From Schizochytrium sp. TIO01 (lineage: Eukaryota; Protista; Bigyra: Labyrinthulomycetes), in NCBI GenBank assembly GCA_004764695.1, contig SMSO01000031.1, positions 5,748,761 to 5,812,760 on the forward strand: a DNA stretch of 64,000 nucleotides. The letters are read 5' to 3'. The translations under genes were made by a program, and so were the position numbers. The notes below the pieces were generated by a model that saw only the letters and a program-made list of their open reading frames with translations, had not been told where the DNA came from and searched no databases. Shown piece after piece: positions 1 through 64,000 of this stretch (the first letter of the stretch is position 1; each line of letters opens with the position of its first letter).

Positions 1-3000
1 CACTATGTGTAATGTACGCTGTATCAGCACTGAGACTCACCGGCCCACTCGCGGATATACCGCCAACGCCACTCAGTGCACCTCCATTCACGGTCATGCC
101 GTTTACAATGACATTGCCACCAGAGCTGATGTCCAAATCTGCTCCTGTGCCACCATTATGAGTAATGGATTGTCCAAGAGAGCTCGCCATGAGTAGACTA
201 CCGGCAGAGTTTGTTAGGTCACCACTCATTCCAAGATCACCCACTGAAGACACGTCGGTGGCGTCAAACGTGATACCCTCAATAGCTACATTGCCCCCAG
301 ATGAGATCAGTAGCTGGCTACCAGTGCCACCAGTGTGTGTGATAGCTTGCGAGCTTGTCGAAGCAAGAAGCAAACTTCCAGCAGAGGTGGTGAAGTCGCT
401 GGTCATAGTCAAGGTTGAAACACCATCGACAGCGGTGCCTGTAAAGGTGACGTCCTCGACTGCAACAAAGCCAGACGCCGACTCGATAGTCAACGACGTA
501 GCGCCTGTATGCAAGATTTGTGCTTCATCTTTAGAGAGCACCAAGTCATCCGAACTGTCAACCCCGGACGCTCCAGAAATAAAACCGTCCTTCAAGGTAA
601 CCCCATTGATTACAACATTGCCTCCAGACCCGATTGTGAGGTCCTCGCCAGACCCACCTGTATGTGTAATGGCTTGTGCTAGAGAAGAGGCCAGCAAGAC
701 ATTCCCTGCACTATTCGACAGGTCTCCACTCATGCTCATCTCACCTATGGAAGAAACCGATGTCCCATCAAAAATGACATCTTCCACCAACACACTTCCA
801 CTTTGCGAGCTTACGCTCAAAGATGTGGTACCAGTATGAAGAATTGAGCTCGTATCTTTAGTCATCGCCAAATCATCATCCATGGTCACGGCCTGCACAC
901 CAGTCATTGTGCCATGATCGATAGTGATCCCGTTGATTACAACATTGGCACCAGAGCTAATAGTGAGATCTTCACCTGCGCTACCCGTGTGCGTGATGGC
1001 TTGACTACTTGCAGATGCAAGGAATATATTGCCAGTATCAATACTGAGATCACTGGACATCTCTGCCGATGCAATGCCTGTGAGAACTCCATTTTTCACA
1101 GTGACCCCATTCACGACAATATTTCCAGCTTGAGAACTGATCAAGAAGTCTTGGCCGGCTCCTCCCGTGTGCGTGATTGCCTGAGACAGCGAGCTTGTAA
1201 GGTAGAGATTGCCAGAAGAAGATGAAATATCGCCTGACACTGAGATTGTCGATATCGAAGAAATACTTTGACCGTCAAAGACAACGTCTTCAATTTGCAC
1301 GGTTCCTAACGTCGATGAAAGTGCTAGAGATGTAGCTCCAGAATGCTGGATACGCGCAGTGTCTTTTGAGAACGAAGCATCGTCACTCATGGTGATGCTG
1401 GTGACTCCAGACAGTGCTCCAGAGTTGTGCACTATGCCATTGATAACGACATTGGCTCCGGAAGATATAGTGAGATCTTGTCCTGTCGAGCCTGAATGAG
1501 CAATTGCTTGTGCACCTGAGCTGGATAGTAGAAAATTACCAAGTGAAAGGGTAGCATCCCCGGAGACAATCTCCAGCTGGCCATTCATAGTTAAATCTGT
1601 CACCCCAGAAATATCAGTCCCATCCATTGTGATCCCCTCTACGGTGACAGAGCTAGCTGAAGAGATTGAGAGTGAACTTGTTCCAGAATGTTCGATTGTT
1701 GCACTGTCTTCTGTGAAGGTAAGGTCTGCGCTCATTGTAAGACTCGTGACCCCCGTAACAGTACCCTCGTTTACACTGACACCATCTAGAACAAGATCAC
1801 CGTTTGAACTAAGAACGAATGCTGAGTTATCTGTGTGCGATATTTCTTGGGATCCAGTACCTGAAAGTATGATGTTTCCACCACTATTCGTAAGGTCGCC
1901 CTCCATAGTGATGCTTATCGCACCGCTGACAGCTCCATTGTTGATCGTGACATCATCAAGAATGAGGTCCCCACCGGAGGTTACTTCTAAAGTACTAGAG
2001 TCGTCATGCGAAATCAGTTGAGATCCAGCTTTACTAAATGTCAGATCTCCGCCGGAGATTTCGACACTGCTAGACACTGTCAAGGTTGAAACTCCAGTGA
2101 CAATGCCATCTTGTACTGAAACACCATCTAAAACTAGTTTCCCACCAACAGATGATACCTCAAGATCACCTCCACCGGTTTGTGATATAGTTTGTAGGCT
2201 TGACGATGAGAGTAAAAAATCGCCACTTTCAAGCGTTGCTCCTCCAGAAGAAAGAACAAGATCCCCGCTCATGTCAATGGTTGTAACGCCAGAAAGTGCA
2301 CCAGATGACACTGTAACACCATCCACAAGTACATCACCGCCAGACTCAATCGTTAAGTCGACTCCAACCCCACCAGTATGTGTAATCTTCTGACTACCTG
2401 AGGAGGTAAATAAAACACTTCCAGAGCTAAGCTCTATATCACCTGATTGTGTTGTCATAGTGTCTGTCATTGTTAGCGTCGAGATACCAGATAAAGAACC
2501 TTCATTTATCGTAACACCCTCCGTAATTAGGTTACCTCCAGTTACGATACTTAATGATGATGTTCCAGAGTGTGTGATAACGGCATCTTCACTTGTGAGC
2601 GTGATGCTGTCTGCTACTGCTAATGATGTGACTTCGGAAATGGAACCTTCGTTGATTGTAACACCATCTAGAACAACAGCGCCACCAGAATCAATAATTA
2701 GTTCGGAGCTATCAGGATGCGTAATTGTCTGAGAACCTTGACCAGAAAGCTGAAATGTTGTACCTGTGCTAGAGAAGGTGCCAGACACTGAAAGATCAGC
2801 AACCCCATCAATGTTCCCTGATTGGTGTGTTACGCCATCCGTAACAACACCTCCACCAGAGGAAATAGTCAGCAAAGATGAATGCGTATGAATGATGCTT
2901 TGCGGTCCCAGTGCACTTAAGGTAATGCCACTGCCGGACACATCAAGACTGCCACTCATCGCCATAGACCCAGCTCCTGAGATGTCGCCAGCATTAAATG

Positions 3001-6000
3001 TTACTTCCGCCGCAATAAGACTTCCAGAAGTGCTTATCTCTAGAGAAGTCGTTCCAGTGTGAAGAATCGTAGCCATATTGTTGGTGAACTCAATACCCTC
3101 TGTAAGTTGAAGATTGCCGACATCAAACATATCTCCATCTTGGATCGAGACCCCATCTACCACAACATTTCCGCCTGAAGAAATTAAAAGATCCTCACCA
3201 GATCCACCTAAATGACTTATTGCCTGTGAGGTTGCGCTATCAAATACAACGTTACCATTACTTAAAGAAAGATCTCCACCACCCATGCTTAAAGCACTGA
3301 TCCCGCTCATCTCACTGCCATCAATATAGATATCCTCCATAGCAATGGAGCCTGAGCTTGCACTCACGGCTAAATCACCAGATCCAAGATGAAGTAATTG
3401 TGCTGCAGAACCACTCAACATGAGGCTCTGAACTGCTGAGATCTCTCCCTGATTTATTGTCACGTCATTTACTACAACATTTCCTCCAGAGGAAATACTT
3501 AAATCTCCTCCGCTTGTGCTACCAGTGTGCGTAATATGTTGACTTGCTGAATTTGTGAACAAAAGACCTCCGGCTGCTAAAGAAATGTCATTGGCCGTTT
3601 GCAAAGTGCTCACCCCAGTAATATCCCCAGAATCGAATGTGATATCGTCTATCATAATTATGTTTGAAGTAGAGGTAATTGACAAAGAAGTACTTCCGGT
3701 GTGAGCCAATGAAGCAAGCTCCCCACTTAAAAGTAAGTCCGCTGACATTTCAATGCTCGATACACTCGTTATTGCGTTGCCATCAAAGACAACATTTTCG
3801 ATGCCCACAGTTCCTGATGATGAAAGAATGCTGAGGGAAGTAGCGCCAGTATGTGTAATGGTGGCATCGTTTTGTGTCAATATTAAACTCCCGGACATTG
3901 AAAGGTCAGACACTCCTCGCAGTTCTCCATCATTCAATGTGACGCCATCAACCACAATGTTTCCACCTGACGTGAGTGTTAAGTCCTCACCAATACCTCC
4001 GGTGTGAGAAATTGATTGAGCTGTTGAGCTTCCTAAAAATATGCTTCCGAGAGAGAGAGTTAGGTCTCCAGACATTCCCAACCCATCGATGCCTTCTACT
4101 TGCCCTGTTTTAAAAGTAGCTCCTGCAATCACGACATTTCCTCCTGATGACAGGATTTCAAGATCTGCGCCAGCACTACCGATGTGCGTTATCTTTTGAG
4201 CGGATGTTGAAGAAAATAGAATACTACCTGCGCTCATCGAAAGGTCTTCAGACATTGAAAGAGATCCAACGTTTGAGAGATCACTACCATCGAACGCAAC
4301 ATTTTCAATAGTTACCAAACCAGAGGTCGACTCGATTGACAGACTAGTGCTTCCAGCGTGTGTGATTGCTCCAATGTCTTTGGTCATTGTTAAATCCGCA
4401 CTCATTGAGAGATCCACCACTCCTGAAACAGATCCTCCATTGAAAAGAACATCCTCAACGCGGACGATTCCACTAGACGAAGTAATGACAAGACTGGTGC
4501 TACCAGTGTGGGTGATCTGGGCAGCATCTTGACTCATTGTCATCGAGTTTGACATGGAAAGCGTGGAAATACCATCCACAGCTCCTGTTGCAAATGAGAT
4601 TCCTTCTACAACAACGTTACCACTAGAAGAGTCAATAGTAAGGTCTTGTGCTGCGGCCCCAGTATGTAAAATTGACTGAGCACCGCTGCTCGTAAGCAAG
4701 ATTTGCCCACTTGAAATGGAAAGATCATTAGTCACCGAAAGCGATCCAATACCAGTAATATCACCGCCATTAAAGACGACATCTTCTACAGATACAGTTC
4801 CAGATGAAGAAGAAATTGCAAGAGATGATGATCCTAAGTGAGAAATTTGGGCGATCGACTTTGTCAGTGATAGGTCTCCTGACATGTCAACTGTTGTAAC
4901 AGAGGAAAGAGCTCCATCAGAGATGATTACATCCTCAACCCGAACAGGACCTTGATCTGATACCACATGGAGTTCAGTTGCTCCGGTATGTCGAATAGTG
5001 GTAGTTGACTTGGACAGAGAAAGGTCATCCGTCATGCCCAAGGTAGAAACTTGTGATATTGCTTGATCTTGAAAGAGAACACTCTCAATATTCACCAACC
5101 CTAAAGCGCTTTCCAATACAAGTTGTGTGTTTCCTGTATGCTGAATTCCTACGGAGTCCCCAATCATGGTTATGTCACTAGCTATGCTCATAGAAGATAT
5201 GCCAGAAAGAGCAGAGTTAGCATGGGTAACGCCATCTACAACTACATTTCCACTTGAAGAAGAAATGTCAAGGTCAGCTCCGGCCGCCCCACTATGCGTG
5301 ATTTGTTGAGAGGCCGTTGATTGTAAATCGATATTTCCAGATGCCATAGTGAGGTCTCCATTCATCGAAACAGTCGAAACAGATGAAAGTGCAGCTCCCT
5401 GAAATATTACATCTTCAATTTTTACAGTACCAGAGGTCGAGACTACCTCCAAAGAACCTGCACCTGAATGTTCTATGCGCGCTGTGTTTGCAGTCAGCTG
5501 CAACGGCCCTGCCATGGTCTGCGAAGACACCCCCGAAAGTTCTCCATTGCTAACCGTTACTCCATCTAGCACAACATTACCTTCTGATCTAATCGTAAAG
5601 TCTTGTCCTGATCCACCAGAGTGAATGATGGCTTGAGCATTGGAAGACTGCAATAAGATATTTCCTGTACTCAATCTCAAAATACCATTTATGTCAATAT
5701 CTTGAATATTTGACATTGAGGCGCTGTCAAACAGAATATCTTCAACACTGATGCATCCACTTGTTGAAGTGATGCTAAGAAGAGTTGCTCCCGAGTGATC
5801 AATATAAGACATATCAGCACTCAACTCAAGACGATTTTCTATCTGTAAATCAGTAACGCCACTCACTGCCGCAGCGTCAAAGGTTATATCCTCAATCAAT
5901 ACAGTCCCAGCTGAGGAGACAATAGTCAACGAAGTCACTCCTGAGTGCGCGATGGTTGCGGTATCTTTGGACACCGTTATATCGCCACTGGCCTGGAGTG

Positions 6001-9000
6001 TAGAGACTCCGGTAATTGTAGTGTCCTGGAAAGTAACCCCTTCAAGATAAACAACTCCTGAATCTGATTCAATCGTGAGAGATGTCCCGCCGCTATGCTG
6101 GATACGCGTCACATCTTTTGAAAATCGCAAATCATCTGACATATCGATAGTAGAAACCCCAGATAATGCATCGCCTTCAAACGTTACGCTTTCAACAATA
6201 ACATTACCTTGTACACTAGACAACGAGAAATCACCTACTCCACCTGGACTACCAGTGTGTACAATTTCTTGACTTGAAGTTGATTGAAAATAAGCATTAC
6301 CCAGTGTACTACTGATATCACCAGAAAGGTCAAGATTTCTGACTTCGGAAATATCAGGGCCGTCAAATGTAACACTCTCAAGAGATACATAACCCGACTG
6401 AGACGCAATAGTGAGAGATGTAGTACCACTATGCGTCAAAGAAGCAGCGTTCTTACTCATAGTCAAATCATTGGACATTGATAAAGTTGTTACCGAAGAC
6501 ATCGCGGACCCACTAAAAACTACGTTCTCGACCACAACATTGCCTGCAGTGCTTACAAGATGAAGATCCCCATTCGCGCCTCCAGTATGGCGGATTCGCT
6601 GAGTAACTGTGCTCGTAAATGAGACGTCGCTATTAACAGCGATTGTTTCCACGTTTGAAACAGCTCCGCCACTAAACTGGACATCTTCTATACTTACTGT
6701 TCCCGAGGCTGAAGATATTGCAAGACCTATAGCTCCGCTGTGCACTACATGAGCTTCTGATTGAGACATTATCAGATCGCCCGACATTGAAACAGTTCCA
6801 ATCGCGGATATATCTGCTCCGCTAAACGTGACGTCTTCAACAGTCACAGCACCTTGATCACTAATAATTTGAAGATTACCTGTTGTACCAGTGTGTACAA
6901 TGTTTTGCTTGGTGCTCGCGGAGAGAATAAGATCCCCACTCGCAAGTTCCAAATCTCCAGATGTTTTGATACGGCCACCGTCTTGAAAAATTACATCTTC
7001 CACAACAACATTCGCATTGGTAGATGTTATAAAAAGGTCTTCATTGGAAATGCCTTCATGAATGATATTTTGTGTGCTGGTTGAAGCTAAAATCAAGTCC
7101 CCAGTTTGCAGAGTCAGTACATTCGGGATCACAAGAGATCCGTTTTTTGCTGTTACGCCATCGATTTGTACATTTCCAAATGTTGAGAAAACAACAAGGT
7201 CCTCTCCCACGGCACCTGTATGCAAAATTCTTTGTGATGTGACGCTTGTCAGATCCACATTTCCATTTAATGAAAGAAGACCATCTTCAAAAATAGCATT
7301 TTCAATGTCTACTGCCCCAGAGCTTGATGTAATAGTTAATGGTCCGTCAGATATGATCTCACTTCCTTCGTTGTTTGCATCGAGTATAAGGCTTTGTACA
7401 TTGCTAACAGTGGTGTTTTCAAACAAGATGTTCTCTATCTCAACTCCCTCGTTGGTAGAAGTTAATTTAAAGCGACCTTCTTGAGCTGTAAGACCTCGGG
7501 GAGAAACCCAAAGGGTTTCATTGAGGATAAGAGTGTCATTTTCATGCCGGAGATTCATCGTTGTAAGTAATCCGCCTGCACCATATACAGTGATATATTC
7601 TGCAGGCTGAGATTTAGCGCGCAAATCAAGCGCTGCAAATTCATAGTTCCCAATATCTAGATCAGCTGATGCGGTAAATGATGTGATACCGTTAATCTCT
7701 GCACTACTAGATATTTCTCGCCAGGCTACACCATCAAATATGAGCAAGACACTTCCTCCAGGTGGTATTGCAATATCCCCAGATGTAACCTCTTCGTCAT
7801 CATTTTGCAAAAATAATAACTGTCCAATAGAAGCCTGTGAAGTTGATATGGTCACCAGATTAGACTCCTGCGCACCATCACCTAAAATGCGGACAAAGCT
7901 TTGGTTGGTGAAAACATTTATTGAAGACCCAGCATTTACATTTGCCTTGTCAAAAATAACTTGTCCATTAGCATAGAAGGCGCCCGATGCAGTGATAGAA
8001 GCGCCATTCTGGGTACTAATAGCTTCTTCAGTCAGAATAGGCCCAAAACCAGGCTGTATGCTACCCACAGTTAAATTCCCTGTCATATTAATATCTTCCA
8101 TGTTGCCTGTAGTCAGAATGGTACCTGTTATAACTTTTGTGGGCACGACAAGGGTAGTGTCAGCGCTGTTCGGCGCTTGATCGATGCGTAAGATGACTTT
8201 GTAGGGGTCTGTTCGAGACACTTTAAAGTTGAGAGGTTCACTTCCAGTAATAATTGTGTCAAAGCGTGCAAAGTCATCATGACCATCGAGACCAACAATC
8301 ACATTGCCCGGTAGATACGTTATGCTATCCGAATCTCGATTGTTTTCAATATGCACGTCTCCTTCGCTAATGAGCTGGTCGCCAGTAATGCCAAGACCGC
8401 CCTCGATCGTTAGATTATGTATTAGACTGAGATGCATCTGTTTGAAGTTGACGCGTGTCAAGTTCAATGCCCCGACCGTGATGTATTCAATGAAGTTTGG
8501 CGGATTGAGTTCACGACTAACGATAGTTGCGTTCGTTATATCAATTGCATCCAATACATTCAAACGGCTAGCATTGAGTGTTTCTCCCACTTCTGCACTC
8601 GACACCATGACTTGACCTGCGCGAATTGTGTTTTCAAGGCCAATGTTAATATCTCCGAAACCTTCAGAGATAGATCCAGTCTGCAGTTCACCTCCGACAT
8701 TTAAGTCACCGTCAATTGTTACGTTGTATAATGCGTGAAGAAGTGGCGTGATCACTTGCATCTGACTCGTGTTTAGACGAAGCAGTGTCTCGGATCCAAT
8801 CCGGGTCTGCAGGTCATCCGATGTGCGAATCAATTGTGCACCTTCGGTCAGGTTGGTGCTTGCAGAGTGCGCAAGCATAATTGCTGCACCTTCTTCTGTA
8901 ATACCAACCTGGATCATAGGAAGATGCTCATGGTTTCCTGAATCCTCATTTGTCTCAAGGGGTGTCACCAGCAATGATGGGGCTTCCAGAGTTCCATATG

Positions 9001-10498
9001 CTTTCAGAGGAGTTGAGATTTTCAGAATTTCATTCTCATAGAAAAGAGTGGAAGAGTCGATCGAAACCGAGCCATCTACTTGGGCATCTCCAGAGACGTG
9101 GAGTCGCTTCTCCGGATTGCCTGTACCAATTCCAACCCTCGATGTGTTGGTGGAACTGCCAATTGCAATAACTGAGGATACACCAGAGTCAATAGCTACA
9201 TCATTTGCTGCACGCATCTCGAGTTTGGCATCAGAAGAACGAAGATAGCCGGTCATTCGAAACGAGTCGTCAAAAAGGTGTTCACCAAACTCTAAGATGG
9301 TATATTTGGTGGTCTCCAGACTCCGTCTAGGTTGTGGTTTGGATGAAGGGTTGGACTTCTCAGCCTTAGTTCCCGGACTTTCTCCAGGGGAGATTTCTGA
9401 TTCGGATGTGCTTGTGTGTGCTGTTGTTGCGATTTTAGATGAACCATATAAAAGCCATGGTGCTGGCGAATAAATACTTTGAGCAGGTGTTTGAACTTGA
9501 TTGGAGAATGCTGTTTTCTTAGGTTTGGATGTGCGGGCATCCCCAAGCACGCGTCTTTCCCTGCGGCGTGCTGCCTCACTTTCTGTTTCTTTAGTTGATA
9601 ACCTAATGGTACTAGTGCTTGTGTCTGACGCCTTTGACGAGACTTCGAGCTCGACTTCAGGATTTAGACTGTGGATTCCAATACTTCCATCGGGGGTGAC
9701 GATCGAGGACTCTTGGATTAGGAGGTTCGAAACGTCGAATTCAATACCATAGTACTGACGCAAAAGCACAGACATGACCCAAAGCACGAAAAGAATCGTC
9801 AAACTTAATAAAGCGCCCCAGGTAGCAAATAAGAGAGCACGTTTACGATATCGAAATGGGTTATATGATAAATCTCGCGCTGTGAGAAGCTTTTCTGCTT
9901 CTTTGTCTGGAAGAATTCGAGCCCCTCGTCCAGTCAAAAATCCTCGAAGTTGTGTACCTGTCTTTGTCATTGGGTTCGCCCCGCGCGTTTCAGCATTTGT
10001 GTCTTCGTCGTCAGATTTTTCATCACCCTCTGTATCTGAATCATCCACTAGGTCTTTGTCTACCACGCCTTTTGCCCCAGCTTCCCTCAGAGCTTCTGCA
10101 AGCATGTCCTTTGTATCGGGCATATTCAGGTCGCTTCCACTATCATCAACTTCTCCTTTCCCCTTAGTATCGCTCGCTCCAGTTTTGGCGCCCCAAGCTT
10201 GGCTCGGAGCTTTTGGTGAATCCGGTTCAATGCCTACTGAAGAAATCTTTCTCCATCCGCGTTTCTTTTTTTGTTTCTGTGCTACATTCTTCAAGCCTTG
10301 AGTTTCATGCGCCTGCCTTGTTGTGGATAATTTATTTTTGCCAACTTTAGAGCTCAACATGTCATTCTGTGAATCATTGATGCCTTCTTGAGTATCTTCA
10401 AGATTGGTTGATTTCTTCTTCGTGTTATCAACAATTTGGGACGAGGCCCCTTCGTCCTGTGACTTCCGCCTCTCGGCCCACGTGAGGTATTCGTCCAT
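1..10498 (-). CDS. Giant type II membrane-anchored beta-repeat (fibre/adhesin-like) protein, at least 3499 aa, 3' end outside the window
   Basis: Manual minus-strand translation: ATG at 10496-10498 in ACC-ATG-G context, in-frame TGA just upstream (10505-10507), no stop down to base 1. Starts MDEYLTWAERRKSQDEG. Hydrophobic helix RYRKR-ALLFATWGALLSLTILFVLWVMSVLL at 9761-9838. About 45 I-x-H-[TS]-G repeats below 7.3 kb. The longer plus-strand ORFs of the track here (165, 1629, 2097, 2460, 3753, 7062, 9774 etc.) all share one frame, as expected for antisense shadows. Confidence 0.93.
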   Translation of the reverse strand, partial: MDEYLTWAERRKSQDEGASSQIVDNTKKKSTNLEDTQEGINDSQNDMLSSKVGKNKLSTTRQAHETQGLKNVAQKQKKKRGWRKISSVGIEPDSPKAPSQAWGAKTGASDTKGKGEVDDSGSDLNMPDTKDMLAEALREAGAKGVVDKDLVDDSDTEGDEKSDDEDTNAETRGANPMTKTGTQLRGFLTGRGARILPDKEAEKLLTARDLSYNPFRYRKRALLFATWGALLSLTILFVLWVMSVLLRQYYGIEFDVSNLLIQESSIVTPDGSIGIHSLNPEVELEVSSKASDTSTSTIRLSTKETESEAARRRERRVLGDARTSKPKKTAFSNQVQTPAQSIYSPAPWLLYGSSKIATTAHTSTSESEISPGESPGTKAEKSNPSSKPQPRRSLETTKYTILEFGEHLFDDSFRMTGYLRSSDAKLEMRAANDVAIDSGVSSVIAIGSSTNTSRVGIGTGNPEKRLHVSGDAQVDGSVSIDSSTLFYENEILKISTPLKAYGTLEAPSLLVTPLETNEDSGNHEHLPMIQVGITEEGAAIMLAHSASTNLTEGAQLIRTSDDLQTRIGSETLLRLNTSQMQVITPLLHALYNVTIDGDLNVGGELQTGSISEGFGDINIGLENTIRAGQVMVSSAEVGETLNASRLNVLDAIDITNATIVSRELNPPNFIEYITVGALNLTRVNFKQMHLSLIHNLTIEGGLGITGDQLISEGDVHIENNRDSDSITYLPGNVIVGLDGHDDFARFDTIITGSEPLNFKVSRTDPYKVILRIDQAPNSADTTLVVPTKVITGTILTTGNMEDINMTGNLTVGSIQPGFGPILTEEAISTQNGASITASGAFYANGQVIFDKANVNAGSSINVFTNQSFVRILGDGAQESNLVTISTSQASIGQLLFLQNDDEEVTSGDIAIPPGGSVLLIFDGVAWREISSSAEINGITSFTASADLDIGNYEFAALDLRAKSQPAEYITVYGAGGLLTTMNLRHENDTLILNETLWVSPRGLTAQEGRFKLTSTNEGVEIENILFENTTVSNVQSLILDANNEGSEIISDGPLTITSSSGAVDIENAIFEDGLLSLNGNVDLTSVTSQRILHTGAVGEDLVVFSTFGNVQIDGVTAKNGSLVIPNVLTLQTGDLILASTSTQNIIHEGISNEDLFITSTNANVVVEDVIFQDGGRIKTSGDLELASGDLILSASTKQNIVHTGTTGNLQIISDQGAVTVEDVTFSGADISAIGTVSMSGDLIMSQSEAHVVHSGAIGLAISSASGTVSIEDVQFSGGAVSNVETIAVNSDVSFTSTVTQRIRHTGGANGDLHLVSTAGNVVVENVVFSGSAMSSVTTLSMSNDLTMSKNAASLTHSGTTSLTIASQSGYVSLESVTFDGPDISEVRNLDLSGDISSTLGNAYFQSTSSQEIVHTGSPGGVGDFSLSSVQGNVIVESVTFEGDALSGVSTIDMSDDLRFSKDVTRIQHSGGTSLTIESDSGVVYLEGVTFQDTTITGVSTLQASGDITVSKDTATIAHSGVTSLTIVSSAGTVLIEDITFDAAAVSGVTDLQIENRLELSADMSYIDHSGATLLSITSTSGCISVEDILFDSASMSNIQDIDINGILRLSTGNILLQSSNAQAIIHSGGSGQDFTIRSEGNVVLDGVTVSNGELSGVSSQTMAGPLQLTANTARIEHSGAGSLEVVSTSGTVKIEDVIFQGAALSSVSTVSMNGDLTMASGNIDLQSTASQQITHSGAAGADLDISSSSGNVVVDGVTHANSALSGISSMSIASDITMIGDSVGIQHTGNTQLVLESALGLVNIESVLFQDQAISQVSTLGMTDDLSLSKSTTTIRHTGATELHVVSDQGPVRVEDVIISDGALSSVTTVDMSGDLSLTKSIAQISHLGSSSLAISSSSGTVSVEDVVFNGGDITGIGSLSVTNDLSISSGQILLTSSGAQSILHTGAAAQDLTIDSSSGNVVVEGISFATGAVDGISTLSMSNSMTMSQDAAQITHTGSTSLVITSSSGIVRVEDVLFNGGSVSGVVDLSMSADLTMTKDIGAITHAGSTSLSIESTSGLVTIENVAFDGSDLSNVGSLSMSEDLSMSAGSILFSSTSAQKITHIGSAGADLEILSSGGNVVIAGATFKTGQVEGIDGLGMSGDLTLSLGSIFLGSSTAQSISHTGGIGEDLTLTSGGNIVVDGVTLNDGELRGVSDLSMSGSLILTQNDATITHTGATSLSILSSSGTVGIENVVFDGNAITSVSSIEMSADLLLSGELASLAHTGSTSLSITSTSNIIMIDDITFDSGDITGVSTLQTANDISLAAGGLLFTNSASQHITHTGSTSGGDLSISSGGNVVVNDVTINQGEISAVQSLMLSGSAAQLLHLGSGDLAVSASSGSIAMEDIYIDGSEMSGISALSMGGGDLSLSNGNVVFDSATSQAISHLGGSGEDLLISSGGNVVVDGVSIQDGDMFDVGNLQLTEGIEFTNNMATILHTGTTSLEISTSGSLIAAEVTFNAGDISGAGSMAMSGSLDVSGSGITLSALGPQSIIHTHSSLLTISSGGGVVTDGVTHQSGNIDGVADLSVSGTFSSTGTTFQLSGQGSQTITHPDSSELIIDSGGAVVLDGVTINEGSISEVTSLAVADSITLTSEDAVITHSGTSSLSIVTGGNLITEGVTINEGSLSGISTLTMTDTMTTQSGDIELSSGSVLFTSSGSQKITHTGGVGVDLTIESGGDVLVDGVTVSSGALSGVTTIDMSGDLVLSSGGATLESGDFLLSSSSLQTISQTGGGDLEVSSVGGKLVLDGVSVQDGIVTGVSTLTVSSSVEISGGDLTFSKAGSQLISHDDSSTLEVTSGGDLILDDVTINNGAVSGAISITMEGDLTNSGGNIILSGTGSQEISHTDNSAFVLSSNGDLVLDGVSVNEGTVTGVTSLTMSADLTFTEDSATIEHSGTSSLSISSASSVTVEGITMDGTDISGVTDLTMNGQLEIVSGDATLSLGNFLLSSSGAQAIAHSGSTGQDLTISSGANVVINGIVHNSGALSGVTSITMSDDASFSKDTARIQHSGATSLALSSTLGTVQIEDVVFDGQSISSISTISVSGDISSSSGNLYLTSSLSQAITHTGGAGQDFLISSQAGNIVVNGVTVKNGVLTGIASAEMSSDLSIDTGNIFLASASSQAITHTGSAGEDLTISSGANVVINGITIDHGTMTGVQAVTMDDDLAMTKDTSSILHTGTTSLSVSSQSGSVLVEDVIFDGTSVSSIGEMSMSGDLSNSAGNVLLASSLAQAITHTGGSGEDLTIGSGGNVVINGVTLKDGFISGASGVDSSDDLVLSKDEAQILHTGATSLTIESASGFVAVEDVTFTGTAVDGVSTLTMTSDFTTSAGSLLLASTSSQAITHTGGTGSQLLISSGGNVAIEGITFDATDVSSVGDLGMSGDLTNSAGSLLMASSLGQSITHNGGTGADLDISSGGNVIVNGMTVNGGALSGVGGISASGPVSLSADTAYITHS

Positions 10499-11486
10499 GG
10501 TTCTTCAGGGCAGTGAATCCCACACAGTCCTGCACAACAAGTCTTCTTGACGTCTGCAGTGACGCCGCGTGTGAAACCTTGTTGCGTTTTCACTGTCGAG
10601 GTTTGATCCAGTTCGTAGTAGTTTTTCCCTTGCGATCGTTGATGCAGCCCTGCTTACTTTCTTAACGGGCCAACGGAAAGTGCTGATCTCCACCCTGGGC
10701 TCTACTCACCGTCGGTTCAACTAAGAGTCTAGACTGGTCCACGTCAAGGATCCCTGGCAACCCTGGACTTCGGGTTAGGGGCTTGGTTCTGTGATTGCTT
10801 GCTTCAGCAATGAGTTCCACCGGAAATTTGTTTTCTATGTCACGATTTAAATGAGATACAATGTGTATCACATTTTGAATCCCTAAAGCCAAAGTTAGGT
10901 ACTACTAGGCTTATTTGTAAAAATTTCCCTAACCACTATTATTGCCAAAGACTGCATACTAATACTCAGAGTTATTGTATCATTTGTTATATGGGCTTTG
11001 GCGCAAACTATGTTTTGTGCGACCCGAATGAACGGTACGAGCTTTTAAATCACAAGTCTGATTTGACAATCTCTTTTTGGTGGCGATCAAAGCGGCGTGT
11101 TATTTTTCGTAAATGTATAGTAATTGTGGGTATGGGGATTAATTGACTAGAAGTGAAACTCATGGAAATCCTATGGATTAGGTTGTTCATTTGGAGGGAA
11201 AGACAAAAAGCACAAAGAAGCAGGGAAAGATAAGTATGGCTGCTCACAGGGTTTGATGGTTGCTTAGTTCATGTATGTTCGAATTGGGTATTACAAACTA
11301 TATATGCCACTAAATCAAATTGGAGCAGATACCTTGCCTACGACTGCTGTGTTATCTCTATTTCATTTGAAAGAGGAAAGTGAAGGAGCGGGAAACTATA
11401 AGCAAGATATGGTTACTACACACGGGGAAGGGATGAAATTGTGAATGAATGAAAGGCTAATGGCGGGCAGGAGATGTATCCAACGT

Positions 11487-12411
11487 TTATGTTTGCAGGG
11501 ATTGTGAGAGCTCTGCAACAGCATGCATAAGGAGCTGAAACTGTTTGCGTCGAAGATCGAGCTGGTTGAGTACGTCCTGTTCACGATTACGGAGAGTCTC
11601 AAGCTCTGCCTGTACCTCCGCAACAGCTGCCTGGGATACCGCGCGGGGAACCTCGGTGTTGACTTGCGAGGCCAAGGTTTCGCACTCTTCTTTCCGTTGG
11701 CGCATAAGTTTTTCGTTTACGAGTTCCGTTTGAAGCTGTGTAATATCCTTTTCGGCCTCACCAATGCGTTTCTCTGTGTGATGTAAAGACATTATAATGT
11801 TAGAGACTTGATCTATCACAATGATGATAATTTAGATGTTGGCAGTTCCAAGTTCACGTACGAATTTCGTTATCCAAATGCTTGTATTGGTTGATCTCCT
11901 CCTCGGCAAGTTTGGCAACCATGCTTGCCTTGTCGAACTCTAGCTCAAGCATACCAAGTTCGCGCAAGAATGTGTTCAACGCTGATTCACTGTGTCCGTA
12001 GGAAGTAAATGTCTGTCAGTTGAGAGGCCCTTCAATCTCACATCTCTTCCTAAGCATAACGTACCTGCCAGCATCTGTTTCGCCCTGCAAAGCAAGGAAT
12101 GCCCTGGTGCATTGTGCTACCGATGGTTCGCTTGCTGGCACCACCGAATCTCGCGCCACAAGTCTCTTGTTCACAATCGCTGCAGAATCACCATTTGAAC
12201 TATGTCAGTTTTCAGCCCTACGCAACCTTGTTCAGTGCGCTACTAAACATTTCAATATGCTTGAAATGGATTCCTTCCTCGCATGTTCCAGACTTTTGCA
12301 CTCTCACAGCGTCGCGTTCCTTGCGAGATCGAAGTCGCGCTCGCAGCACAGAAGTTCGGGTGTGCCTGCATCCAGGCGTTTGAACTTCAACCTGTGCTTA
12401 CCTTGGTCCAT
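11487..12411 (-). CDS. THOC7: THO complex subunit 7 (THOC7/Mft1), 4 exons: 12402-12411, 12065-12179, 11862-11989, 11487-11773; 179 aa
   Basis: GT-AG introns join in frame (540 nt total): MDQAIVNKRLVARD...FLRELGMLELEFDK...EKLMRQRKEECETLASQVN..PR...LDLRRKQFQLLMHAVAELSQSL, matching the THOC7 C-terminal signature. Confidence 0.85.
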
Positions 12412-14341
12412 GCTGCTGTTAGGAGTATTCTCCCCACTAGCCTGTGCTCTGGCGGAGGTCTTGGACTTCCTTTGCGTGCTCTTAGGCGGCAGCTCGAGCA
12501 GCGCTGCGTTGCGGCGAAGCGGGTCTGAGCCCTCCACAACAAAATTAAGACCTTACTAACCTATTACTTACCTACTAAGTACCTACAGGTCCTAGCCGCC
12601 TCTAGAGTAACATGCGAAAGCACTGACCTTGAACGGAGTACAAAGTATAAAACGTTCGGAGCGGAGAGAAGCAAAAGCAACAGCCTCGTAAATGTTACTC
12701 TGAAAGAGTAGTAGATTATGACACCTTATGCAAGGAAATTGTTGACGTCAAGCTGCATCTTCCGCTAGCTTGCTAGCTAATTTCAGGTCCTTAACCTCTG
12801 GAAAAAAATGCGACATTGAAATGAAGACGGGGTGGTATACTCGACTTGCGAAGCCGACCCGGGCAAACGCTACACAGGTTCTTCAAGATCCGCTGTGTCT
12901 TGTTCGCGATTTTGCTTGTGATGTTAGTAGTTTTGCACAGTCTACGTATGACGAAGAGCACACATGGTGCATCGAGCTCAACCCAGTTTCCCCTCTACGT
13001 CTCGTGCTGTTCTGCATATTCTGTGCAAGAATCAGTTTTGAGGGTTTAAATCTAGCTCGGGAATGAAGACCAAGTCTGGGTCAAGTTGCCAAATGATTGT
13101 CTGGAGAGGAAAGTCAAATTACACGCGCTGTGGTTTACTTATCGTGACGATTTTTTCCCAGTTCGAGCAATACTTTTATATCGGTACTCTCAAAACCACT
13201 TCGCAGTATCTATAAGGTGTTTGCCGGTAACCCATGCTTTTGTCTTTGTGCGTTGCTAATTTTCATTAAAGATTTCGTGTCAGGTTCACCACATAATCTT
13301 ATGATATATATGTATCTATTTATGGCTCATCGACTACGATTCCAAACTATTCTGCTCTTTACTAAATGCCATAGTGAGCCATTTGGAACAAGCACGAGTT
13401 ATTTCAGCATCGACAGGGAACTACTTTTTTGCAGATTGATTTTGTTTTATAATAATAAATTATGACATCTTCAAAGCTGGAAACAACAGCGATGCTTGCA
13501 GTTAAGAAACTCAATTGCATCAGTCCTTCAGGTCAGAACAACCATACCGCCCGTGAGAGCTCTGCCCGATAGCAAGTCAAATCTCTCTGTGCAATTGAGC
13601 CAATGTAAGTCCTCCAACCATCTCAAGTATCAGCTTCAACGCTTCTTCACCCAATCCGAAGACAAAGTTTGTTTCCACGCTAATGACAGTGCTAACTTCA
13701 CACAAGTAAACTGCAAATTTTCACCCGCTCTCACAGACTTTCCCTTGATTGCGCTCGCGCCAGCAAGTTCCAGCCCTCCGCACCTTGCTGCGACCAGAGT
13801 TTTCGTTCATTGAACCATTTTCAGCCTCTTCAACTCAAGTTCATTCAACAAGTGATCCAAAAATCACAATGGATACCATCGTAGTCCCTGTCGTCATATC
13901 TTTCCTTCTCTGAGACTCGCCTGACCTGCCGTAGCCGCCCATAGGTAGGTCCTAGTGGTACACAAGCAATTCTTTTCTCTTTCTCAATTTTAATTAAAAC
14001 TTTGAATTAAAATCACAGTTAACATTGAAATTAAAATTAGAGTTATTAAGAGAAAAAAAAAAGAAAAAAAAAAGAAAAAAAAAAAAGGAAAAGATCCTCT
14101 TGTAAATCAAGAACACGAAGCCCTAGCCACTGCTAGTGTATGTGGTAGGAGGCGGTCCTAACTAGGTACTTTGTTGCTCACCATACAACAAAAGGCCTCA
14201 AAAAAGAACAGGGAGAACAAGGAGAAGAAAAGAAGAAAGGCCGCCGAAGCGGAGCCCAAGCAAAGCCCGAACCAGCCTCGCCGAGCTGCCCTTCGAGCCG
14301 CCCTCGTGCTTCGACACCCCCGACTCGCCCGCCACCTCACG

Positions 14342-15292
14342 ATGATTCCGGCGGCACTGCGAGCGGCCTCCCGCCGCACCTCTCTTGCCGCGCTCCCTCG
14401 CCGCCACAGGTTCCATGCCGGTTCCGTCGCAGTGCTGCGCTCCATGACATCCGCCTCGAGGCCCATCTCGGGCCTCCAAGACGCCCCCGTAGCGGCTCCG
14501 CGTGTAGCTGGTAGCCACTACAGGCTGCTCAGTGGAAGCCCCAACGCAGGCTCGGCCAAGGATCGTGCCGGAGAAGAATCTTCACAGGCTAGTTCTGCAG
14601 ACGGTGACTCAAAATCTAACGCTGACGGTGCCGGAGACAACCTTGAGGCAACGCTTGATGTCGTTGAGCCGTCTGTGGCTGCCGATCCTGAGAAAATGTC
14701 TGGTGAGGACCTTCTCGAGCACGCTGTCAAGATCATCTTGCCGGACGATGGCTACGATGTCTCGAGCGTTGCAACCTGGTACAAGAAGGAGGGCGAGGCC
14801 ATTAAATCCGCAGAGTCTCTCGTGGAGATCGAGACTCCCGAGTTCTCATATGACTTTCAATCGAGCGTGACTGGTGTTCTTGCCAAGATCTTAAAACACG
14901 AGGGTGCCGAAGTCAAGTCTGGCTCTGTGCTCGCGTATATTGGCAAGTCCAACGAAGAGGCTGAGGAAATCTTGGCGTACACGCAGAGTGACGAGTACGC
15001 AGAAATTCGCCGCCTCAAGAAAAAACGGGCTGAGGATGCTGAGAAGGAGGACCTCCCACAATCTGAGGAAACCCAGGCTGCCAAGAAGGAGGCTGCTGTT
15101 GATGATGTGCGTTCGTTTTTGCACGGTTTGGAAGGTGATATGAGCGTATATGCAGACAAACTCATCGATGAGGGCTTTGATACGCTTGGGGCACTTGGAA
15201 CGCTCACCATGGAAGATCTCAAGGAGCTCGAGATTAAAAAGGGTCATGCGAGACTCATCCTCCAGGGCGTTGAGGACCTGAAGAAGAAGTGA
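14342..15292 (+). CDS. Probable mitochondrial protein with a lipoyl-like domain (no lipoyl-Lys) and a C-terminal SAM domain
   Basis: First ATG in frame at 14342 gives an Arg/Ala/Ser-rich, acid-free presequence (MIPAALRAASRRTSLAALPRRHRFH). Lipoyl-domain pattern ILP...WYKKEGEAIK..ESLVEIET....FQSSVTGVLAKILKHEGAEVKSGSVLAYI. SAM pattern VRSFLHGL..MSVYADKLIDEGFDTL..L..LTMEDLKELEIKKGHARLIL. Confidence 0.85.
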   Translation: MIPAALRAASRRTSLAALPRRHRFHAGSVAVLRSMTSASRPISGLQDAPVAAPRVAGSHYRLLSGSPNAGSAKDRAGEESSQASSADGDSKSNADGAGDNLEATLDVVEPSVAADPEKMSGEDLLEHAVKIILPDDGYDVSSVATWYKKEGEAIKSAESLVEIETPEFSYDFQSSVTGVLAKILKHEGAEVKSGSVLAYIGKSNEEAEEILAYTQSDEYAEIRRLKKKRAEDAEKEDLPQSEETQAAKKEAAVDDVRSFLHGLEGDMSVYADKLIDEGFDTLGALGTLTMEDLKELEIKKGHARLILQGVEDLKKK

Positions 15293-16034
15293 GATTCGTG
15301 AAGGGTTTTGGATCATGAAGGCATAAACACACCGCGACGACGATGACGGAGATATACCTGGGTACCTACTGTTGGAGGGTCTCACCTTTTCTATGAATTG
15401 CCGTAATCTGCTGGTCTTGCCTGAGTGCAAGCTGAAACACGTGCATATGCATAAAATCACAAAGAGGTTGAAATAACTACTACTTATCATAAACGCGGGG
15501 TCATTAAATATCCAGCTGGTCGACCAGCTGCTAACTGAGGCCCTCACAAATATTGATGTTACATGGTTTTTTAGATGTTTGCGCACTTGGCTCCCCTGTA
15601 CAGCCTCTTAGATCGAAGTGCATGGGGTTGCGTTGTCCTTGAAGCCGGATTTTGTATTTGTTAATGGCCATGTCCCAACTCTCCTCCAAGAACGGTTCCT
15701 GCATTTCAAACTAAAAATAAAAGTTACAAAACGAAAGAAATGAAATATAAAAAGATTCAAATTTATGTATTCAACAATCTTCACATGCCACATACGTGCC
15801 GCATACACAGGCTTGAACCATCTCATGAGAGGCACTAAGCGGAAAAGAAGACAGATTTTTACAGACAATGGGCTGACATCTTTCATACAGTTTTATTTTT
15901 AATTTTTTAAATCAATCTTGATGGGTAAGATCATGTATTGCGCATACGTATGATGTTGAGTGCTTCGTGATTGTAAATTGATTTTTCCTCCCTCTAGAAT
16001 CGATTACCTTGAACATCACCAATGGTTACGTAGC

Positions 16035-18641
16035 TTACGCGTGCGTGTGGTGATGGTGGCATCCACACGTCAGGTGATCACGAAAACGACCGGCCTTACC
16101 CTCGATGTAAGGTCCTGACTGGTGAATCACGGACGCCACAGAGGGTCCAGGGCCATCATGAAGGCGAGCCTTGCCAGCAACAAAAACTTGCGTCACTTGC
16201 GCGGTTAAAAGCCGCTTGGGGTCTTCGGCGATATTTTCAGACACAACTGTGAGATCAGCAGCAAATCCTGGCTCAATGCGTCCACGAGTTGTCTCTTGTC
16301 GGGCAGCAAAATTTGCACCCAAAGTGTAAAGCTCCAAGGCTTGGACAAAGGTCAAGGTTTCAGTATCATGGAAAACCTCGGCATTCTCACGATCGTGTGA
16401 AGACGGTCGATAGATAGCATCATACATACCAAGAAGAGGTGCACAGCATTCTACCGGTGCATCGGATGAACCACTCACTTGAATTCCAGAGTTGATCAGA
16501 GTCTTCCAGGCATAAGAGTACTTGAGCTGCTCACCATGTACGCGTTCTTTGACCCATGCTGCATCTGTTGGTACAAACGTTGGCTGGATATTAGCAATGA
16601 CCCCACCTTGGGCCATTTGCTCAACGAGATCTGGACCCAAAATTTGGCAATGTGTCAACACAGGACGGTCCTTGGGGCCAAGGCCAGCACTACGGAATGC
16701 TTTGAGTGTGCATTGCGCTGCGTAATCACCGATAGCGTGCGCTTCAATCCGCAAATTCTGCTTGGATGCCTCAGTGACCATACGCAACAATTCTGCAGGG
16801 TCGTGGACGAGGATACCACGGTGATCTGGAGTTGACGATGGGGTAGAATCTTGATGACCAGACTCGCTCTGTTTACTATCGTCAAGATTCCGCAAAGCGG
16901 CAGTATTGGATCCAAGGGCACCATCAGTGAATTTTTTCACCCGGTCTACAGCCAGCATACCAGTAGAGCTTGCCCAGGGGCCATCAATTTCACCAAGTAA
17001 AGGAGTAAGTTGCACACGCAGAGGAAGTTTACCCTCTTGATCAAGCTTACGATATACTTCAAGAGTAGCTTCGTCATTGGTTTCTACACCGGTAAGTCCA
17101 TGACGGAGGCACTCATTGAGACCTTCCGTGACAGATTGTGCAAGGATTGCAGGATTTGTCTCCTTAACGTGAGCAACAACGGCCTCTGTAGCACGTTCAC
17201 GGAGTACACCTGTTGCTTCGCCTGTAATAGGGTCGGTGTCAATTTGCCCACCTGCTACAGGTTTGGGGTTTGTAATGGAGATATGAGCTGCCTCCAGTGC
17301 ACCTGTATTTGCCACTAGAATGTGCAAGCACACACGCCACAGTACAACCTTGGTACCTTCCGGAACAACCTCATCAAGGTCTTGACGAGTGGGGAGAATC
17401 CCACCCATCTTTTCGTGATCCCAACCTGTGCCCAGAATCCACTTTCGATCCGGGTTCGCAGCAGCGAACTTGGCTAGACGTTGCTTGAGCTCAGAAATAC
17501 TTTTGCATCCGAGTAAATCCAAGTTGCGTTTCTTTTCACCAAGCTGGTACACATGGATATGCGCATCAACGAGGCCGGGCAGTACATAGCCACCTTGGAG
17601 GTCATGGACTTGCTGTTTTAATTCCTCTTTCTTATCTGCTGTTTCATCTGCATCTGGTGCGTTCTGTAATAAGGTCGGCACAGGACGGAGATCACTGATC
17701 TTTCCATCTCGGAGTACTAGTTCATGGTCCAAATCAGTAAAGGCGCAGGTTTCCCATTGCCAAAAGTGACCATTACGAAGAATGAGCTCTTCGCCCTTCT
17801 TCTCGTCAGCGTGCGGCGTGTTTGCATCTTGACCATCTTGGCCTCGGAAAAATGACACCAGTTGGGCAAGAGGAGAAGAAGAGGAAATATCAGGCGACGC
17901 GGGGGGTACTTGCTCTGCAGTAATAGTGGAGGGGTATGTAGGCATTTTCATGTGCGAGGGAAGTTGCATCTTGATCATTGCTGGAACCCACTGAGGAAGC
18001 TTCTTGGTCACGGTCTTCATGACAAGTGTGAATACCATCTTTTGACCTTCGGGGGAGAAATGCAAGCCATCCGAAAGCAACGCCGTCAAGTTCGCACACG
18101 TGTAAAGCGTTGAAAATAAGTCAACCACAATAACATTATCGACCTCTGCAAAAGTTTCAACACACAGCCTTGCGTAATTCTTGGTGTTCGCATTAGTGCG
18201 TTCGAGCTGGCCTGTAGCCTTATCTCCATATTTCTTACGTTGATGCTCAAGTCGCATACCCTCATCCACCGGTGGTGGTGTAAGAACTAAAATCTTCACT
18301 TGGCGCTCCTTATCCTTGATCATTTGCACCATAGCTTTCAGATTTTCGCAGTACTCGTCCAAAGGCACAAATTGTTTGGCTCCAGTTGTGCTGAGGACAG
18401 CATCGTTAGCACCGATCCAGATAATCGCTAATTCGCTGTCGACTCCAGATTTTACGGGCGGAAGCTGCTCCAAGAGATTGCCCAGGCCTGCGCGAAGCCA
18501 TCTTGAGTTATACCCCGAGAAACCACGTACCACGACATCCGCTCGACCGGTGAACACTGACGCAAGTCTGTTGCACCAACCTCCCTCCTCGCCGCCGCCG
18601 CGGGCTACAAGGCTATCGCCAAACACCGAGATGCGTTTCAT
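16035..18641 (-). CDS. SGNH/GDSL esterase (IAH1-like) fused to amidohydrolase-3 (YtcJ/LAF3-like)
   Basis: SGNH blocks FGDSL, RGFSGYNS, IGAND and DGLH in the N-terminal ~220 aa. Amidohydrolase motifs VLPGLVDAHIH, WILGTGWD, KKFTDGALGSNTAAL, HAIGD, THCQ, SSDAPV and GRIEPGFAADL. Single open frame; first ATG at 18639-18641 (MKRISVFGDS). Confidence 0.9.
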   Translation of the reverse strand: MKRISVFGDSLVARGGGEEGGWCNRLASVFTGRADVVVRGFSGYNSRWLRAGLGNLLEQLPPVKSGVDSELAIIWIGANDAVLSTTGAKQFVPLDEYCENLKAMVQMIKDKERQVKILVLTPPPVDEGMRLEHQRKKYGDKATGQLERTNANTKNYARLCVETFAEVDNVIVVDLFSTLYTCANLTALLSDGLHFSPEGQKMVFTLVMKTVTKKLPQWVPAMIKMQLPSHMKMPTYPSTITAEQVPPASPDISSSSPLAQLVSFFRGQDGQDANTPHADEKKGEELILRNGHFWQWETCAFTDLDHELVLRDGKISDLRPVPTLLQNAPDADETADKKEELKQQVHDLQGGYVLPGLVDAHIHVYQLGEKKRNLDLLGCKSISELKQRLAKFAAANPDRKWILGTGWDHEKMGGILPTRQDLDEVVPEGTKVVLWRVCLHILVANTGALEAAHISITNPKPVAGGQIDTDPITGEATGVLRERATEAVVAHVKETNPAILAQSVTEGLNECLRHGLTGVETNDEATLEVYRKLDQEGKLPLRVQLTPLLGEIDGPWASSTGMLAVDRVKKFTDGALGSNTAALRNLDDSKQSESGHQDSTPSSTPDHRGILVHDPAELLRMVTEASKQNLRIEAHAIGDYAAQCTLKAFRSAGLGPKDRPVLTHCQILGPDLVEQMAQGGVIANIQPTFVPTDAAWVKERVHGEQLKYSYAWKTLINSGIQVSGSSDAPVECCAPLLGMYDAIYRPSSHDRENAEVFHDTETLTFVQALELYTLGANFAARQETTRGRIEPGFAADLTVVSENIAEDPKRLLTAQVTQVFVAGKARLHDGPGPSVASVIHQSGPYIEGKAGRFRDHLTCGCHHHHTHA

Positions 18642-19259
18642 GCTTGGCTTATGTCTCAAGCCTGTCTCAAACGAGTCGTGCTCAGTTTTGGATTTGATCA
18701 GGGTTGATCTTGGCTTATCTTCAATTTTGATTCTACTTTGTGAATCCTTTCAAGAATTTACAAATCTTTCTTTCTTTTGTTTTGTTTCATTTCGTTTCTT
18801 TCACTTCCACTAACTAAAGCAAACTACCACGGGTTGCTTTACTACTATGATTTAGCTTGAGAGGCACATAGCTAATTTCATTAGTCTGGTGGGACCGCAC
18901 CACGCGCACGGAGTTTTGTAGCAAAAGGTCAAAATCTTTTTCTCTTAACTTAAAAAATAAATTTATATGTTATATATATAATGAACTTTTAAAATAAAAT
19001 TGTATATAAAATGAACTAAGCCTACTCATTGCTATTGTAACCCTATGTAATAGTGGAACATGAGATGGACCAGTACTACTACAGTATCAAATATCAAGCC
19101 CTATAGATCGAGGGATTCGAAGCGCGATAAAAGAAAAGTAAAGGTAAGAAATATGAGAAATAAAAAAAATGTTCTTTCTCAACTTGAAAGGCGGAATCTC
19201 CTTCAATGAATTCCAATTGTGCAAATTAATTCCCTTTCGCGATCCAATTCGGTTGCTGG

Positions 19260-19887
19260 GCTTCTGCAGGCACCGGCAGAAGCGAGAAGCCCATGCGCGG
19301 AGGCGACTGGGCTGCGAATTGAGCCGGTCGGCCACGAGGGCTTGTGTCGCCCTAGACGCGGAAATTTCTGCAGCGGCGGGTTGTCCCGAGATGACGAACG
19401 CACAGTAATGAGCCAACGTGAAACAGAACCCGAACTAGCCACGAGTTTTGAAGTCTTCAGCTTTCCTGCGAGACTCCCATGCGCTGCTTCAACTTGCAGG
19501 TGCCAGCGCGCGTGCAAGTGCTTTGCGGTGAGCATGTCACTCACCACCCAGGTAGCTCACCCGCATCACAAACAAAGCGTTCGTTGGCTGTCTGCTTCGA
19601 GGGAGGAGGTTAGCGAACTAGGATCGAAGTGTTGCAGCGTTTTCACAAATGCTGCGCTAAGGCCGAGGTGAAGCCCAGGCAGCGTTCATGGGTCTTCAAG
19701 TTATCTTCGGATTGTGTAAAACATACGTAGATACCTGCGAAAGGCGGAAGGTGGTTGGTTCCCTGCTCAAGTTGCCGCAGCACTGACTCATTGGGTAATA
19801 GTAGGTACCCACCGCGCATGGTACCAGATAGTACAGGCATTATTGCAAAAAGGAACTAGCTGTGAGAACTGCACAGAAATATCCGCG
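19260..19887 (+). ncRNA. Candidate structured non-coding RNA, family unassigned
   Basis: GC-rich island with no credible ORF. Long-range stem 19357-19370/19874-19887 (13 of 14 pairs) plus several local hairpins, some with G-U pairs. Confidence 0.3.
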
Positions 19888-21680
19888 ATTTAGAAGATGA
19901 TAGTGAGCGAAGGTACTTCGGGGGAAGCGTGACTCGTGTGGTGCAATGCAGCACAACTCAGCAAGGCCATGGGGTAAACCAGCAGGGTATTGCGAAAGTG
20001 GAGATTAAATCTGCTCATCATACCATGTGTATGATCTGACAACCACCCCGAGATATACCTTGCTTGTGAGCACTATGGCCTCGCTCTTATCTTTGAAAAG
20101 ATTAAGGTTAAAGTTCCGATAGGTTCTTTGCAAAATGGCTCAAGAGCCTCCGCATTTCACAAGTTGAGGCAGGCACAGCTAAGTTTTTGATTGCAAAGGA
20201 TTATCTTGCAGACAATCACGTTAAGTGAGTGTAGTAGCAACAACAATGCAATGTACGGAAGAAACTAGAAGCGTCCTCTGTAGTAAGTAAGCACCAATAA
20301 ATTGACTGATTTGCCTTCAAAGTTTGGCGTCGCAAATATTCTATACCGCACTTCACTGGCCATGGTGTTTCCTGCCAACCTCAATTCCTTGGCTCGGTCG
20401 TCTCCATCAGCCAGCCTCGCAGCCACCTTTCCACTTTCCCCCCATATTCCACTCTGTCATTCTCTAGAGCTAGCTAGAGGATGTATCATCATAAATTTAC
20501 TGTACATTAAAATACACCCTCCACATCGTATTAAAACCTTTAAAATACAGCGTGACGAAGTAGTCGGTAACCGACTCGACCCCAACTATGGGTATTAATA
20601 CGCATAATTGTGCTAGCTGGTAGGTAGTATTGTAAAGAGCTGGATTTATACTGAATTGATCTTTTCTTGAGAAGAAGATATTTTACTGCGCCATGTAATT
20701 ACTATAAGTTTAGATTTTTAAAGGCTGCTTTTGGATGTTTTAGGTGTTTTCAAATTGGCTTGATTTTGAAATTGAGGATTGATTTTCGAATTTGAGCTCT
20801 TAAGGCAGTTCAGGATCGCTCCCGCCACTGCTCCGTGCCGCTTCGAGGGTGGCGCCCCCCGCGGTGGACCGCTCCGATCGCTCCCACGCACCTCGCTGCC
20901 GCTCTTTCTCTGAGCAGCGTCAGCCTGTTTCCTTGGGTCACTCTTTTCTGCCTCAGGTTGGCCATCCAGGGAAGGACAGTCTGCCGGTATCCAACGCTGT
21001 TCCTTAAACCGCCCGGTCTCGGCTTCTTCCGCACGCCCAGCGCCTTATTATTGGGCTGTTGACGTTGCTCCTTGGACCTTTGTCTCTAGTGCCTTGAGAC
21101 CCTTCTCCTCGCAATCCGGCGCCTTCAGCTGTGTTTCCAACGAATATCCAACCTCATCTAGTTGTCAGCTTCGGGGCTCTATTTCTTCTTCGCCTTTCGT
21201 ATCGCTGTGCTTTGGGCTACTTCTTGCTACAGAGTGAATTTCCTACCGCCTGATATCTTCTGGCCAGGCCTAATCTAGTGCTCTGGAGACAGTTTCGTCT
21301 TCGAGGTGAGACTAGCTGGATACACATATAATAAAAGCACATACTATATATATAGCAGATAGATCATTTCAATTCGTCTGCTTTTACGAATACCTGGAGC
21401 TGTATACGATCGGTACAGCAAGCGCGCTCGCCTTTGTTAGATTAAGTCGATTGACCACCTCTCAGGGTTCTTCTGCAGTAGTGTGGAGATAGTACTTGAT
21501 AAATTCCAGGTACATTGGTTCGGGACATTGCTCGTTTGGGAGGAGATCTTCAATCAAATTTATCCACCCCCTAGACATCTATATATCTACCGATCTAAGA
21601 AGAAAGCTTGAAACGTGCATTTCTTCATAGCTCGTAGCTCGTGGCGTGGGCTCGCTGCGATATATCTCTCGTGACTCAGT

Positions 21681-21682
<2 letters not shown>

Positions 21683-21711
<29 letters not shown>
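21683..21711. repeat. (GCT)n microsatellite upstream of the myosin CDS
   Basis: Direct reading. Confidence 0.9.
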
Positions 21712-22318
21712 CTAGGTCTCTGGCGTTGAAATTGAGCTTGTAAAACCCATCCTCGTGTTTGCATCTATTTGGGATATTCATCGTAGACGAGAAAGTCGAC
21801 TGGCCGCTATCGACCGCCACTAGGCGCCGTGTGGACCTGGACATCTTTCTTGCACCGATACAACATAGCTCGAGCAGGTTTTTTCTATTTGCCATATCTA
21901 TCTCCTGTCACTTATCTATTTAGGCTAGGCTATCAGAGTTCTGGGAACTTGGGATTGCAAAAGTGTACTTAGGTGTAGAACTGTAGAGCGAACTCCCTTC
22001 GTGGCAAGTTTCGTTGCAGCCTGTTGGATTATTGGGTGTAGTGCTCTGCGAGACAAGCAGTCTCAGGAACCCGCTCCACGCCCACCTGCTGACGGCAGGT
22101 ACTATCAGGAGAGCATAAAAACTCTCATCACAACAAATTAAGGACCTGCAAAGAACGCTGAGAGTTCTTCCTTTGATCGCTGGCTTTGTTCGTTTGCCCT
22201 GGAGGCCAACGAGCTAATAAGCGAGTGAGTTAAAAAAATACAAAAATACAGAGGATCTACAAAGCAGCAGAATTAGTAGCAGCCGGGACCGCTAAAGGCT
22301 AGAGTAGCTCACAAGACC

Positions 22319-25300
22319 ATGGGTGACAATGAATGGCACTATACAGATGCCAGCGACCAAGACGTTGGACCCGTAGCCATTACTGTGCTACAAGCACAAT
22401 TTAAGGCTGGTGTAATCCACCAAGAGACCTTTATCTGGCACCCGACCGAAGTCCAGGCCTGGACCTTTTTCCGGGACCTTAACCCATCTGTGCGGGCAAA
22501 GATTGAGCCACCCAAGCCAAGACCCGCAAGTAGACCTCGTCCTCCTCCAGTTGCACAGCGACCAAAACCCCCGCCGCGTACTTCTGTGCCAGCAGCTAGC
22601 ACCAACACCGAAGCAGCTCCGCAAACCGGTGCCAGACCCCCTGCCCCAGGCGGCCCGCGACCAGCGGCTCCGCAACCTGCAGCAAGACGCACGGAGATCC
22701 CGCTCCAGCGTTCGCCATCTTCAGGAGGCCACCAGCGAGGCAACTCAAACGGCAGCAGTCAGCTTAGCGGCGCTGCTCTTGCTGCAGCAACTGCCTCTGC
22801 CAAGCGTCGAAGTTTTGTGGCAAATCCACCTGCTCCAGGAGGCAACATGGTTGCATCTCGACGCATGAACCGCAATGTATCGGCGCATGGCAAGTCGCTT
22901 CTACTCAATGCAGGTCTCGCCACCACAGAGTCTGGCTGGATGGAACGCAAGACCGCAGATGGCGTGCCCTACTACCACAATGTCAGCACCGGTGCTCTAA
23001 GCTGGGACAAGCCTGACGAAATGAAGGATGCCTATGAGGTTGAGAATGAGCAGGGTAACTGGGTATGGGTCCCCGACGAAGTTGATGGCTACGTTCCGGG
23101 CTTGCTCATGCGGTCTCGCCCTGATGGTCGCTCCGTTGTACAACTTGAAAATGGATCCGAGGTGACCACAAAACCTGGCCAAAGTGTACACCCGCTCTCC
23201 AAATCATCCTTGGCGCGTACTGAACGCGATCTCACCTTGCTGGATAGCCTAGATGAGGGTCTCATTTTATACAACCTGCGCGAACGTTTCGAGAGGCAAC
23301 AGCAGATCTACACTTGGATTGGTACCATTCTTATTTCAATCAACCCATACGAGACTTTCCCCATCTATGGCGTAGAAAACATTTATGCATATAAGAACCG
23401 TGGTAACCGTATTCTTGACCCGCACGTTTACGTGGTCGCTGATGAGGCGCTCAAGCCACTTCTTGAGTACGGTGAGAACCACTCGATTCTTATCAGTGGT
23501 GAAAGTGGTGCTGGTAAAACCTGGGCCACAAAGCAATGTTTGGCATATTTGACAGAGGTTACACAGCGCGGCGGTGCTCAAGTAGCTTCCAGCGGCGCCT
23601 CTTCGGTTGAGGGTAAAATTCTTGCTGCTAACCCGATCCTCGAAGCCTTTGGTAATGCCAAAACCATCCGCAACGATAACTCATCTCGTTTTGGCCGCTT
23701 CACAGAAGTTCATTTTAAGGAGTCCGGCAAGATTGATGGTGCTCGTATTGACAATTTCCTGCTCGAGAAGAGTCGCGTGGTCCGTCAAGGCAAGGGTGAG
23801 CGTAACTACCATGTTTTTTACCAGTTGCTGTGCTCTGATCGCATTTCGAGCCTTGGCTTGGGTTCCATGGATTCCTTTTCTTACCTCAATGGTTCCGGAT
23901 GCTACACTGTCGATGGTGTAGATGACCGCAATGAATACGAAGTTGTGCTGCAGGCATTTGATGAGATGGGCTTCACTCGCGACGAGATCGAGTGGATCTT
24001 TGACCTGGTAGCCGCAATTCTTCATCTGGGTAATGCTTCTTTTGTTTCTGATGGTGGGGAGGGATCTCGTCTCTCCTCCCAGGGTCAGGCATGCATGAAG
24101 TGGATTGCTCGCTTGCTACAGGTTGATGAGAAGGACCTCGAGTTTGGTCTTACACACCGTTCTATTGAGGTACGTGGAACTGTGACTAATATTCCCCTCA
24201 AGCCTCACGATGCCAAGGACTCGCGTGATGCCTTGTCCAAATCTATCTATGGTCAGCTCTTCGACTGGCTTGTTGAGCGTGTGAACAAATCCCTTGCAGG
24301 TTCCCCGCGTCCGTGGGCGTTCATTGGTCTCTTGGATATCTTTGGTTTTGAGATCTTCGAGAAGAACTCATTCGAGCAGCTCTGCATCAATTTTACCAAT
24401 GAAAAATTGCAGCAAATTTTCAACCGTGATACTTTCCAGCTTGAAGAGCGCTTGTACCAGAGCGAGGGCGTTGACTTCGAGCACATCAAGTATGTGGATA
24501 ACCAACCGATTTTGGATATGATCGAGAAGAAGCCGGTGGGTCTCTTGCTCATGCTTGACGACATGAACCGTATGCCGCGTTCCACTGATGATGGTTTCGT
24601 AGCTAAGGCAGATACGAACCACAGCTCCTCCCAATTCTACATTTCCAGTACGATCACACGTCGTGGAAATCAGTGTTTTACGATTCGTCACTATGCCGGT
24701 GATGTGGTGTACAACGCAGACGGGTTCTTGGCGAAGAACAAGGACTTGCTCTACAAGGATCTCTACGATGCCATGACAGCATCGAAGTCGACAAAAACTG
24801 CTGCCATGTTTCCTGCCATGGATAATAACAGCCGCGCCAAGTATTCTCTGGGTGCGCAATTTCGCAAGCAGCTTGATCGACTCATGTCTATCCTTAGCGC
24901 TACGCAGACTCACTACATTCGTTGCGTCAAGCCGAACGAACAAAAGTTGCCCCGCACCTTTGATGCCAGTCTCAGTCTCGAGCAGCTGCGTTACTCAGGT
25001 GTGTTCGAGGCTGTTCGTATTCGTAAGCAAGGTTTCCCCTTTCGATACAAATACGAGCGCTTTGTGGAGCGTTACAAGTGCGTGTTGATGCGGGGTACCA
25101 AGTGGGTGCCAATTGAAGGCCGGACCGCACGCGATCAAACGCGTTTCATTCTCGATGGTACTGGTCAAGACTTTTCCGAGGTTCGCTTTGGTAAGACTAT
25201 GGCTCTCTACCGTTCTGAACAACATCGTTTACTCGAGCTGTTGCGCGCCCTTGCGCTGGAGCGTGTGTGCGCTATGATCCAGGCTATTGCTCGTGGGTAC

Positions 25301-26479
25301 ATGGCTCGGCGTTTCGTACAAAAGGTCCGCTTTGTGCAGCCCAAGTTGGAGTCTGCAATTCGTTCACGAGATGTGGGTGAGCTCGACAAGGCCTTGGCAG
25401 AGTTCTCTCGGGTTTGTGGCCACTTCTCCTCCATGGTAGCCGACACTGGTGTCGTGGCCAAGGCAAAGCGCCTGCGGTATGCTCTTGTGGAGTGGGAGAA
25501 GCTGGCACAAGAGATGAACCAAGTGGTGCGTCTCGATGTGGCTAACGATGATTTGGCTTTCGAAGCGCTCAAGAACGTGGTGTGGAAGTCCGAGAAGCTT
25601 TTGGACGAGCCAGGTACTGAATGGCATATGCAAATGTACGAGTACTCCAAGAACATGTTCGAGCAACAGCGTGCTGCGCGCCTCGAGCCAAAGTTGCAGC
25701 ATGCTATGGAAATGTTGGAGCGCGATTTGATGTCCGAGGTATATTCGGAGTGCAAAAATTTGCGTTTCGAAGATCCTCGTTTGGCCGACATCGAGCGATT
25801 TGTGGGTTTAAACGAGGAGGACCTGCTCAAGATGCAGTACCGCAAGGCGAAGAAGCTTGGCTTGGCAGAACGTGCACAGGACAAAGAGATTCGGATCCGC
25901 GAGATGACTTTGGATCGTATTCCCGGGCAATTTGTCTTCGAGCAATTCAACAACTTTCGCGATCCAGTCGAATTTGCTTCTCACTCGCTCAAATTCTGGA
26001 TGCGCGAGGAACTCCAACGCACTATGTTCAAGTGGCAAAAAACACCCATCAAGACGTCATTGACGCAGATGGATCCTGGTCCGTCCAAGCAAGCCACACG
26101 TATTCACAAGGCAATCTTGGGATGGTGTGGTGACAAGTCAAACCCGAACCCCAATTCCCTCCTGTATGAGGTAGTCGAGCTTGGAATGCAGGGTCAGCCT
26201 CTGGCGGATGAGATTTACTGCCAAATCGTAAAGCAGCTTACGGATAACCCAAACCATCAATCCTGTTCGCAGGCATGGAAGCTTTTGGGCACATGCGCAA
26301 CATACTTCCCTCCAAGCACGGATCTTGCCAACTACGTTCATGTGTTCTTGCGCAACAATGCACCTTCGAACCTCCAGCCCCGCCTTACGCAGCAGCTTTA
26401 CTCTGTTGAGTATAACGGATGCACAGTCTCTCCGCCTACGGTGGACTCAATCTCAAGTGTAGCTAGCCAATGGGCTTAG
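22319..26479 (+). CDS. Unconventional myosin: GYF_2 - Pro-rich - WW - SH3-like - motor - IQ - MyTH4 (myosin IV-like architecture)
   Basis: P-loop GESGAGKT, LEAFGNAKTIRNDNSSRFG, FLLEKSRV, LLDIFGFE, NSFEQLCINFTNEKLQQ, HYIRCVKPN. IQ motif IQAIARGYMARR. WW domain GWMERKTADGVPYYHNVSTGALSWDKP. MyTH4 DEIYCQIVKQLTDNP...AWKLL...FPPS. Intronless, 1386 aa. Confidence 0.96.
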   Translation: MGDNEWHYTDASDQDVGPVAITVLQAQFKAGVIHQETFIWHPTEVQAWTFFRDLNPSVRAKIEPPKPRPASRPRPPPVAQRPKPPPRTSVPAASTNTEAAPQTGARPPAPGGPRPAAPQPAARRTEIPLQRSPSSGGHQRGNSNGSSQLSGAALAAATASAKRRSFVANPPAPGGNMVASRRMNRNVSAHGKSLLLNAGLATTESGWMERKTADGVPYYHNVSTGALSWDKPDEMKDAYEVENEQGNWVWVPDEVDGYVPGLLMRSRPDGRSVVQLENGSEVTTKPGQSVHPLSKSSLARTERDLTLLDSLDEGLILYNLRERFERQQQIYTWIGTILISINPYETFPIYGVENIYAYKNRGNRILDPHVYVVADEALKPLLEYGENHSILISGESGAGKTWATKQCLAYLTEVTQRGGAQVASSGASSVEGKILAANPILEAFGNAKTIRNDNSSRFGRFTEVHFKESGKIDGARIDNFLLEKSRVVRQGKGERNYHVFYQLLCSDRISSLGLGSMDSFSYLNGSGCYTVDGVDDRNEYEVVLQAFDEMGFTRDEIEWIFDLVAAILHLGNASFVSDGGEGSRLSSQGQACMKWIARLLQVDEKDLEFGLTHRSIEVRGTVTNIPLKPHDAKDSRDALSKSIYGQLFDWLVERVNKSLAGSPRPWAFIGLLDIFGFEIFEKNSFEQLCINFTNEKLQQIFNRDTFQLEERLYQSEGVDFEHIKYVDNQPILDMIEKKPVGLLLMLDDMNRMPRSTDDGFVAKADTNHSSSQFYISSTITRRGNQCFTIRHYAGDVVYNADGFLAKNKDLLYKDLYDAMTASKSTKTAAMFPAMDNNSRAKYSLGAQFRKQLDRLMSILSATQTHYIRCVKPNEQKLPRTFDASLSLEQLRYSGVFEAVRIRKQGFPFRYKYERFVERYKCVLMRGTKWVPIEGRTARDQTRFILDGTGQDFSEVRFGKTMALYRSEQHRLLELLRALALERVCAMIQAIARGYMARRFVQKVRFVQPKLESAIRSRDVGELDKALAEFSRVCGHFSSMVADTGVVAKAKRLRYALVEWEKLAQEMNQVVRLDVANDDLAFEALKNVVWKSEKLLDEPGTEWHMQMYEYSKNMFEQQRAARLEPKLQHAMEMLERDLMSEVYSECKNLRFEDPRLADIERFVGLNEEDLLKMQYRKAKKLGLAERAQDKEIRIREMTLDRIPGQFVFEQFNNFRDPVEFASHSLKFWMREELQRTMFKWQKTPIKTSLTQMDPGPSKQATRIHKAILGWCGDKSNPNPNSLLYEVVELGMQGQPLADEIYCQIVKQLTDNPNHQSCSQAWKLLGTCATYFPPSTDLANYVHVFLRNNAPSNLQPRLTQQLYSVEYNGCTVSPPTVDSISSVASQWA

Positions 26480-27831
26480 TCATTCTGACTGCCGTCATTA
26501 CTCCAATCCCTGAACACGGCTTGGTTCTACGCTTCTCCATACTTCTGAGCTGCTCTAGCCAGCCCGTCAAGAGATAATTTTACAGGGATCTTCCTTTTAA
26601 TAGAAAGACATACATCTATAGAAAGGCTTTAAGAAAGCTACCTACTGCAACTAACACCTAAAAATGTGACGGAATCGTCGTCACCTCAAAACTACAACTA
26701 AAATTACTACCCTTACCTGTGACTAAGAAAAAAAATATACTACGATTATAAATCTCAACTTGGCATTATTATTTTCACATTAGTTCATGTCCACGTGACT
26801 AAAAGTGCAGGCTACTGATGGTAAAATATCTTCGTTATAGCACATTCTTGCAGAGTTGACATCCACGATATCTGAGAACTATCACTACATAACCACCTAG
26901 TAGGTACCCAGCTAGCCGTTATGATCTAATGATCCCTGTAGAGGACGTTTTACAAAGGTCCCTTCGTATTGGTGGTTCCGAGTTGCGTCACGCTAGAACT
27001 CGGTAGATCCTTTCTAGTTCTACGTCGAAGCAACAGTACAAGGCCCAGCACTACTACTAGAGTAGTACTTGGAATTCATAGCTGGTAGATACCTACCTAC
27101 CTTGGTGTTTGGTAGCTAATACATAGACAAAGGTAACACCCTTATATAGTTGATTTATGAAGTAGCTTTGGGCAACATGTGCTTCTTCTTCTATTACTAC
27201 TAGGTACTCACCTAGTGACAACAGTCAGTCATCTGTTTGGCTACTGCTTCGCCATCATGAACACGTCCGACCACTTCGAGGACACAACCAACTCAAGGTC
27301 GTCATACAAGGAGCGCACTGCTCGTGGGCCCTTTGGTTGTTGCACTATAAATCGCATAAGAAAGAACGAACGAACTAATTTGCTTTGGCCATCACTTGTA
27401 ATGGAATAGGTATTTTGCCTTTTCGTCCTTTGGTGTCCCTCCCTTTTAGCCAATTTGCATATCTTCTTCTACCTTCTCGCTATGACCTAACGAGGAAACC
27501 ATCAGACTCTCAGAACAACCCATTTATCGAGGAGAAAGTCAACTCTCACTCCTTCTACTACTTGTACTAAAATGTAAGGCACGTATCATCTCAGGTACCT
27601 ACAGTCTGTATGTATTATGAAACAATGTAGTTGCCAACCTACCCATTAGTTCTATGATGCCAGAATTCGTGCCGGCTGTTCACTTCGGCTCTTGGTCCTT
27701 TCTCTGAGATAGCCTCTTCACCTGGCAACTTCTACACATCCATTCACAGCTCCAAACGGCAACCAGAGAAGAATCACAGAAAGACCCTCGTTCCTTGTGT
27801 GCATGAGTTGGTCACATTCAATACCTCATCC

Positions 27832-27992
<161 letters not shown>

Positions 27993-28363
27993 TTATCAGT
28001 TATACAGCTCCACAATAGACTATACCGCCGCACAGCCTTCTCTACAGTAAAGTATTCACCTTTACAATAGAGCAAACCCATAGCCAAAGCCGCCTTTACA
28101 CCCAAGCTCTTTAGATGGCCCCTGTCCAACCAGATTCCCAAACATTCCCCCTGTTCCCCCATATGTGCCGAGTTGATTCGCTTTCGGGCGCGGTGTTTGG
28201 GAGAGGGGTTAGGGTGAATTAGTTCCGGCGCATTGGGGCGCCGAAGAGTTGTCTGGCTGCGCAAGAGGGGGGGCAGGAAGGGAGAGCAGAGAAGGGCGCG
28301 ATTGGCGGCGGCAGACCACAAGAGCTTGGCTAGGCTTGGAAAGCGTGCAGCGCGACAGGCAAG

Positions 28364-29697
28364 ATGAAGACCATCACGGCGTCGCGCCTCGTGCCCATCC
28401 CCGAGGGCGGTAAGTGATCGCTGCCTGCTCTACGCTCGACCGGAGACCTCACGTGGACGCCTGACTGCCGCATGGAGACGCATGGATGGATGCCATGCGC
28501 TCATGCTGACTTGACTCGACCTGAGCACGGACCCTGCCGGAGACTACTTCTTCAAAGACATTGACCTGAAGGACGCAGCTGCTTGTGAATGCCGGGATCT
28601 CGTCGTGAATTCCGCTAAGGTTTACAATGAACTGCGATCTTCGTCGGTTGACGGGATGAAGAAGCAATTTCTGTCTGGGTTGGGACCTGCTGCTAGAGAA
28701 CGATCGCCAAGTGTTTGAGGCGTTTTGGGCGACTTGGTTTTTGCATCCTCCTGGATAAGTGCGAGACTTTAGAAGCTTGAAACTACGCGATACTGTGGGC
28801 GCTGTTTGGAGTCATGCGTGGCGGATATGGAATGTTTACGATTGAGGGATTTTGGTGGAGCGGAGACGCATAGGTACTCTGCGTATACTTTGAGTGCATG
28901 CTGTGGACCACAGAGCTTTCATTTCGTTGTGGGCTAAACATTGTAAAACTTGACTTTGGTTGATCATATGCACTACTGTTGGTTTGGTCGTATGGATGCA
29001 AATGTCTAGTTGCAACGAGGGTTCGCTAATGCACTTAAAGTATGACGTAGAGTTGAGGGTACATGGAAAGAAACAGGAATAACTAACTTGATGATGGTTT
29101 GTGCTTGCTCATTCACAATGCAAAATTGTTTTGGTTGGATCGTCACTTTATTCGTGCATATTTACAGTTGAGGTTTCCCTCAAGGCCCGCACGGTCACTG
29201 TCGATGGCCCCCGCGGTCAGCTTCAGCGCAACTATGACCACCAGTACATCGAGATCACCAAGGTCGAGAAGGGTGAGAAGTCCTTCATCAAGGTCCAGAA
29301 GTGGCAAGGCCTCAAGAAGGAGCTTGCCTGCATTCGCTCCATCTGCCAGTCCATCCAGAACATGTTCACTGGTGTCACCAAGGGCTACCGCTACAAGATG
29401 CGTCTCGTGTACGCTCACTTTCCCATCAACGCTGTGATCAACGGCAACAAGGAGATCGAGATCCGCAACTTCTTGGGCCAGAAGAAGGTTTTCCGCGTCA
29501 ACATGCGCGCTGACACCGTCATCGAGAAGTGCAACAAGGTCAAGGACCAGCTTATCCTCGAGGGCAACGATATCGACGCTGTTTCCCAGTCTGCCGCTGA
29601 GATCCAGTGCAAGTGCAAGGTGCGCAACAAGGATATCCGTAAGTTCCTCGATGGTGTGTACGTCTCTGAGAAGGGCCCTATTGAGGAAGAGGAGTAA
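28364..29697 (+). CDS. RPL9: 60S ribosomal protein L9 (uL6), exons 28364-28409 and 29168-29697
   Basis: Exon 1 MKTITASRLVPIPEG|gtaagt joins via tttacag| to VEVSLKARTVTVDGPRG...GVTKGYRYKMRLVYAHFPIN...IEIRNFLG...KDIRKFLDGVYVSEKG. Strong C/G-ending codon bias. Confidence 0.97.
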
Positions 29698-31228
29698 TTT
29701 GCACATCTATTGCTATTTCTTGGGTTTTTCATTTTTTGATTTCACCCTCGTATGAATTGTCTCCTTGTCTTTTCTTGACTCCCTTGCTCTTTTCCCGTTG
29801 CTGATGTTGTCACCAATTATAGAGTATTTTGATCTATACTAGTGAGTAATAGAAGTGACTGGTCAATTGCACTTGGGGTATTCCAAGGCCGATAAGCCCA
29901 CACGAGTCTCCTTAGCCTTTTGCTTATGAGACATCGGTTTATCTGTGCACCTTTTCTTCTCCACATTTCCTTCCACTCCCGTTCCATTCGAACATTATGA
30001 TGAACTTGCCGTAATCTCCATAAGGAATTTCTGCTTGAAAGCTTGCTTTATTTCTCTTTCTTCTTTGCACACTAGTGTTTCCCATTTGATTATTACCTTG
30101 TCATTATTCTTTCCATACTTGTGCCTTTCTATTTACTAGCAGTTATATATTGTGCTGTTGGTAGGAAGGATAGACAGGATACAAGAAGCGGGTATTCAAT
30201 CAATAATCTTCTTGTACGCTCTTGCAGGGTTTGTTGTTCATTTCTAGGGAAAAAAACAGTAGATCTATCCACACTGACCGTTCATTTCATGCTGTCGGAA
30301 AACATTTTAAAATTTGGTTGTCCAAGTTGAATTGAAGCAAGGTTGACGAGGTCACATAAACGTTTTTGACACCCTGAGAAAAGCATGACTCAATAAGCTT
30401 TATTTGAGATAGAATTAATTGCTCTCTGAAATGAAGAATGTTAATTGAATTTAGATGAGACTTTAAAAGTGAATATACTCATAGCTGAGTCTGCTATTAT
30501 TAATTGACAAGCCTTCATTCAATTCTTGGAACAGTCGCTAATGCATATCCATAAGGTTCGATTGCAGACACGAGAATATAGCCCAAAGGTGCTCAGCTCT
30601 GTTTTCATTTCTATTACTCTTTGGTCAAGAGGGAATATGTTTAACTTCCCAAATATTTTGAATACAAGGAAAGTTCACTCTAGCCCTCCTGTCCTTTAAA
30701 AGAACAGTGATGATTTTTTTTGATTTTTTTTGCTGCTCCACTTACTTCAACTTTGTCTTTGTATACGTTTATTGAAAGAGAGAAAGGTATAGCCTAGCTA
30801 TCTCCCTTTACATATCCTCACTACATACTCACACTACTAAATCGAGCTCAATAAACAATTGCTTGGAATGAACTTCATGAATTTCATCAAAATTTAAAGG
30901 CGGGTTACTAACATATGAAAGAGAACCCTGAGAATGGTAGCTAGAGTGCCTTATTTTTCATGTGGCAACGGTCAGCGATACGTAGAAGTCAAGAAAAAGG
31001 GCAAGGAAATGATATTTGATGAAAATGCTATGTAAGCGTAGTGTAGTTTCATGTAGATGTTTAATTGTAACGAGATGAAGGGAAGGGGGTACCTTTGAAT
31101 CTATATCCAGAAGAATAGGGTTTTGTGGTGAAGCCACGCTTGTACAAACGAAGCGTGACATATGTAGCTTTGTAGAAAGCTTACTACAAAGTTGCCTAGC
31201 GTCGCAATATAGCAATTGCCTAGGGAAA

Positions 31229-32625
31229 TTAGGCTTTCATGCTATGGTCATGATTCTTCTCATCGCGCTTGCGAATTGAAGTAGCGACAAGCTCACGTAC
31301 TTTACTGTCAAGAACCTTGTGGATAAGTTGACAGCCAGCCTGAGCTTCGCTGAGAAGCTGTTGCAGTAACTCCTCGGTCACACGTACAGAGCTACTGGCC
31401 ATGCGCATCGTGAGAATCTTGTTTGTCTTTGGCAGAACCGTAAGCGCCACTTCAGGGCCTCCAGCGAGTTCTTCCATATGGTTGAGATCCAGCAGAACAG
31501 TGTGGTCAAGGTAGCCAACATTGCAGGCTGTGATAAAGTCGGACATGGGCACACCCGCATGGACAAGAGCCAGTGTTGTGGCATTGACGCATGCGGCAAG
31601 TACACCTCCGTCTGCCTGCAATATATGAACGGTGATGTCGATCTGGGATCGTTTGAACAGTTCGGTTTGAATTACTTGCGAAAATGTGTCTTCTACAAAA
31701 CTAGAGATGGCCAAAGAGCGGCGATCACCTGTATTTCAAAAATTGACATGCATTTGATGCATCAAAGAGAGTCAGTGCCCAGCTCAACTACGCAATACTA
31801 TCATAAAAAGCAATCTCCAGCAAAACAGTCATATCTTCTTCGAGGAGAATTATTGACATCAGACAGCTCTTGCCATCTTCGCAAGGTGGCTCCTTCTAAG
31901 ATTGCTGCCATTGTCATGGTCATTTGAATGTAGTATGGACTACAAGGGGTGTCAAATTAATTATGTTGCACTTACCAGGGCGTCGCCTCCTTCGCTCCGT
32001 TGTACTAAAGGGAGCTTGGGAGACTTCACATTTTACAATGGCGCGATCATGCAGGGCACTGTGATATCATGTGTTTATGTGGTGTGATAATGGTGATCAG
32101 TGAGCACCGAGTCATCACGTTAGTCATCAGTTTCCAAATCCTGAACATTTCTCATTAGTGGCTCAGCCGTCTAGCGATGATGATTATAAACCGGGGTTCT
32201 TTCATCTCATCTTAAAACTAAAGGCTATCACCCTCACATGGCAACACATCAATTTTAACCTCTACTCAATTAGTTGAGAGACTTCAAAGTTGCCCTACGA
32301 ATCTGGGTAATTGCAAATATGTTCTTGCGACATAACTGAGAGCGTGAACAAGCACGACTAATCCACCCGACAATGGTGGTGGCCATCTTCATCATCTTCT
32401 TCATCTACATCAGGACGAAGTTTTCACTGCATTGATTCCCACTTACTCAGACCTCTGCGCCACTTCTCGCGGGCCGTAGACACAGACGAGGACCTTGGTG
32501 AGACCCTGGTCAAGCATGGCAGAGCCATCGCTGTCGCTCACCGGCCCAAACGAGCACCGAACCTTGCGGACCTCGCTTCCGCGACGACCATCGCCACGAA
32601 GGCCCGAAAGTTGCACGAACTCCAT
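31229..32625 (-). CDS. RRP41: Exosome complex component RRP41/EXOSC4, exons 32447-32625, 31976-32058, 31229-31728; 253 aa
   Basis: RNase PH-family motifs GLRGDGRR..EVR, DGSAMLDQGLTKVLVCVYGPRE, APFSTTERRRR.PGDRRS and SQIDITVHILQADGG..AACVNATTLAL..AGVPM.D. Introns GTAAGT...CAG join in frame. Confidence 0.93.
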
Positions 32626-33267
32626 TGCTCACGCCTTCCGGTCTTCGGACTCCGCTGCGACTTTCCTCAACTTCGATCTCTGCTCAACCTTGACTTTGAC
32701 TTCTTCGCCAGTGATAGTTGCGGTCTCAAGCGCCAATGGGGTAGGGGGGTACATTGCGTTTTAAATTTATTATAGGAAATTCATTACATGGAGTAAATGG
32801 AGTAGAAATGTGGTTTATTTTGTAAACTACCCCCTCCTACCTTTGTCAACGGAAGAAGCCCAAAGTTGCGTTGAGATTGGAGAAACTAGCAAGAACATTG
32901 AATGCGACAGAACGCTATCGACGGGACTGCGTAGACTTGCAATTCATGCGGACGGAGTTAAGGACAATATAGGCTACTTTATTTTGCATTCGAGTACTGG
33001 TTCTGGTTTTTGGTTATCTCGATAGTATCTGTAAAGAGTTGTGCAAGCAGATTGCGCTTGTATCGAGACGTTGGGACTTTACAGCTACAGCTGACGACAG
33101 TCTTGAAGAAGAAGAGTTCGCGTGAAGACCAGGAAAGGTTTTACGTAAAGAATTCACGAGGGAAGAGCTGTAGGTGGGCAGCTCAAAGGCAGAGAGTGTA
33201 CGAGTATAGTAGATTGGTGGGGGGTTCTGCTATCTTGATTCTGTAAAGGCAGAGAGTTCTCGTGAAG
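32626..33267. promoter_or_regulatory. Probable bidirectional promoter between RRP41 and kintoun
   Basis: Head-to-head start codons separated by 642 nt, with an AT-rich core near 32760-32825. Confidence 0.5.
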
Positions 33268-35697
33268 ATGTCGTCTGCTACTCCTCGACAGAAGATGGCA
33301 GATATGCCGGATGATGAGTTTAATGCTTACTTTCAAGCGGCTATGAAAAGCAGCAACACAGGAAATTTTAAAATGACAAATGACGAGCAGCAGAAGATTA
33401 TGGAGGCGATGAAGAAACCTGAGTTTGGAAAACTTCTGCGAGAATATATGGATGAGATCTCTGATCCGAAGAATCGTGAGGAGCAAGAGCAGTACCTTCG
33501 CCAACTCGAACGTGAAAATCAGGTACCAGAGGGTATCCAGCTTGCGTACCCGAAGCCAGGATTTGTTGTTAAAGCTAAACGGCTCGAATCAGGCAAGGAG
33601 TCAGGAAAGCTCTTTATTAACATTTGTAGTTTGGAGGAACTTGAAAAGCCTTCGGCAAAGCGTTCTGCGAAGGGAGTGCAATGGAATTTGCCATACTCTT
33701 TGGGGCCTCTGCGACATGAACGCGATAACCGTGGCGAGGCACACCCAACATTTGATTTCGCTCTTCATCCAGAGGTTTTGCAGCGCTGCTTTCGTGATGA
33801 TCGCTTCCGGAAGATGGTCATTGACACCGCTACTGATGCTGTTGATAAGCGCATTGCAGAAGTGATGAAGTCAGACGTCAAAATCAATCGCTTAACAGTT
33901 CGTGTACTTCAGAATGTAGCTTGCATGGGCGGAAAGCCAGCTGTGATGCAGATCGGACGCACAGGTGAGGCCTTGGCCAAAAATACAAAAGCAGCAACAT
34001 CTGGTGCAATCACATCAAAGCCTAATGCAGATAGCAAGAAGGAGAATGATGTGATTGGTAACAATGGTACTGGTAAGAGTGCAAACCAGAAAACTAAGCT
34101 GGGGTCAAGTGATGTCAAGACGAGATCTGCTCCTAACACTGAGGGATCCAATGATATTCAAGGTAACACTGCTGCGACAACTACGAAGAAAGCTGGGATC
34201 GAGGTTCTTTCGGAGACGAATGTGTCAGAAAAGGAACCTGTTCCGCCCAGCAATGAGCCCAAATATACAATAACTCATCGCGGTAAGATGGAATTGGCTG
34301 ATTTTGTCAGTGATGAGCGTCTTCGTTCTCAAGCCGCTTTGTTAAATAGGAGACCTAAAGAGCTTGTTCTCCGTGTTCAGGTCCCTAAGTTGAAATCAGC
34401 AAAGTACTTAGATATTGAGACCTCTGGCAATACGTTCAAGCTTTGCACTGTAGTTGACGCTCCTGCCGAGTATGAGCTTCACGTGGATCTCCCTTACCCT
34501 GTGGACGAGGAATCTGGTGCTGCAAAGTTCGACAAATCAGCTCGGATTCTCGAAGTTGTTCTTCCCGTTATTCCTCCCTCACCTGAGGAGATTGAACGTC
34601 TTTCCCGTCAGCAACAGGAGCAGCAGGAGAAGCGCTACTCCAGCACGAATACGACTCCAGCTCCACCGACTGCTGCTCAGCAGCTAGTGGAAGAGGTCGC
34701 GCCTATATCATCTCAGGCCGCAGATTCTGAGGTGCTCAAGTCTGAGCCTTCATCTACTTCACTCACTGATAATGCTTCGCTCAACTCATGCGTAGAAGAA
34801 CTCCATGGTTCTGAAAGCCCTTCCCAAGTTCAAGAACAAGTCGATGACCTTGACGTCGCTCGCGGCGACCCGAAAGAAGCTGACCAAGATGGACGAAAAC
34901 ACAATCTCGGCCAAGACGCTAGAGTGACCTCGGAGTCACTTGTGACCCCCTCCGAAATGCCAGCTACCCCTACTCCAACTCTTAATCCCACTAGCTCCTC
35001 ATCTCCAGCAGGAGACTCGCAGGCCTCGCTGCCTTCCGAGCCCTCCCAACCTGCCGAGAACACCCAAGCATTGATCTCCGCCACCAACGATGATGAGCAA
35101 CGCCTCGCTGAGATTATCGCGGCCGCCAAGGCAGCAGCACAAAAGCCCCTGCCAAGGGCGGAAGATTTCCTCCCAGCCCAGGCCCATAGAGCCGTTGCAG
35201 GCGCACCAGTGTGCCGAGAGGCCTCGATTGATGGTGGAGAGGCCTCGGAAACCCTGGGCTCGAGCGTGGAGGATGTCTTGTCGCAGGAGCTGGAGGCACA
35301 AGGCTCTCGTGTGAAGGGTCCTGCTAGGGATGCATCTTGCGTCGAGAGTGCTGAGAAGGGACTCTTTGAGGCAGCAGCTGTCTTTGGAGGAGCGAGACCT
35401 GGGTTTGTCTTCAAGCTAGGCCAGCGGGGCCTGGGGTATTACAAGGACGACGTACATGACGAGAAGGGCGCAGGAATTAAAGGCGAATTAAAAGAAGAGA
35501 AAGCGGCTCAGAGCTCGAGCAACCAAAGCGAAGGTGTAGAGCAAGAGGACGCGGCGAAGCAGGAGGACCAGGGTCGTGCAAGCGAGAAGGACAAGGATCT
35601 GCGATGCGAGGATGAAGCAAGTGTACGGTCAAGCCAGGGCAAGGCGATTACTTCCCGCCTCGAGTTGCGCAATAAAAGCATTTTTGAGCTCGACTAA
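33268..35697 (+). CDS. DNAAF2: Kintoun / dynein axonemal assembly factor 2 (PF13), PIH1 plus CS domains
   Basis: Kintoun N-terminal signature EFGKLLREYMDEISDPKNREEQEQYLRQLE, PIH1 motifs PKPGFVVK, KLFINICS and WNLPYSLG, CS-like YELHVDLPYPVDEESGAAKFDKSARILEVVLPV, C-terminal IFELD. First ATG at 33268. Confidence 0.88.
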   Translation: MSSATPRQKMADMPDDEFNAYFQAAMKSSNTGNFKMTNDEQQKIMEAMKKPEFGKLLREYMDEISDPKNREEQEQYLRQLERENQVPEGIQLAYPKPGFVVKAKRLESGKESGKLFINICSLEELEKPSAKRSAKGVQWNLPYSLGPLRHERDNRGEAHPTFDFALHPEVLQRCFRDDRFRKMVIDTATDAVDKRIAEVMKSDVKINRLTVRVLQNVACMGGKPAVMQIGRTGEALAKNTKAATSGAITSKPNADSKKENDVIGNNGTGKSANQKTKLGSSDVKTRSAPNTEGSNDIQGNTAATTTKKAGIEVLSETNVSEKEPVPPSNEPKYTITHRGKMELADFVSDERLRSQAALLNRRPKELVLRVQVPKLKSAKYLDIETSGNTFKLCTVVDAPAEYELHVDLPYPVDEESGAAKFDKSARILEVVLPVIPPSPEEIERLSRQQQEQQEKRYSSTNTTPAPPTAAQQLVEEVAPISSQAADSEVLKSEPSSTSLTDNASLNSCVEELHGSESPSQVQEQVDDLDVARGDPKEADQDGRKHNLGQDARVTSESLVTPSEMPATPTPTLNPTSSSSPAGDSQASLPSEPSQPAENTQALISATNDDEQRLAEIIAAAKAAAQKPLPRAEDFLPAQAHRAVAGAPVCREASIDGGEASETLGSSVEDVLSQELEAQGSRVKGPARDASCVESAEKGLFEAAAVFGGARPGFVFKLGQRGLGYYKDDVHDEKGAGIKGELKEEKAAQSSSNQSEGVEQEDAAKQEDQGRASEKDKDLRCEDEASVRSSQGKAITSRLELRNKSIFELD

Positions 35698-36700
35698 AGC
35701 TTTTAGTTACAAGGTGCGGACTTGAAAATCCTCCGACCGCAACTGAAACGGTGGTCGAGAATGCACATCACGGCAATAAGAGTGTGTGCGACCGCGTGTC
35801 TCATGCAGCTCAATATATAGTATAGACACGAGAAAGGGGAAAACCTAGGTAAAGTCATGGAAGGTAATTATTGCACTCAAAGTTGTGTTTGTCGGCGTTT
35901 TAGTCAATTAAACAGAAGAAAACGAAAAGGCCAAGAAAGCTTGAGAGAGGAAAACACGGCTACGATAGTGCCACCCAACTAGGACATAGAGCTTCACCTA
36001 GTACTAGGCTCGATTGTCATCATCGACACACACAAGGCTTATTATTGGGCGAGGGAAACTAATCCTGCGGCCAAAAAATGGACTTGCTAAACCAGAAACA
36101 AATAAGAATGATTCTTGATAAATTTACGTTTTTTGCTACCACCTTAATTAATCACTGGATGTGTACTAGGAACGGTGCGTCCATGAAGGGGGGAATGACC
36201 TACGAGCTGCTAAACAACTTGAAGATTACTATGACAAGAACAGCTGAGTTTGATAGGGCACGGAAGCTTTGTAATAAGCACGAGAAAAAAAAAAAGAAAA
36301 AGGAAAATGGGCAAAGATCAGGACGGCGATCTGTGGGTCTCTCAAGAACAAAACGCAATCATGGATTTTACTACTTACTACATGTGTTATAACTCCTTCT
36401 GAGGATGTGAGAAGCTAAGGACATAGAGAGAGAAAGAGAAGAAAACATAGCGAGCAGAGAGATAAAAAACTCAGACAGAGGTAATGTAGATAGATAAGCA
36501 GATATGCATACAAGGAGCAGACCTGGAATGCGGAAAACGCAACTTCAGAAGCTAAAAGGGCACATGGGCCAGCCAGCATCGTACCAAGATGGATAACACA
36601 GTGATACCTGGGTAGTTGGTTACGAAGCTCCTACATAGGGAAACAATTAATCTCTACTCATACATGTTTTCAAGATCGAAGATCAGACATGTTCACACGA

Positions 36701-37294
36701 TTAAGAGCAGTGCTCTTTAACGAGGTTACGAAGCTTGTCCTCGATTGCTCCACTGAGGCGTCCAACCTCATTGCCGCCTTTGTAGACAATAAAGGTGGGC
36801 ATGGCGGCCACAAGTGCTTTGGCGGAAATATCATCAAGCTCATCGACGTCAATTTCAACAAATTTGGCAACGTTCTTCTCAGCATTGACAGATGCACAAA
36901 GCTCTTTATACACAGGGCTGATTTTTTTACACGGTCCACACCAGCTTGCGGTGAATTTGACGATCAACGCGAGGTTTTGGCTACGCGAGTTGGATAGCCT
37001 GTCCTCCCAGACATCCTCGTCATGGATCATTTCAATTTGTTTAGTGGACTCTTTCCACGTGGCAGAGACGCTTGAGGCTTTAGGGGATTCCGTGGTCTCT
37101 TCCTCAGCTGGGTTACTCTCGTCAATCATGGGCCTTTTCAGCATGCAGACGCCGTTCTCGCAGTGCATTTCTCCCTCTGCAGGAGCACCGTACCACCAGG
37201 CCTTAATATAATCGCGGCATTTCACAAGAAACGCAATAATCACAGGCACCACAGCATAAAGTGGGATGCAAACGGGTCCTAAGCAGATGATCAT
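36701..37294 (-). CDS. Thioredoxin with N-terminal hydrophobic anchor
   Basis: VKFTASWCGPCKKI active site, FVEIDVDE and AMPTF cis-Pro loop. N-terminus MIICLGPVCIPLYAVVPVIIAFLVK is hydrophobic. Confidence 0.93.
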   Translation of the reverse strand: MIICLGPVCIPLYAVVPVIIAFLVKCRDYIKAWWYGAPAEGEMHCENGVCMLKRPMIDESNPAEEETTESPKASSVSATWKESTKQIEMIHDEDVWEDRLSNSRSQNLALIVKFTASWCGPCKKISPVYKELCASVNAEKNVAKFVEIDVDELDDISAKALVAAMPTFIVYKGGNEVGRLSGAIEDKLRNLVKEHCS

Positions 37295-40200
37295 CTTTTG
37301 TTGGTCAGTTTCGGTCTAGCCTTTCAATTGCTGTTTGTGCGATTTTACGCTTCGCGAGTCTCCCAGCGTTCAGATAATTAGCTAGTAGGTATGCCGAGAT
37401 TCCTGTTTTCCCAGCTCCCCCCCTCTTCTTCTGTTCTGCAAGGTCGCTGGGCGCGAGAGTTTGCAAGAAAGCTAAAGTTCGTCTACTGAAATTGGATCAA
37501 AGAGCACCACCCCTTTGCAAGGCAGGCAGTCAAACTTGGTGTCCTGGCCAAAGGGAGACCTTCTGGACGACTCCTCTCCAACGGGAAGTCGGTCCTCTGG
37601 TGGAAGGCGGTAGCCGCGGATGGACCTCAGACGTTTCGATACAGACGCTTCTGCTGCGCTGGTCTTACTTATGGGCTTGTTGTGCAAGGGAGTACATACC
37701 TAAATATTGTATAGGCACGTACAGGTCATCGCTATCTCTCGGGGAGAAATGTTCGCAAGTATGATAGATAACCAAGACGTTAAAGGAGAGGAAATAATAC
37801 CCTTTTCCTATGGACGTCCATGGCCATATGCCAATTTAGGGGTAGGATTTTATATGATGCCCCCCTAAATTAAAGGTTTCCCCGATGGTTGTGTAATGTG
37901 TTTTCATCCATTTTGAACTCTGTCATATGTACGACTCGGAGGTATAGAGGATATCAATATTTGCCGATGCTTATTCGATATATGTATGGTATACTTCCAA
38001 AGTATCCCTGCAGGCTGCTCTATGTTTTCCCGAGCACGTTCGTAACCATGGTGCTTAGTAGTAGCTAGGTAGCTAGTGATTTGACATCTTGAAGTGGATT
38101 GGATTGTGTCAAGATTTGTGTTTTGCGAAATCGCGCCAGAGAGCTTTCCCGATGGTTGCGTAAGCCCTATGGAGAGGATATGGGGTCTGGGAGGAGGCCT
38201 CTATTTTTCAGGTCGTCAGACCTCAGCTTTCACAAAAACCTGCTTTAAGATCTGTGTGCGTGCGCCAAAGGGTTGGCATGCGCAAATTTGATCGAAATGA
38301 AATGATACCTACCTTTGACTAAGGCTGCGCGAGAGAGGGAATGTTTAGTGCTACCATAGTAGGTAGATGGATAGTAGGTACCTACTAGCATCATCTTGGA
38401 ATTTCAAAGTAATTGTAGCATGTCGAACTAGGAAGGTAAAGCTCAATTTTCAAGACGTCCATGGAGCGCGGTGCTCTAGATTTGCTTCGGCGATTGTTTA
38501 CAAGATGTTTTATTCAATTCGCAAGAAAGAAGTGCTTCTTGGAAATCGTCTTCAAGGCAAGCTTAAGATTATTTCCAACAGAGTTCACGATCAAGAGTTG
38601 GTTTTAGACAAAGCATCCCCTACTACTACCTGCACTTGCTTGTAATACTGGATTTTATGAGCTGGCGCGAGCACCAAAACCCATCTATCATCTTTTGTGT
38701 GTGCAAGGCGTCGACAGTGAGAAAGACTCGGAAGTCTAGCTGCTTCTGCTGTGTTGTTATACTTGGTGGTATAATTAGCGACTTAGGAAGGAGGAATGGT
38801 ACTTTTATTTTAGCCTGGGCCTCTTTTCATCAAAGAGTTGAGTTAATTGCCGATATTGCAAAATAGAAAACTAGTGAACCCGGCGATGCGATCTATCTCT
38901 TTCTGTTGCTTTTCGCTTTCACATTCTCAACTCCAGTACGCAGAAAAAACAAATTGCAAGCAAGCAAGCAGATAAGCGAATAAGCTAGCTCTGTTTGAAA
39001 CTCATCACCGGGAATAAACCTAAGCCGCGCTGACACTTAGAAATGCTTCTCCATTAACTAAGTCGCATTTCAATTCGAAAATGTTACGCAGCATGGTTGC
39101 TGGAGTCTTTTTTTAAAAGCTATTTCAAGAGACTCCCCGAAAGACGAGTATGCCACCCCTGCGTTCAATTTGTTTGTTGTTCCATTCCGTTCAATGGCCC
39201 AAACGTTTTGCAATACTGGCAAAAGCTTGGGGTTCGTGTCATACGTAGGCTCCAAGGTTTGTTATTCTTTGGGGAGACGGCGCTTTCCAGTTCGTGCTGT
39301 CCTGCTCAAGTCTTGGTGGCGTGTGCTTCTTCAAGTTTTTGCTTCGTGAGGAACTCGCACGTGGAGCATTTCTGCGATAAATGCGCGACGACACAAGAAC
39401 CAGATGAACGAATTCCTTTCATCTCTGTGGCACATTTCCTCCAACTCTTGCAGACGGCCCGAGCCTTATTTTGTTGCTTCTGCTGCTGATTGTCAATAAA
39501 CACGTAGGAACCGAACTTCATTCTCTGCATTGTGCGACGACGATGGCTGTGCAGACTGAACACCATATCATCTGCTGCATTTCACGATGTTTCGTAAATG
39601 TGGGCAACCCAGGTGCGTTTCCGCGGGGCAACTTACTTACTTACATGCTTAAAAGGTATCAATCGATAATGCTGGCTGGTCTCAGCAATCTTCTGCAGGA
39701 CCAGAGATCTGCCTCACTCACGAGTTTCCAACACGAGCCCTGGTCAGAGCTTTTTTCAAGACCAGCCAACTGAACGCCGCGATGCCTCCGAAGCAATGTA
39801 TCGAACGAACACCAGCCACGGAGAGAGAAGCCTGTGCGCCACAGATTTATTTCTTTATTTTATATATTTGTTTGTTTGTTTGTTCGTTCGTTCGTTCGTT
39901 TGTCAGGCCTTTCCTCGCCACTGGGCAGCGCATCGAAGGTGATGCACTCACTCACTCACTCACTCACTCGCTCATTCATTTGTCGATTCTTCATTCGACA
40001 TTGCTCAGATGAATCGTGAAGAGTGTTGAAATCTCCAAGTCGTGGTCCAGTTCGACGCCGTTCTCGTTGGAAGGGAGGAAAACACGGCAGGAGGGAATGA
40101 CATTTCTCTCAATCCTCCAAAGAGAAAGAGAGAAACTGAAGCGTTTTTAAACTTTAAAATACCGGCGAACGAAGCGCCAAAAAAGCACTTACTCTCTGTC

Positions 40201-41410
40201 TGTCTGCCTATCTGTCTCTTTCTTTCTTTTTATTCTTTGGAAACAAAGAAAAGAATGTCTCGGTTGTGGATTGGTTTGTGGAGATGGTCATTGAATCCTT
40301 TTCAAATCAATTTTCATTGGCCGGAACTCACTACAAAACTTGACTTCGTAGTTTGAAACGAGAGGCAAGCAGCAAGGAAAGAAAGAAATCCTTCGAGGTG
40401 CCTGAAGAGAGCTCCTCCTCTTCGACTCGATCGTTAATCTTCGCTGTCCTCGATGCTCTCCTCCGCACGCGTGTGTTTTTCTGCGCAGGAAGGCTCCCGC
40501 CATTTTTCGATTGACAGTTCTTGAGCTCAGGAAGGGTCACCTACCATTCATTTGCGTTGCGCACGTCGCAGCAAATTGATTGTGCAAAAGTTTTTCTTTT
40601 TGCCTTGACTTGTCAAGAACGCCATCAAAGGAACAAAGGAACACAGCACGGTTGTTTTTGGTGTTCGATTAAAAACAAAAACAAAATACTTTTTCTCCAA
40701 GTTTTCATTTTCCCTATTTGCAAACTTTGGGGCAGTCTTTTGAACTTTGAATTTTCATTTTTCAACTTTACTTTTAAAAAAAAAATAGAAGGCGCCAGAA
40801 CAAAATAAAATAATCAGGTACCTAGTACTGATTTTGTTTTGTCTTCACTCCCTCCCTAACAGGTAGTAGTAGTAGGTAGTACGTACCTACCTATCAGCGC
40901 CTGTTTTGAAGGTTCGTTCATTCTGCTGTGCCGTTTTGTGAACAGTTCTTTCTGAAAGGAACACCAGAGCTGCCTTCCTTCTTCCGAGTTCACCCTGCGT
41001 CATTAAAAAGAAAAGAAAAAAAGGACGGTCACAACGAAGACTAATAGTAACAGGAAAGAAGGGACCCCTTCCTTTTTGTTGTTGTTAATGTTTCTTTTTA
41101 TTTGCTTCCTTATTTTAAAAACTCAAATACACTCAAGTTGTTTTTGAATTTAAAATAGTTCATCGGAAAGCGATTGTTGTGGATCGAGATCATCAATCAA
41201 AGAACTTCACGCGGGACGAAGAACTTGCCGCCCTCTCGCTCGAGAACCCGGTCTGTCGTCTGAGCACGCATAAAATGGGGAAAATGCCGCAGCTCTCCTC
41301 GCCGACCCGAGTTTGGGTGGCTGCGAGAGATCGAACATCGATTGTTTATTCTCGTTCTCATATGTCCGTCCAATTGCTAAAGAGACTGGAAGAAGGTGGC
41401 AGCTCCCACT

Positions 41411-41503
41411 TTTAAATTTTGAATTTAAATGTCTATTTGAATTCTTCAAATTCGAATTCGAATTTGAGTTTGAATTTGAATTATTTGAATTCGAATTCGA
41501 ATA
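41411..41503. repeat. Degenerate (TTTGAA/TTCGAA)n hexamer repeat
   Basis: Direct reading; same unit as 49115-49183 in the opposite orientation. Confidence 0.8.
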
Positions 41504-42048
41504 ATCCTCAGTCGAAGATGAGAACCCCGCGCGGCCAGGCTTACAAAACGGAAAGAAGGCAGCGATGGCGATACGACCGGCCAAAGCCCAGAGACCCGAA
41601 GAGTCTTTTCGGTCTCTTCGGCGGCGCCTTTCCCCTCCTATCCTCCCCTCTGCACCTCGAAGAGGCAAGCCTCAGCTTTTCAAGCTTTCCTCCGTTCTCT
41701 CTGTGTTTCCTTTGCTTTCCCCTGCCGCTAGGCCGCCGCTAGCAAGTCCTACCCCGTCCAGGCCGGAGCACGCGCACCTCACGGCAAGACTGAACGGAAA
41801 GGCGAAATGAGACAAAGCTCCGGAGACACGCTCGGCACAGCTCCTGCTCCACGCCAAGACGGCCTCGAAGCCACGCCTGCGCTCTGCTCTTTTGGCGGCA
41901 AGCTCGGGGCCTGCTTTGGGAGCGAGGGAGGCAGATCGATCGATAGATAGCTGTTGTTTGTTTGCTTGTTTGTTTGTTTGCTGGTGGATCTCGAGAACGA
42001 CCCGTTCTTCGAAAAAGATAAAAGCACCCGGAGCTTTGAGAGTTTGTT

Positions 42049-42082
<34 letters not shown>

Positions 42083-45000
42083 CCTGTCTGAGGAGCTCTC
42101 TATGCTCTCTATGCTCTTCTTCCTTCAGACCCTCACGTGAACACGGCCGTGGAATTCTGATGAAATCCAGAGGAACTCGCATCGACTGAAGGTTTTTTGG
42201 TTTCCACATACATACATATATATATATATGCGCAAACAGCTCAAGCGACGCCGCCACGAAGCTAACGATGCTTTCTGCGTATGCTTTCTTGAAGGCGTGT
42301 GTGTCTATGTGGAGCGGCAGCCTTGAGAAAGCGGGGCCACAGGGAGCGTGGGCAGAAGATGGGGAGCACGAGGAGGTGCAGGAGCAGGCCGATCGAGAGT
42401 AGTGACCAGCGCAGAGTGAGCGAGTGAGTGAGTGGGAAGAACGGTGGTTCTTACCTTGACGTTCTTCGACTTTTTAAATTGTTTTTAAATTAAAACAAAC
42501 AACAAAAGATCAAAGAACAAAAACAATTAGAGAGCCTTCGAGTTGAAGGAAAACAACAAAGCTCTGTGTTTTTTTTCTTGTCACGAATAGGTTTTCACCT
42601 TTTTTTTATTCTTTTTTTTTTTTTAATTGGAGGGAAAGGAGGTTAAAACATAGCATGTCTTCCTTTTCTTATTATCGCTTATTCTTTTCGTTTTCCGTTT
42701 GAAAGTGAAGGGGAAAAAAGTAAAGGCGGTGCTTTTCACGAATGAACTAAGGTCACCGAAGTCGAGAGAGGTTAAGTAAGAGATTGAGGTGATTTCCATC
42801 TCTAAACTAAACTATCGTCGATTCCAAACTATCGTCGATGGTCGATCCATGAGTTGGGTTTGGCGCAAGCACCGCTGTGCTTCTCGTTCCTGGCGGAGAT
42901 GAGCTGTTTGTTTGTAGGATTGATTGTCCAAGGGAGCCACATTACGAAGTTTCGGCAATTGCCTCGTGCTTCGCGCTTCGCCCCGAACAGCTAATCGAGC
43001 CCGCGAAGAAGATCGATCACCAACTTCAATCCATTCAAGGAAGGCCATCGTCATCAGAACATCGATTCCAGGGAAACAAACTCGGGCTTCACCAGAAAGT
43101 GAGTGCTGTGCCGCAATTCCGAAGCAAGACGAAGCTTTCGCTCCACTACGTCTGCGATACGAGGATCTCTTTCGTATCCAGAAACCTTTATTATTGCTTT
43201 CCCGTGTTTGTCATGGGCATGTGGCATCTTCATCCAGTATTCTCGCTCCAAGCTTGGCAGGAGGGTCTTCGCGAGCCGGGGCTGTGCGTCATCGAGTCGA
43301 GGAGAACGGATGGGCTCAAGGATGCAATCAAATGCATCTTCAAAAGCCGTGGATTATCATTCATTCGTTCATTCATGGATTGAATATTTCAAGATTGTAA
43401 ATTCACGAGATAGAGCTATCTATCTGTATCCCATCGATCTGCTTCCTGAAGAGCTATCTAACCAACTACCTACCTACTTACTACCTGGAGGCTGCTTTCT
43501 ACCAACCAGGTACCTAGAGAGCTCAACAAACGAAGGAACAAACACACAAAAGTCTCCACCGTCCATCGATCGAGCGAAGTCATTCCCCCCGTCGCTGCGT
43601 CGAACTCGGCCTCGTTGGAAATATCCTCTCTGCCTGCTTCCTGTTGCTGCTGCTGCTGCTTGCCTGCCTGGAATTCGAGGTGCTCAGCCCAGCCGGCGGG
43701 CCCAGCGATTTATTTGAATTTCTTCAGGCTCTTCAAGCTCTTCAAGCTCTTCAAGCTCAGGTTCTGCTCGGAGGAGTGAGGATGCAGCCGTATCGAGGTC
43801 TACATGTATGTGTCTTCTTCGCAGGCTTGAGAGGGCTCTGGCGTCAAAGTTTGCTTTCTCCAGAGTTTGATCGCTCGGGACACGAATGAACAAGAGAATA
43901 TCAAAATTCATCTAAAGGGCGTGGACGTCTTTCTGGGTGCAGTGCTGTCTCGCTGTGAAGAACTCTGCTGCCTGCCGAAGAGCTGCACGGTAGCGTAAGC
44001 ACACTGATCCTACCCAGGTACATATTTGTGAAGAATGATGTCCACGTGTTCTTGACTTGCAGACCGTCGGAGTGATTGTGTTTTAGCATGGTACGACATA
44101 TCATGCCACGAAATGATATGATTTTAGAGGCAGAGCGAGACTTGCTTCGATGGGGGCTGCAAATGCAAACCAGAAGATGTCGAGTCTCTACTGATAAAAG
44201 CGGATCTTTTTGCGATCATTTCGAAAGCGCCTGGCTTCTTCGAGTTTGTTCTTGTGGATGCGTTAGCTCTTCACGGACATGCTTGAGCTTTTCGTGAAAG
44301 TTTGGAAACTTACCCATTATTATTTATTTCCATTGCATCAAAAGCCACAAAACGCAAAACGCACTCTGGACGAGTTGGTACCTGAGAACTTGCATGCGCA
44401 GAGATTGCAGTGACGAGCAGGTGGTTTCCAACGTAAAGTTTCGAGGTCCAAACTATTCCAGCACCCGATCGAGTGCGCAAGGGTGCATTATGAGGACGGT
44501 GCCGTCTAGTAGGTAGGTCCCTGGCTAGGTGATAAGGATCCACGATGGGAGGTTTTACGAAGGACACGACGGAGGACCTGCATGCAACACGTGTTTCAAT
44601 TTCTGCCAACATTTGCATCATAGATGCTGATTGTGGCGACAAGTTCAACGCCATCTTCAAGTTTATTTCATTTCTTATTTCTTGTTCTTGGCCTTGCGAA
44701 GCAGTTCTTGGCCTTGCGAAGCATGATAGGGATGATCAGTGCCGTACCTTCGATTTGGGGTGTGCACTTGAAAACAAAGCACCTCAACTGAGGCTTGGGC
44801 CTTGAAATTGAAACGCGGGCTCGGGGTATGGCCTATGGGACCATCTTTATCAATTTGCAGCTCGGATCAAATGACCTAAACCTGCTCGGAGCGTATGAAA
44901 GCTGTGCAGCAACGGTCTGTTGTATCTTCTAGATCTCCTGCGAAATCTGCCGGCTTTGTTGAGATATATATACTTTTTTCTTTTCTTTCTTTTCTTTCTA

Positions 45001-48000
45001 AGGATTTGTTTACTCATATTTATATATTTATTTGCATACTTTTAATTTAAAAAACATGTTTTCATTTCATTTAAAACTTAAACTTAAAACTAAAAGGTAG
45101 TAGAGTTAAAAGTTATGATTTTCTATCTCTGATATAATATTTTTTATCATTTCTACTTAGTGGTGGTTAGTACATTATGAAAATATTTTAAATATAAAGA
45201 CAGTCGTGTTTTTCAAAAAACATTATCTCGTCAGCGAGAACTTAAATCGTTTCTCATGAAGGAGAGGAAAGAGAAGAGAAGAGGAGAGGAGAGGAGAGGA
45301 GGGACTTTTTCATTGTTTTCTCTTTTCTTCTTTTTCTCTCTAAAAGTCTCCTTGCTCGCGTCTCTGAATGCCTACGCCGCCGAGGACGTGCATAAACAAA
45401 CATACCACTCACGAATTCATTCACCATTTCCTCAGCGCCGTGGACGCTTATGTCGATTTCTCCAGCCGAGGCGCCGAACCAGGCTGCACAAATCCATCGA
45501 AACTACACGTGCATAGATACTTTGAACACAGGCGGGAGCTTTCCAATGAACGAGAGAGGGTCATTCATTTCGACCACAGTTCTTTCCTTTTCATTCAACT
45601 CGACGGAGAAATGAAGATTCCAACCGCAGCGCGAGCCTCCAGCCTGCCTCCAGCCGCGTCTCCGCCTGCGCAGCCTTAGCCGCCCGTCTATGTCTATCTT
45701 CGTACGCTGCACGCCCTCGCGCCCTCAACAGCCATGATCTTCTCCAATCTAATCTTCGATCGCCAATCTTCGATCGATTCCAAAGACCTCCTTTCGCACA
45801 CCTGCTGCTACCGGCACTGCTACTGGCGCCCTATCTACCTCTAGAGGTACCTAGTACGACTATCAAACGAGCTTTTTCAAATCAAACGGCACACACCTTT
45901 GGCTCCTCCTCCTTCGCTGTGTAAGTGCGTGAGTGAGTCATCCGTCGGTCTCTTGAGATAAGTGAGATGATCTTCGCTTACACTCCACCCAATCACTCAC
46001 TCACTCACTCCGACGTGCCAAGTCAGTGTGTGTTCTGCTGCTTTTCAACCTCTACGCTCCTCTGAGCTGTCCTGGAGAGGCGCCTCAGTGGCCTTCTTAG
46101 TGGCTCTGCTCGCGGCCATGCCTTAAGGTAGCAGTCGCATGCATCGGTGGGTGCGTTCAAAACTATGAACGGCGCAGCGTCCGTTCTCGATATTTCGATG
46201 AACCTCCATCGCTCTTACCACTCGGTAGCAATTTCATAGGTTGCCTAGGCTGTACTAGGAGTGCCTACTAGCGCTCTCTCTCTCTCTCTCTCGATTATGG
46301 TCATGATTTTGATGTATTGGCCTTATTCCGGTACCATTCAAAACAAAGTCCGCTGCTAATTTTATTCATTGTTTTAACTTTTACTGCTATCCCCTTGTTC
46401 CTCCTCCTCTTCCCGTTCTTTTGGTTGCAGGGATATATGTACAGTCAGCTCCTGTTCAAAGAAACTTGTTGTTGCCATCCTCAAGTGACTAAATCCATGG
46501 TTTGGGGGAAAAGTAAGTGAGTCGCGCTGATCTTTGAGCCAGATTATGAAAAGAGGTGGTCCTAAGAAAGGGGAAGCGACATACAGACTCAGAGTCCTCG
46601 GTCCACCTCAAGAAAGCTTCGATGATGAAGAGAGCTCTCTCCGCGGCCGCAGAAGCTGACCAGAGCTGCAGCTTTCCCGCCTTTGCAGCTTGGTTTCGGG
46701 GCGGGGGATGGGTGATAGGACACGCATCGTGATTTTTCCTTGTTTCACCTGTTTGAATATACATTGATTGTCCAATTGAAGAGACCAGCCAGCCAAACGA
46801 AAGCCTTACGTCATCAATCTTTGCAGTTGATTTTCTGGCCTCGGAGATGCTTCGCTGCGCCTTTTCAGAGCCAACGCAGCGGCTTTAGACAAAGTCAAAT
46901 GCTCTCCAGTATTTTGATTGGGAATGAATTTTGAATGAACTCTGATAACAGTTAAAGTTGAGCGATTGATCAATCAATTAATCAATTAATCAAGAGCTTT
47001 TGACAACTCGTCGTCGAAATTTCGGTTGCGGTTACACCTTCGTGCACTTTCCTCGCTGAGCGGTTCGAAAGGGATGTTGCGACTGTGGGGGCGTGCGCGT
47101 GTTTTCAGCGATACGATAGCCTGCTAAGACTGGATTGGGCTGTCCCTCTGCGGGGATAACTCACTTTCTCGTTTTTCTCTCACTGCTCACGGCAGATTTA
47201 ATATAATTATGTAGGTACTTGTTACCGAGTAGGTAGAAGGTAGGTAGTGTTTTCTTTCCTAGTTTTTTTTTTTTTCGCATTCAAAGCAAAGCCTTTTTAA
47301 TATTTTTAGTTTTTAGTTGCTTCTTTCTCTACAGTAAAACTTTTTAATATTTTATACCGTGACTGTCTTTTTTTCTTTTTCTTAAAATTTTATAAAAGCT
47401 GGACATAAATAAATATGTAGGCGTGTTGATTCATGACTATTGAAAGAAGTAATAGTAAACAGTGCTACTGAGGCCGTAGTAAAAAGATCTTGTTTGTTTC
47501 TTTTAAAGACTGCAATAAATTACAGGTAGGATTTCGAAATTTATCTGGGGAGATGAGGCAACCAACTTGAAGAGTTGTGGTTTCTGTTCTAAAGCTTTGC
47601 CATGGACGGGAACCTCGGAGGTATCAGGCGTACCTACCTTGACCCCGCCTTGACGTGCACGTGTGTATGCGTCATCTGTGTGATGGATCTCTCATGACGG
47701 CGCCCTTTCAATCAAGCACGGATCCATCGGACGAGGAGGTTCTAGATGCCGAGCAGTCAAGACTTCGTAAATGTTCTGTTCTCTACAGCATCGCTTCGAC
47801 TGTAAAACCTCAGGTACCTACCTACCTATACCTACCTACGTACTAAGTAAGTGTTCCCTTGGTCCGAGCAAACGAGCGAGCGAATGAAAATGGGAATGAA
47901 TCAAGTTTGAGAGAGTGTGCCTTAAACTGAGATCGATTCGTTGCTCAATTCGTGTGTGGACGAGGCGCGTGGAAGGACCGTGCTGCAACGTCTTAAGCAC

Positions 48001-48850
48001 ACAGGCCAAAGAGCCTAAAATTGAGGCTTGCCATCGCATTATTGAGCAGCCTGAAAACTGCACGCGATGCAGTCTCGTGCCTTCTGAAAATGAGCCCAGT
48101 TGGAACGTCACTTTCATCAGTCGTTCATCAGAGGCCATCGCTGTAGGCGTCCACAACCCTGCGATTGGGTAAGACCTTAAGCAAGAGCTTGCTCGCTCGA
48201 GTATTTCGTTTCTCCACGCGTAAGTCGAGTTTCAAATTCAGTCTCCCTTAACGCATAACTGTGATGTGCAGCGCGTTACGTTGCGGCCATACGAGCATTT
48301 CAAATCGCTCATCAAGGTGCAGGTCACGGTGAAGATAGAGAAGACCAATGTTGGAAACCATGCCGTGGTCCGTCTGTCTGGCCCGCTGTGGAATGGCCGT
48401 GAAATCTGGACACCACCATCCGCGACACCCTTTCCGCCGGCGGAACGGCTCACTCCCCAGACGAGCGAGCACACGCCGCCGAACGCGGCAGCCGGCCTCG
48501 ATTCATCCTGCGCCCAGCTCGACCTGTTTCAGAGTTCTGTTCGCTCGACAGCCAATTCTTCTGCACCAGCCTCGTCTCGACCTTCGATTTCAGGTTCTCT
48601 TCGGCAGACGCGGCCTAGCACCCGCCTACCGCCAACAGTAGCAGTGTCACATTCAAACACTGAATGGAACGCAGCGCGAAGGAATCGTGAGAAACGTGAA
48701 GAATTTGGAGGAACGAGGTATCTCCCTCCCTAAGAAATGCGAGGAATGACCTTGAAGCGAGCGCCGTCTACGAACACCTTCACGGGCGCCTGCGCCGCGG
48801 CCGAGGGCGCAGTAGTTCATCCTTCCCTCGCGCGGATGGATGGGCGGACG

Positions 48851-48880
48851 GGTAGGTAGGTAGGTAGGTAGGTAGGTAGG
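48851..48880. repeat. (GGTA)n microsatellite
   Basis: Direct reading. Confidence 0.92.
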
Positions 48881-49114
48881 TGGATGATCTCGAGGGCGGC
48901 ACATCCGCGTCGCCGCCGCTGTCGATGGACGCCTCCTCCGCCCTCTCGTGGCCCAGCTCGTCGAGGCCTGTCTGTTCGAGGGAGGCACGAGAGCTCCTCG
49001 TCGCTTTGGGGTTCTGAATCCCTGCGAACTGCTCCGTTTCGGCTGAACCTGATCTAACTTGATCGTCCCCGTGGATGGTGTCTGCTTAAGTACCTGTCTT
49101 GATTCGATATTCTG

Positions 49115-49183
49115 AATTCAAATTCAAATTCAAATTCAAATTCAAATTCAAATTCAAATTCAAATTCAAATTCAAATTCAAAT
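49115..49183. repeat. (AATTCA)n hexamer repeat
   Basis: About 11 tandem units read directly. Confidence 0.95.
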
Positions 49184-51240
49184 CGAAGCGAATTTCTGTC
49201 CCTTCTTCTCTTTTTTCTTTTTCTTTCTTTCTTTCTTTCTTGAAATAATAATAAACATCATATCTCTTCTCTCTTTTTTTTCCTTTTTCTTTTTTTCTTC
49301 TTCTTCTTTTTGCTTTTTTTAAATGGTATTGACATACATATATATGACTTGGACGACTCTGACCATCGCTGCTTCTTCTCTCAGACTCGATTGACCAAAA
49401 CAAAGAAGAAGAGAAGAGACTGACAAGCAGAACGTTTTGGCTAAGCTAATTAAAACTAAACCCATCACTGTTGACGGCTGAGAGACGTTCCGCCGCCTCT
49501 CCGCTTCGTTGCTCCTGATACCTACAGTATTTCATGTATGACTCGGTATACAATCTCAATCTCAGCCGCAATCCTTACTATGACGATTCATTCTCTCGAT
49601 CGCGGCTGCGACTCCTCTCCAAAAATAAATAGTTATTAGTACTAGGCGCCACCTATGAACTTAATTATTTTAATTTTTTTTAAGATCATATTTTATTTAT
49701 TTATTTTAATGAAATTTGAAACACATTTGTATATTATTTCGAAACTTAGGGATGGATATCTATTTAAAACATGGCTCAGATCGGCAGAAATCTTTCTTTC
49801 TTGGCGATCGACCTCTTCAAGAGCGAGCTTGCACCAAAATAAGCTAGGGTCGCGGCCACCTCTCGTCGATCCCACTTCCGCCCTCGCTTTCACGGACCCC
49901 TTCAACCCTCTTCAAACCCGCGTCGGTCTCTCTTCACCGCCCCGCCTGCACCGTCTCCGAGCAGTCTCTGGCGATCTCCGCGCGAACTCGCTGCTTTCCA
50001 CTCCTACCCGACCTCCTACCTGCGCCCTATGCGCCGTTCTGTTCTAATATCTGCTCCGTTTTAGCCGTTCTGCTGTTCTTATCCCCTGCTGTCCTAGTGT
50101 TGTCGTCGTTCTTGCTGCTGTTCTTGTTGCTGTTCTTGTTGCTGTTCTTCTTTCTGCCGTAGAGAAAGAGGATCCTCCATCCTCAGCGGCTCTGAACCGC
50201 GCCTCTTCGACCGCATGCACGCTGCGCCGACTCTCGCGCACGCCTGTTCCTTTCTTCCAGTGCCTTCCGGCGCCTTTCAGGGAGGGCAGGTAGGTACAGA
50301 CAGGACAGACAGCTTGAGCTTGTAGAAAGCACCCCAGGATCTTGATTGAAGGAAGCGTTGAAGCATTCGTTCAAAGGCTGAGAGAGACAAACGTGATGGT
50401 TGATTTTCATGGGCTTTTTCCCGCTCTAGAGATGAATTAATGGCTCTGTCTCTTCTTGGCTGTTGTTTTTAGTGGACAGACGGAGAGGAGGATCCCTTTT
50501 TCGGTTGGATTGCTTTCTTTTTTTCTTTCTTTCTTTCTTTCTTTTTTTCTTTTTTTCCTTTTTTTCTGTTTTTCGAACTCAGATCTCCAAGAACCAGCCC
50601 GCCGGTTTTGGCGATGATGCGTGCTCCTTCCCTCGGACTCCCTCAGATTCCCTCGGAAGGCTTGAGAAAGCAGGCAGCTGGTGCCGGGCCTCCCGATGCG
50701 ACGGCGCACGCGATGCCAGCGAGAGCTTCGTGCGTTGAAGCAGCCCGACATCGCAGAGCCAACGCACCCGAACGCAAAACTCAAGAACCCGAAAGCTTCC
50801 TTGATCGTAGCCATTTTAACTTACTTAGCTTTTTTTAAGTAGAATCATTGATTTCGACTGGAGAGCATCGCTCGTTTTAGTCAAGGTGGGTAATGAGTTG
50901 ACTTTAAAAACTCAAGCCAAAACAACAGTCAATCACTCACTCGCGACGTTCTGCCTCCTACCTGACCTTAGCGCACTACATGACACCTTGTGCGGGAAGG
51001 GCACTTGACGGGAAGAGAGGTTGTTTTAGATCCCCATGCAGGGCCTCAAAGGCTGCGAGGCCTGGCCCGAAAGGGGCATCTTACGCGCTCTGCGATGATA
51101 AGGCGACACCTGCCTGCTTTTGCTTTTCAAGTTAGAGCACGTTCCAAAGGAGTAAGCTGCTTTCCTCTTCCGGGTTTCTTTCTTTTTTTAAGGAAGTCGA
51201 AGATCGAAGATCGAAAAGCGGAAATAAGAATCAAGAATTC

Positions 51241-51427
51241 AAACAAACAAACAAACAAACAAACAAACAAACAAACAAACAAACAAACAAACAAACAAAC
51301 AAACAAACAAACAAACAAACAAACAAACAAACAAACAAACAAACAGACAAACAAACAAACAAACAAACAAACAAACAAACAAACAAACAAACAAACAAAC
51401 AAACAAACAAACAAACAAACAAACAAA
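51241..51427. repeat. (AAAC)n microsatellite, about 46 units with one AGAC variant
   Basis: Direct reading; explains the QTNK and FVCL repeat ORFs. Confidence 0.98.
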
Positions 51428-52498
51428 TTGGTGTGACTAGCGCTACCTGGACCTAGCTATTACTCATAAGTAGGTAAGTGTTCACAGTACAACCTTGGCT
51501 CGCAGCGGAATCGAGATCAATTCGAGTTGAGTCGATGCGGCAGAGACAGCGGTTTCAAGCTTGCGCCGGCTCATTCAGGGCTCAAGAGGTCGCGTTTTCA
51601 ATGGGATATTGTAACCTTTCCACTCTTTCCAAGGTCCGCCCGCAAAAATCAAACAGCCAACGGCAATTCCAGTGAAAACAAAACGAATGCAGCTAGCTGT
51701 CCTCGTTTCATGATCTTCTCTATTTTTAAAGCTTAGTTTGCTTGACTTTTATTAGCCCAGCGCTGGAACCATAGTCTTTCTTTGTTCGAGCTGCTTTCCC
51801 TGTTTTTCAAGCTGCTCTCAGCTCAGAGAGAACGGCTCAGGGAAAGGACTTCGAGGCCTCCCAACGCTGCTTTGGGGGGGTGCTTTTGTTTGCTCAAGAT
51901 TACCGCTTTTCACATTTGATGTAGAGGTACCTAGTATCCTCTCCATTTTGAAGAATAATAACAACAATAATAAAAACGGGGTACCAGTAGTAATCTCACT
52001 CTCTCTTATTCTGTATGTAATAGAATGAAAATACTTTATATAATCTTATAATCTTATTTTTAAACGCGCAATGCGATCCAAGATTATACAAAGAGCCTTT
52101 TAGTGATAACTTATTGATTAAACTTTGATTTTAATGTATATGCATATCTATAAACAAGAATAACAAAACACGATTTTATGCGTGGTTGCTTTATTTATTC
52201 TCTTAGAAAAGGCAACTTGAACAAGAACTTGAAGTTGAAGGAGGCCACCGTTGAGGATCGAGAACGAGCGATCGATAATGCCGTCGCAATGTGCTTGCGT
52301 TCGGCTTCTTCCGCCGCGCCAGACAGCTTACGGACTGTGGTTCAGGCCTTCGCTCAACTTTCGAAGTTTCGACAAGTTTGAACTGCCTCGAAAAGAGAAG
52401 GGCCATCCCTTCGTCCTTCATATTTAGCCAAAGCTGATAACGCTGCCTAGCGCACTCTTAGCCTGCTTCCGTTCTGTACATGACCAATTTTTGAATTT

Positions 52499-52500
52499 GA

Positions 52501-52532
<32 letters not shown>

Positions 52533-52533
52533 A
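52499..52533. repeat. (GAAA)n microsatellite
   Basis: Direct reading. Confidence 0.92.
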
Positions 52534-52795
52534 TGAAATGAAAAGAGTATTCAAGTAACGCGGATTACTGTATTTGCAGGAACTGTTACAATCACTGTCG
52601 TTGTTTCGATAGCAACAGTAAGTAAGAACGAGTGGCCGAATAGACAGATCGACGACGCCTGCCGAGACTCTCGGGAGGCTCCCTGCCCGCAGCCCGGCGT
52701 GCTGCGGGCCTTTCCGGGGTGCTTCCTGCGGAATTGCCTAACGGGCTGCTAGCAGTAGCCGGGGAGGGCTACTCAGTCACCTGCCTACTGGTACG

Positions 52796-52798
<3 letters not shown>

Positions 52799-52838
<40 letters not shown>
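52799..52838. repeat. (AG)n microsatellite
   Basis: Direct reading. Confidence 0.95.
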
Positions 52839-52841
<3 letters not shown>

Positions 52842-54000
52842 AGCCCTCAGAGCCAGAGCTGCTAAGAAGCTGATCCTGATATGCGCTGCCTTCTCTCTGC
52901 ACGTTCTGAGCCTTTTGCGAAGCCTGTCGCTGGTTTCTGCGATTTCGTATGCATGTGTATGTATGTTTAAAATTTTAAAATTTTAAAGATCAAATAAAAT
53001 TGTGTTTTGTTTTAGGAGCTCGAGTCTTGGAAACCTCAAGAGTTTTCAAAGTTGGCCCATCTATCTTGAGCAAAGAAGGCCCTCCATCATAATGCTCTGA
53101 AGCTGCTCGCCTGCTTGCTTGCTTGAGGCGCCTGCTTTGCGGACATCGAGAGATGGGGACGATGGATGACGAGGACTGCGATTTAAATTTCTGGCGGCGA
53201 GCAGTGAAGCTTCCAAAGCGCGCAGCTTTTACTCTCACGCGTGGAACAAAAGCTTCGCTTCTTGGAAATTCGCGCTAGCAGTCGCTATGTGGCGCCTATG
53301 CAGGGAGCGAAGGAGATGAACGAGAAGAATGGAAGAGAGGATTTCTGCTCTATTCTGCTTATTCTGATTATTCTATTTTTTATTTTTTATTTTTCACGCT
53401 GCCCTCTTCTATTTAAGAGTTTTCTCCTCTTTTCGCTGCAAAGTCCACAGGATGAAAGAAAAGAAAGCAATTGAAACATTTTGAGTCCTCAGCTGAGAAC
53501 GAACGGGCAATTGAAGAGCATAAAGCTGCAGGCTTGGCCGCTAAACTTTATGATTGTCGTCCGCTTCGGATTTTCGGGACACTGCTCTCAGGAGCGGCTG
53601 AGGCAGAAGCGGCGTCTCCCTGCTCTCCCGCCGGAGCAAAGAGGATAAGTTTGGGCAAGGATGGATGAAATGGACGAGGCATGCTGAGATGATGAGTATG
53701 TAGTTTGGCGCTGGTTTTCATTCTCCACTTTCAGACTGTCTGCTCTTGAACATGTTTTTTTAAGTTTTTGTTTTATTTACCTACTACTTTTTGGCGGAGG
53801 TGTTTTTTGTTCTTCAAGTTGTTGTTGTTGTTGTTGTTTGTTTATTTATTTTTTTAGTTATTTTAATTTTAAAATCGATACCAATAATAATTTATAATAA
53901 ACTTTGCCTTTTAAAGAAGTGCAACGATGGATATGTTGAACGACGGCAAGAAGAGGAAGAACTCGTGCTTTCATGCCCTTTTCGGATATTTCGTGAACTT

Positions 54001-54100
54001 TGATTGGTTGGTTGATTGGTTGGATGGATGGATGGATGGATGGATGGTACCGATAGATAGATTGATGATTAGTTGGTTGATTGATTATTGATTGATTCAC
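54001..54100. repeat. Compound (GGTT)/(GGAT)/(GATT) microsatellite
   Basis: Direct reading. Confidence 0.85.
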
Positions 54101-54806
54101 TGATTGACTATGTGGTCAACTTTATTCTCTTGTGAAAGTCTCTCTGCCTTGAGTTAACTCAGCAACTCTCACCCTAGAGGTAAAGCATAGCTGAAGGAAG
54201 GACGGGACGGCAATGGAAGGAAAAGCTTGGTTTTCGATTTTTCATTGTATTTATACCGCCTTTGCCTTTCTTTCCAAAAGTTTGTTTTTATTGGGAAGTT
54301 GACTCGGAAGAAAACTAATGTTTAAATTGATTTTTGCTTTTTTAATGTGTTTTTTTTTTAATTTTAAAAAATAGCCTATAAAATGAGGAAGAAGAGAAAG
54401 GTGGAAGGTGGAAAAGACCGAATGATATCAGTGAGGAGGAATAGTAGTAATGGATAGATGGATACAAAGTAAAGAGAACAAGAGGACCTGAAGCAGAATT
54501 CTTTCATTTAAACTTTCAATAAGAGGTCTTAGAATTTAATAAGCGTAAATAAGGGCGTTGGCATTGAAGCTAGTATAGTAGAGTACCTGCTCGCAGACCG
54601 CACGATTGGCCAGGCCCATTCGGAAAGCAGACCCCAAACGGGCCGAGCAAGATCGTGAGCGCTTGCGCCAAGCAAGTTCGCTTACGACGAACACATATAA
54701 ATCTATAGACTGATCAACCAGTTCGGATCGGCTTGCCGAGTGTAAGACTTCTTCATTTGGTCTGGCGTAGTCTTGCTGGTTTCATTCACAAAACCCCCCA
54801 AGCAAG

Positions 54807-56741
54807 ATGAATTTCTCGTTGAAAATCCGCGACACTGTCATCATCCCGCCCATTAAGGACTGCATTCCTTATGCGATGATTCGCCGTGGTGATTGGAACG
54901 GCTTCGCACAGCTGTTTTTTGATAACGTTGGCACAATGCTTGCTCTTATTGCCGGTCTCAACAGCGTGCTCACCGGCTTCAGCAACTCCACCCTCACATA
55001 CTACATGGAGAACGCTTCGGAGCTCGATCCTTTCTCCGACACTGTAAATGATATCATCTACCGTCGCATCATCGCAGGATTTGGTTTCTCCACATTCTGT
55101 GGTAACATCTTCTATGCCTTACAGTGCATTCGTACCAGTACCCTCAAGGGCTACCAGGCCACTGCCATCCCTTACGGTATTAACACCCCGGGTTCATATG
55201 CCGTGCTTTACACAATTATCTCCGGAACCGTGTCCCGAGAGTCTGCTTCTTGTATAGAGCTCATTTCTGACACCACCAGCAACCCCTCAAGTGCCTTGCT
55301 CACCGAGTATGCCACATGCTGGAGTAACGCCGCAGATGCCGGCTGGCGTGCAGGTGTTGTGACCAACTTTTGTGTTGGTATCATTTGTTTCTTTCTCTCA
55401 TTTGGTGCTCCCTGGATCATGAAGATTTCTCCCCCCCCTGCTCTCCTTACCTCGCTTTCTGGTGTCGCCATGGCCTACCTCGGTTTGGCTCAGGCCGCTA
55501 ACAGTTACATCGAGCCTATTGCTGGTCTCCTGCCGTTGTTCCTCATCTTCTTCCTCTACTGGGGTGACGTTGATGTTCCCTACTTGCCCAAGGCCGCTGT
55601 TGTTGTCATTACCGGTATGGTGCTTGGCTGGGCTGACGGAGTTCTTACTTCCGCTGATCCTCGCGAGGCTGCTGACCTTGTTCAGTGGTATGGTATGTCT
55701 GCCAGTTTCTATGCCCTTGGCGACTGGAGTACTGTCGGAACCTACATTGGTGCCGTCTTTCCCGTCGCTATCGCTGCCGCTGCCGGTACCCTCATGAACA
55801 ACTTCTCTGCCAAGGTTGCTGGTGATGAGTACAACGTCATGGTCACCATGGCTGCCGACGGATGCGGTACCATTATTGGATCATTCTTTGGATGCCCCTT
55901 CTCCACCTGTGTATACATTGGTCATCCTGCCTATAAGCTAATGGGTGCTGGATCCTTCTACAGCTCCTTCACTGGTGTCATTATCATGTTCCTCTCCTTT
56001 TCAGGTTTGTTTGCGATGATTGAGGCCATTATTCCTCTTCAGGGTGTTGCACCTATTATCTTCTTTGTCGGTATGATGATCTGTGCCGAGGCCGTCGCTG
56101 CCACACCCCCGCGCCAAATGCCTGTTGTCTTCTTTGGTCTCTTCTTCTCCATTTGTGATTGGTGCCTCAGCAACGGCTTTTCCTACGATGACACTGAGAA
56201 CTACTTTGGTTTTGTTGCCATGGCCAATGGTACTCTCCTCAACGCTCTCGTCTCATGCAGTTTGGCATGCTTTATCATCGACCGCAACTACATTTCTGCC
56301 GGTATCTGGGCTGTCTTTGCAGCATTCTTATCTGCCTTCGGTATTATTCACCAGACTGGTGGTACTGTGAAGAACTGGGCCGAGCCCCAGGGTGACTCCT
56401 CCTCAAATGGTTACTGCATCATCGATGAGTCCACAAACAGTGGTGTTTGTTCCACTGACCGCACTGTTGCATGTGTTGCTGGTGGTGATGACTACTGTGG
56501 CTGGATGCCCACTCTCAAGTGGCGTTTCATGGTTGCTTACATTATGATTGCTTGCATTTGTGCCCTATTCCATGTGCTTCAGCGTTTCGGCTTCATCAAG
56601 CCCACCATCGCCGACGAGGAGGATGCAGAGGAACTTGCTGAGGCTGGCGGTAAGGAGCTTATGCGCATGAGCTCTATTGAGTCGGACCCCCAGTACCCTA
56701 CCAGCGTGCAGCCAAAGAGGGTCACCGAGGATGATCTTTAA
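54807..56741 (+). CDS. NCS2/AzgA-like nucleobase (xanthine/uracil-type) permease
   Basis: Multi-pass hydrophobic 644 aa protein with GDWNGFAQLFFDN, TAIPYGINTPG, PPALLTSLSGVA, GCPFSTCVYIGHPAYKLMGA and APIIFFVG, motifs I recognise from prokaryotic NCS2/AzgA-related permeases. Intronless, biased codons. Confidence 0.82.
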   Translation: MNFSLKIRDTVIIPPIKDCIPYAMIRRGDWNGFAQLFFDNVGTMLALIAGLNSVLTGFSNSTLTYYMENASELDPFSDTVNDIIYRRIIAGFGFSTFCGNIFYALQCIRTSTLKGYQATAIPYGINTPGSYAVLYTIISGTVSRESASCIELISDTTSNPSSALLTEYATCWSNAADAGWRAGVVTNFCVGIICFFLSFGAPWIMKISPPPALLTSLSGVAMAYLGLAQAANSYIEPIAGLLPLFLIFFLYWGDVDVPYLPKAAVVVITGMVLGWADGVLTSADPREAADLVQWYGMSASFYALGDWSTVGTYIGAVFPVAIAAAAGTLMNNFSAKVAGDEYNVMVTMAADGCGTIIGSFFGCPFSTCVYIGHPAYKLMGAGSFYSSFTGVIIMFLSFSGLFAMIEAIIPLQGVAPIIFFVGMMICAEAVAATPPRQMPVVFFGLFFSICDWCLSNGFSYDDTENYFGFVAMANGTLLNALVSCSLACFIIDRNYISAGIWAVFAAFLSAFGIIHQTGGTVKNWAEPQGDSSSNGYCIIDESTNSGVCSTDRTVACVAGGDDYCGWMPTLKWRFMVAYIMIACICALFHVLQRFGFIKPTIADEEDAEELAEAGGKELMRMSSIESDPQYPTSVQPKRVTEDDL

Positions 56742-59700
56742 ATTTGTCCTCATCCATCCTGCCTCCTGTTTCAGTGTTGTTGTCTTTATCTTTTCCTTTG
56801 CATCATGTCGTGATCTTCAGAAAAACAAACAAAAAAACACGTTTCCGTTCTGCTGATGCAAGGTCAATATTACCTCTTTTTCCTTTGCCGTTTCAATCTA
56901 TACTCTTCTTCTGCTCAAACCAACGTTTGTAAAGCACATTTACGTGGTTAAGCCAAATTTGTTGTCTTTCTCTATATTCTTTTCAGCTTCTTTTCTCAAG
57001 TGTCTGAATGACCAAGTTGATTCAATGAATACGTTTATCCATGTGTTTATCTTCTTCCTCTTGTACATATGTCGAGATAAGATTTTCTTTACCTCATGGT
57101 GGTTTTGCTTGGTTTATTAGTAACATTAATTGCTGACAAGTGGAAGCAGCACGATGATTTTATGAGAACCACAGTTACTAATATGTTGATAAAATTTAAA
57201 ATTAGAGCTTTCAGATCAGACAACTAGATAGATTAATGCGATTATGTATATCGATACTAGATATAGTAAAAGATATCATCACTACGAAGTCGTCATCAAA
57301 TGAACACCTACTATTATTTCTGTGTAAGGGCGCATACCAGATGATTTGAATGTGTAGGATTTGGAAGAAGATGCAAACTGATGAAAATAAGTATTATGTA
57401 AAATATTTTACACAACCTCAATTTCCTTCCGCCTGTGCAAAATGATGCACACACCATATATACCACTTGGTTTGATTACAATATGCCATCTTAGAAAAGG
57501 AAATCTTATAGAAGATGAGTTACTAGGTAACACTTGCTCAAACTACTGCGATATCCAATAAGCCCTGCAGAATTAGGTGTCACCAAGGGTTAGGGCGTGG
57601 TTCTATGGTCCTGTGGTTCTGAAGTCAAGAACTCCAAGAATAGAAAACGTGAATATGTGTGAAGTAGACTATGCATGGTGAAATGTAAAGCGAACCTGAG
57701 ATAATTACCCTTTCCAAATATACAGAATATAGCCTCCTAATTGCAACATGAATTACTCTAACTTGATGTAAAATTGCAAGTACCCCAGATCGCTAATTTT
57801 GAAAGCCAAAATGTACGATGCCTTCTTCGTGCCTTCTTCGAGCCCCTTACCTTTTCAACCTCTCGCAGACCAGATCAACATTTTAGCAGGTAAGTTAAAA
57901 TAATGAATTTTATTTGCTGTTTCTATTTTTGCAATGATACTTACTTACTACATCGAATGATTCTATACTTATTAAAGCCTAGTAGCTACAATATAAGACA
58001 TTATCTAGATTATACTGTAAAAAGATGAGATGCCTTCATAGAGTACCAATTGGTAGACCTTTTCCTCTTCCTTGTATGTATAATCAGGTGGTCCTTTAGT
58101 TGAGTGCTGAGATAACAATTCTTAGAGAAAGTGGATATAAAATTGCTAAAGTCCTACAGACCGGTTATGAGACTCGTACTTACTTGCAACATCAAAAGAT
58201 GCCCTCGCATAAAATCTGATGGCTCACAAGCCTCAAAGACAGAAGTGTAAATCAATATTTAATTAGTCCCTAGATTGCAAATAAATGAAATTAGATACAA
58301 TGATTGAAGGCCCGTTAGAACCTCAAGATGATGCTGATACTAATGACTAAATATTTCCATGAAGCTTCGTATAACTATAATGAGTGTAAGACTTGGAATA
58401 ATGAATCAACGTCAGCAGGTTGATCACTCATAGGTCGTACTTAGTCTTGATACATCACTGTACTCAACCTCTATATCTTATTTGATTTGTGATTTGGTCA
58501 TTCTCCTAGTCGAAAAGTATCAACTAGCATTAGTGAAGTTATCCTGTTTTACAAACACCGAAACATATGTATGTCCTACAGCCTTCTGCATCCAGTATAT
58601 GTGTACAACCTTGGGCTTCAGGGATGAAGAGTCCACAACGAAAACACCTATCATTCCGTATGCGCTTCCCAGAGTTAATCACATTCTGTTCTGATCTTTA
58701 TTAATTTATGTTCCGTGAGTGGTTCGCTTCTTAATTATTAACTTCAGAGCTGAATCCATCTCAATTCGCAATAGACAATTCATTTACCATAAACTATATG
58801 CTTTCCTCAATCACTTTGCTTTCACGAAACAGCTGCTTCAAAAGGCTGCTATAATAATGTTTTGTCGTGTGGATTTTCCCGCAGAGTTGTCTCCTTTGCA
58901 TTCCTAAATGATCAGCATAAGTTTAACACTTACTGACACGATTACTGAGATCACCAATCGAACAATCATGTGGGCGAGATATGTGCAGAGTCTTTATCAC
59001 AAGTCTACAAGTGCTAAAGCATGAACATATGATTAGTACTACACGATCAGATACGCATGTGTGCACCCAAGGGCCTCGGAAGCTGAGAGCAGCACTGCAG
59101 ATTCAGCAGAGTGTGCGAGAGTAACAACTGAATTTGTGGTTCCGAATTTGCTTTTTACTAATTCATTCTGTTAAGCATTGTACAAATCAAACCTGTCCTA
59201 GTTGACTACAAATTGTGAATCAGTCCACCTTAGTATTCATATTCAAAGTCAGCAGAACACTAATTATAGAAACCTAAGCATGCAATGCTCTCTTAGGCTT
59301 TCATCATGCTTCTTCTCATCTCAAGAATATTGCCTTCGTTCTTCCATTTGGCATCCCACTGACCAAACTTTGATCGGCTTTTACCAAGATTTTTCAAAAG
59401 TCATTTGTTGACCGTTGAAAGCTGCAATAACTGTTTGTACACCTACGCTCTGCTCTTTGCTTTCTTGAAACATACACATGGAGCCACCAGAAAATCGTAC
59501 AGAGTTGCTCTAACAATGAGTAGACACTAAATTATTGAATATTAATGTTAGGTACCTCCACTTGTTTCTGTTTCTATTTCATGCTCAAACATTCTCTAAA
59601 TTCCAATCAAATGAAATCAAAACAAGTTTTTAAGATCAGTTGGAACTCGAACCTCAAATGCTATCATCAAGTCATGACTAGATCCATGATGTTTCGTATT

Positions 59701-62096
59701 CACTGTAATTATTGTGTAGCATGAAGGATAGCAGGTATCTAGCGCATAAGTTAAAAAAAAATAGCCTTCCTATTTTACTCGAGTCCTATATCTTCATAGG
59801 TCTTGTGTGAGATGTAGCAAACCTCAGATGACTGGGAGATATTGATTCGCAGAAAAAACAAATTATCCAGTAAGCATATCTGAGCAAAGCCCTTTTCATC
59901 TCACCCATACCGTCATCGAAGCTGGTCAATTTTCCAGTCTCTGGCAACAAACTAATCCAGAACCGATTCAAACTGACTCTTAGATTGATATTACTTAAAG
60001 TCGAGTTCTTTCAAAGCAGGGATTGACTGTGGAAGATTAATATTACAGTTTAAAGTAAAAAGACTTAAGAAAAAGAGGAAGATGAAACACGTACGAATCA
60101 GAGATCTACTAGAATTATTGTTTAATTCCAGAGGTTAGTATAAATCCAACTATGTGTATGATTCATTATGAAGCCGTCATGTTTCGGAATACTATAATGA
60201 GTTAGGTTACCATGTAGATCCTTAACTATTAGTTTGGGTTTCGTCTAGCTGCATATTCGATCACTACGGATGTGTGTCACACACATTCCTAGTGTTGCTA
60301 AGTATCTTCATTCTCTCTTTAAGCATTTCTAAGTGCCCCAGGATTCGTAGAAGATTATCAACGTCTCTTATCAAATTAAATTTGCATATGGCTTCGACTT
60401 TTGATATCAGCATATTGAGAAATGGCACTCTATGATCAGTATATTATAAATGCCTGAATGTATTAGTCATTGTCTCAACATGTTTGCCAACCTGCAACGC
60501 GGAAAAACATTTGAATCTGTTCTTCTAGGGTATACTAAACTATTGCACTTCATCGTTTTGCGTCCCAACGGGTTATGTAGTAAGCATGCAGACCGCCAAG
60601 GCCTTCTCTGTGACCAATCACCTGAGCATTCAAGACTTTGATCAGAATAGACTCCAGGTGGGAAGTATGACAATAGGGAACACACAACATTTTGTTCTTG
60701 CAGCAGAGTCGGAAACATAAAATAAATAAAGTATATTTACCTTGACTGTAGAATACAATAGACATTCATTGAACTGTGCCATAGATAGAGCGATGTCTAA
60801 GGAAATGGATCAATTCGTGACATTCCACGCGCATGTTTTATCTTACAAAAATTGCCAAGGAACCTTTTTCTTGGTATGCATGGAAATGAACAACCTTCAA
60901 ATATCTTGGCCATATTTTTGTGTTTTAACGAATACTATCTTTAAAGCTTCCTGCACTGTTATAGCAGATTACCTTAAAAACCTGGTTGACCTTGAGGTTT
61001 GGTAAAAAACCGAGAACTTGCAACTTGAATAGCAGCACAACTGTATCCTATTATCCTACTCATCTCTCATCGTTTTCAGTTATACATTGCCAAAGGTTTC
61101 ATCAGCAGAGATTGCGGAGATTCTACGCATGCGCATGCATTGTTTTAATTTGGAAATAGTAACGTCTACAAGTCAGTCGAATTCGTAGTCCCAATCGCTA
61201 AAATGTAACATCAATGCGAATTAAGTCAGTGATACTGTTCTATTTTTGTAGTCGTATTGGCCCCTAGTTAATATAACAAGAGTCCCGGTGTCATGTTGTT
61301 CTAGCAGGTGGTAAAGTATTGGCACCAGCACGGAAATGAAACAAATCAAGCCATACACGAATAATTGGCTGGAGGAGCGAAACTGTTTTAGCCTATTAAG
61401 TATACCAGTACTACCAGGATCTACAATTCCTCCTACTAATTAGCTGCACTTCTGCTGTCCATAGTAAAGCCTCTGTCCGCACTTTCTTCGTTCTGGAGCG
61501 CGAACTTCGAGGTGCATCGATAGTACAATAGCCCTACCATAAACCATAGTATTTGGTTGATGGCCTCACTTTGCCCACTTTCTCCGCGACAGAGCTTCCT
61601 GCTCCATCATGAATAAATCATCTTCGCTGCCTCACGCTCGATGGGAGTCTTTGGCCTGGTGAGATCTACGCCCCATATCATCACGCTTCCCGCGCGTACA
61701 TCCTGTCGCCTCAATCGCTCGCTGGAAATCCTTCGGAGACCACGTTTCTTTTCTGATTCACTCCCTCAATTTGACATTCCATTTTGTTTCCCCTCAAGAT
61801 TCACGACATGGTGGGACAACCTCCATGAGTCCTCCACAAGGTTCAGATATTCATAGCTATCCCCACTCTCCCTATCATCTATTGATATGTATTGGTAGCA
61901 AACAAGGAGTATCAGGTAATACTGGAGGATCACATAAAGGTATCATATGATAACGATACTGTAAGCGTCCGCTCACCCTCCCTGGTGGCGTAGCCAATTA
62001 GCTAGGTAGAACCGTACCAGCGGGTTTGAAAGTTGGAAGAACCCGAAACGATCATAGTTCGCAAGTTTTGTTCTGTCCACAAAAGTAGAAGACCAA

Positions 62097-62151
62097 GTTG
62101 AAGTTGAAGTTGAAGTTGAAGTTGAAGTCCAAATTGAAGACCAAGTTGAAG
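62097..62151. repeat. (GTTGAA)n hexamer repeat upstream of the amino acid transporter
   Basis: Direct reading: five tandem units followed by degenerate copies. Confidence 0.85.
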
Positions 62152-62794
62152 CTGGCTTGCTGAGAGAAGAGGCTAGAGGGCCAAGGCGAGACAAGGCAGC
62201 TCGATTCGACACGGGCTGCAGCGCAGGCGAAGGGTTTGTCCTGGTCTTCAGCACGTGAAAGGTGTGTCTTCACATGCATGCGTGATTTGCTTTGCCCATT
62301 TTATACCTCTTTATAAGTTGTTGCTCATTGCTCGCTCTCAAGCCAAACCAGGATGAGTAATTTATTCTTGAGCGTTTGGAATCGTCACGGCGGCATGCGA
62401 TCGCAATCTTGCGCTCCTTTTCGAATCCAACCGGAGCAGTGAGCAGACTCCGAATCTAAGCCCCATTTTCTATAGCCTCGCAAATTGGGTTGTTCAGAGC
62501 TTACCCTTTCGGTAGCCAATTCTTGACACATTCTCTTCCTTATTTTATTTGAAAATAAACAAATAAATAGATAGTAAATATTTAATGAACTAAAATGGTA
62601 ACACTTGCGAGTAATAATACTATGATTCAATGTCTATTTCAAGAGGAGAATGGGCAGAGACTCAGAGCGATTGGAGATGATTGTTACGGCATGGAAACTA
62701 CATGATGCGATCGTGGAAGGTTTCATACTCCAAGCGACGGAAAACTCTGCTGCGATAGCGACGACTTGCACCTCGGGCCCCGCGTGGCTGAAGT

Positions 62795-64000
62795 ATGGCT
62801 CCAGGCGGCGGCGACGACGGCCCTGCGGGTCTCCAAGGCACTGCGTACCAAGCCTCCGGAGGCCTTGATGCTCGCAATGAAGCAATTGATGGTGACATCG
62901 GCGATGGCTCGGGTGCCAGGGGTGGAGAAGGAGATGATATGAACGCCGTGGAAAATGTTGCGGAGAACTCTGACTCCTCCGAGGAGGCTTGGAGGTGGCT
63001 TGATGATCATCATGATGCTACTGGCGCAGTCGCAGGCGCTCTTCTCGCGCTGGATGAGGAGGAGGACGCCTCTGCTCCTGCCAGGATACGCCGACAGCGC
63101 CGCAGCCGCCTCGAGAGCGTCGCCAGCGAAGGATCAAGGCACATGAGCCCGCTCTTTGTAGGGTTTACGCTGGTCATGTCCGTCGTGGGTACGGGCTTGC
63201 TTTCACTACCGTCGGCCTTTCAGTGCATGGGCATCGGGCCGGGTTTGCTGGTGCTAGTCTTCGTGTCGGTCTTCATGTTCTTCACTGGAGACCTCTTCGT
63301 GAGGAGCTACCTTGTCTCATCGCCAAATGTGAATGAGTCCTACGAAGGTATGGCGCTACAGGCATGCAAGGTTACATCGCAGTCGTGGTTGGCGCAAAGC
63401 CAGGAACCTGTGCGCTGGATAGTCAACTTGACAAATGCTATGGGGCTGTTTGGCGGATGCTGCGCCTATATTGCAATTGGCAAGGAAATCTGGCCTGATC
63501 TTGAGGCTCGAATCTCAGGCCGTGATCCAGAGGTTCCAGGAATTATTCCCTGGTATGCTAGTACGGAGGTTGTCACTGGAGCCATGGTTCTGCTGGTTTC
63601 ACTTCCGTTATGCTTGCGACGAAAGCTTAGCAGCCTGCGGTATAGCAGCACACTTGGCTTTTGCTTTTCCATCTTCATGATTATTATCGTCAGCAGCCGT
63701 GGCATCAGGGCTATGGTTGAGGGACATGGAAAACAACCCGATGCATGGCACCCAGCCTGCCCAGAAGAGCCCCTTTGGAACGGTTTAGTTCTTGGACTCT
63801 CTATCTTTAACTTCTCCTTCGTCTTTCACTTCAATTCGATTCCACTCTTCAAGTCTCTTCCGGATCACCACCGGAATCTCAAGACGATGCGGGTCATTAC
63901 GGCTGGATCGATTGCAACCTGCTTTGCTATCTACTCTCTTCTTGGAATTGCTGGTTTTGCTCTGTTTGGGGCTGATGTTGAGGGAAACATTCTGAACAAC
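62795..64000 (+). CDS. Amino acid transporter, AAAP/SLC38 (Aa_trans) family, 3' end outside the window
   Basis: Not in the ORF track because it has no stop in the window. ATG 62795 follows an in-frame TGA. Acidic N-tail, then FTLVMSVVGTGLLSLPSAF, ESYEGMA, VSLPLCLRRKLSSLRYSS, FNFSFVFHFNSIPLF and GFALFGADVEGNILNN. Confidence 0.92.
   Translation, partial: MAPGGGDDGPAGLQGTAYQASGGLDARNEAIDGDIGDGSGARGGEGDDMNAVENVAENSDSSEEAWRWLDDHHDATGAVAGALLALDEEEDASAPARIRRQRRSRLESVASEGSRHMSPLFVGFTLVMSVVGTGLLSLPSAFQCMGIGPGLLVLVFVSVFMFFTGDLFVRSYLVSSPNVNESYEGMALQACKVTSQSWLAQSQEPVRWIVNLTNAMGLFGGCCAYIAIGKEIWPDLEARISGRDPEVPGIIPWYASTEVVTGAMVLLVSLPLCLRRKLSSLRYSSTLGFCFSIFMIIIVSSRGIRAMVEGHGKQPDAWHPACPEEPLWNGLVLGLSIFNFSFVFHFNSIPLFKSLPDHHRNLKTMRVITAGSIATCFAIYSLLGIAGFALFGADVEGNILNN

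What the first reader, a model, noticed from the sequence alone, without database searches (positions are those of the whole stretch)
7700..9700. Phage/bacterial fibre-type motifs in the neck of a eukaryotic gene
Seen: SRVGIGTGNPEKRLHVSGDAQVDG (~9070-9143), a degenerate copy DGSIGIHSLNPEVELEVSS (~9640-9692), two G-x-L-x-x-GSI-x-x-GFG-x-I motifs (GELQTGSISEGFGDI ~8650-8695; GNLTVGSIQPGFGPI ~8036-8080) and LLIFDGVAW. From memory, VGIGTxxPxxxLHV repeats are typical of bacterial and viral tail-fibre-like proteins, often upstream of a Peptidase_S74 chaperone. Inference: a viral or bacterial fibre module domesticated and given a eukaryotic membrane anchor. The visible neighbours are ordinary host genes, so this does not look like an intact provirus.
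Basis: partly seen in the sequence, partly recalled or inferred. Interest (0 to 1): 0.7.

Follow-up and report, generated by a model that had tools for sequence, protein, structure and literature searches.

The report
Giant phage-fibre-built protist membrane protein
A marine protist carries an intact giant gene (over 3,499 amino acids) whose predicted outside part is built largely from pieces related to bacteriophage tail fibres, one of them repeated more than 40 times; it likely forms a long membrane-anchored surface fibre, and related fibre genes occur in water moulds and algae.

Summary
All five motifs lie at the stated places in one minus-strand ORF (10498 to the left edge, at least 3,499 aa, predicted type II membrane anchor at aa 221-246). 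The VGIGT and GSIxxGFG motifs, the segment aa 933-993 and the 50-60-aa stalk repeat (44 copies plus 2 partial in the window) all match uncultured phage fibre proteins. Six of seven of these end in an S74 chaperone, and two lie beside tail-sheath genes. Aa 835-930 is modelled as a small beta-sandwich like a phage tailspike C-terminal domain (Z 9.4). It is shared with a family of EGF + fibre + S74 proteins from oomycetes and ochrophytes, and with a few bacterial-type fibres. An orthologue with an apparent intron keeps the anchor and neck but has a different stalk. Best reading: an old domesticated fibre gene, likely a membrane-anchored trimeric surface fibre a few hundred nm long, a eukaryotic counterpart of Bdellovibrio MAT fibres. 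Not tested: the trimer, the C-terminus (S74 or not), location, ligand, and phage versus bacterial donor. My searches found no paper on it.

The parts
2..10498 (-). Giant ORF, at least 3,499 aa, open at the left edge of the window
   Evidence: no stop codon; no indel listed inside it, and no splice joint inside it in runs that splice the neighbour. Contigs in three runs continue 9,008 nt beyond the window.
9839..10498 (-). Predicted cytoplasmic N-terminus (aa 1-220): charged, low complexity, ending in a conserved R-D-L-[ST]-Y-x-P motif
   Evidence: 5 K/R before and 1 after the hydrophobic helix
9761..9838 (-). Single predicted transmembrane signal-anchor (aa 221-246), type II topology inferred
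   Evidence: Kyte-Doolittle peak 2.45; same helix and charge bias in P0002 and P0099
9635..9691 (-). Degenerate VGIG-like repeat (aa 270-288), conserved in orthologues
   Evidence: not scored by the viral profile
9071..9142 (-). VGIGTxxPxxxLHV fibre repeat (aa 453-476)
   Evidence: resembles the MAT capping-loop consensus printed in PMC10769870
8648..8692 (-). First GSIxxGFGxI fibre motif (aa 603-617)
8294..8629 (-). Neck segment (aa 624-735) conserved only among the eukaryote-type orthologues found (P0002, P0004, P0099)
   Evidence: no viral hit
8036..8080 (-). Second GSIxxGFGxI motif (aa 807-821)
7709..7996 (-). Beta-sandwich domain (aa 835-930), modelled like a phage tailspike C-terminal, CpaA or StcE module; shared with stramenopile EGF+S74 proteins and bacterial-type fibres
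   Evidence: block pLDDT 96-97 over aa 850-929; Z 9.4, rmsd 1.8 A over 77 residues to 24qj
7520..7702 (-). Fibre segment after the sandwich (aa 933-993), homologous to myovirus fibre proteins
   Evidence: Direct phmmer 24.5 bits, E 3.5e-6 among 2372 ORFs, reversed best 7.8; family profile hits 28 of 2372 ORFs, reversed 0
2..7246 (-). Repeat stalk (aa 1085-3499+): 44 copies of a 46-64-aa Gly/Ser/Thr-rich beta repeat (2 partial copies just before), an amplified phage-fibre module
   Evidence: viral-seeded profile gives 47 domains, 13 above 10 bits, best 22.1, against reversed 1.0 and shuffled 6.3 or less
11490..11992 (-). Upstream host neighbour THOC7, with a spliced intron at 11774-11861 (context, not part of the fibre)
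   Evidence: Pfam PF05615 above cut-off; joint in runs X13, X17, X20

Best explanation
This host gene encodes a giant protein with one predicted membrane anchor and a predicted outside part assembled from modules related to phage tail fibres, and it likely forms a long three-stranded surface fibre that probably serves attachment or contact. Shown here: the ORF, the modules and their homology to uncultured phage fibre proteins, a tailspike-like beta-sandwich model, and a conserved anchor and neck in a distant intron-bearing orthologue with a different stalk. Inferred steps: (1) the signal-anchor inserts the chain into the ER with the N-terminus in the cytosol; (2) three chains wind into an intertwined beta-helix or beta-prism fibre, as in solved relatives that carry the VGIGT loop, probably nucleated at the unseen C-terminus by an S74-type self-cleaving chaperone, as in most viral and stramenopile relatives; (3) tandem amplification of one module sets the length, about 0.23 um for the visible part and about 0.45 um if the ORF fills the 20-kb contigs, scaling from the MAT Bd3182 model (about 550 A for about 780 residues); (4) the distal tip, and perhaps the neck sandwich, binds glycans on substrate, prey or other cells; (5) the fibre kit entered stramenopiles long ago from a phage or a bacterium and was fitted with different anchors, a membrane helix here and EGF modules in oomycetes and ochrophytes.
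For: Stalk: reciprocal profile hits between the repeat and IMG/VR fibre proteins, 26-28 bits one way and 47 domains the other. Segment aa 933-993: direct phmmer hit. Six of 7 such IMG/VR ORFs, plus P0156, end in Pfam S74. Two lie upstream of tail-sheath genes, one also of a tail-tube gene. L233, L237 and L238 carry the post-sandwich segment and then the stalk unit, the same order as here. Sandwich: of the top 7 VIA matches, 5 are phage tailspike, baseplate or spike chains and 2 are CpaA/StcE modules; Foldseek BFVD gives 31 matches at E<=0.001, with fibre and collagen-like names among the top 50 rows. ESM Atlas: the nearest clusters to aa 390-960 are viral, score 0.90-0.91, a lead only. Family: 46 of 152 stored proteins match aa 800-960 at E<1e-3; 15 of the carriers scanned have S74 and 10 have EGF; named carriers are Pythium, Achlya, Tribonema, Rhizochromulina and a Bacteroidia MAG. 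The 14 carrier S74 domains form one group against 30 others, SH-aLRT 93. Host gene: eukaryotic neighbours; orthologue L001 with an apparent GT-AG intron next to a SNF2-like helicase gene (read from sequence); 32 listed strain differences give 18 synonymous, 14 missense, 0 nonsense; single ~20-kb contigs over the gene in runs that splice THOC7. The VGIG loop sits on an intertwined trimeric beta-helix in MAT Bd3182 (PMC10769870, passages).
Against: No Pfam or PHROG family hits the protein significantly; tblastn against 50,697 phage records and phmmer against the PDB find nothing. The sandwich was not found in 274 viral or bacterial loci, so no single viral protein with the whole neck was seen. 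A viral-seeded profile of the post-sandwich segment (8 sequences) scored family members but not this protein, and a viral FEG...DPTADRT profile did not score aa 730-800. The reversed control for the stalk profile reached 17.2 bits against 26.6 for the best real hit, and the viral seed was first found with our own profile. The ESM Atlas placed the stalk nearest uncharacterised eukaryotic clusters, with low recognition. The sandwich tree is unresolved. GC3 is 0.36-0.40 against 0.45-0.61 in five neighbours. Nothing here shows location, ligand or function.
Confidence: 0.62

Rival explanations
1. The protein is a structural part of the zoospore flagellar hair system: a membrane-rooted fibre that anchors or accompanies tubular mastigonemes, with the sister EGF + fibre + S74 proteins as the thin terminal filaments.
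For: The N-terminal EGF module of the sister family has mastigoneme chains of PDB 9UFE as its best PDB matches (E 1e-8 to 5e-5). In P0021 the match runs beyond EGF through a C-x-x-G-x-D-P motif. All four named eukaryotic carriers other than P0002 are stramenopiles whose groups have flagellated stages (life cycles recalled). An 812-aa EGF protein annotated 'protein autoprocessing' (PPTG_14518) is in the P. parasitica zoospore membrane proteome (PMC12223298 supplement 1); that it belongs to the family is my inference.
Against: This protein has no EGF module and only one cysteine in 3,499 aa. The 9UFE matches are mostly EGF-level, and an unrelated EGF protein (4z80) scores nearly as well. PPTG_14518 counts (6,5,5,5 against 1,3,9,5) lack the flagellar enrichment that the three PnMas rows show (column meaning inferred from those rows, header row not seen). 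Contigs over the gene come from runs of unknown life stage.
Confidence: 0.15
2. The modules are of fibre origin, but the protein now works as a single-chain beta-solenoid spacer or tether, on the surface or inside the secretory system (for example bothrosome or ectoplasmic-net membranes), not as a trimeric adhesin.
For: No S74 is visible in the window. The single-chain stalk model is all-beta. The stalk has only 1 of 16 N-glycosylation sequons beyond aa 1090, odd for an exposed surface fibre.
Against: The single-chain model is poor (mean pLDDT 51.7) and finds no fold match, as expected of intertwined chains but not proof of it. The homologous modules sit in S74-terminated phage fibres, a class known to be trimeric (PMC10769870, PMC3828593 passages).
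Confidence: 0.13
3. The gene is a recent insertion from a eukaryotic giant virus (Nucleocytoviricota or mirusvirus), a capsid-fibre gene left in the host chromosome.
For: Thraustochytrids host such viruses and exchange genes with them (10.64898/2026.07.28.741200, abstract start and one passage). Foldseek lists giant-virus collagen-like proteins among the top matches. The gene is intronless in the visible part, has low GC3, and its left flank is unseen.
Against: Host genes start 1 kb upstream. Orthologues are diverged (52% for P0002; about 30% for P0099, with an apparent intron), which implies long vertical descent. The closest sequence matches to the modules are in contigs with tail sheath and tube genes. 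The gene is held by runs of 11 studies with the frame intact where checked.
Confidence: 0.06
4. The resemblances are convergent Gly/Ser/Thr-rich beta patterns with no common ancestry.
For: The stalk is 40-45% G/S/T, curated libraries do not hit, and a reversed control once reached 17 bits.
Against: Four different modules match the same class of phage proteins. Global and local shuffles stay at 6.3 bits or less against 22. The family's post-sandwich profile hits 28 ORFs against 0 reversed. The sandwich is a non-repetitive domain with 46 sequence relatives and a fold match.
Confidence: 0.04

Closest known systems
Bdellovibrio bacteriovorus MAT (mosaic adhesive trimer) fibres, e.g. Bd3182 (PMC10769870; passages read)
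   Same: Cellular, not viral, surface proteins built from phage-fibre modules; V-G-x-G-x-x-x-P-x-x-x-L capping-loop motif; a constant N-terminal part with variable stalk and tip.
   Different: MATs are bacterial, about 900-1,150 aa in the members described, with a signal peptide and a conserved ~130-aa N-terminal domain. This protein is eukaryotic, has a cytoplasmic N-terminus plus a signal-anchor helix, is at least 3,499 aa and is dominated by one amplified repeat. No sequence link to the MAT N-terminal domain was tested.
S74 (PF13884)-terminated tail fibres of uncultured myoviruses (IMG/VR loci L181, L233/L238, L246/L253, L286/L287)
   Same: Share the stalk unit, the post-sandwich segment and, in other members, the VGIGT and GSIxxGFG motifs.
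   Different: They carry the unit as a single strong copy, lack the sandwich, and sit in tail operons. A membrane anchor was not looked for in them.
Stramenopile 'Peptidase S74 domain-containing' EGF proteins (Pythium TMW58446, Achlya OQR93941, Tribonema KAG5188017, Rhizochromulina A0A7S2WWA7); database entries, no paper found
   Same: Share the sandwich plus post-sandwich block, aa ~820-995.
   Different: EGF modules in front instead of a membrane anchor; 750-1,600 aa; S74 visible at the end.
Tailspike C-terminal / XD / CpaA / StcE(132-251) beta-sandwich (PDB 24qj, 7rej, 6o38, 4dny; Pfam PF25692 weak)
   Same: Fold of aa ~848-930: Z 9.4, 7.5, 8.3, 6.5; PF25692 E 0.11 here and 9.7e-5 in family member P0072.
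   Different: 5-15% identity; here it lies inside the chain near the membrane, not at a tip; binding untested.
MYRF / MrfA intramolecular chaperone domain (PMC3828593; passages read)
   Same: Precedent for a phage tailspike module in a eukaryotic membrane protein; the sister family's S74 hits MYRF chain 7dc3.
   Different: MYRF uses the domain to release a transcription factor and has no long fibre.

Membership tests
S74-chaperoned phage-type fibres | C-terminal Peptidase_S74 domain with S-D-x-x-x-K dyad | not testable with these tools
   The C-terminus is outside the window; no genome held; the full-length protein was not retrieved. Present in relatives.
S74-chaperoned phage-type fibres | Fibre repeat modules homologous to phage tail fibres | tested here: met
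S74-chaperoned phage-type fibres | Intertwined homotrimer | not tested
Phage virion protein / provirus gene | Located among viral structural or replication genes | tested here: not met
   Right-hand neighbours are THOC7, lipoyl-SAM, GDSL/amidohydrolase, myosin and PIH1; left side unseen.
Bdellovibrio MAT | Signal peptide followed by a conserved ~130-aa beta-rich domain | tested here: not met
   The N-terminal 220 aa are charged; the first hydrophobic stretch is at aa 221-246.
Bdellovibrio MAT | V-G-x-G-x-x-x-P-x-x-x-L capping loop | tested here: met
   aa 455-466 against the consensus in PMC10769870; the printed consensus is one symbol shorter, probably a lost character.
Bdellovibrio MAT | Surface display and glycan binding | not testable with these tools
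   Needs experiment
Stramenopile EGF + fibre + S74 family | Sandwich plus post-sandwich block | tested here: met
Stramenopile EGF + fibre + S74 family | N-terminal EGF modules | tested here: not met
   No EGF hit; one Cys in 3,499 aa
Tubular mastigoneme proteins (OCM/PnMas) | Signal peptide, 3-4 EGF-like domains, no transmembrane helix (PMC12223298 passage) | tested here: not met
Tailspike-type beta-sandwich (PF25692-like / CpaA / StcE module) | Structural superposition over the whole domain | tested here: met
   Z 9.4, rmsd 1.8 A, 77 residues; 7 chains at Z 6.5 or more, next 4.8. The tool notes that Z 7-8 can be generic.
Tailspike-type beta-sandwich (PF25692-like / CpaA / StcE module) | Pfam PF25692 above cut-off | tested here: not met
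   13.4 bits against a cut-off of 25

The most novel reading that the evidence does not exclude
An early stramenopile captured a phage-type fibre kit (fibre repeats, a tailspike-like sandwich, an S74 chaperone) and built a family of its own hairs from it: EGF-led members plug into the tubular mastigoneme as the unidentified terminal filaments, and membrane-anchored members such as this one grew, by amplifying one phage module dozens of times, into surface fibres up to about half a micrometre long. Part of the structure that defines the stramenopiles would then be of viral descent.
Probability: 0.2. Interest if true: 0.92.

Novelty: new variant of a known kind. Interest (0 to 1): 0.72.

Why it matters
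Phage-fibre-like surface adhesins are known from bacteria (Bdellovibrio MATs), and one tailspike domain is known from animal and amoebozoan MYRF. A eukaryotic membrane protein whose extracellular length is mostly phage-fibre modules was not found in my literature searches. It gives a concrete candidate for how thraustochytrid-like decomposers grip surfaces or cells. It also exposes a stramenopile-wide family with self-cleaving fibre chaperones, oomycetes included, and makes the question of what forms mastigoneme terminal filaments directly testable.

Tried and rejected
Curated profiles: Pfam and PHROGs on the three thirds and the neck gave nothing significant (best PHROG E 0.0029, best Pfam E 0.0097). 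tblastn of aa 390-779 and aa 780-1000 against cultured phages: no match. PDB sequence search with aa 1-1200: none. Word-index searches found no relative of 1,924-6,124 aa, only P0002 among shorter ones, and P0002 plus P0156 with the domain profile, which covered only 644-2,000 aa; the full-length protein was never retrieved. A by-eye match of aa 730-800 to the phage FEG...ETTL...DPTADRT module was rejected: the viral profile scores P0008 (50 bits) and P0023 (27) but not this protein. The small viral profile of the post-sandwich segment also missed this protein; the link rests on direct phmmer and the family profile. No sandwich in viral loci. The sandwich tree (52 rows, 98 columns) placed the window's row in no supported group. 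The single-chain stalk model was low confidence and its Foldseek search empty. P0012 found no viral locus. A GTDB scan with P0006 gave three short partial matches only. No listed run is on record as RNA, and the patchy cover in run X20 is not used as evidence. Earlier findings by sequence, place and two word searches held nothing on this family. The A. limacinum settlement proteome paper (PMC12221091; passages and 4 supplement files searched) has no 'S74' or 'tail fiber' entry; without gene ids I could not look this protein up in it. Supplements of the two bioRxiv preprints were not seen and may bear on novelty. No paper on PDB 9UFE turned up in the library.
Full report
Observation. The motifs lie in one minus-strand ORF from ATG 10498 to the left edge, 3,499 codons without a stop, all five at the stated places. 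The protein has a charged N-terminus, one hydrophobic helix at aa 221-246 with 5 basic residues before and 1 after, a neck to about aa 1000, and then 44 repeats of 46-64 aa plus two partial ones. Neighbours on the right are eukaryotic: THOC7, lipoyl-SAM, GDSL/amidohydrolase, myosin-MyTH4, PIH1. No genome is held. That the host is a thraustochytrid-like stramenopile is my inference from the homologues, the 63-66 Mb of contigs in the holder runs and recalled genome features; it was not tested.

Is it a live gene? Twenty listed runs of 11 studies hold the stretch or part of it; the best holder may be the source. Runs X13, X17 and X20 show a spliced joint in THOC7, and X13 and X17 cover the whole visible gene in single contigs of about 20 kb with no joint or indel inside the ORF. 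The tool marks their RNA status as a guess and calls X14 probably DNA. X13, X17 and X14 all continue exactly 9,008 nt past the window. That end may be a transcript end or an assembly break; if the ORF fills it, the protein is up to about 6,500 aa. Of 91 differences, 40 were shown; the 32 inside the ORF give 18 synonymous, 14 missense and no stop.

Relatives. phmmer of aa 250-960 against 1.84 billion representatives gave 265 hits at E<=0.001; 150 were listed. P0002 (52%, 1,632 aa) has the same start, anchor, neck and stalk; it is labelled Durusdinium trenchii, which I suspect is a contaminant label (inference). P0099/L001 keeps the R-D-L-x-Y-x-P motif, helix and neck, has an apparent GT-AG intron before the sandwich, and then runs into a different 10-residue repeat stalk: anchor and neck are constant, the stalk is exchangeable. 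The other hits fall mostly into two sets: multi-copy VGIGT proteins (99 of 155 stored proteins carry the motif, this one included) and 46 of 152 that match aa 800-960. Of 30 looked up, 6 carry organism names: the P0002 label, Pythium, Achlya, Tribonema, Rhizochromulina and a Bacteroidia MAG. Fifteen carriers have Pfam S74 and 10 have EGF. In P0094, P0132, P0066 and P0072, bacterial-type by their sequence (only P0066 is named), the sandwich directly follows a VGIG repeat.

The sandwich. AlphaFold2 on aa 780-1000 with 45 sequences gives block pLDDT 96-97 over aa 850-929. VIA-align ranks the C-terminal part of the Acinetobacter phage Solidus tailspike first (Z 9.4, 1.8 A, 77 residues), then the CpaA entry 6o38 (8.3; protein name recalled), CBA120 TSP4 (7.5, 7.1), the KP1 baseplate (7.0), the Pa223 capsid spike (6.6) and StcE(132-251) (6.5); the next is 4.8. 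Foldseek on PDB gave the same names above E 0.001, and BFVD gave 31 matches at E<=0.001. Glycan binding by such modules is recalled, not tested. By sequence the domain was absent from 274 viral and bacterial loci, and its tree is unresolved.

Phage links. A DNA pattern for GSIxxGFGxID matches an estimated 2,200 IMG/VR stretches; of 12 such ORFs scanned, 7 hit PHROGs, 6 of them tail or virion-structural families. Aa 930-1000 hits viral ORFs directly (24.5 bits, E 3.5e-6 among 2,372 ORFs; reversed best 7.8), and the family profile hits 28 ORFs against 0 reversed. The stalk-unit profile hit 5 ORFs at E<1e-3, best 26.6 bits, with one reversed ORF at 17.2. Relatives gathered from one of these include L286 and L287, which score 26.0 and 27.8. 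A profile from 8 sequences (7 IMG/VR plus P0156; four shorter matches were left out) finds 47 domains in our protein, 13 above 10 bits, best 22.1, against 1.0 reversed and at most 6.3 in 400 shuffles. The seed was found with our own profile, so this is reciprocal rather than independent. Six of 7 IMG/VR carriers and P0156 end in S74; L238 and L181 lie before tail-sheath genes, L181 also before a tail tube. Against: curated libraries, cultured phages and PDB sequences give nothing, two small viral profiles missed the protein, and the Atlas put the stalk near uncharacterised eukaryotic clusters with low recognition, though it put the neck near viral clusters.

Mechanism. In Bdellovibrio MAT Bd3182 the V-G...P-x-x-x-L motif forms capping loops on an intertwined trimeric beta-helix, S74 ensures trimerisation and cleaves itself off, and the full-length model is about 550 A long (PMC10769870, passages). 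By homology I infer a membrane-anchored trimeric fibre of about 0.23-0.45 um. The single-chain stalk model is all-beta but poor (pLDDT 51.7) and uninformative, and no trimer could be modelled. Attachment or contact is the most likely use, by analogy only.

History. The S74 domains of 14 sandwich carriers form one group against 30 viral and other sequences (SH-aLRT 93, quick tree, three near-duplicates left out), consistent with one old acquisition but without a root. The sister family's EGF part best matches mastigoneme chains of PDB 9UFE, which motivates the bold reading. An EGF protein annotated 'protein autoprocessing' is present in P. parasitica zoospore membranes but apparently not flagellum-enriched (PMC12223298 supplement rows).

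Novelty. Ten library searches found MAT and MrfA/MYRF as precedents (passages read) but no description of this protein or of the stramenopile S74 fibre family. The library lacks most subscription papers, including any paper on 9UFE. Verdict: observation confirmed, interpretation supported and extended; new variant of a known kind; interest 0.72.

Noticed in passing
window 1-1437: In DNA runs X1 and X2 depth is raised here (X1: about 1075 and 715 against about 380 further right), and a diverged second copy of 440-682 branches off into another stalk-type repeat, whereas X13, X14, X17 and X18 pass in one contig. This suggests recent duplications in the stalk, or a paralogue, and strain-variable fibre length.
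   Followed up: partly
P0011, P0020, P0021, P0064, P0090 (not in window): Stramenopile family of EGF + fibre + sandwich + S74 proteins (P0064 lacks the EGF part) with a shared G-x-V-x-G-S-G-x-Y-x-D-x-S-D-x-R-x-K cleavage region; best PDB matches of the N-terminus are mastigoneme proteins (9UFE). Candidate terminal filament.
   Followed up: partly
P0006: A 279-aa protein with the GSI motif, sandwich and post-sandwich segment (71% identical to viral fibres) that ends in a PEP-CTERM sorting signal: either a bacterial version with another anchor or an assembly chimera (contig 1,018 bp).
   Followed up: partly
L001 3356-6878: Orthologue with an apparent intron near 5540-5598 and a stalk of 10-residue A-N-x-[IV]-x-x-x-[DE]-I-A repeats; the neighbour looks like an intron-rich SNF2-family helicase.
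   Followed up: partly
window 16038-18749 (-): One open frame joins a GDSL lipase domain and an Amidohydro_3 domain: a fusion, or two genes in one frame.
   Followed up: no
window 22280-26479 (+): Myosin with N-terminal GYF_2 and WW domains and a C-terminal MyTH4 domain.
   Followed up: no
window 14162-15292 (+): Biotin/lipoyl domain fused to a SAM domain.
   Followed up: no
window 54771-56741 (+): 656-aa multi-pass membrane protein with no Pfam hit at E<=1; looks like a permease.
   Followed up: no
P0002 (CAK9111419.1): Labelled Durusdinium trenchii but 52% identical with the same N-terminus; possibly a stramenopile contaminant in that assembly.
   Followed up: no
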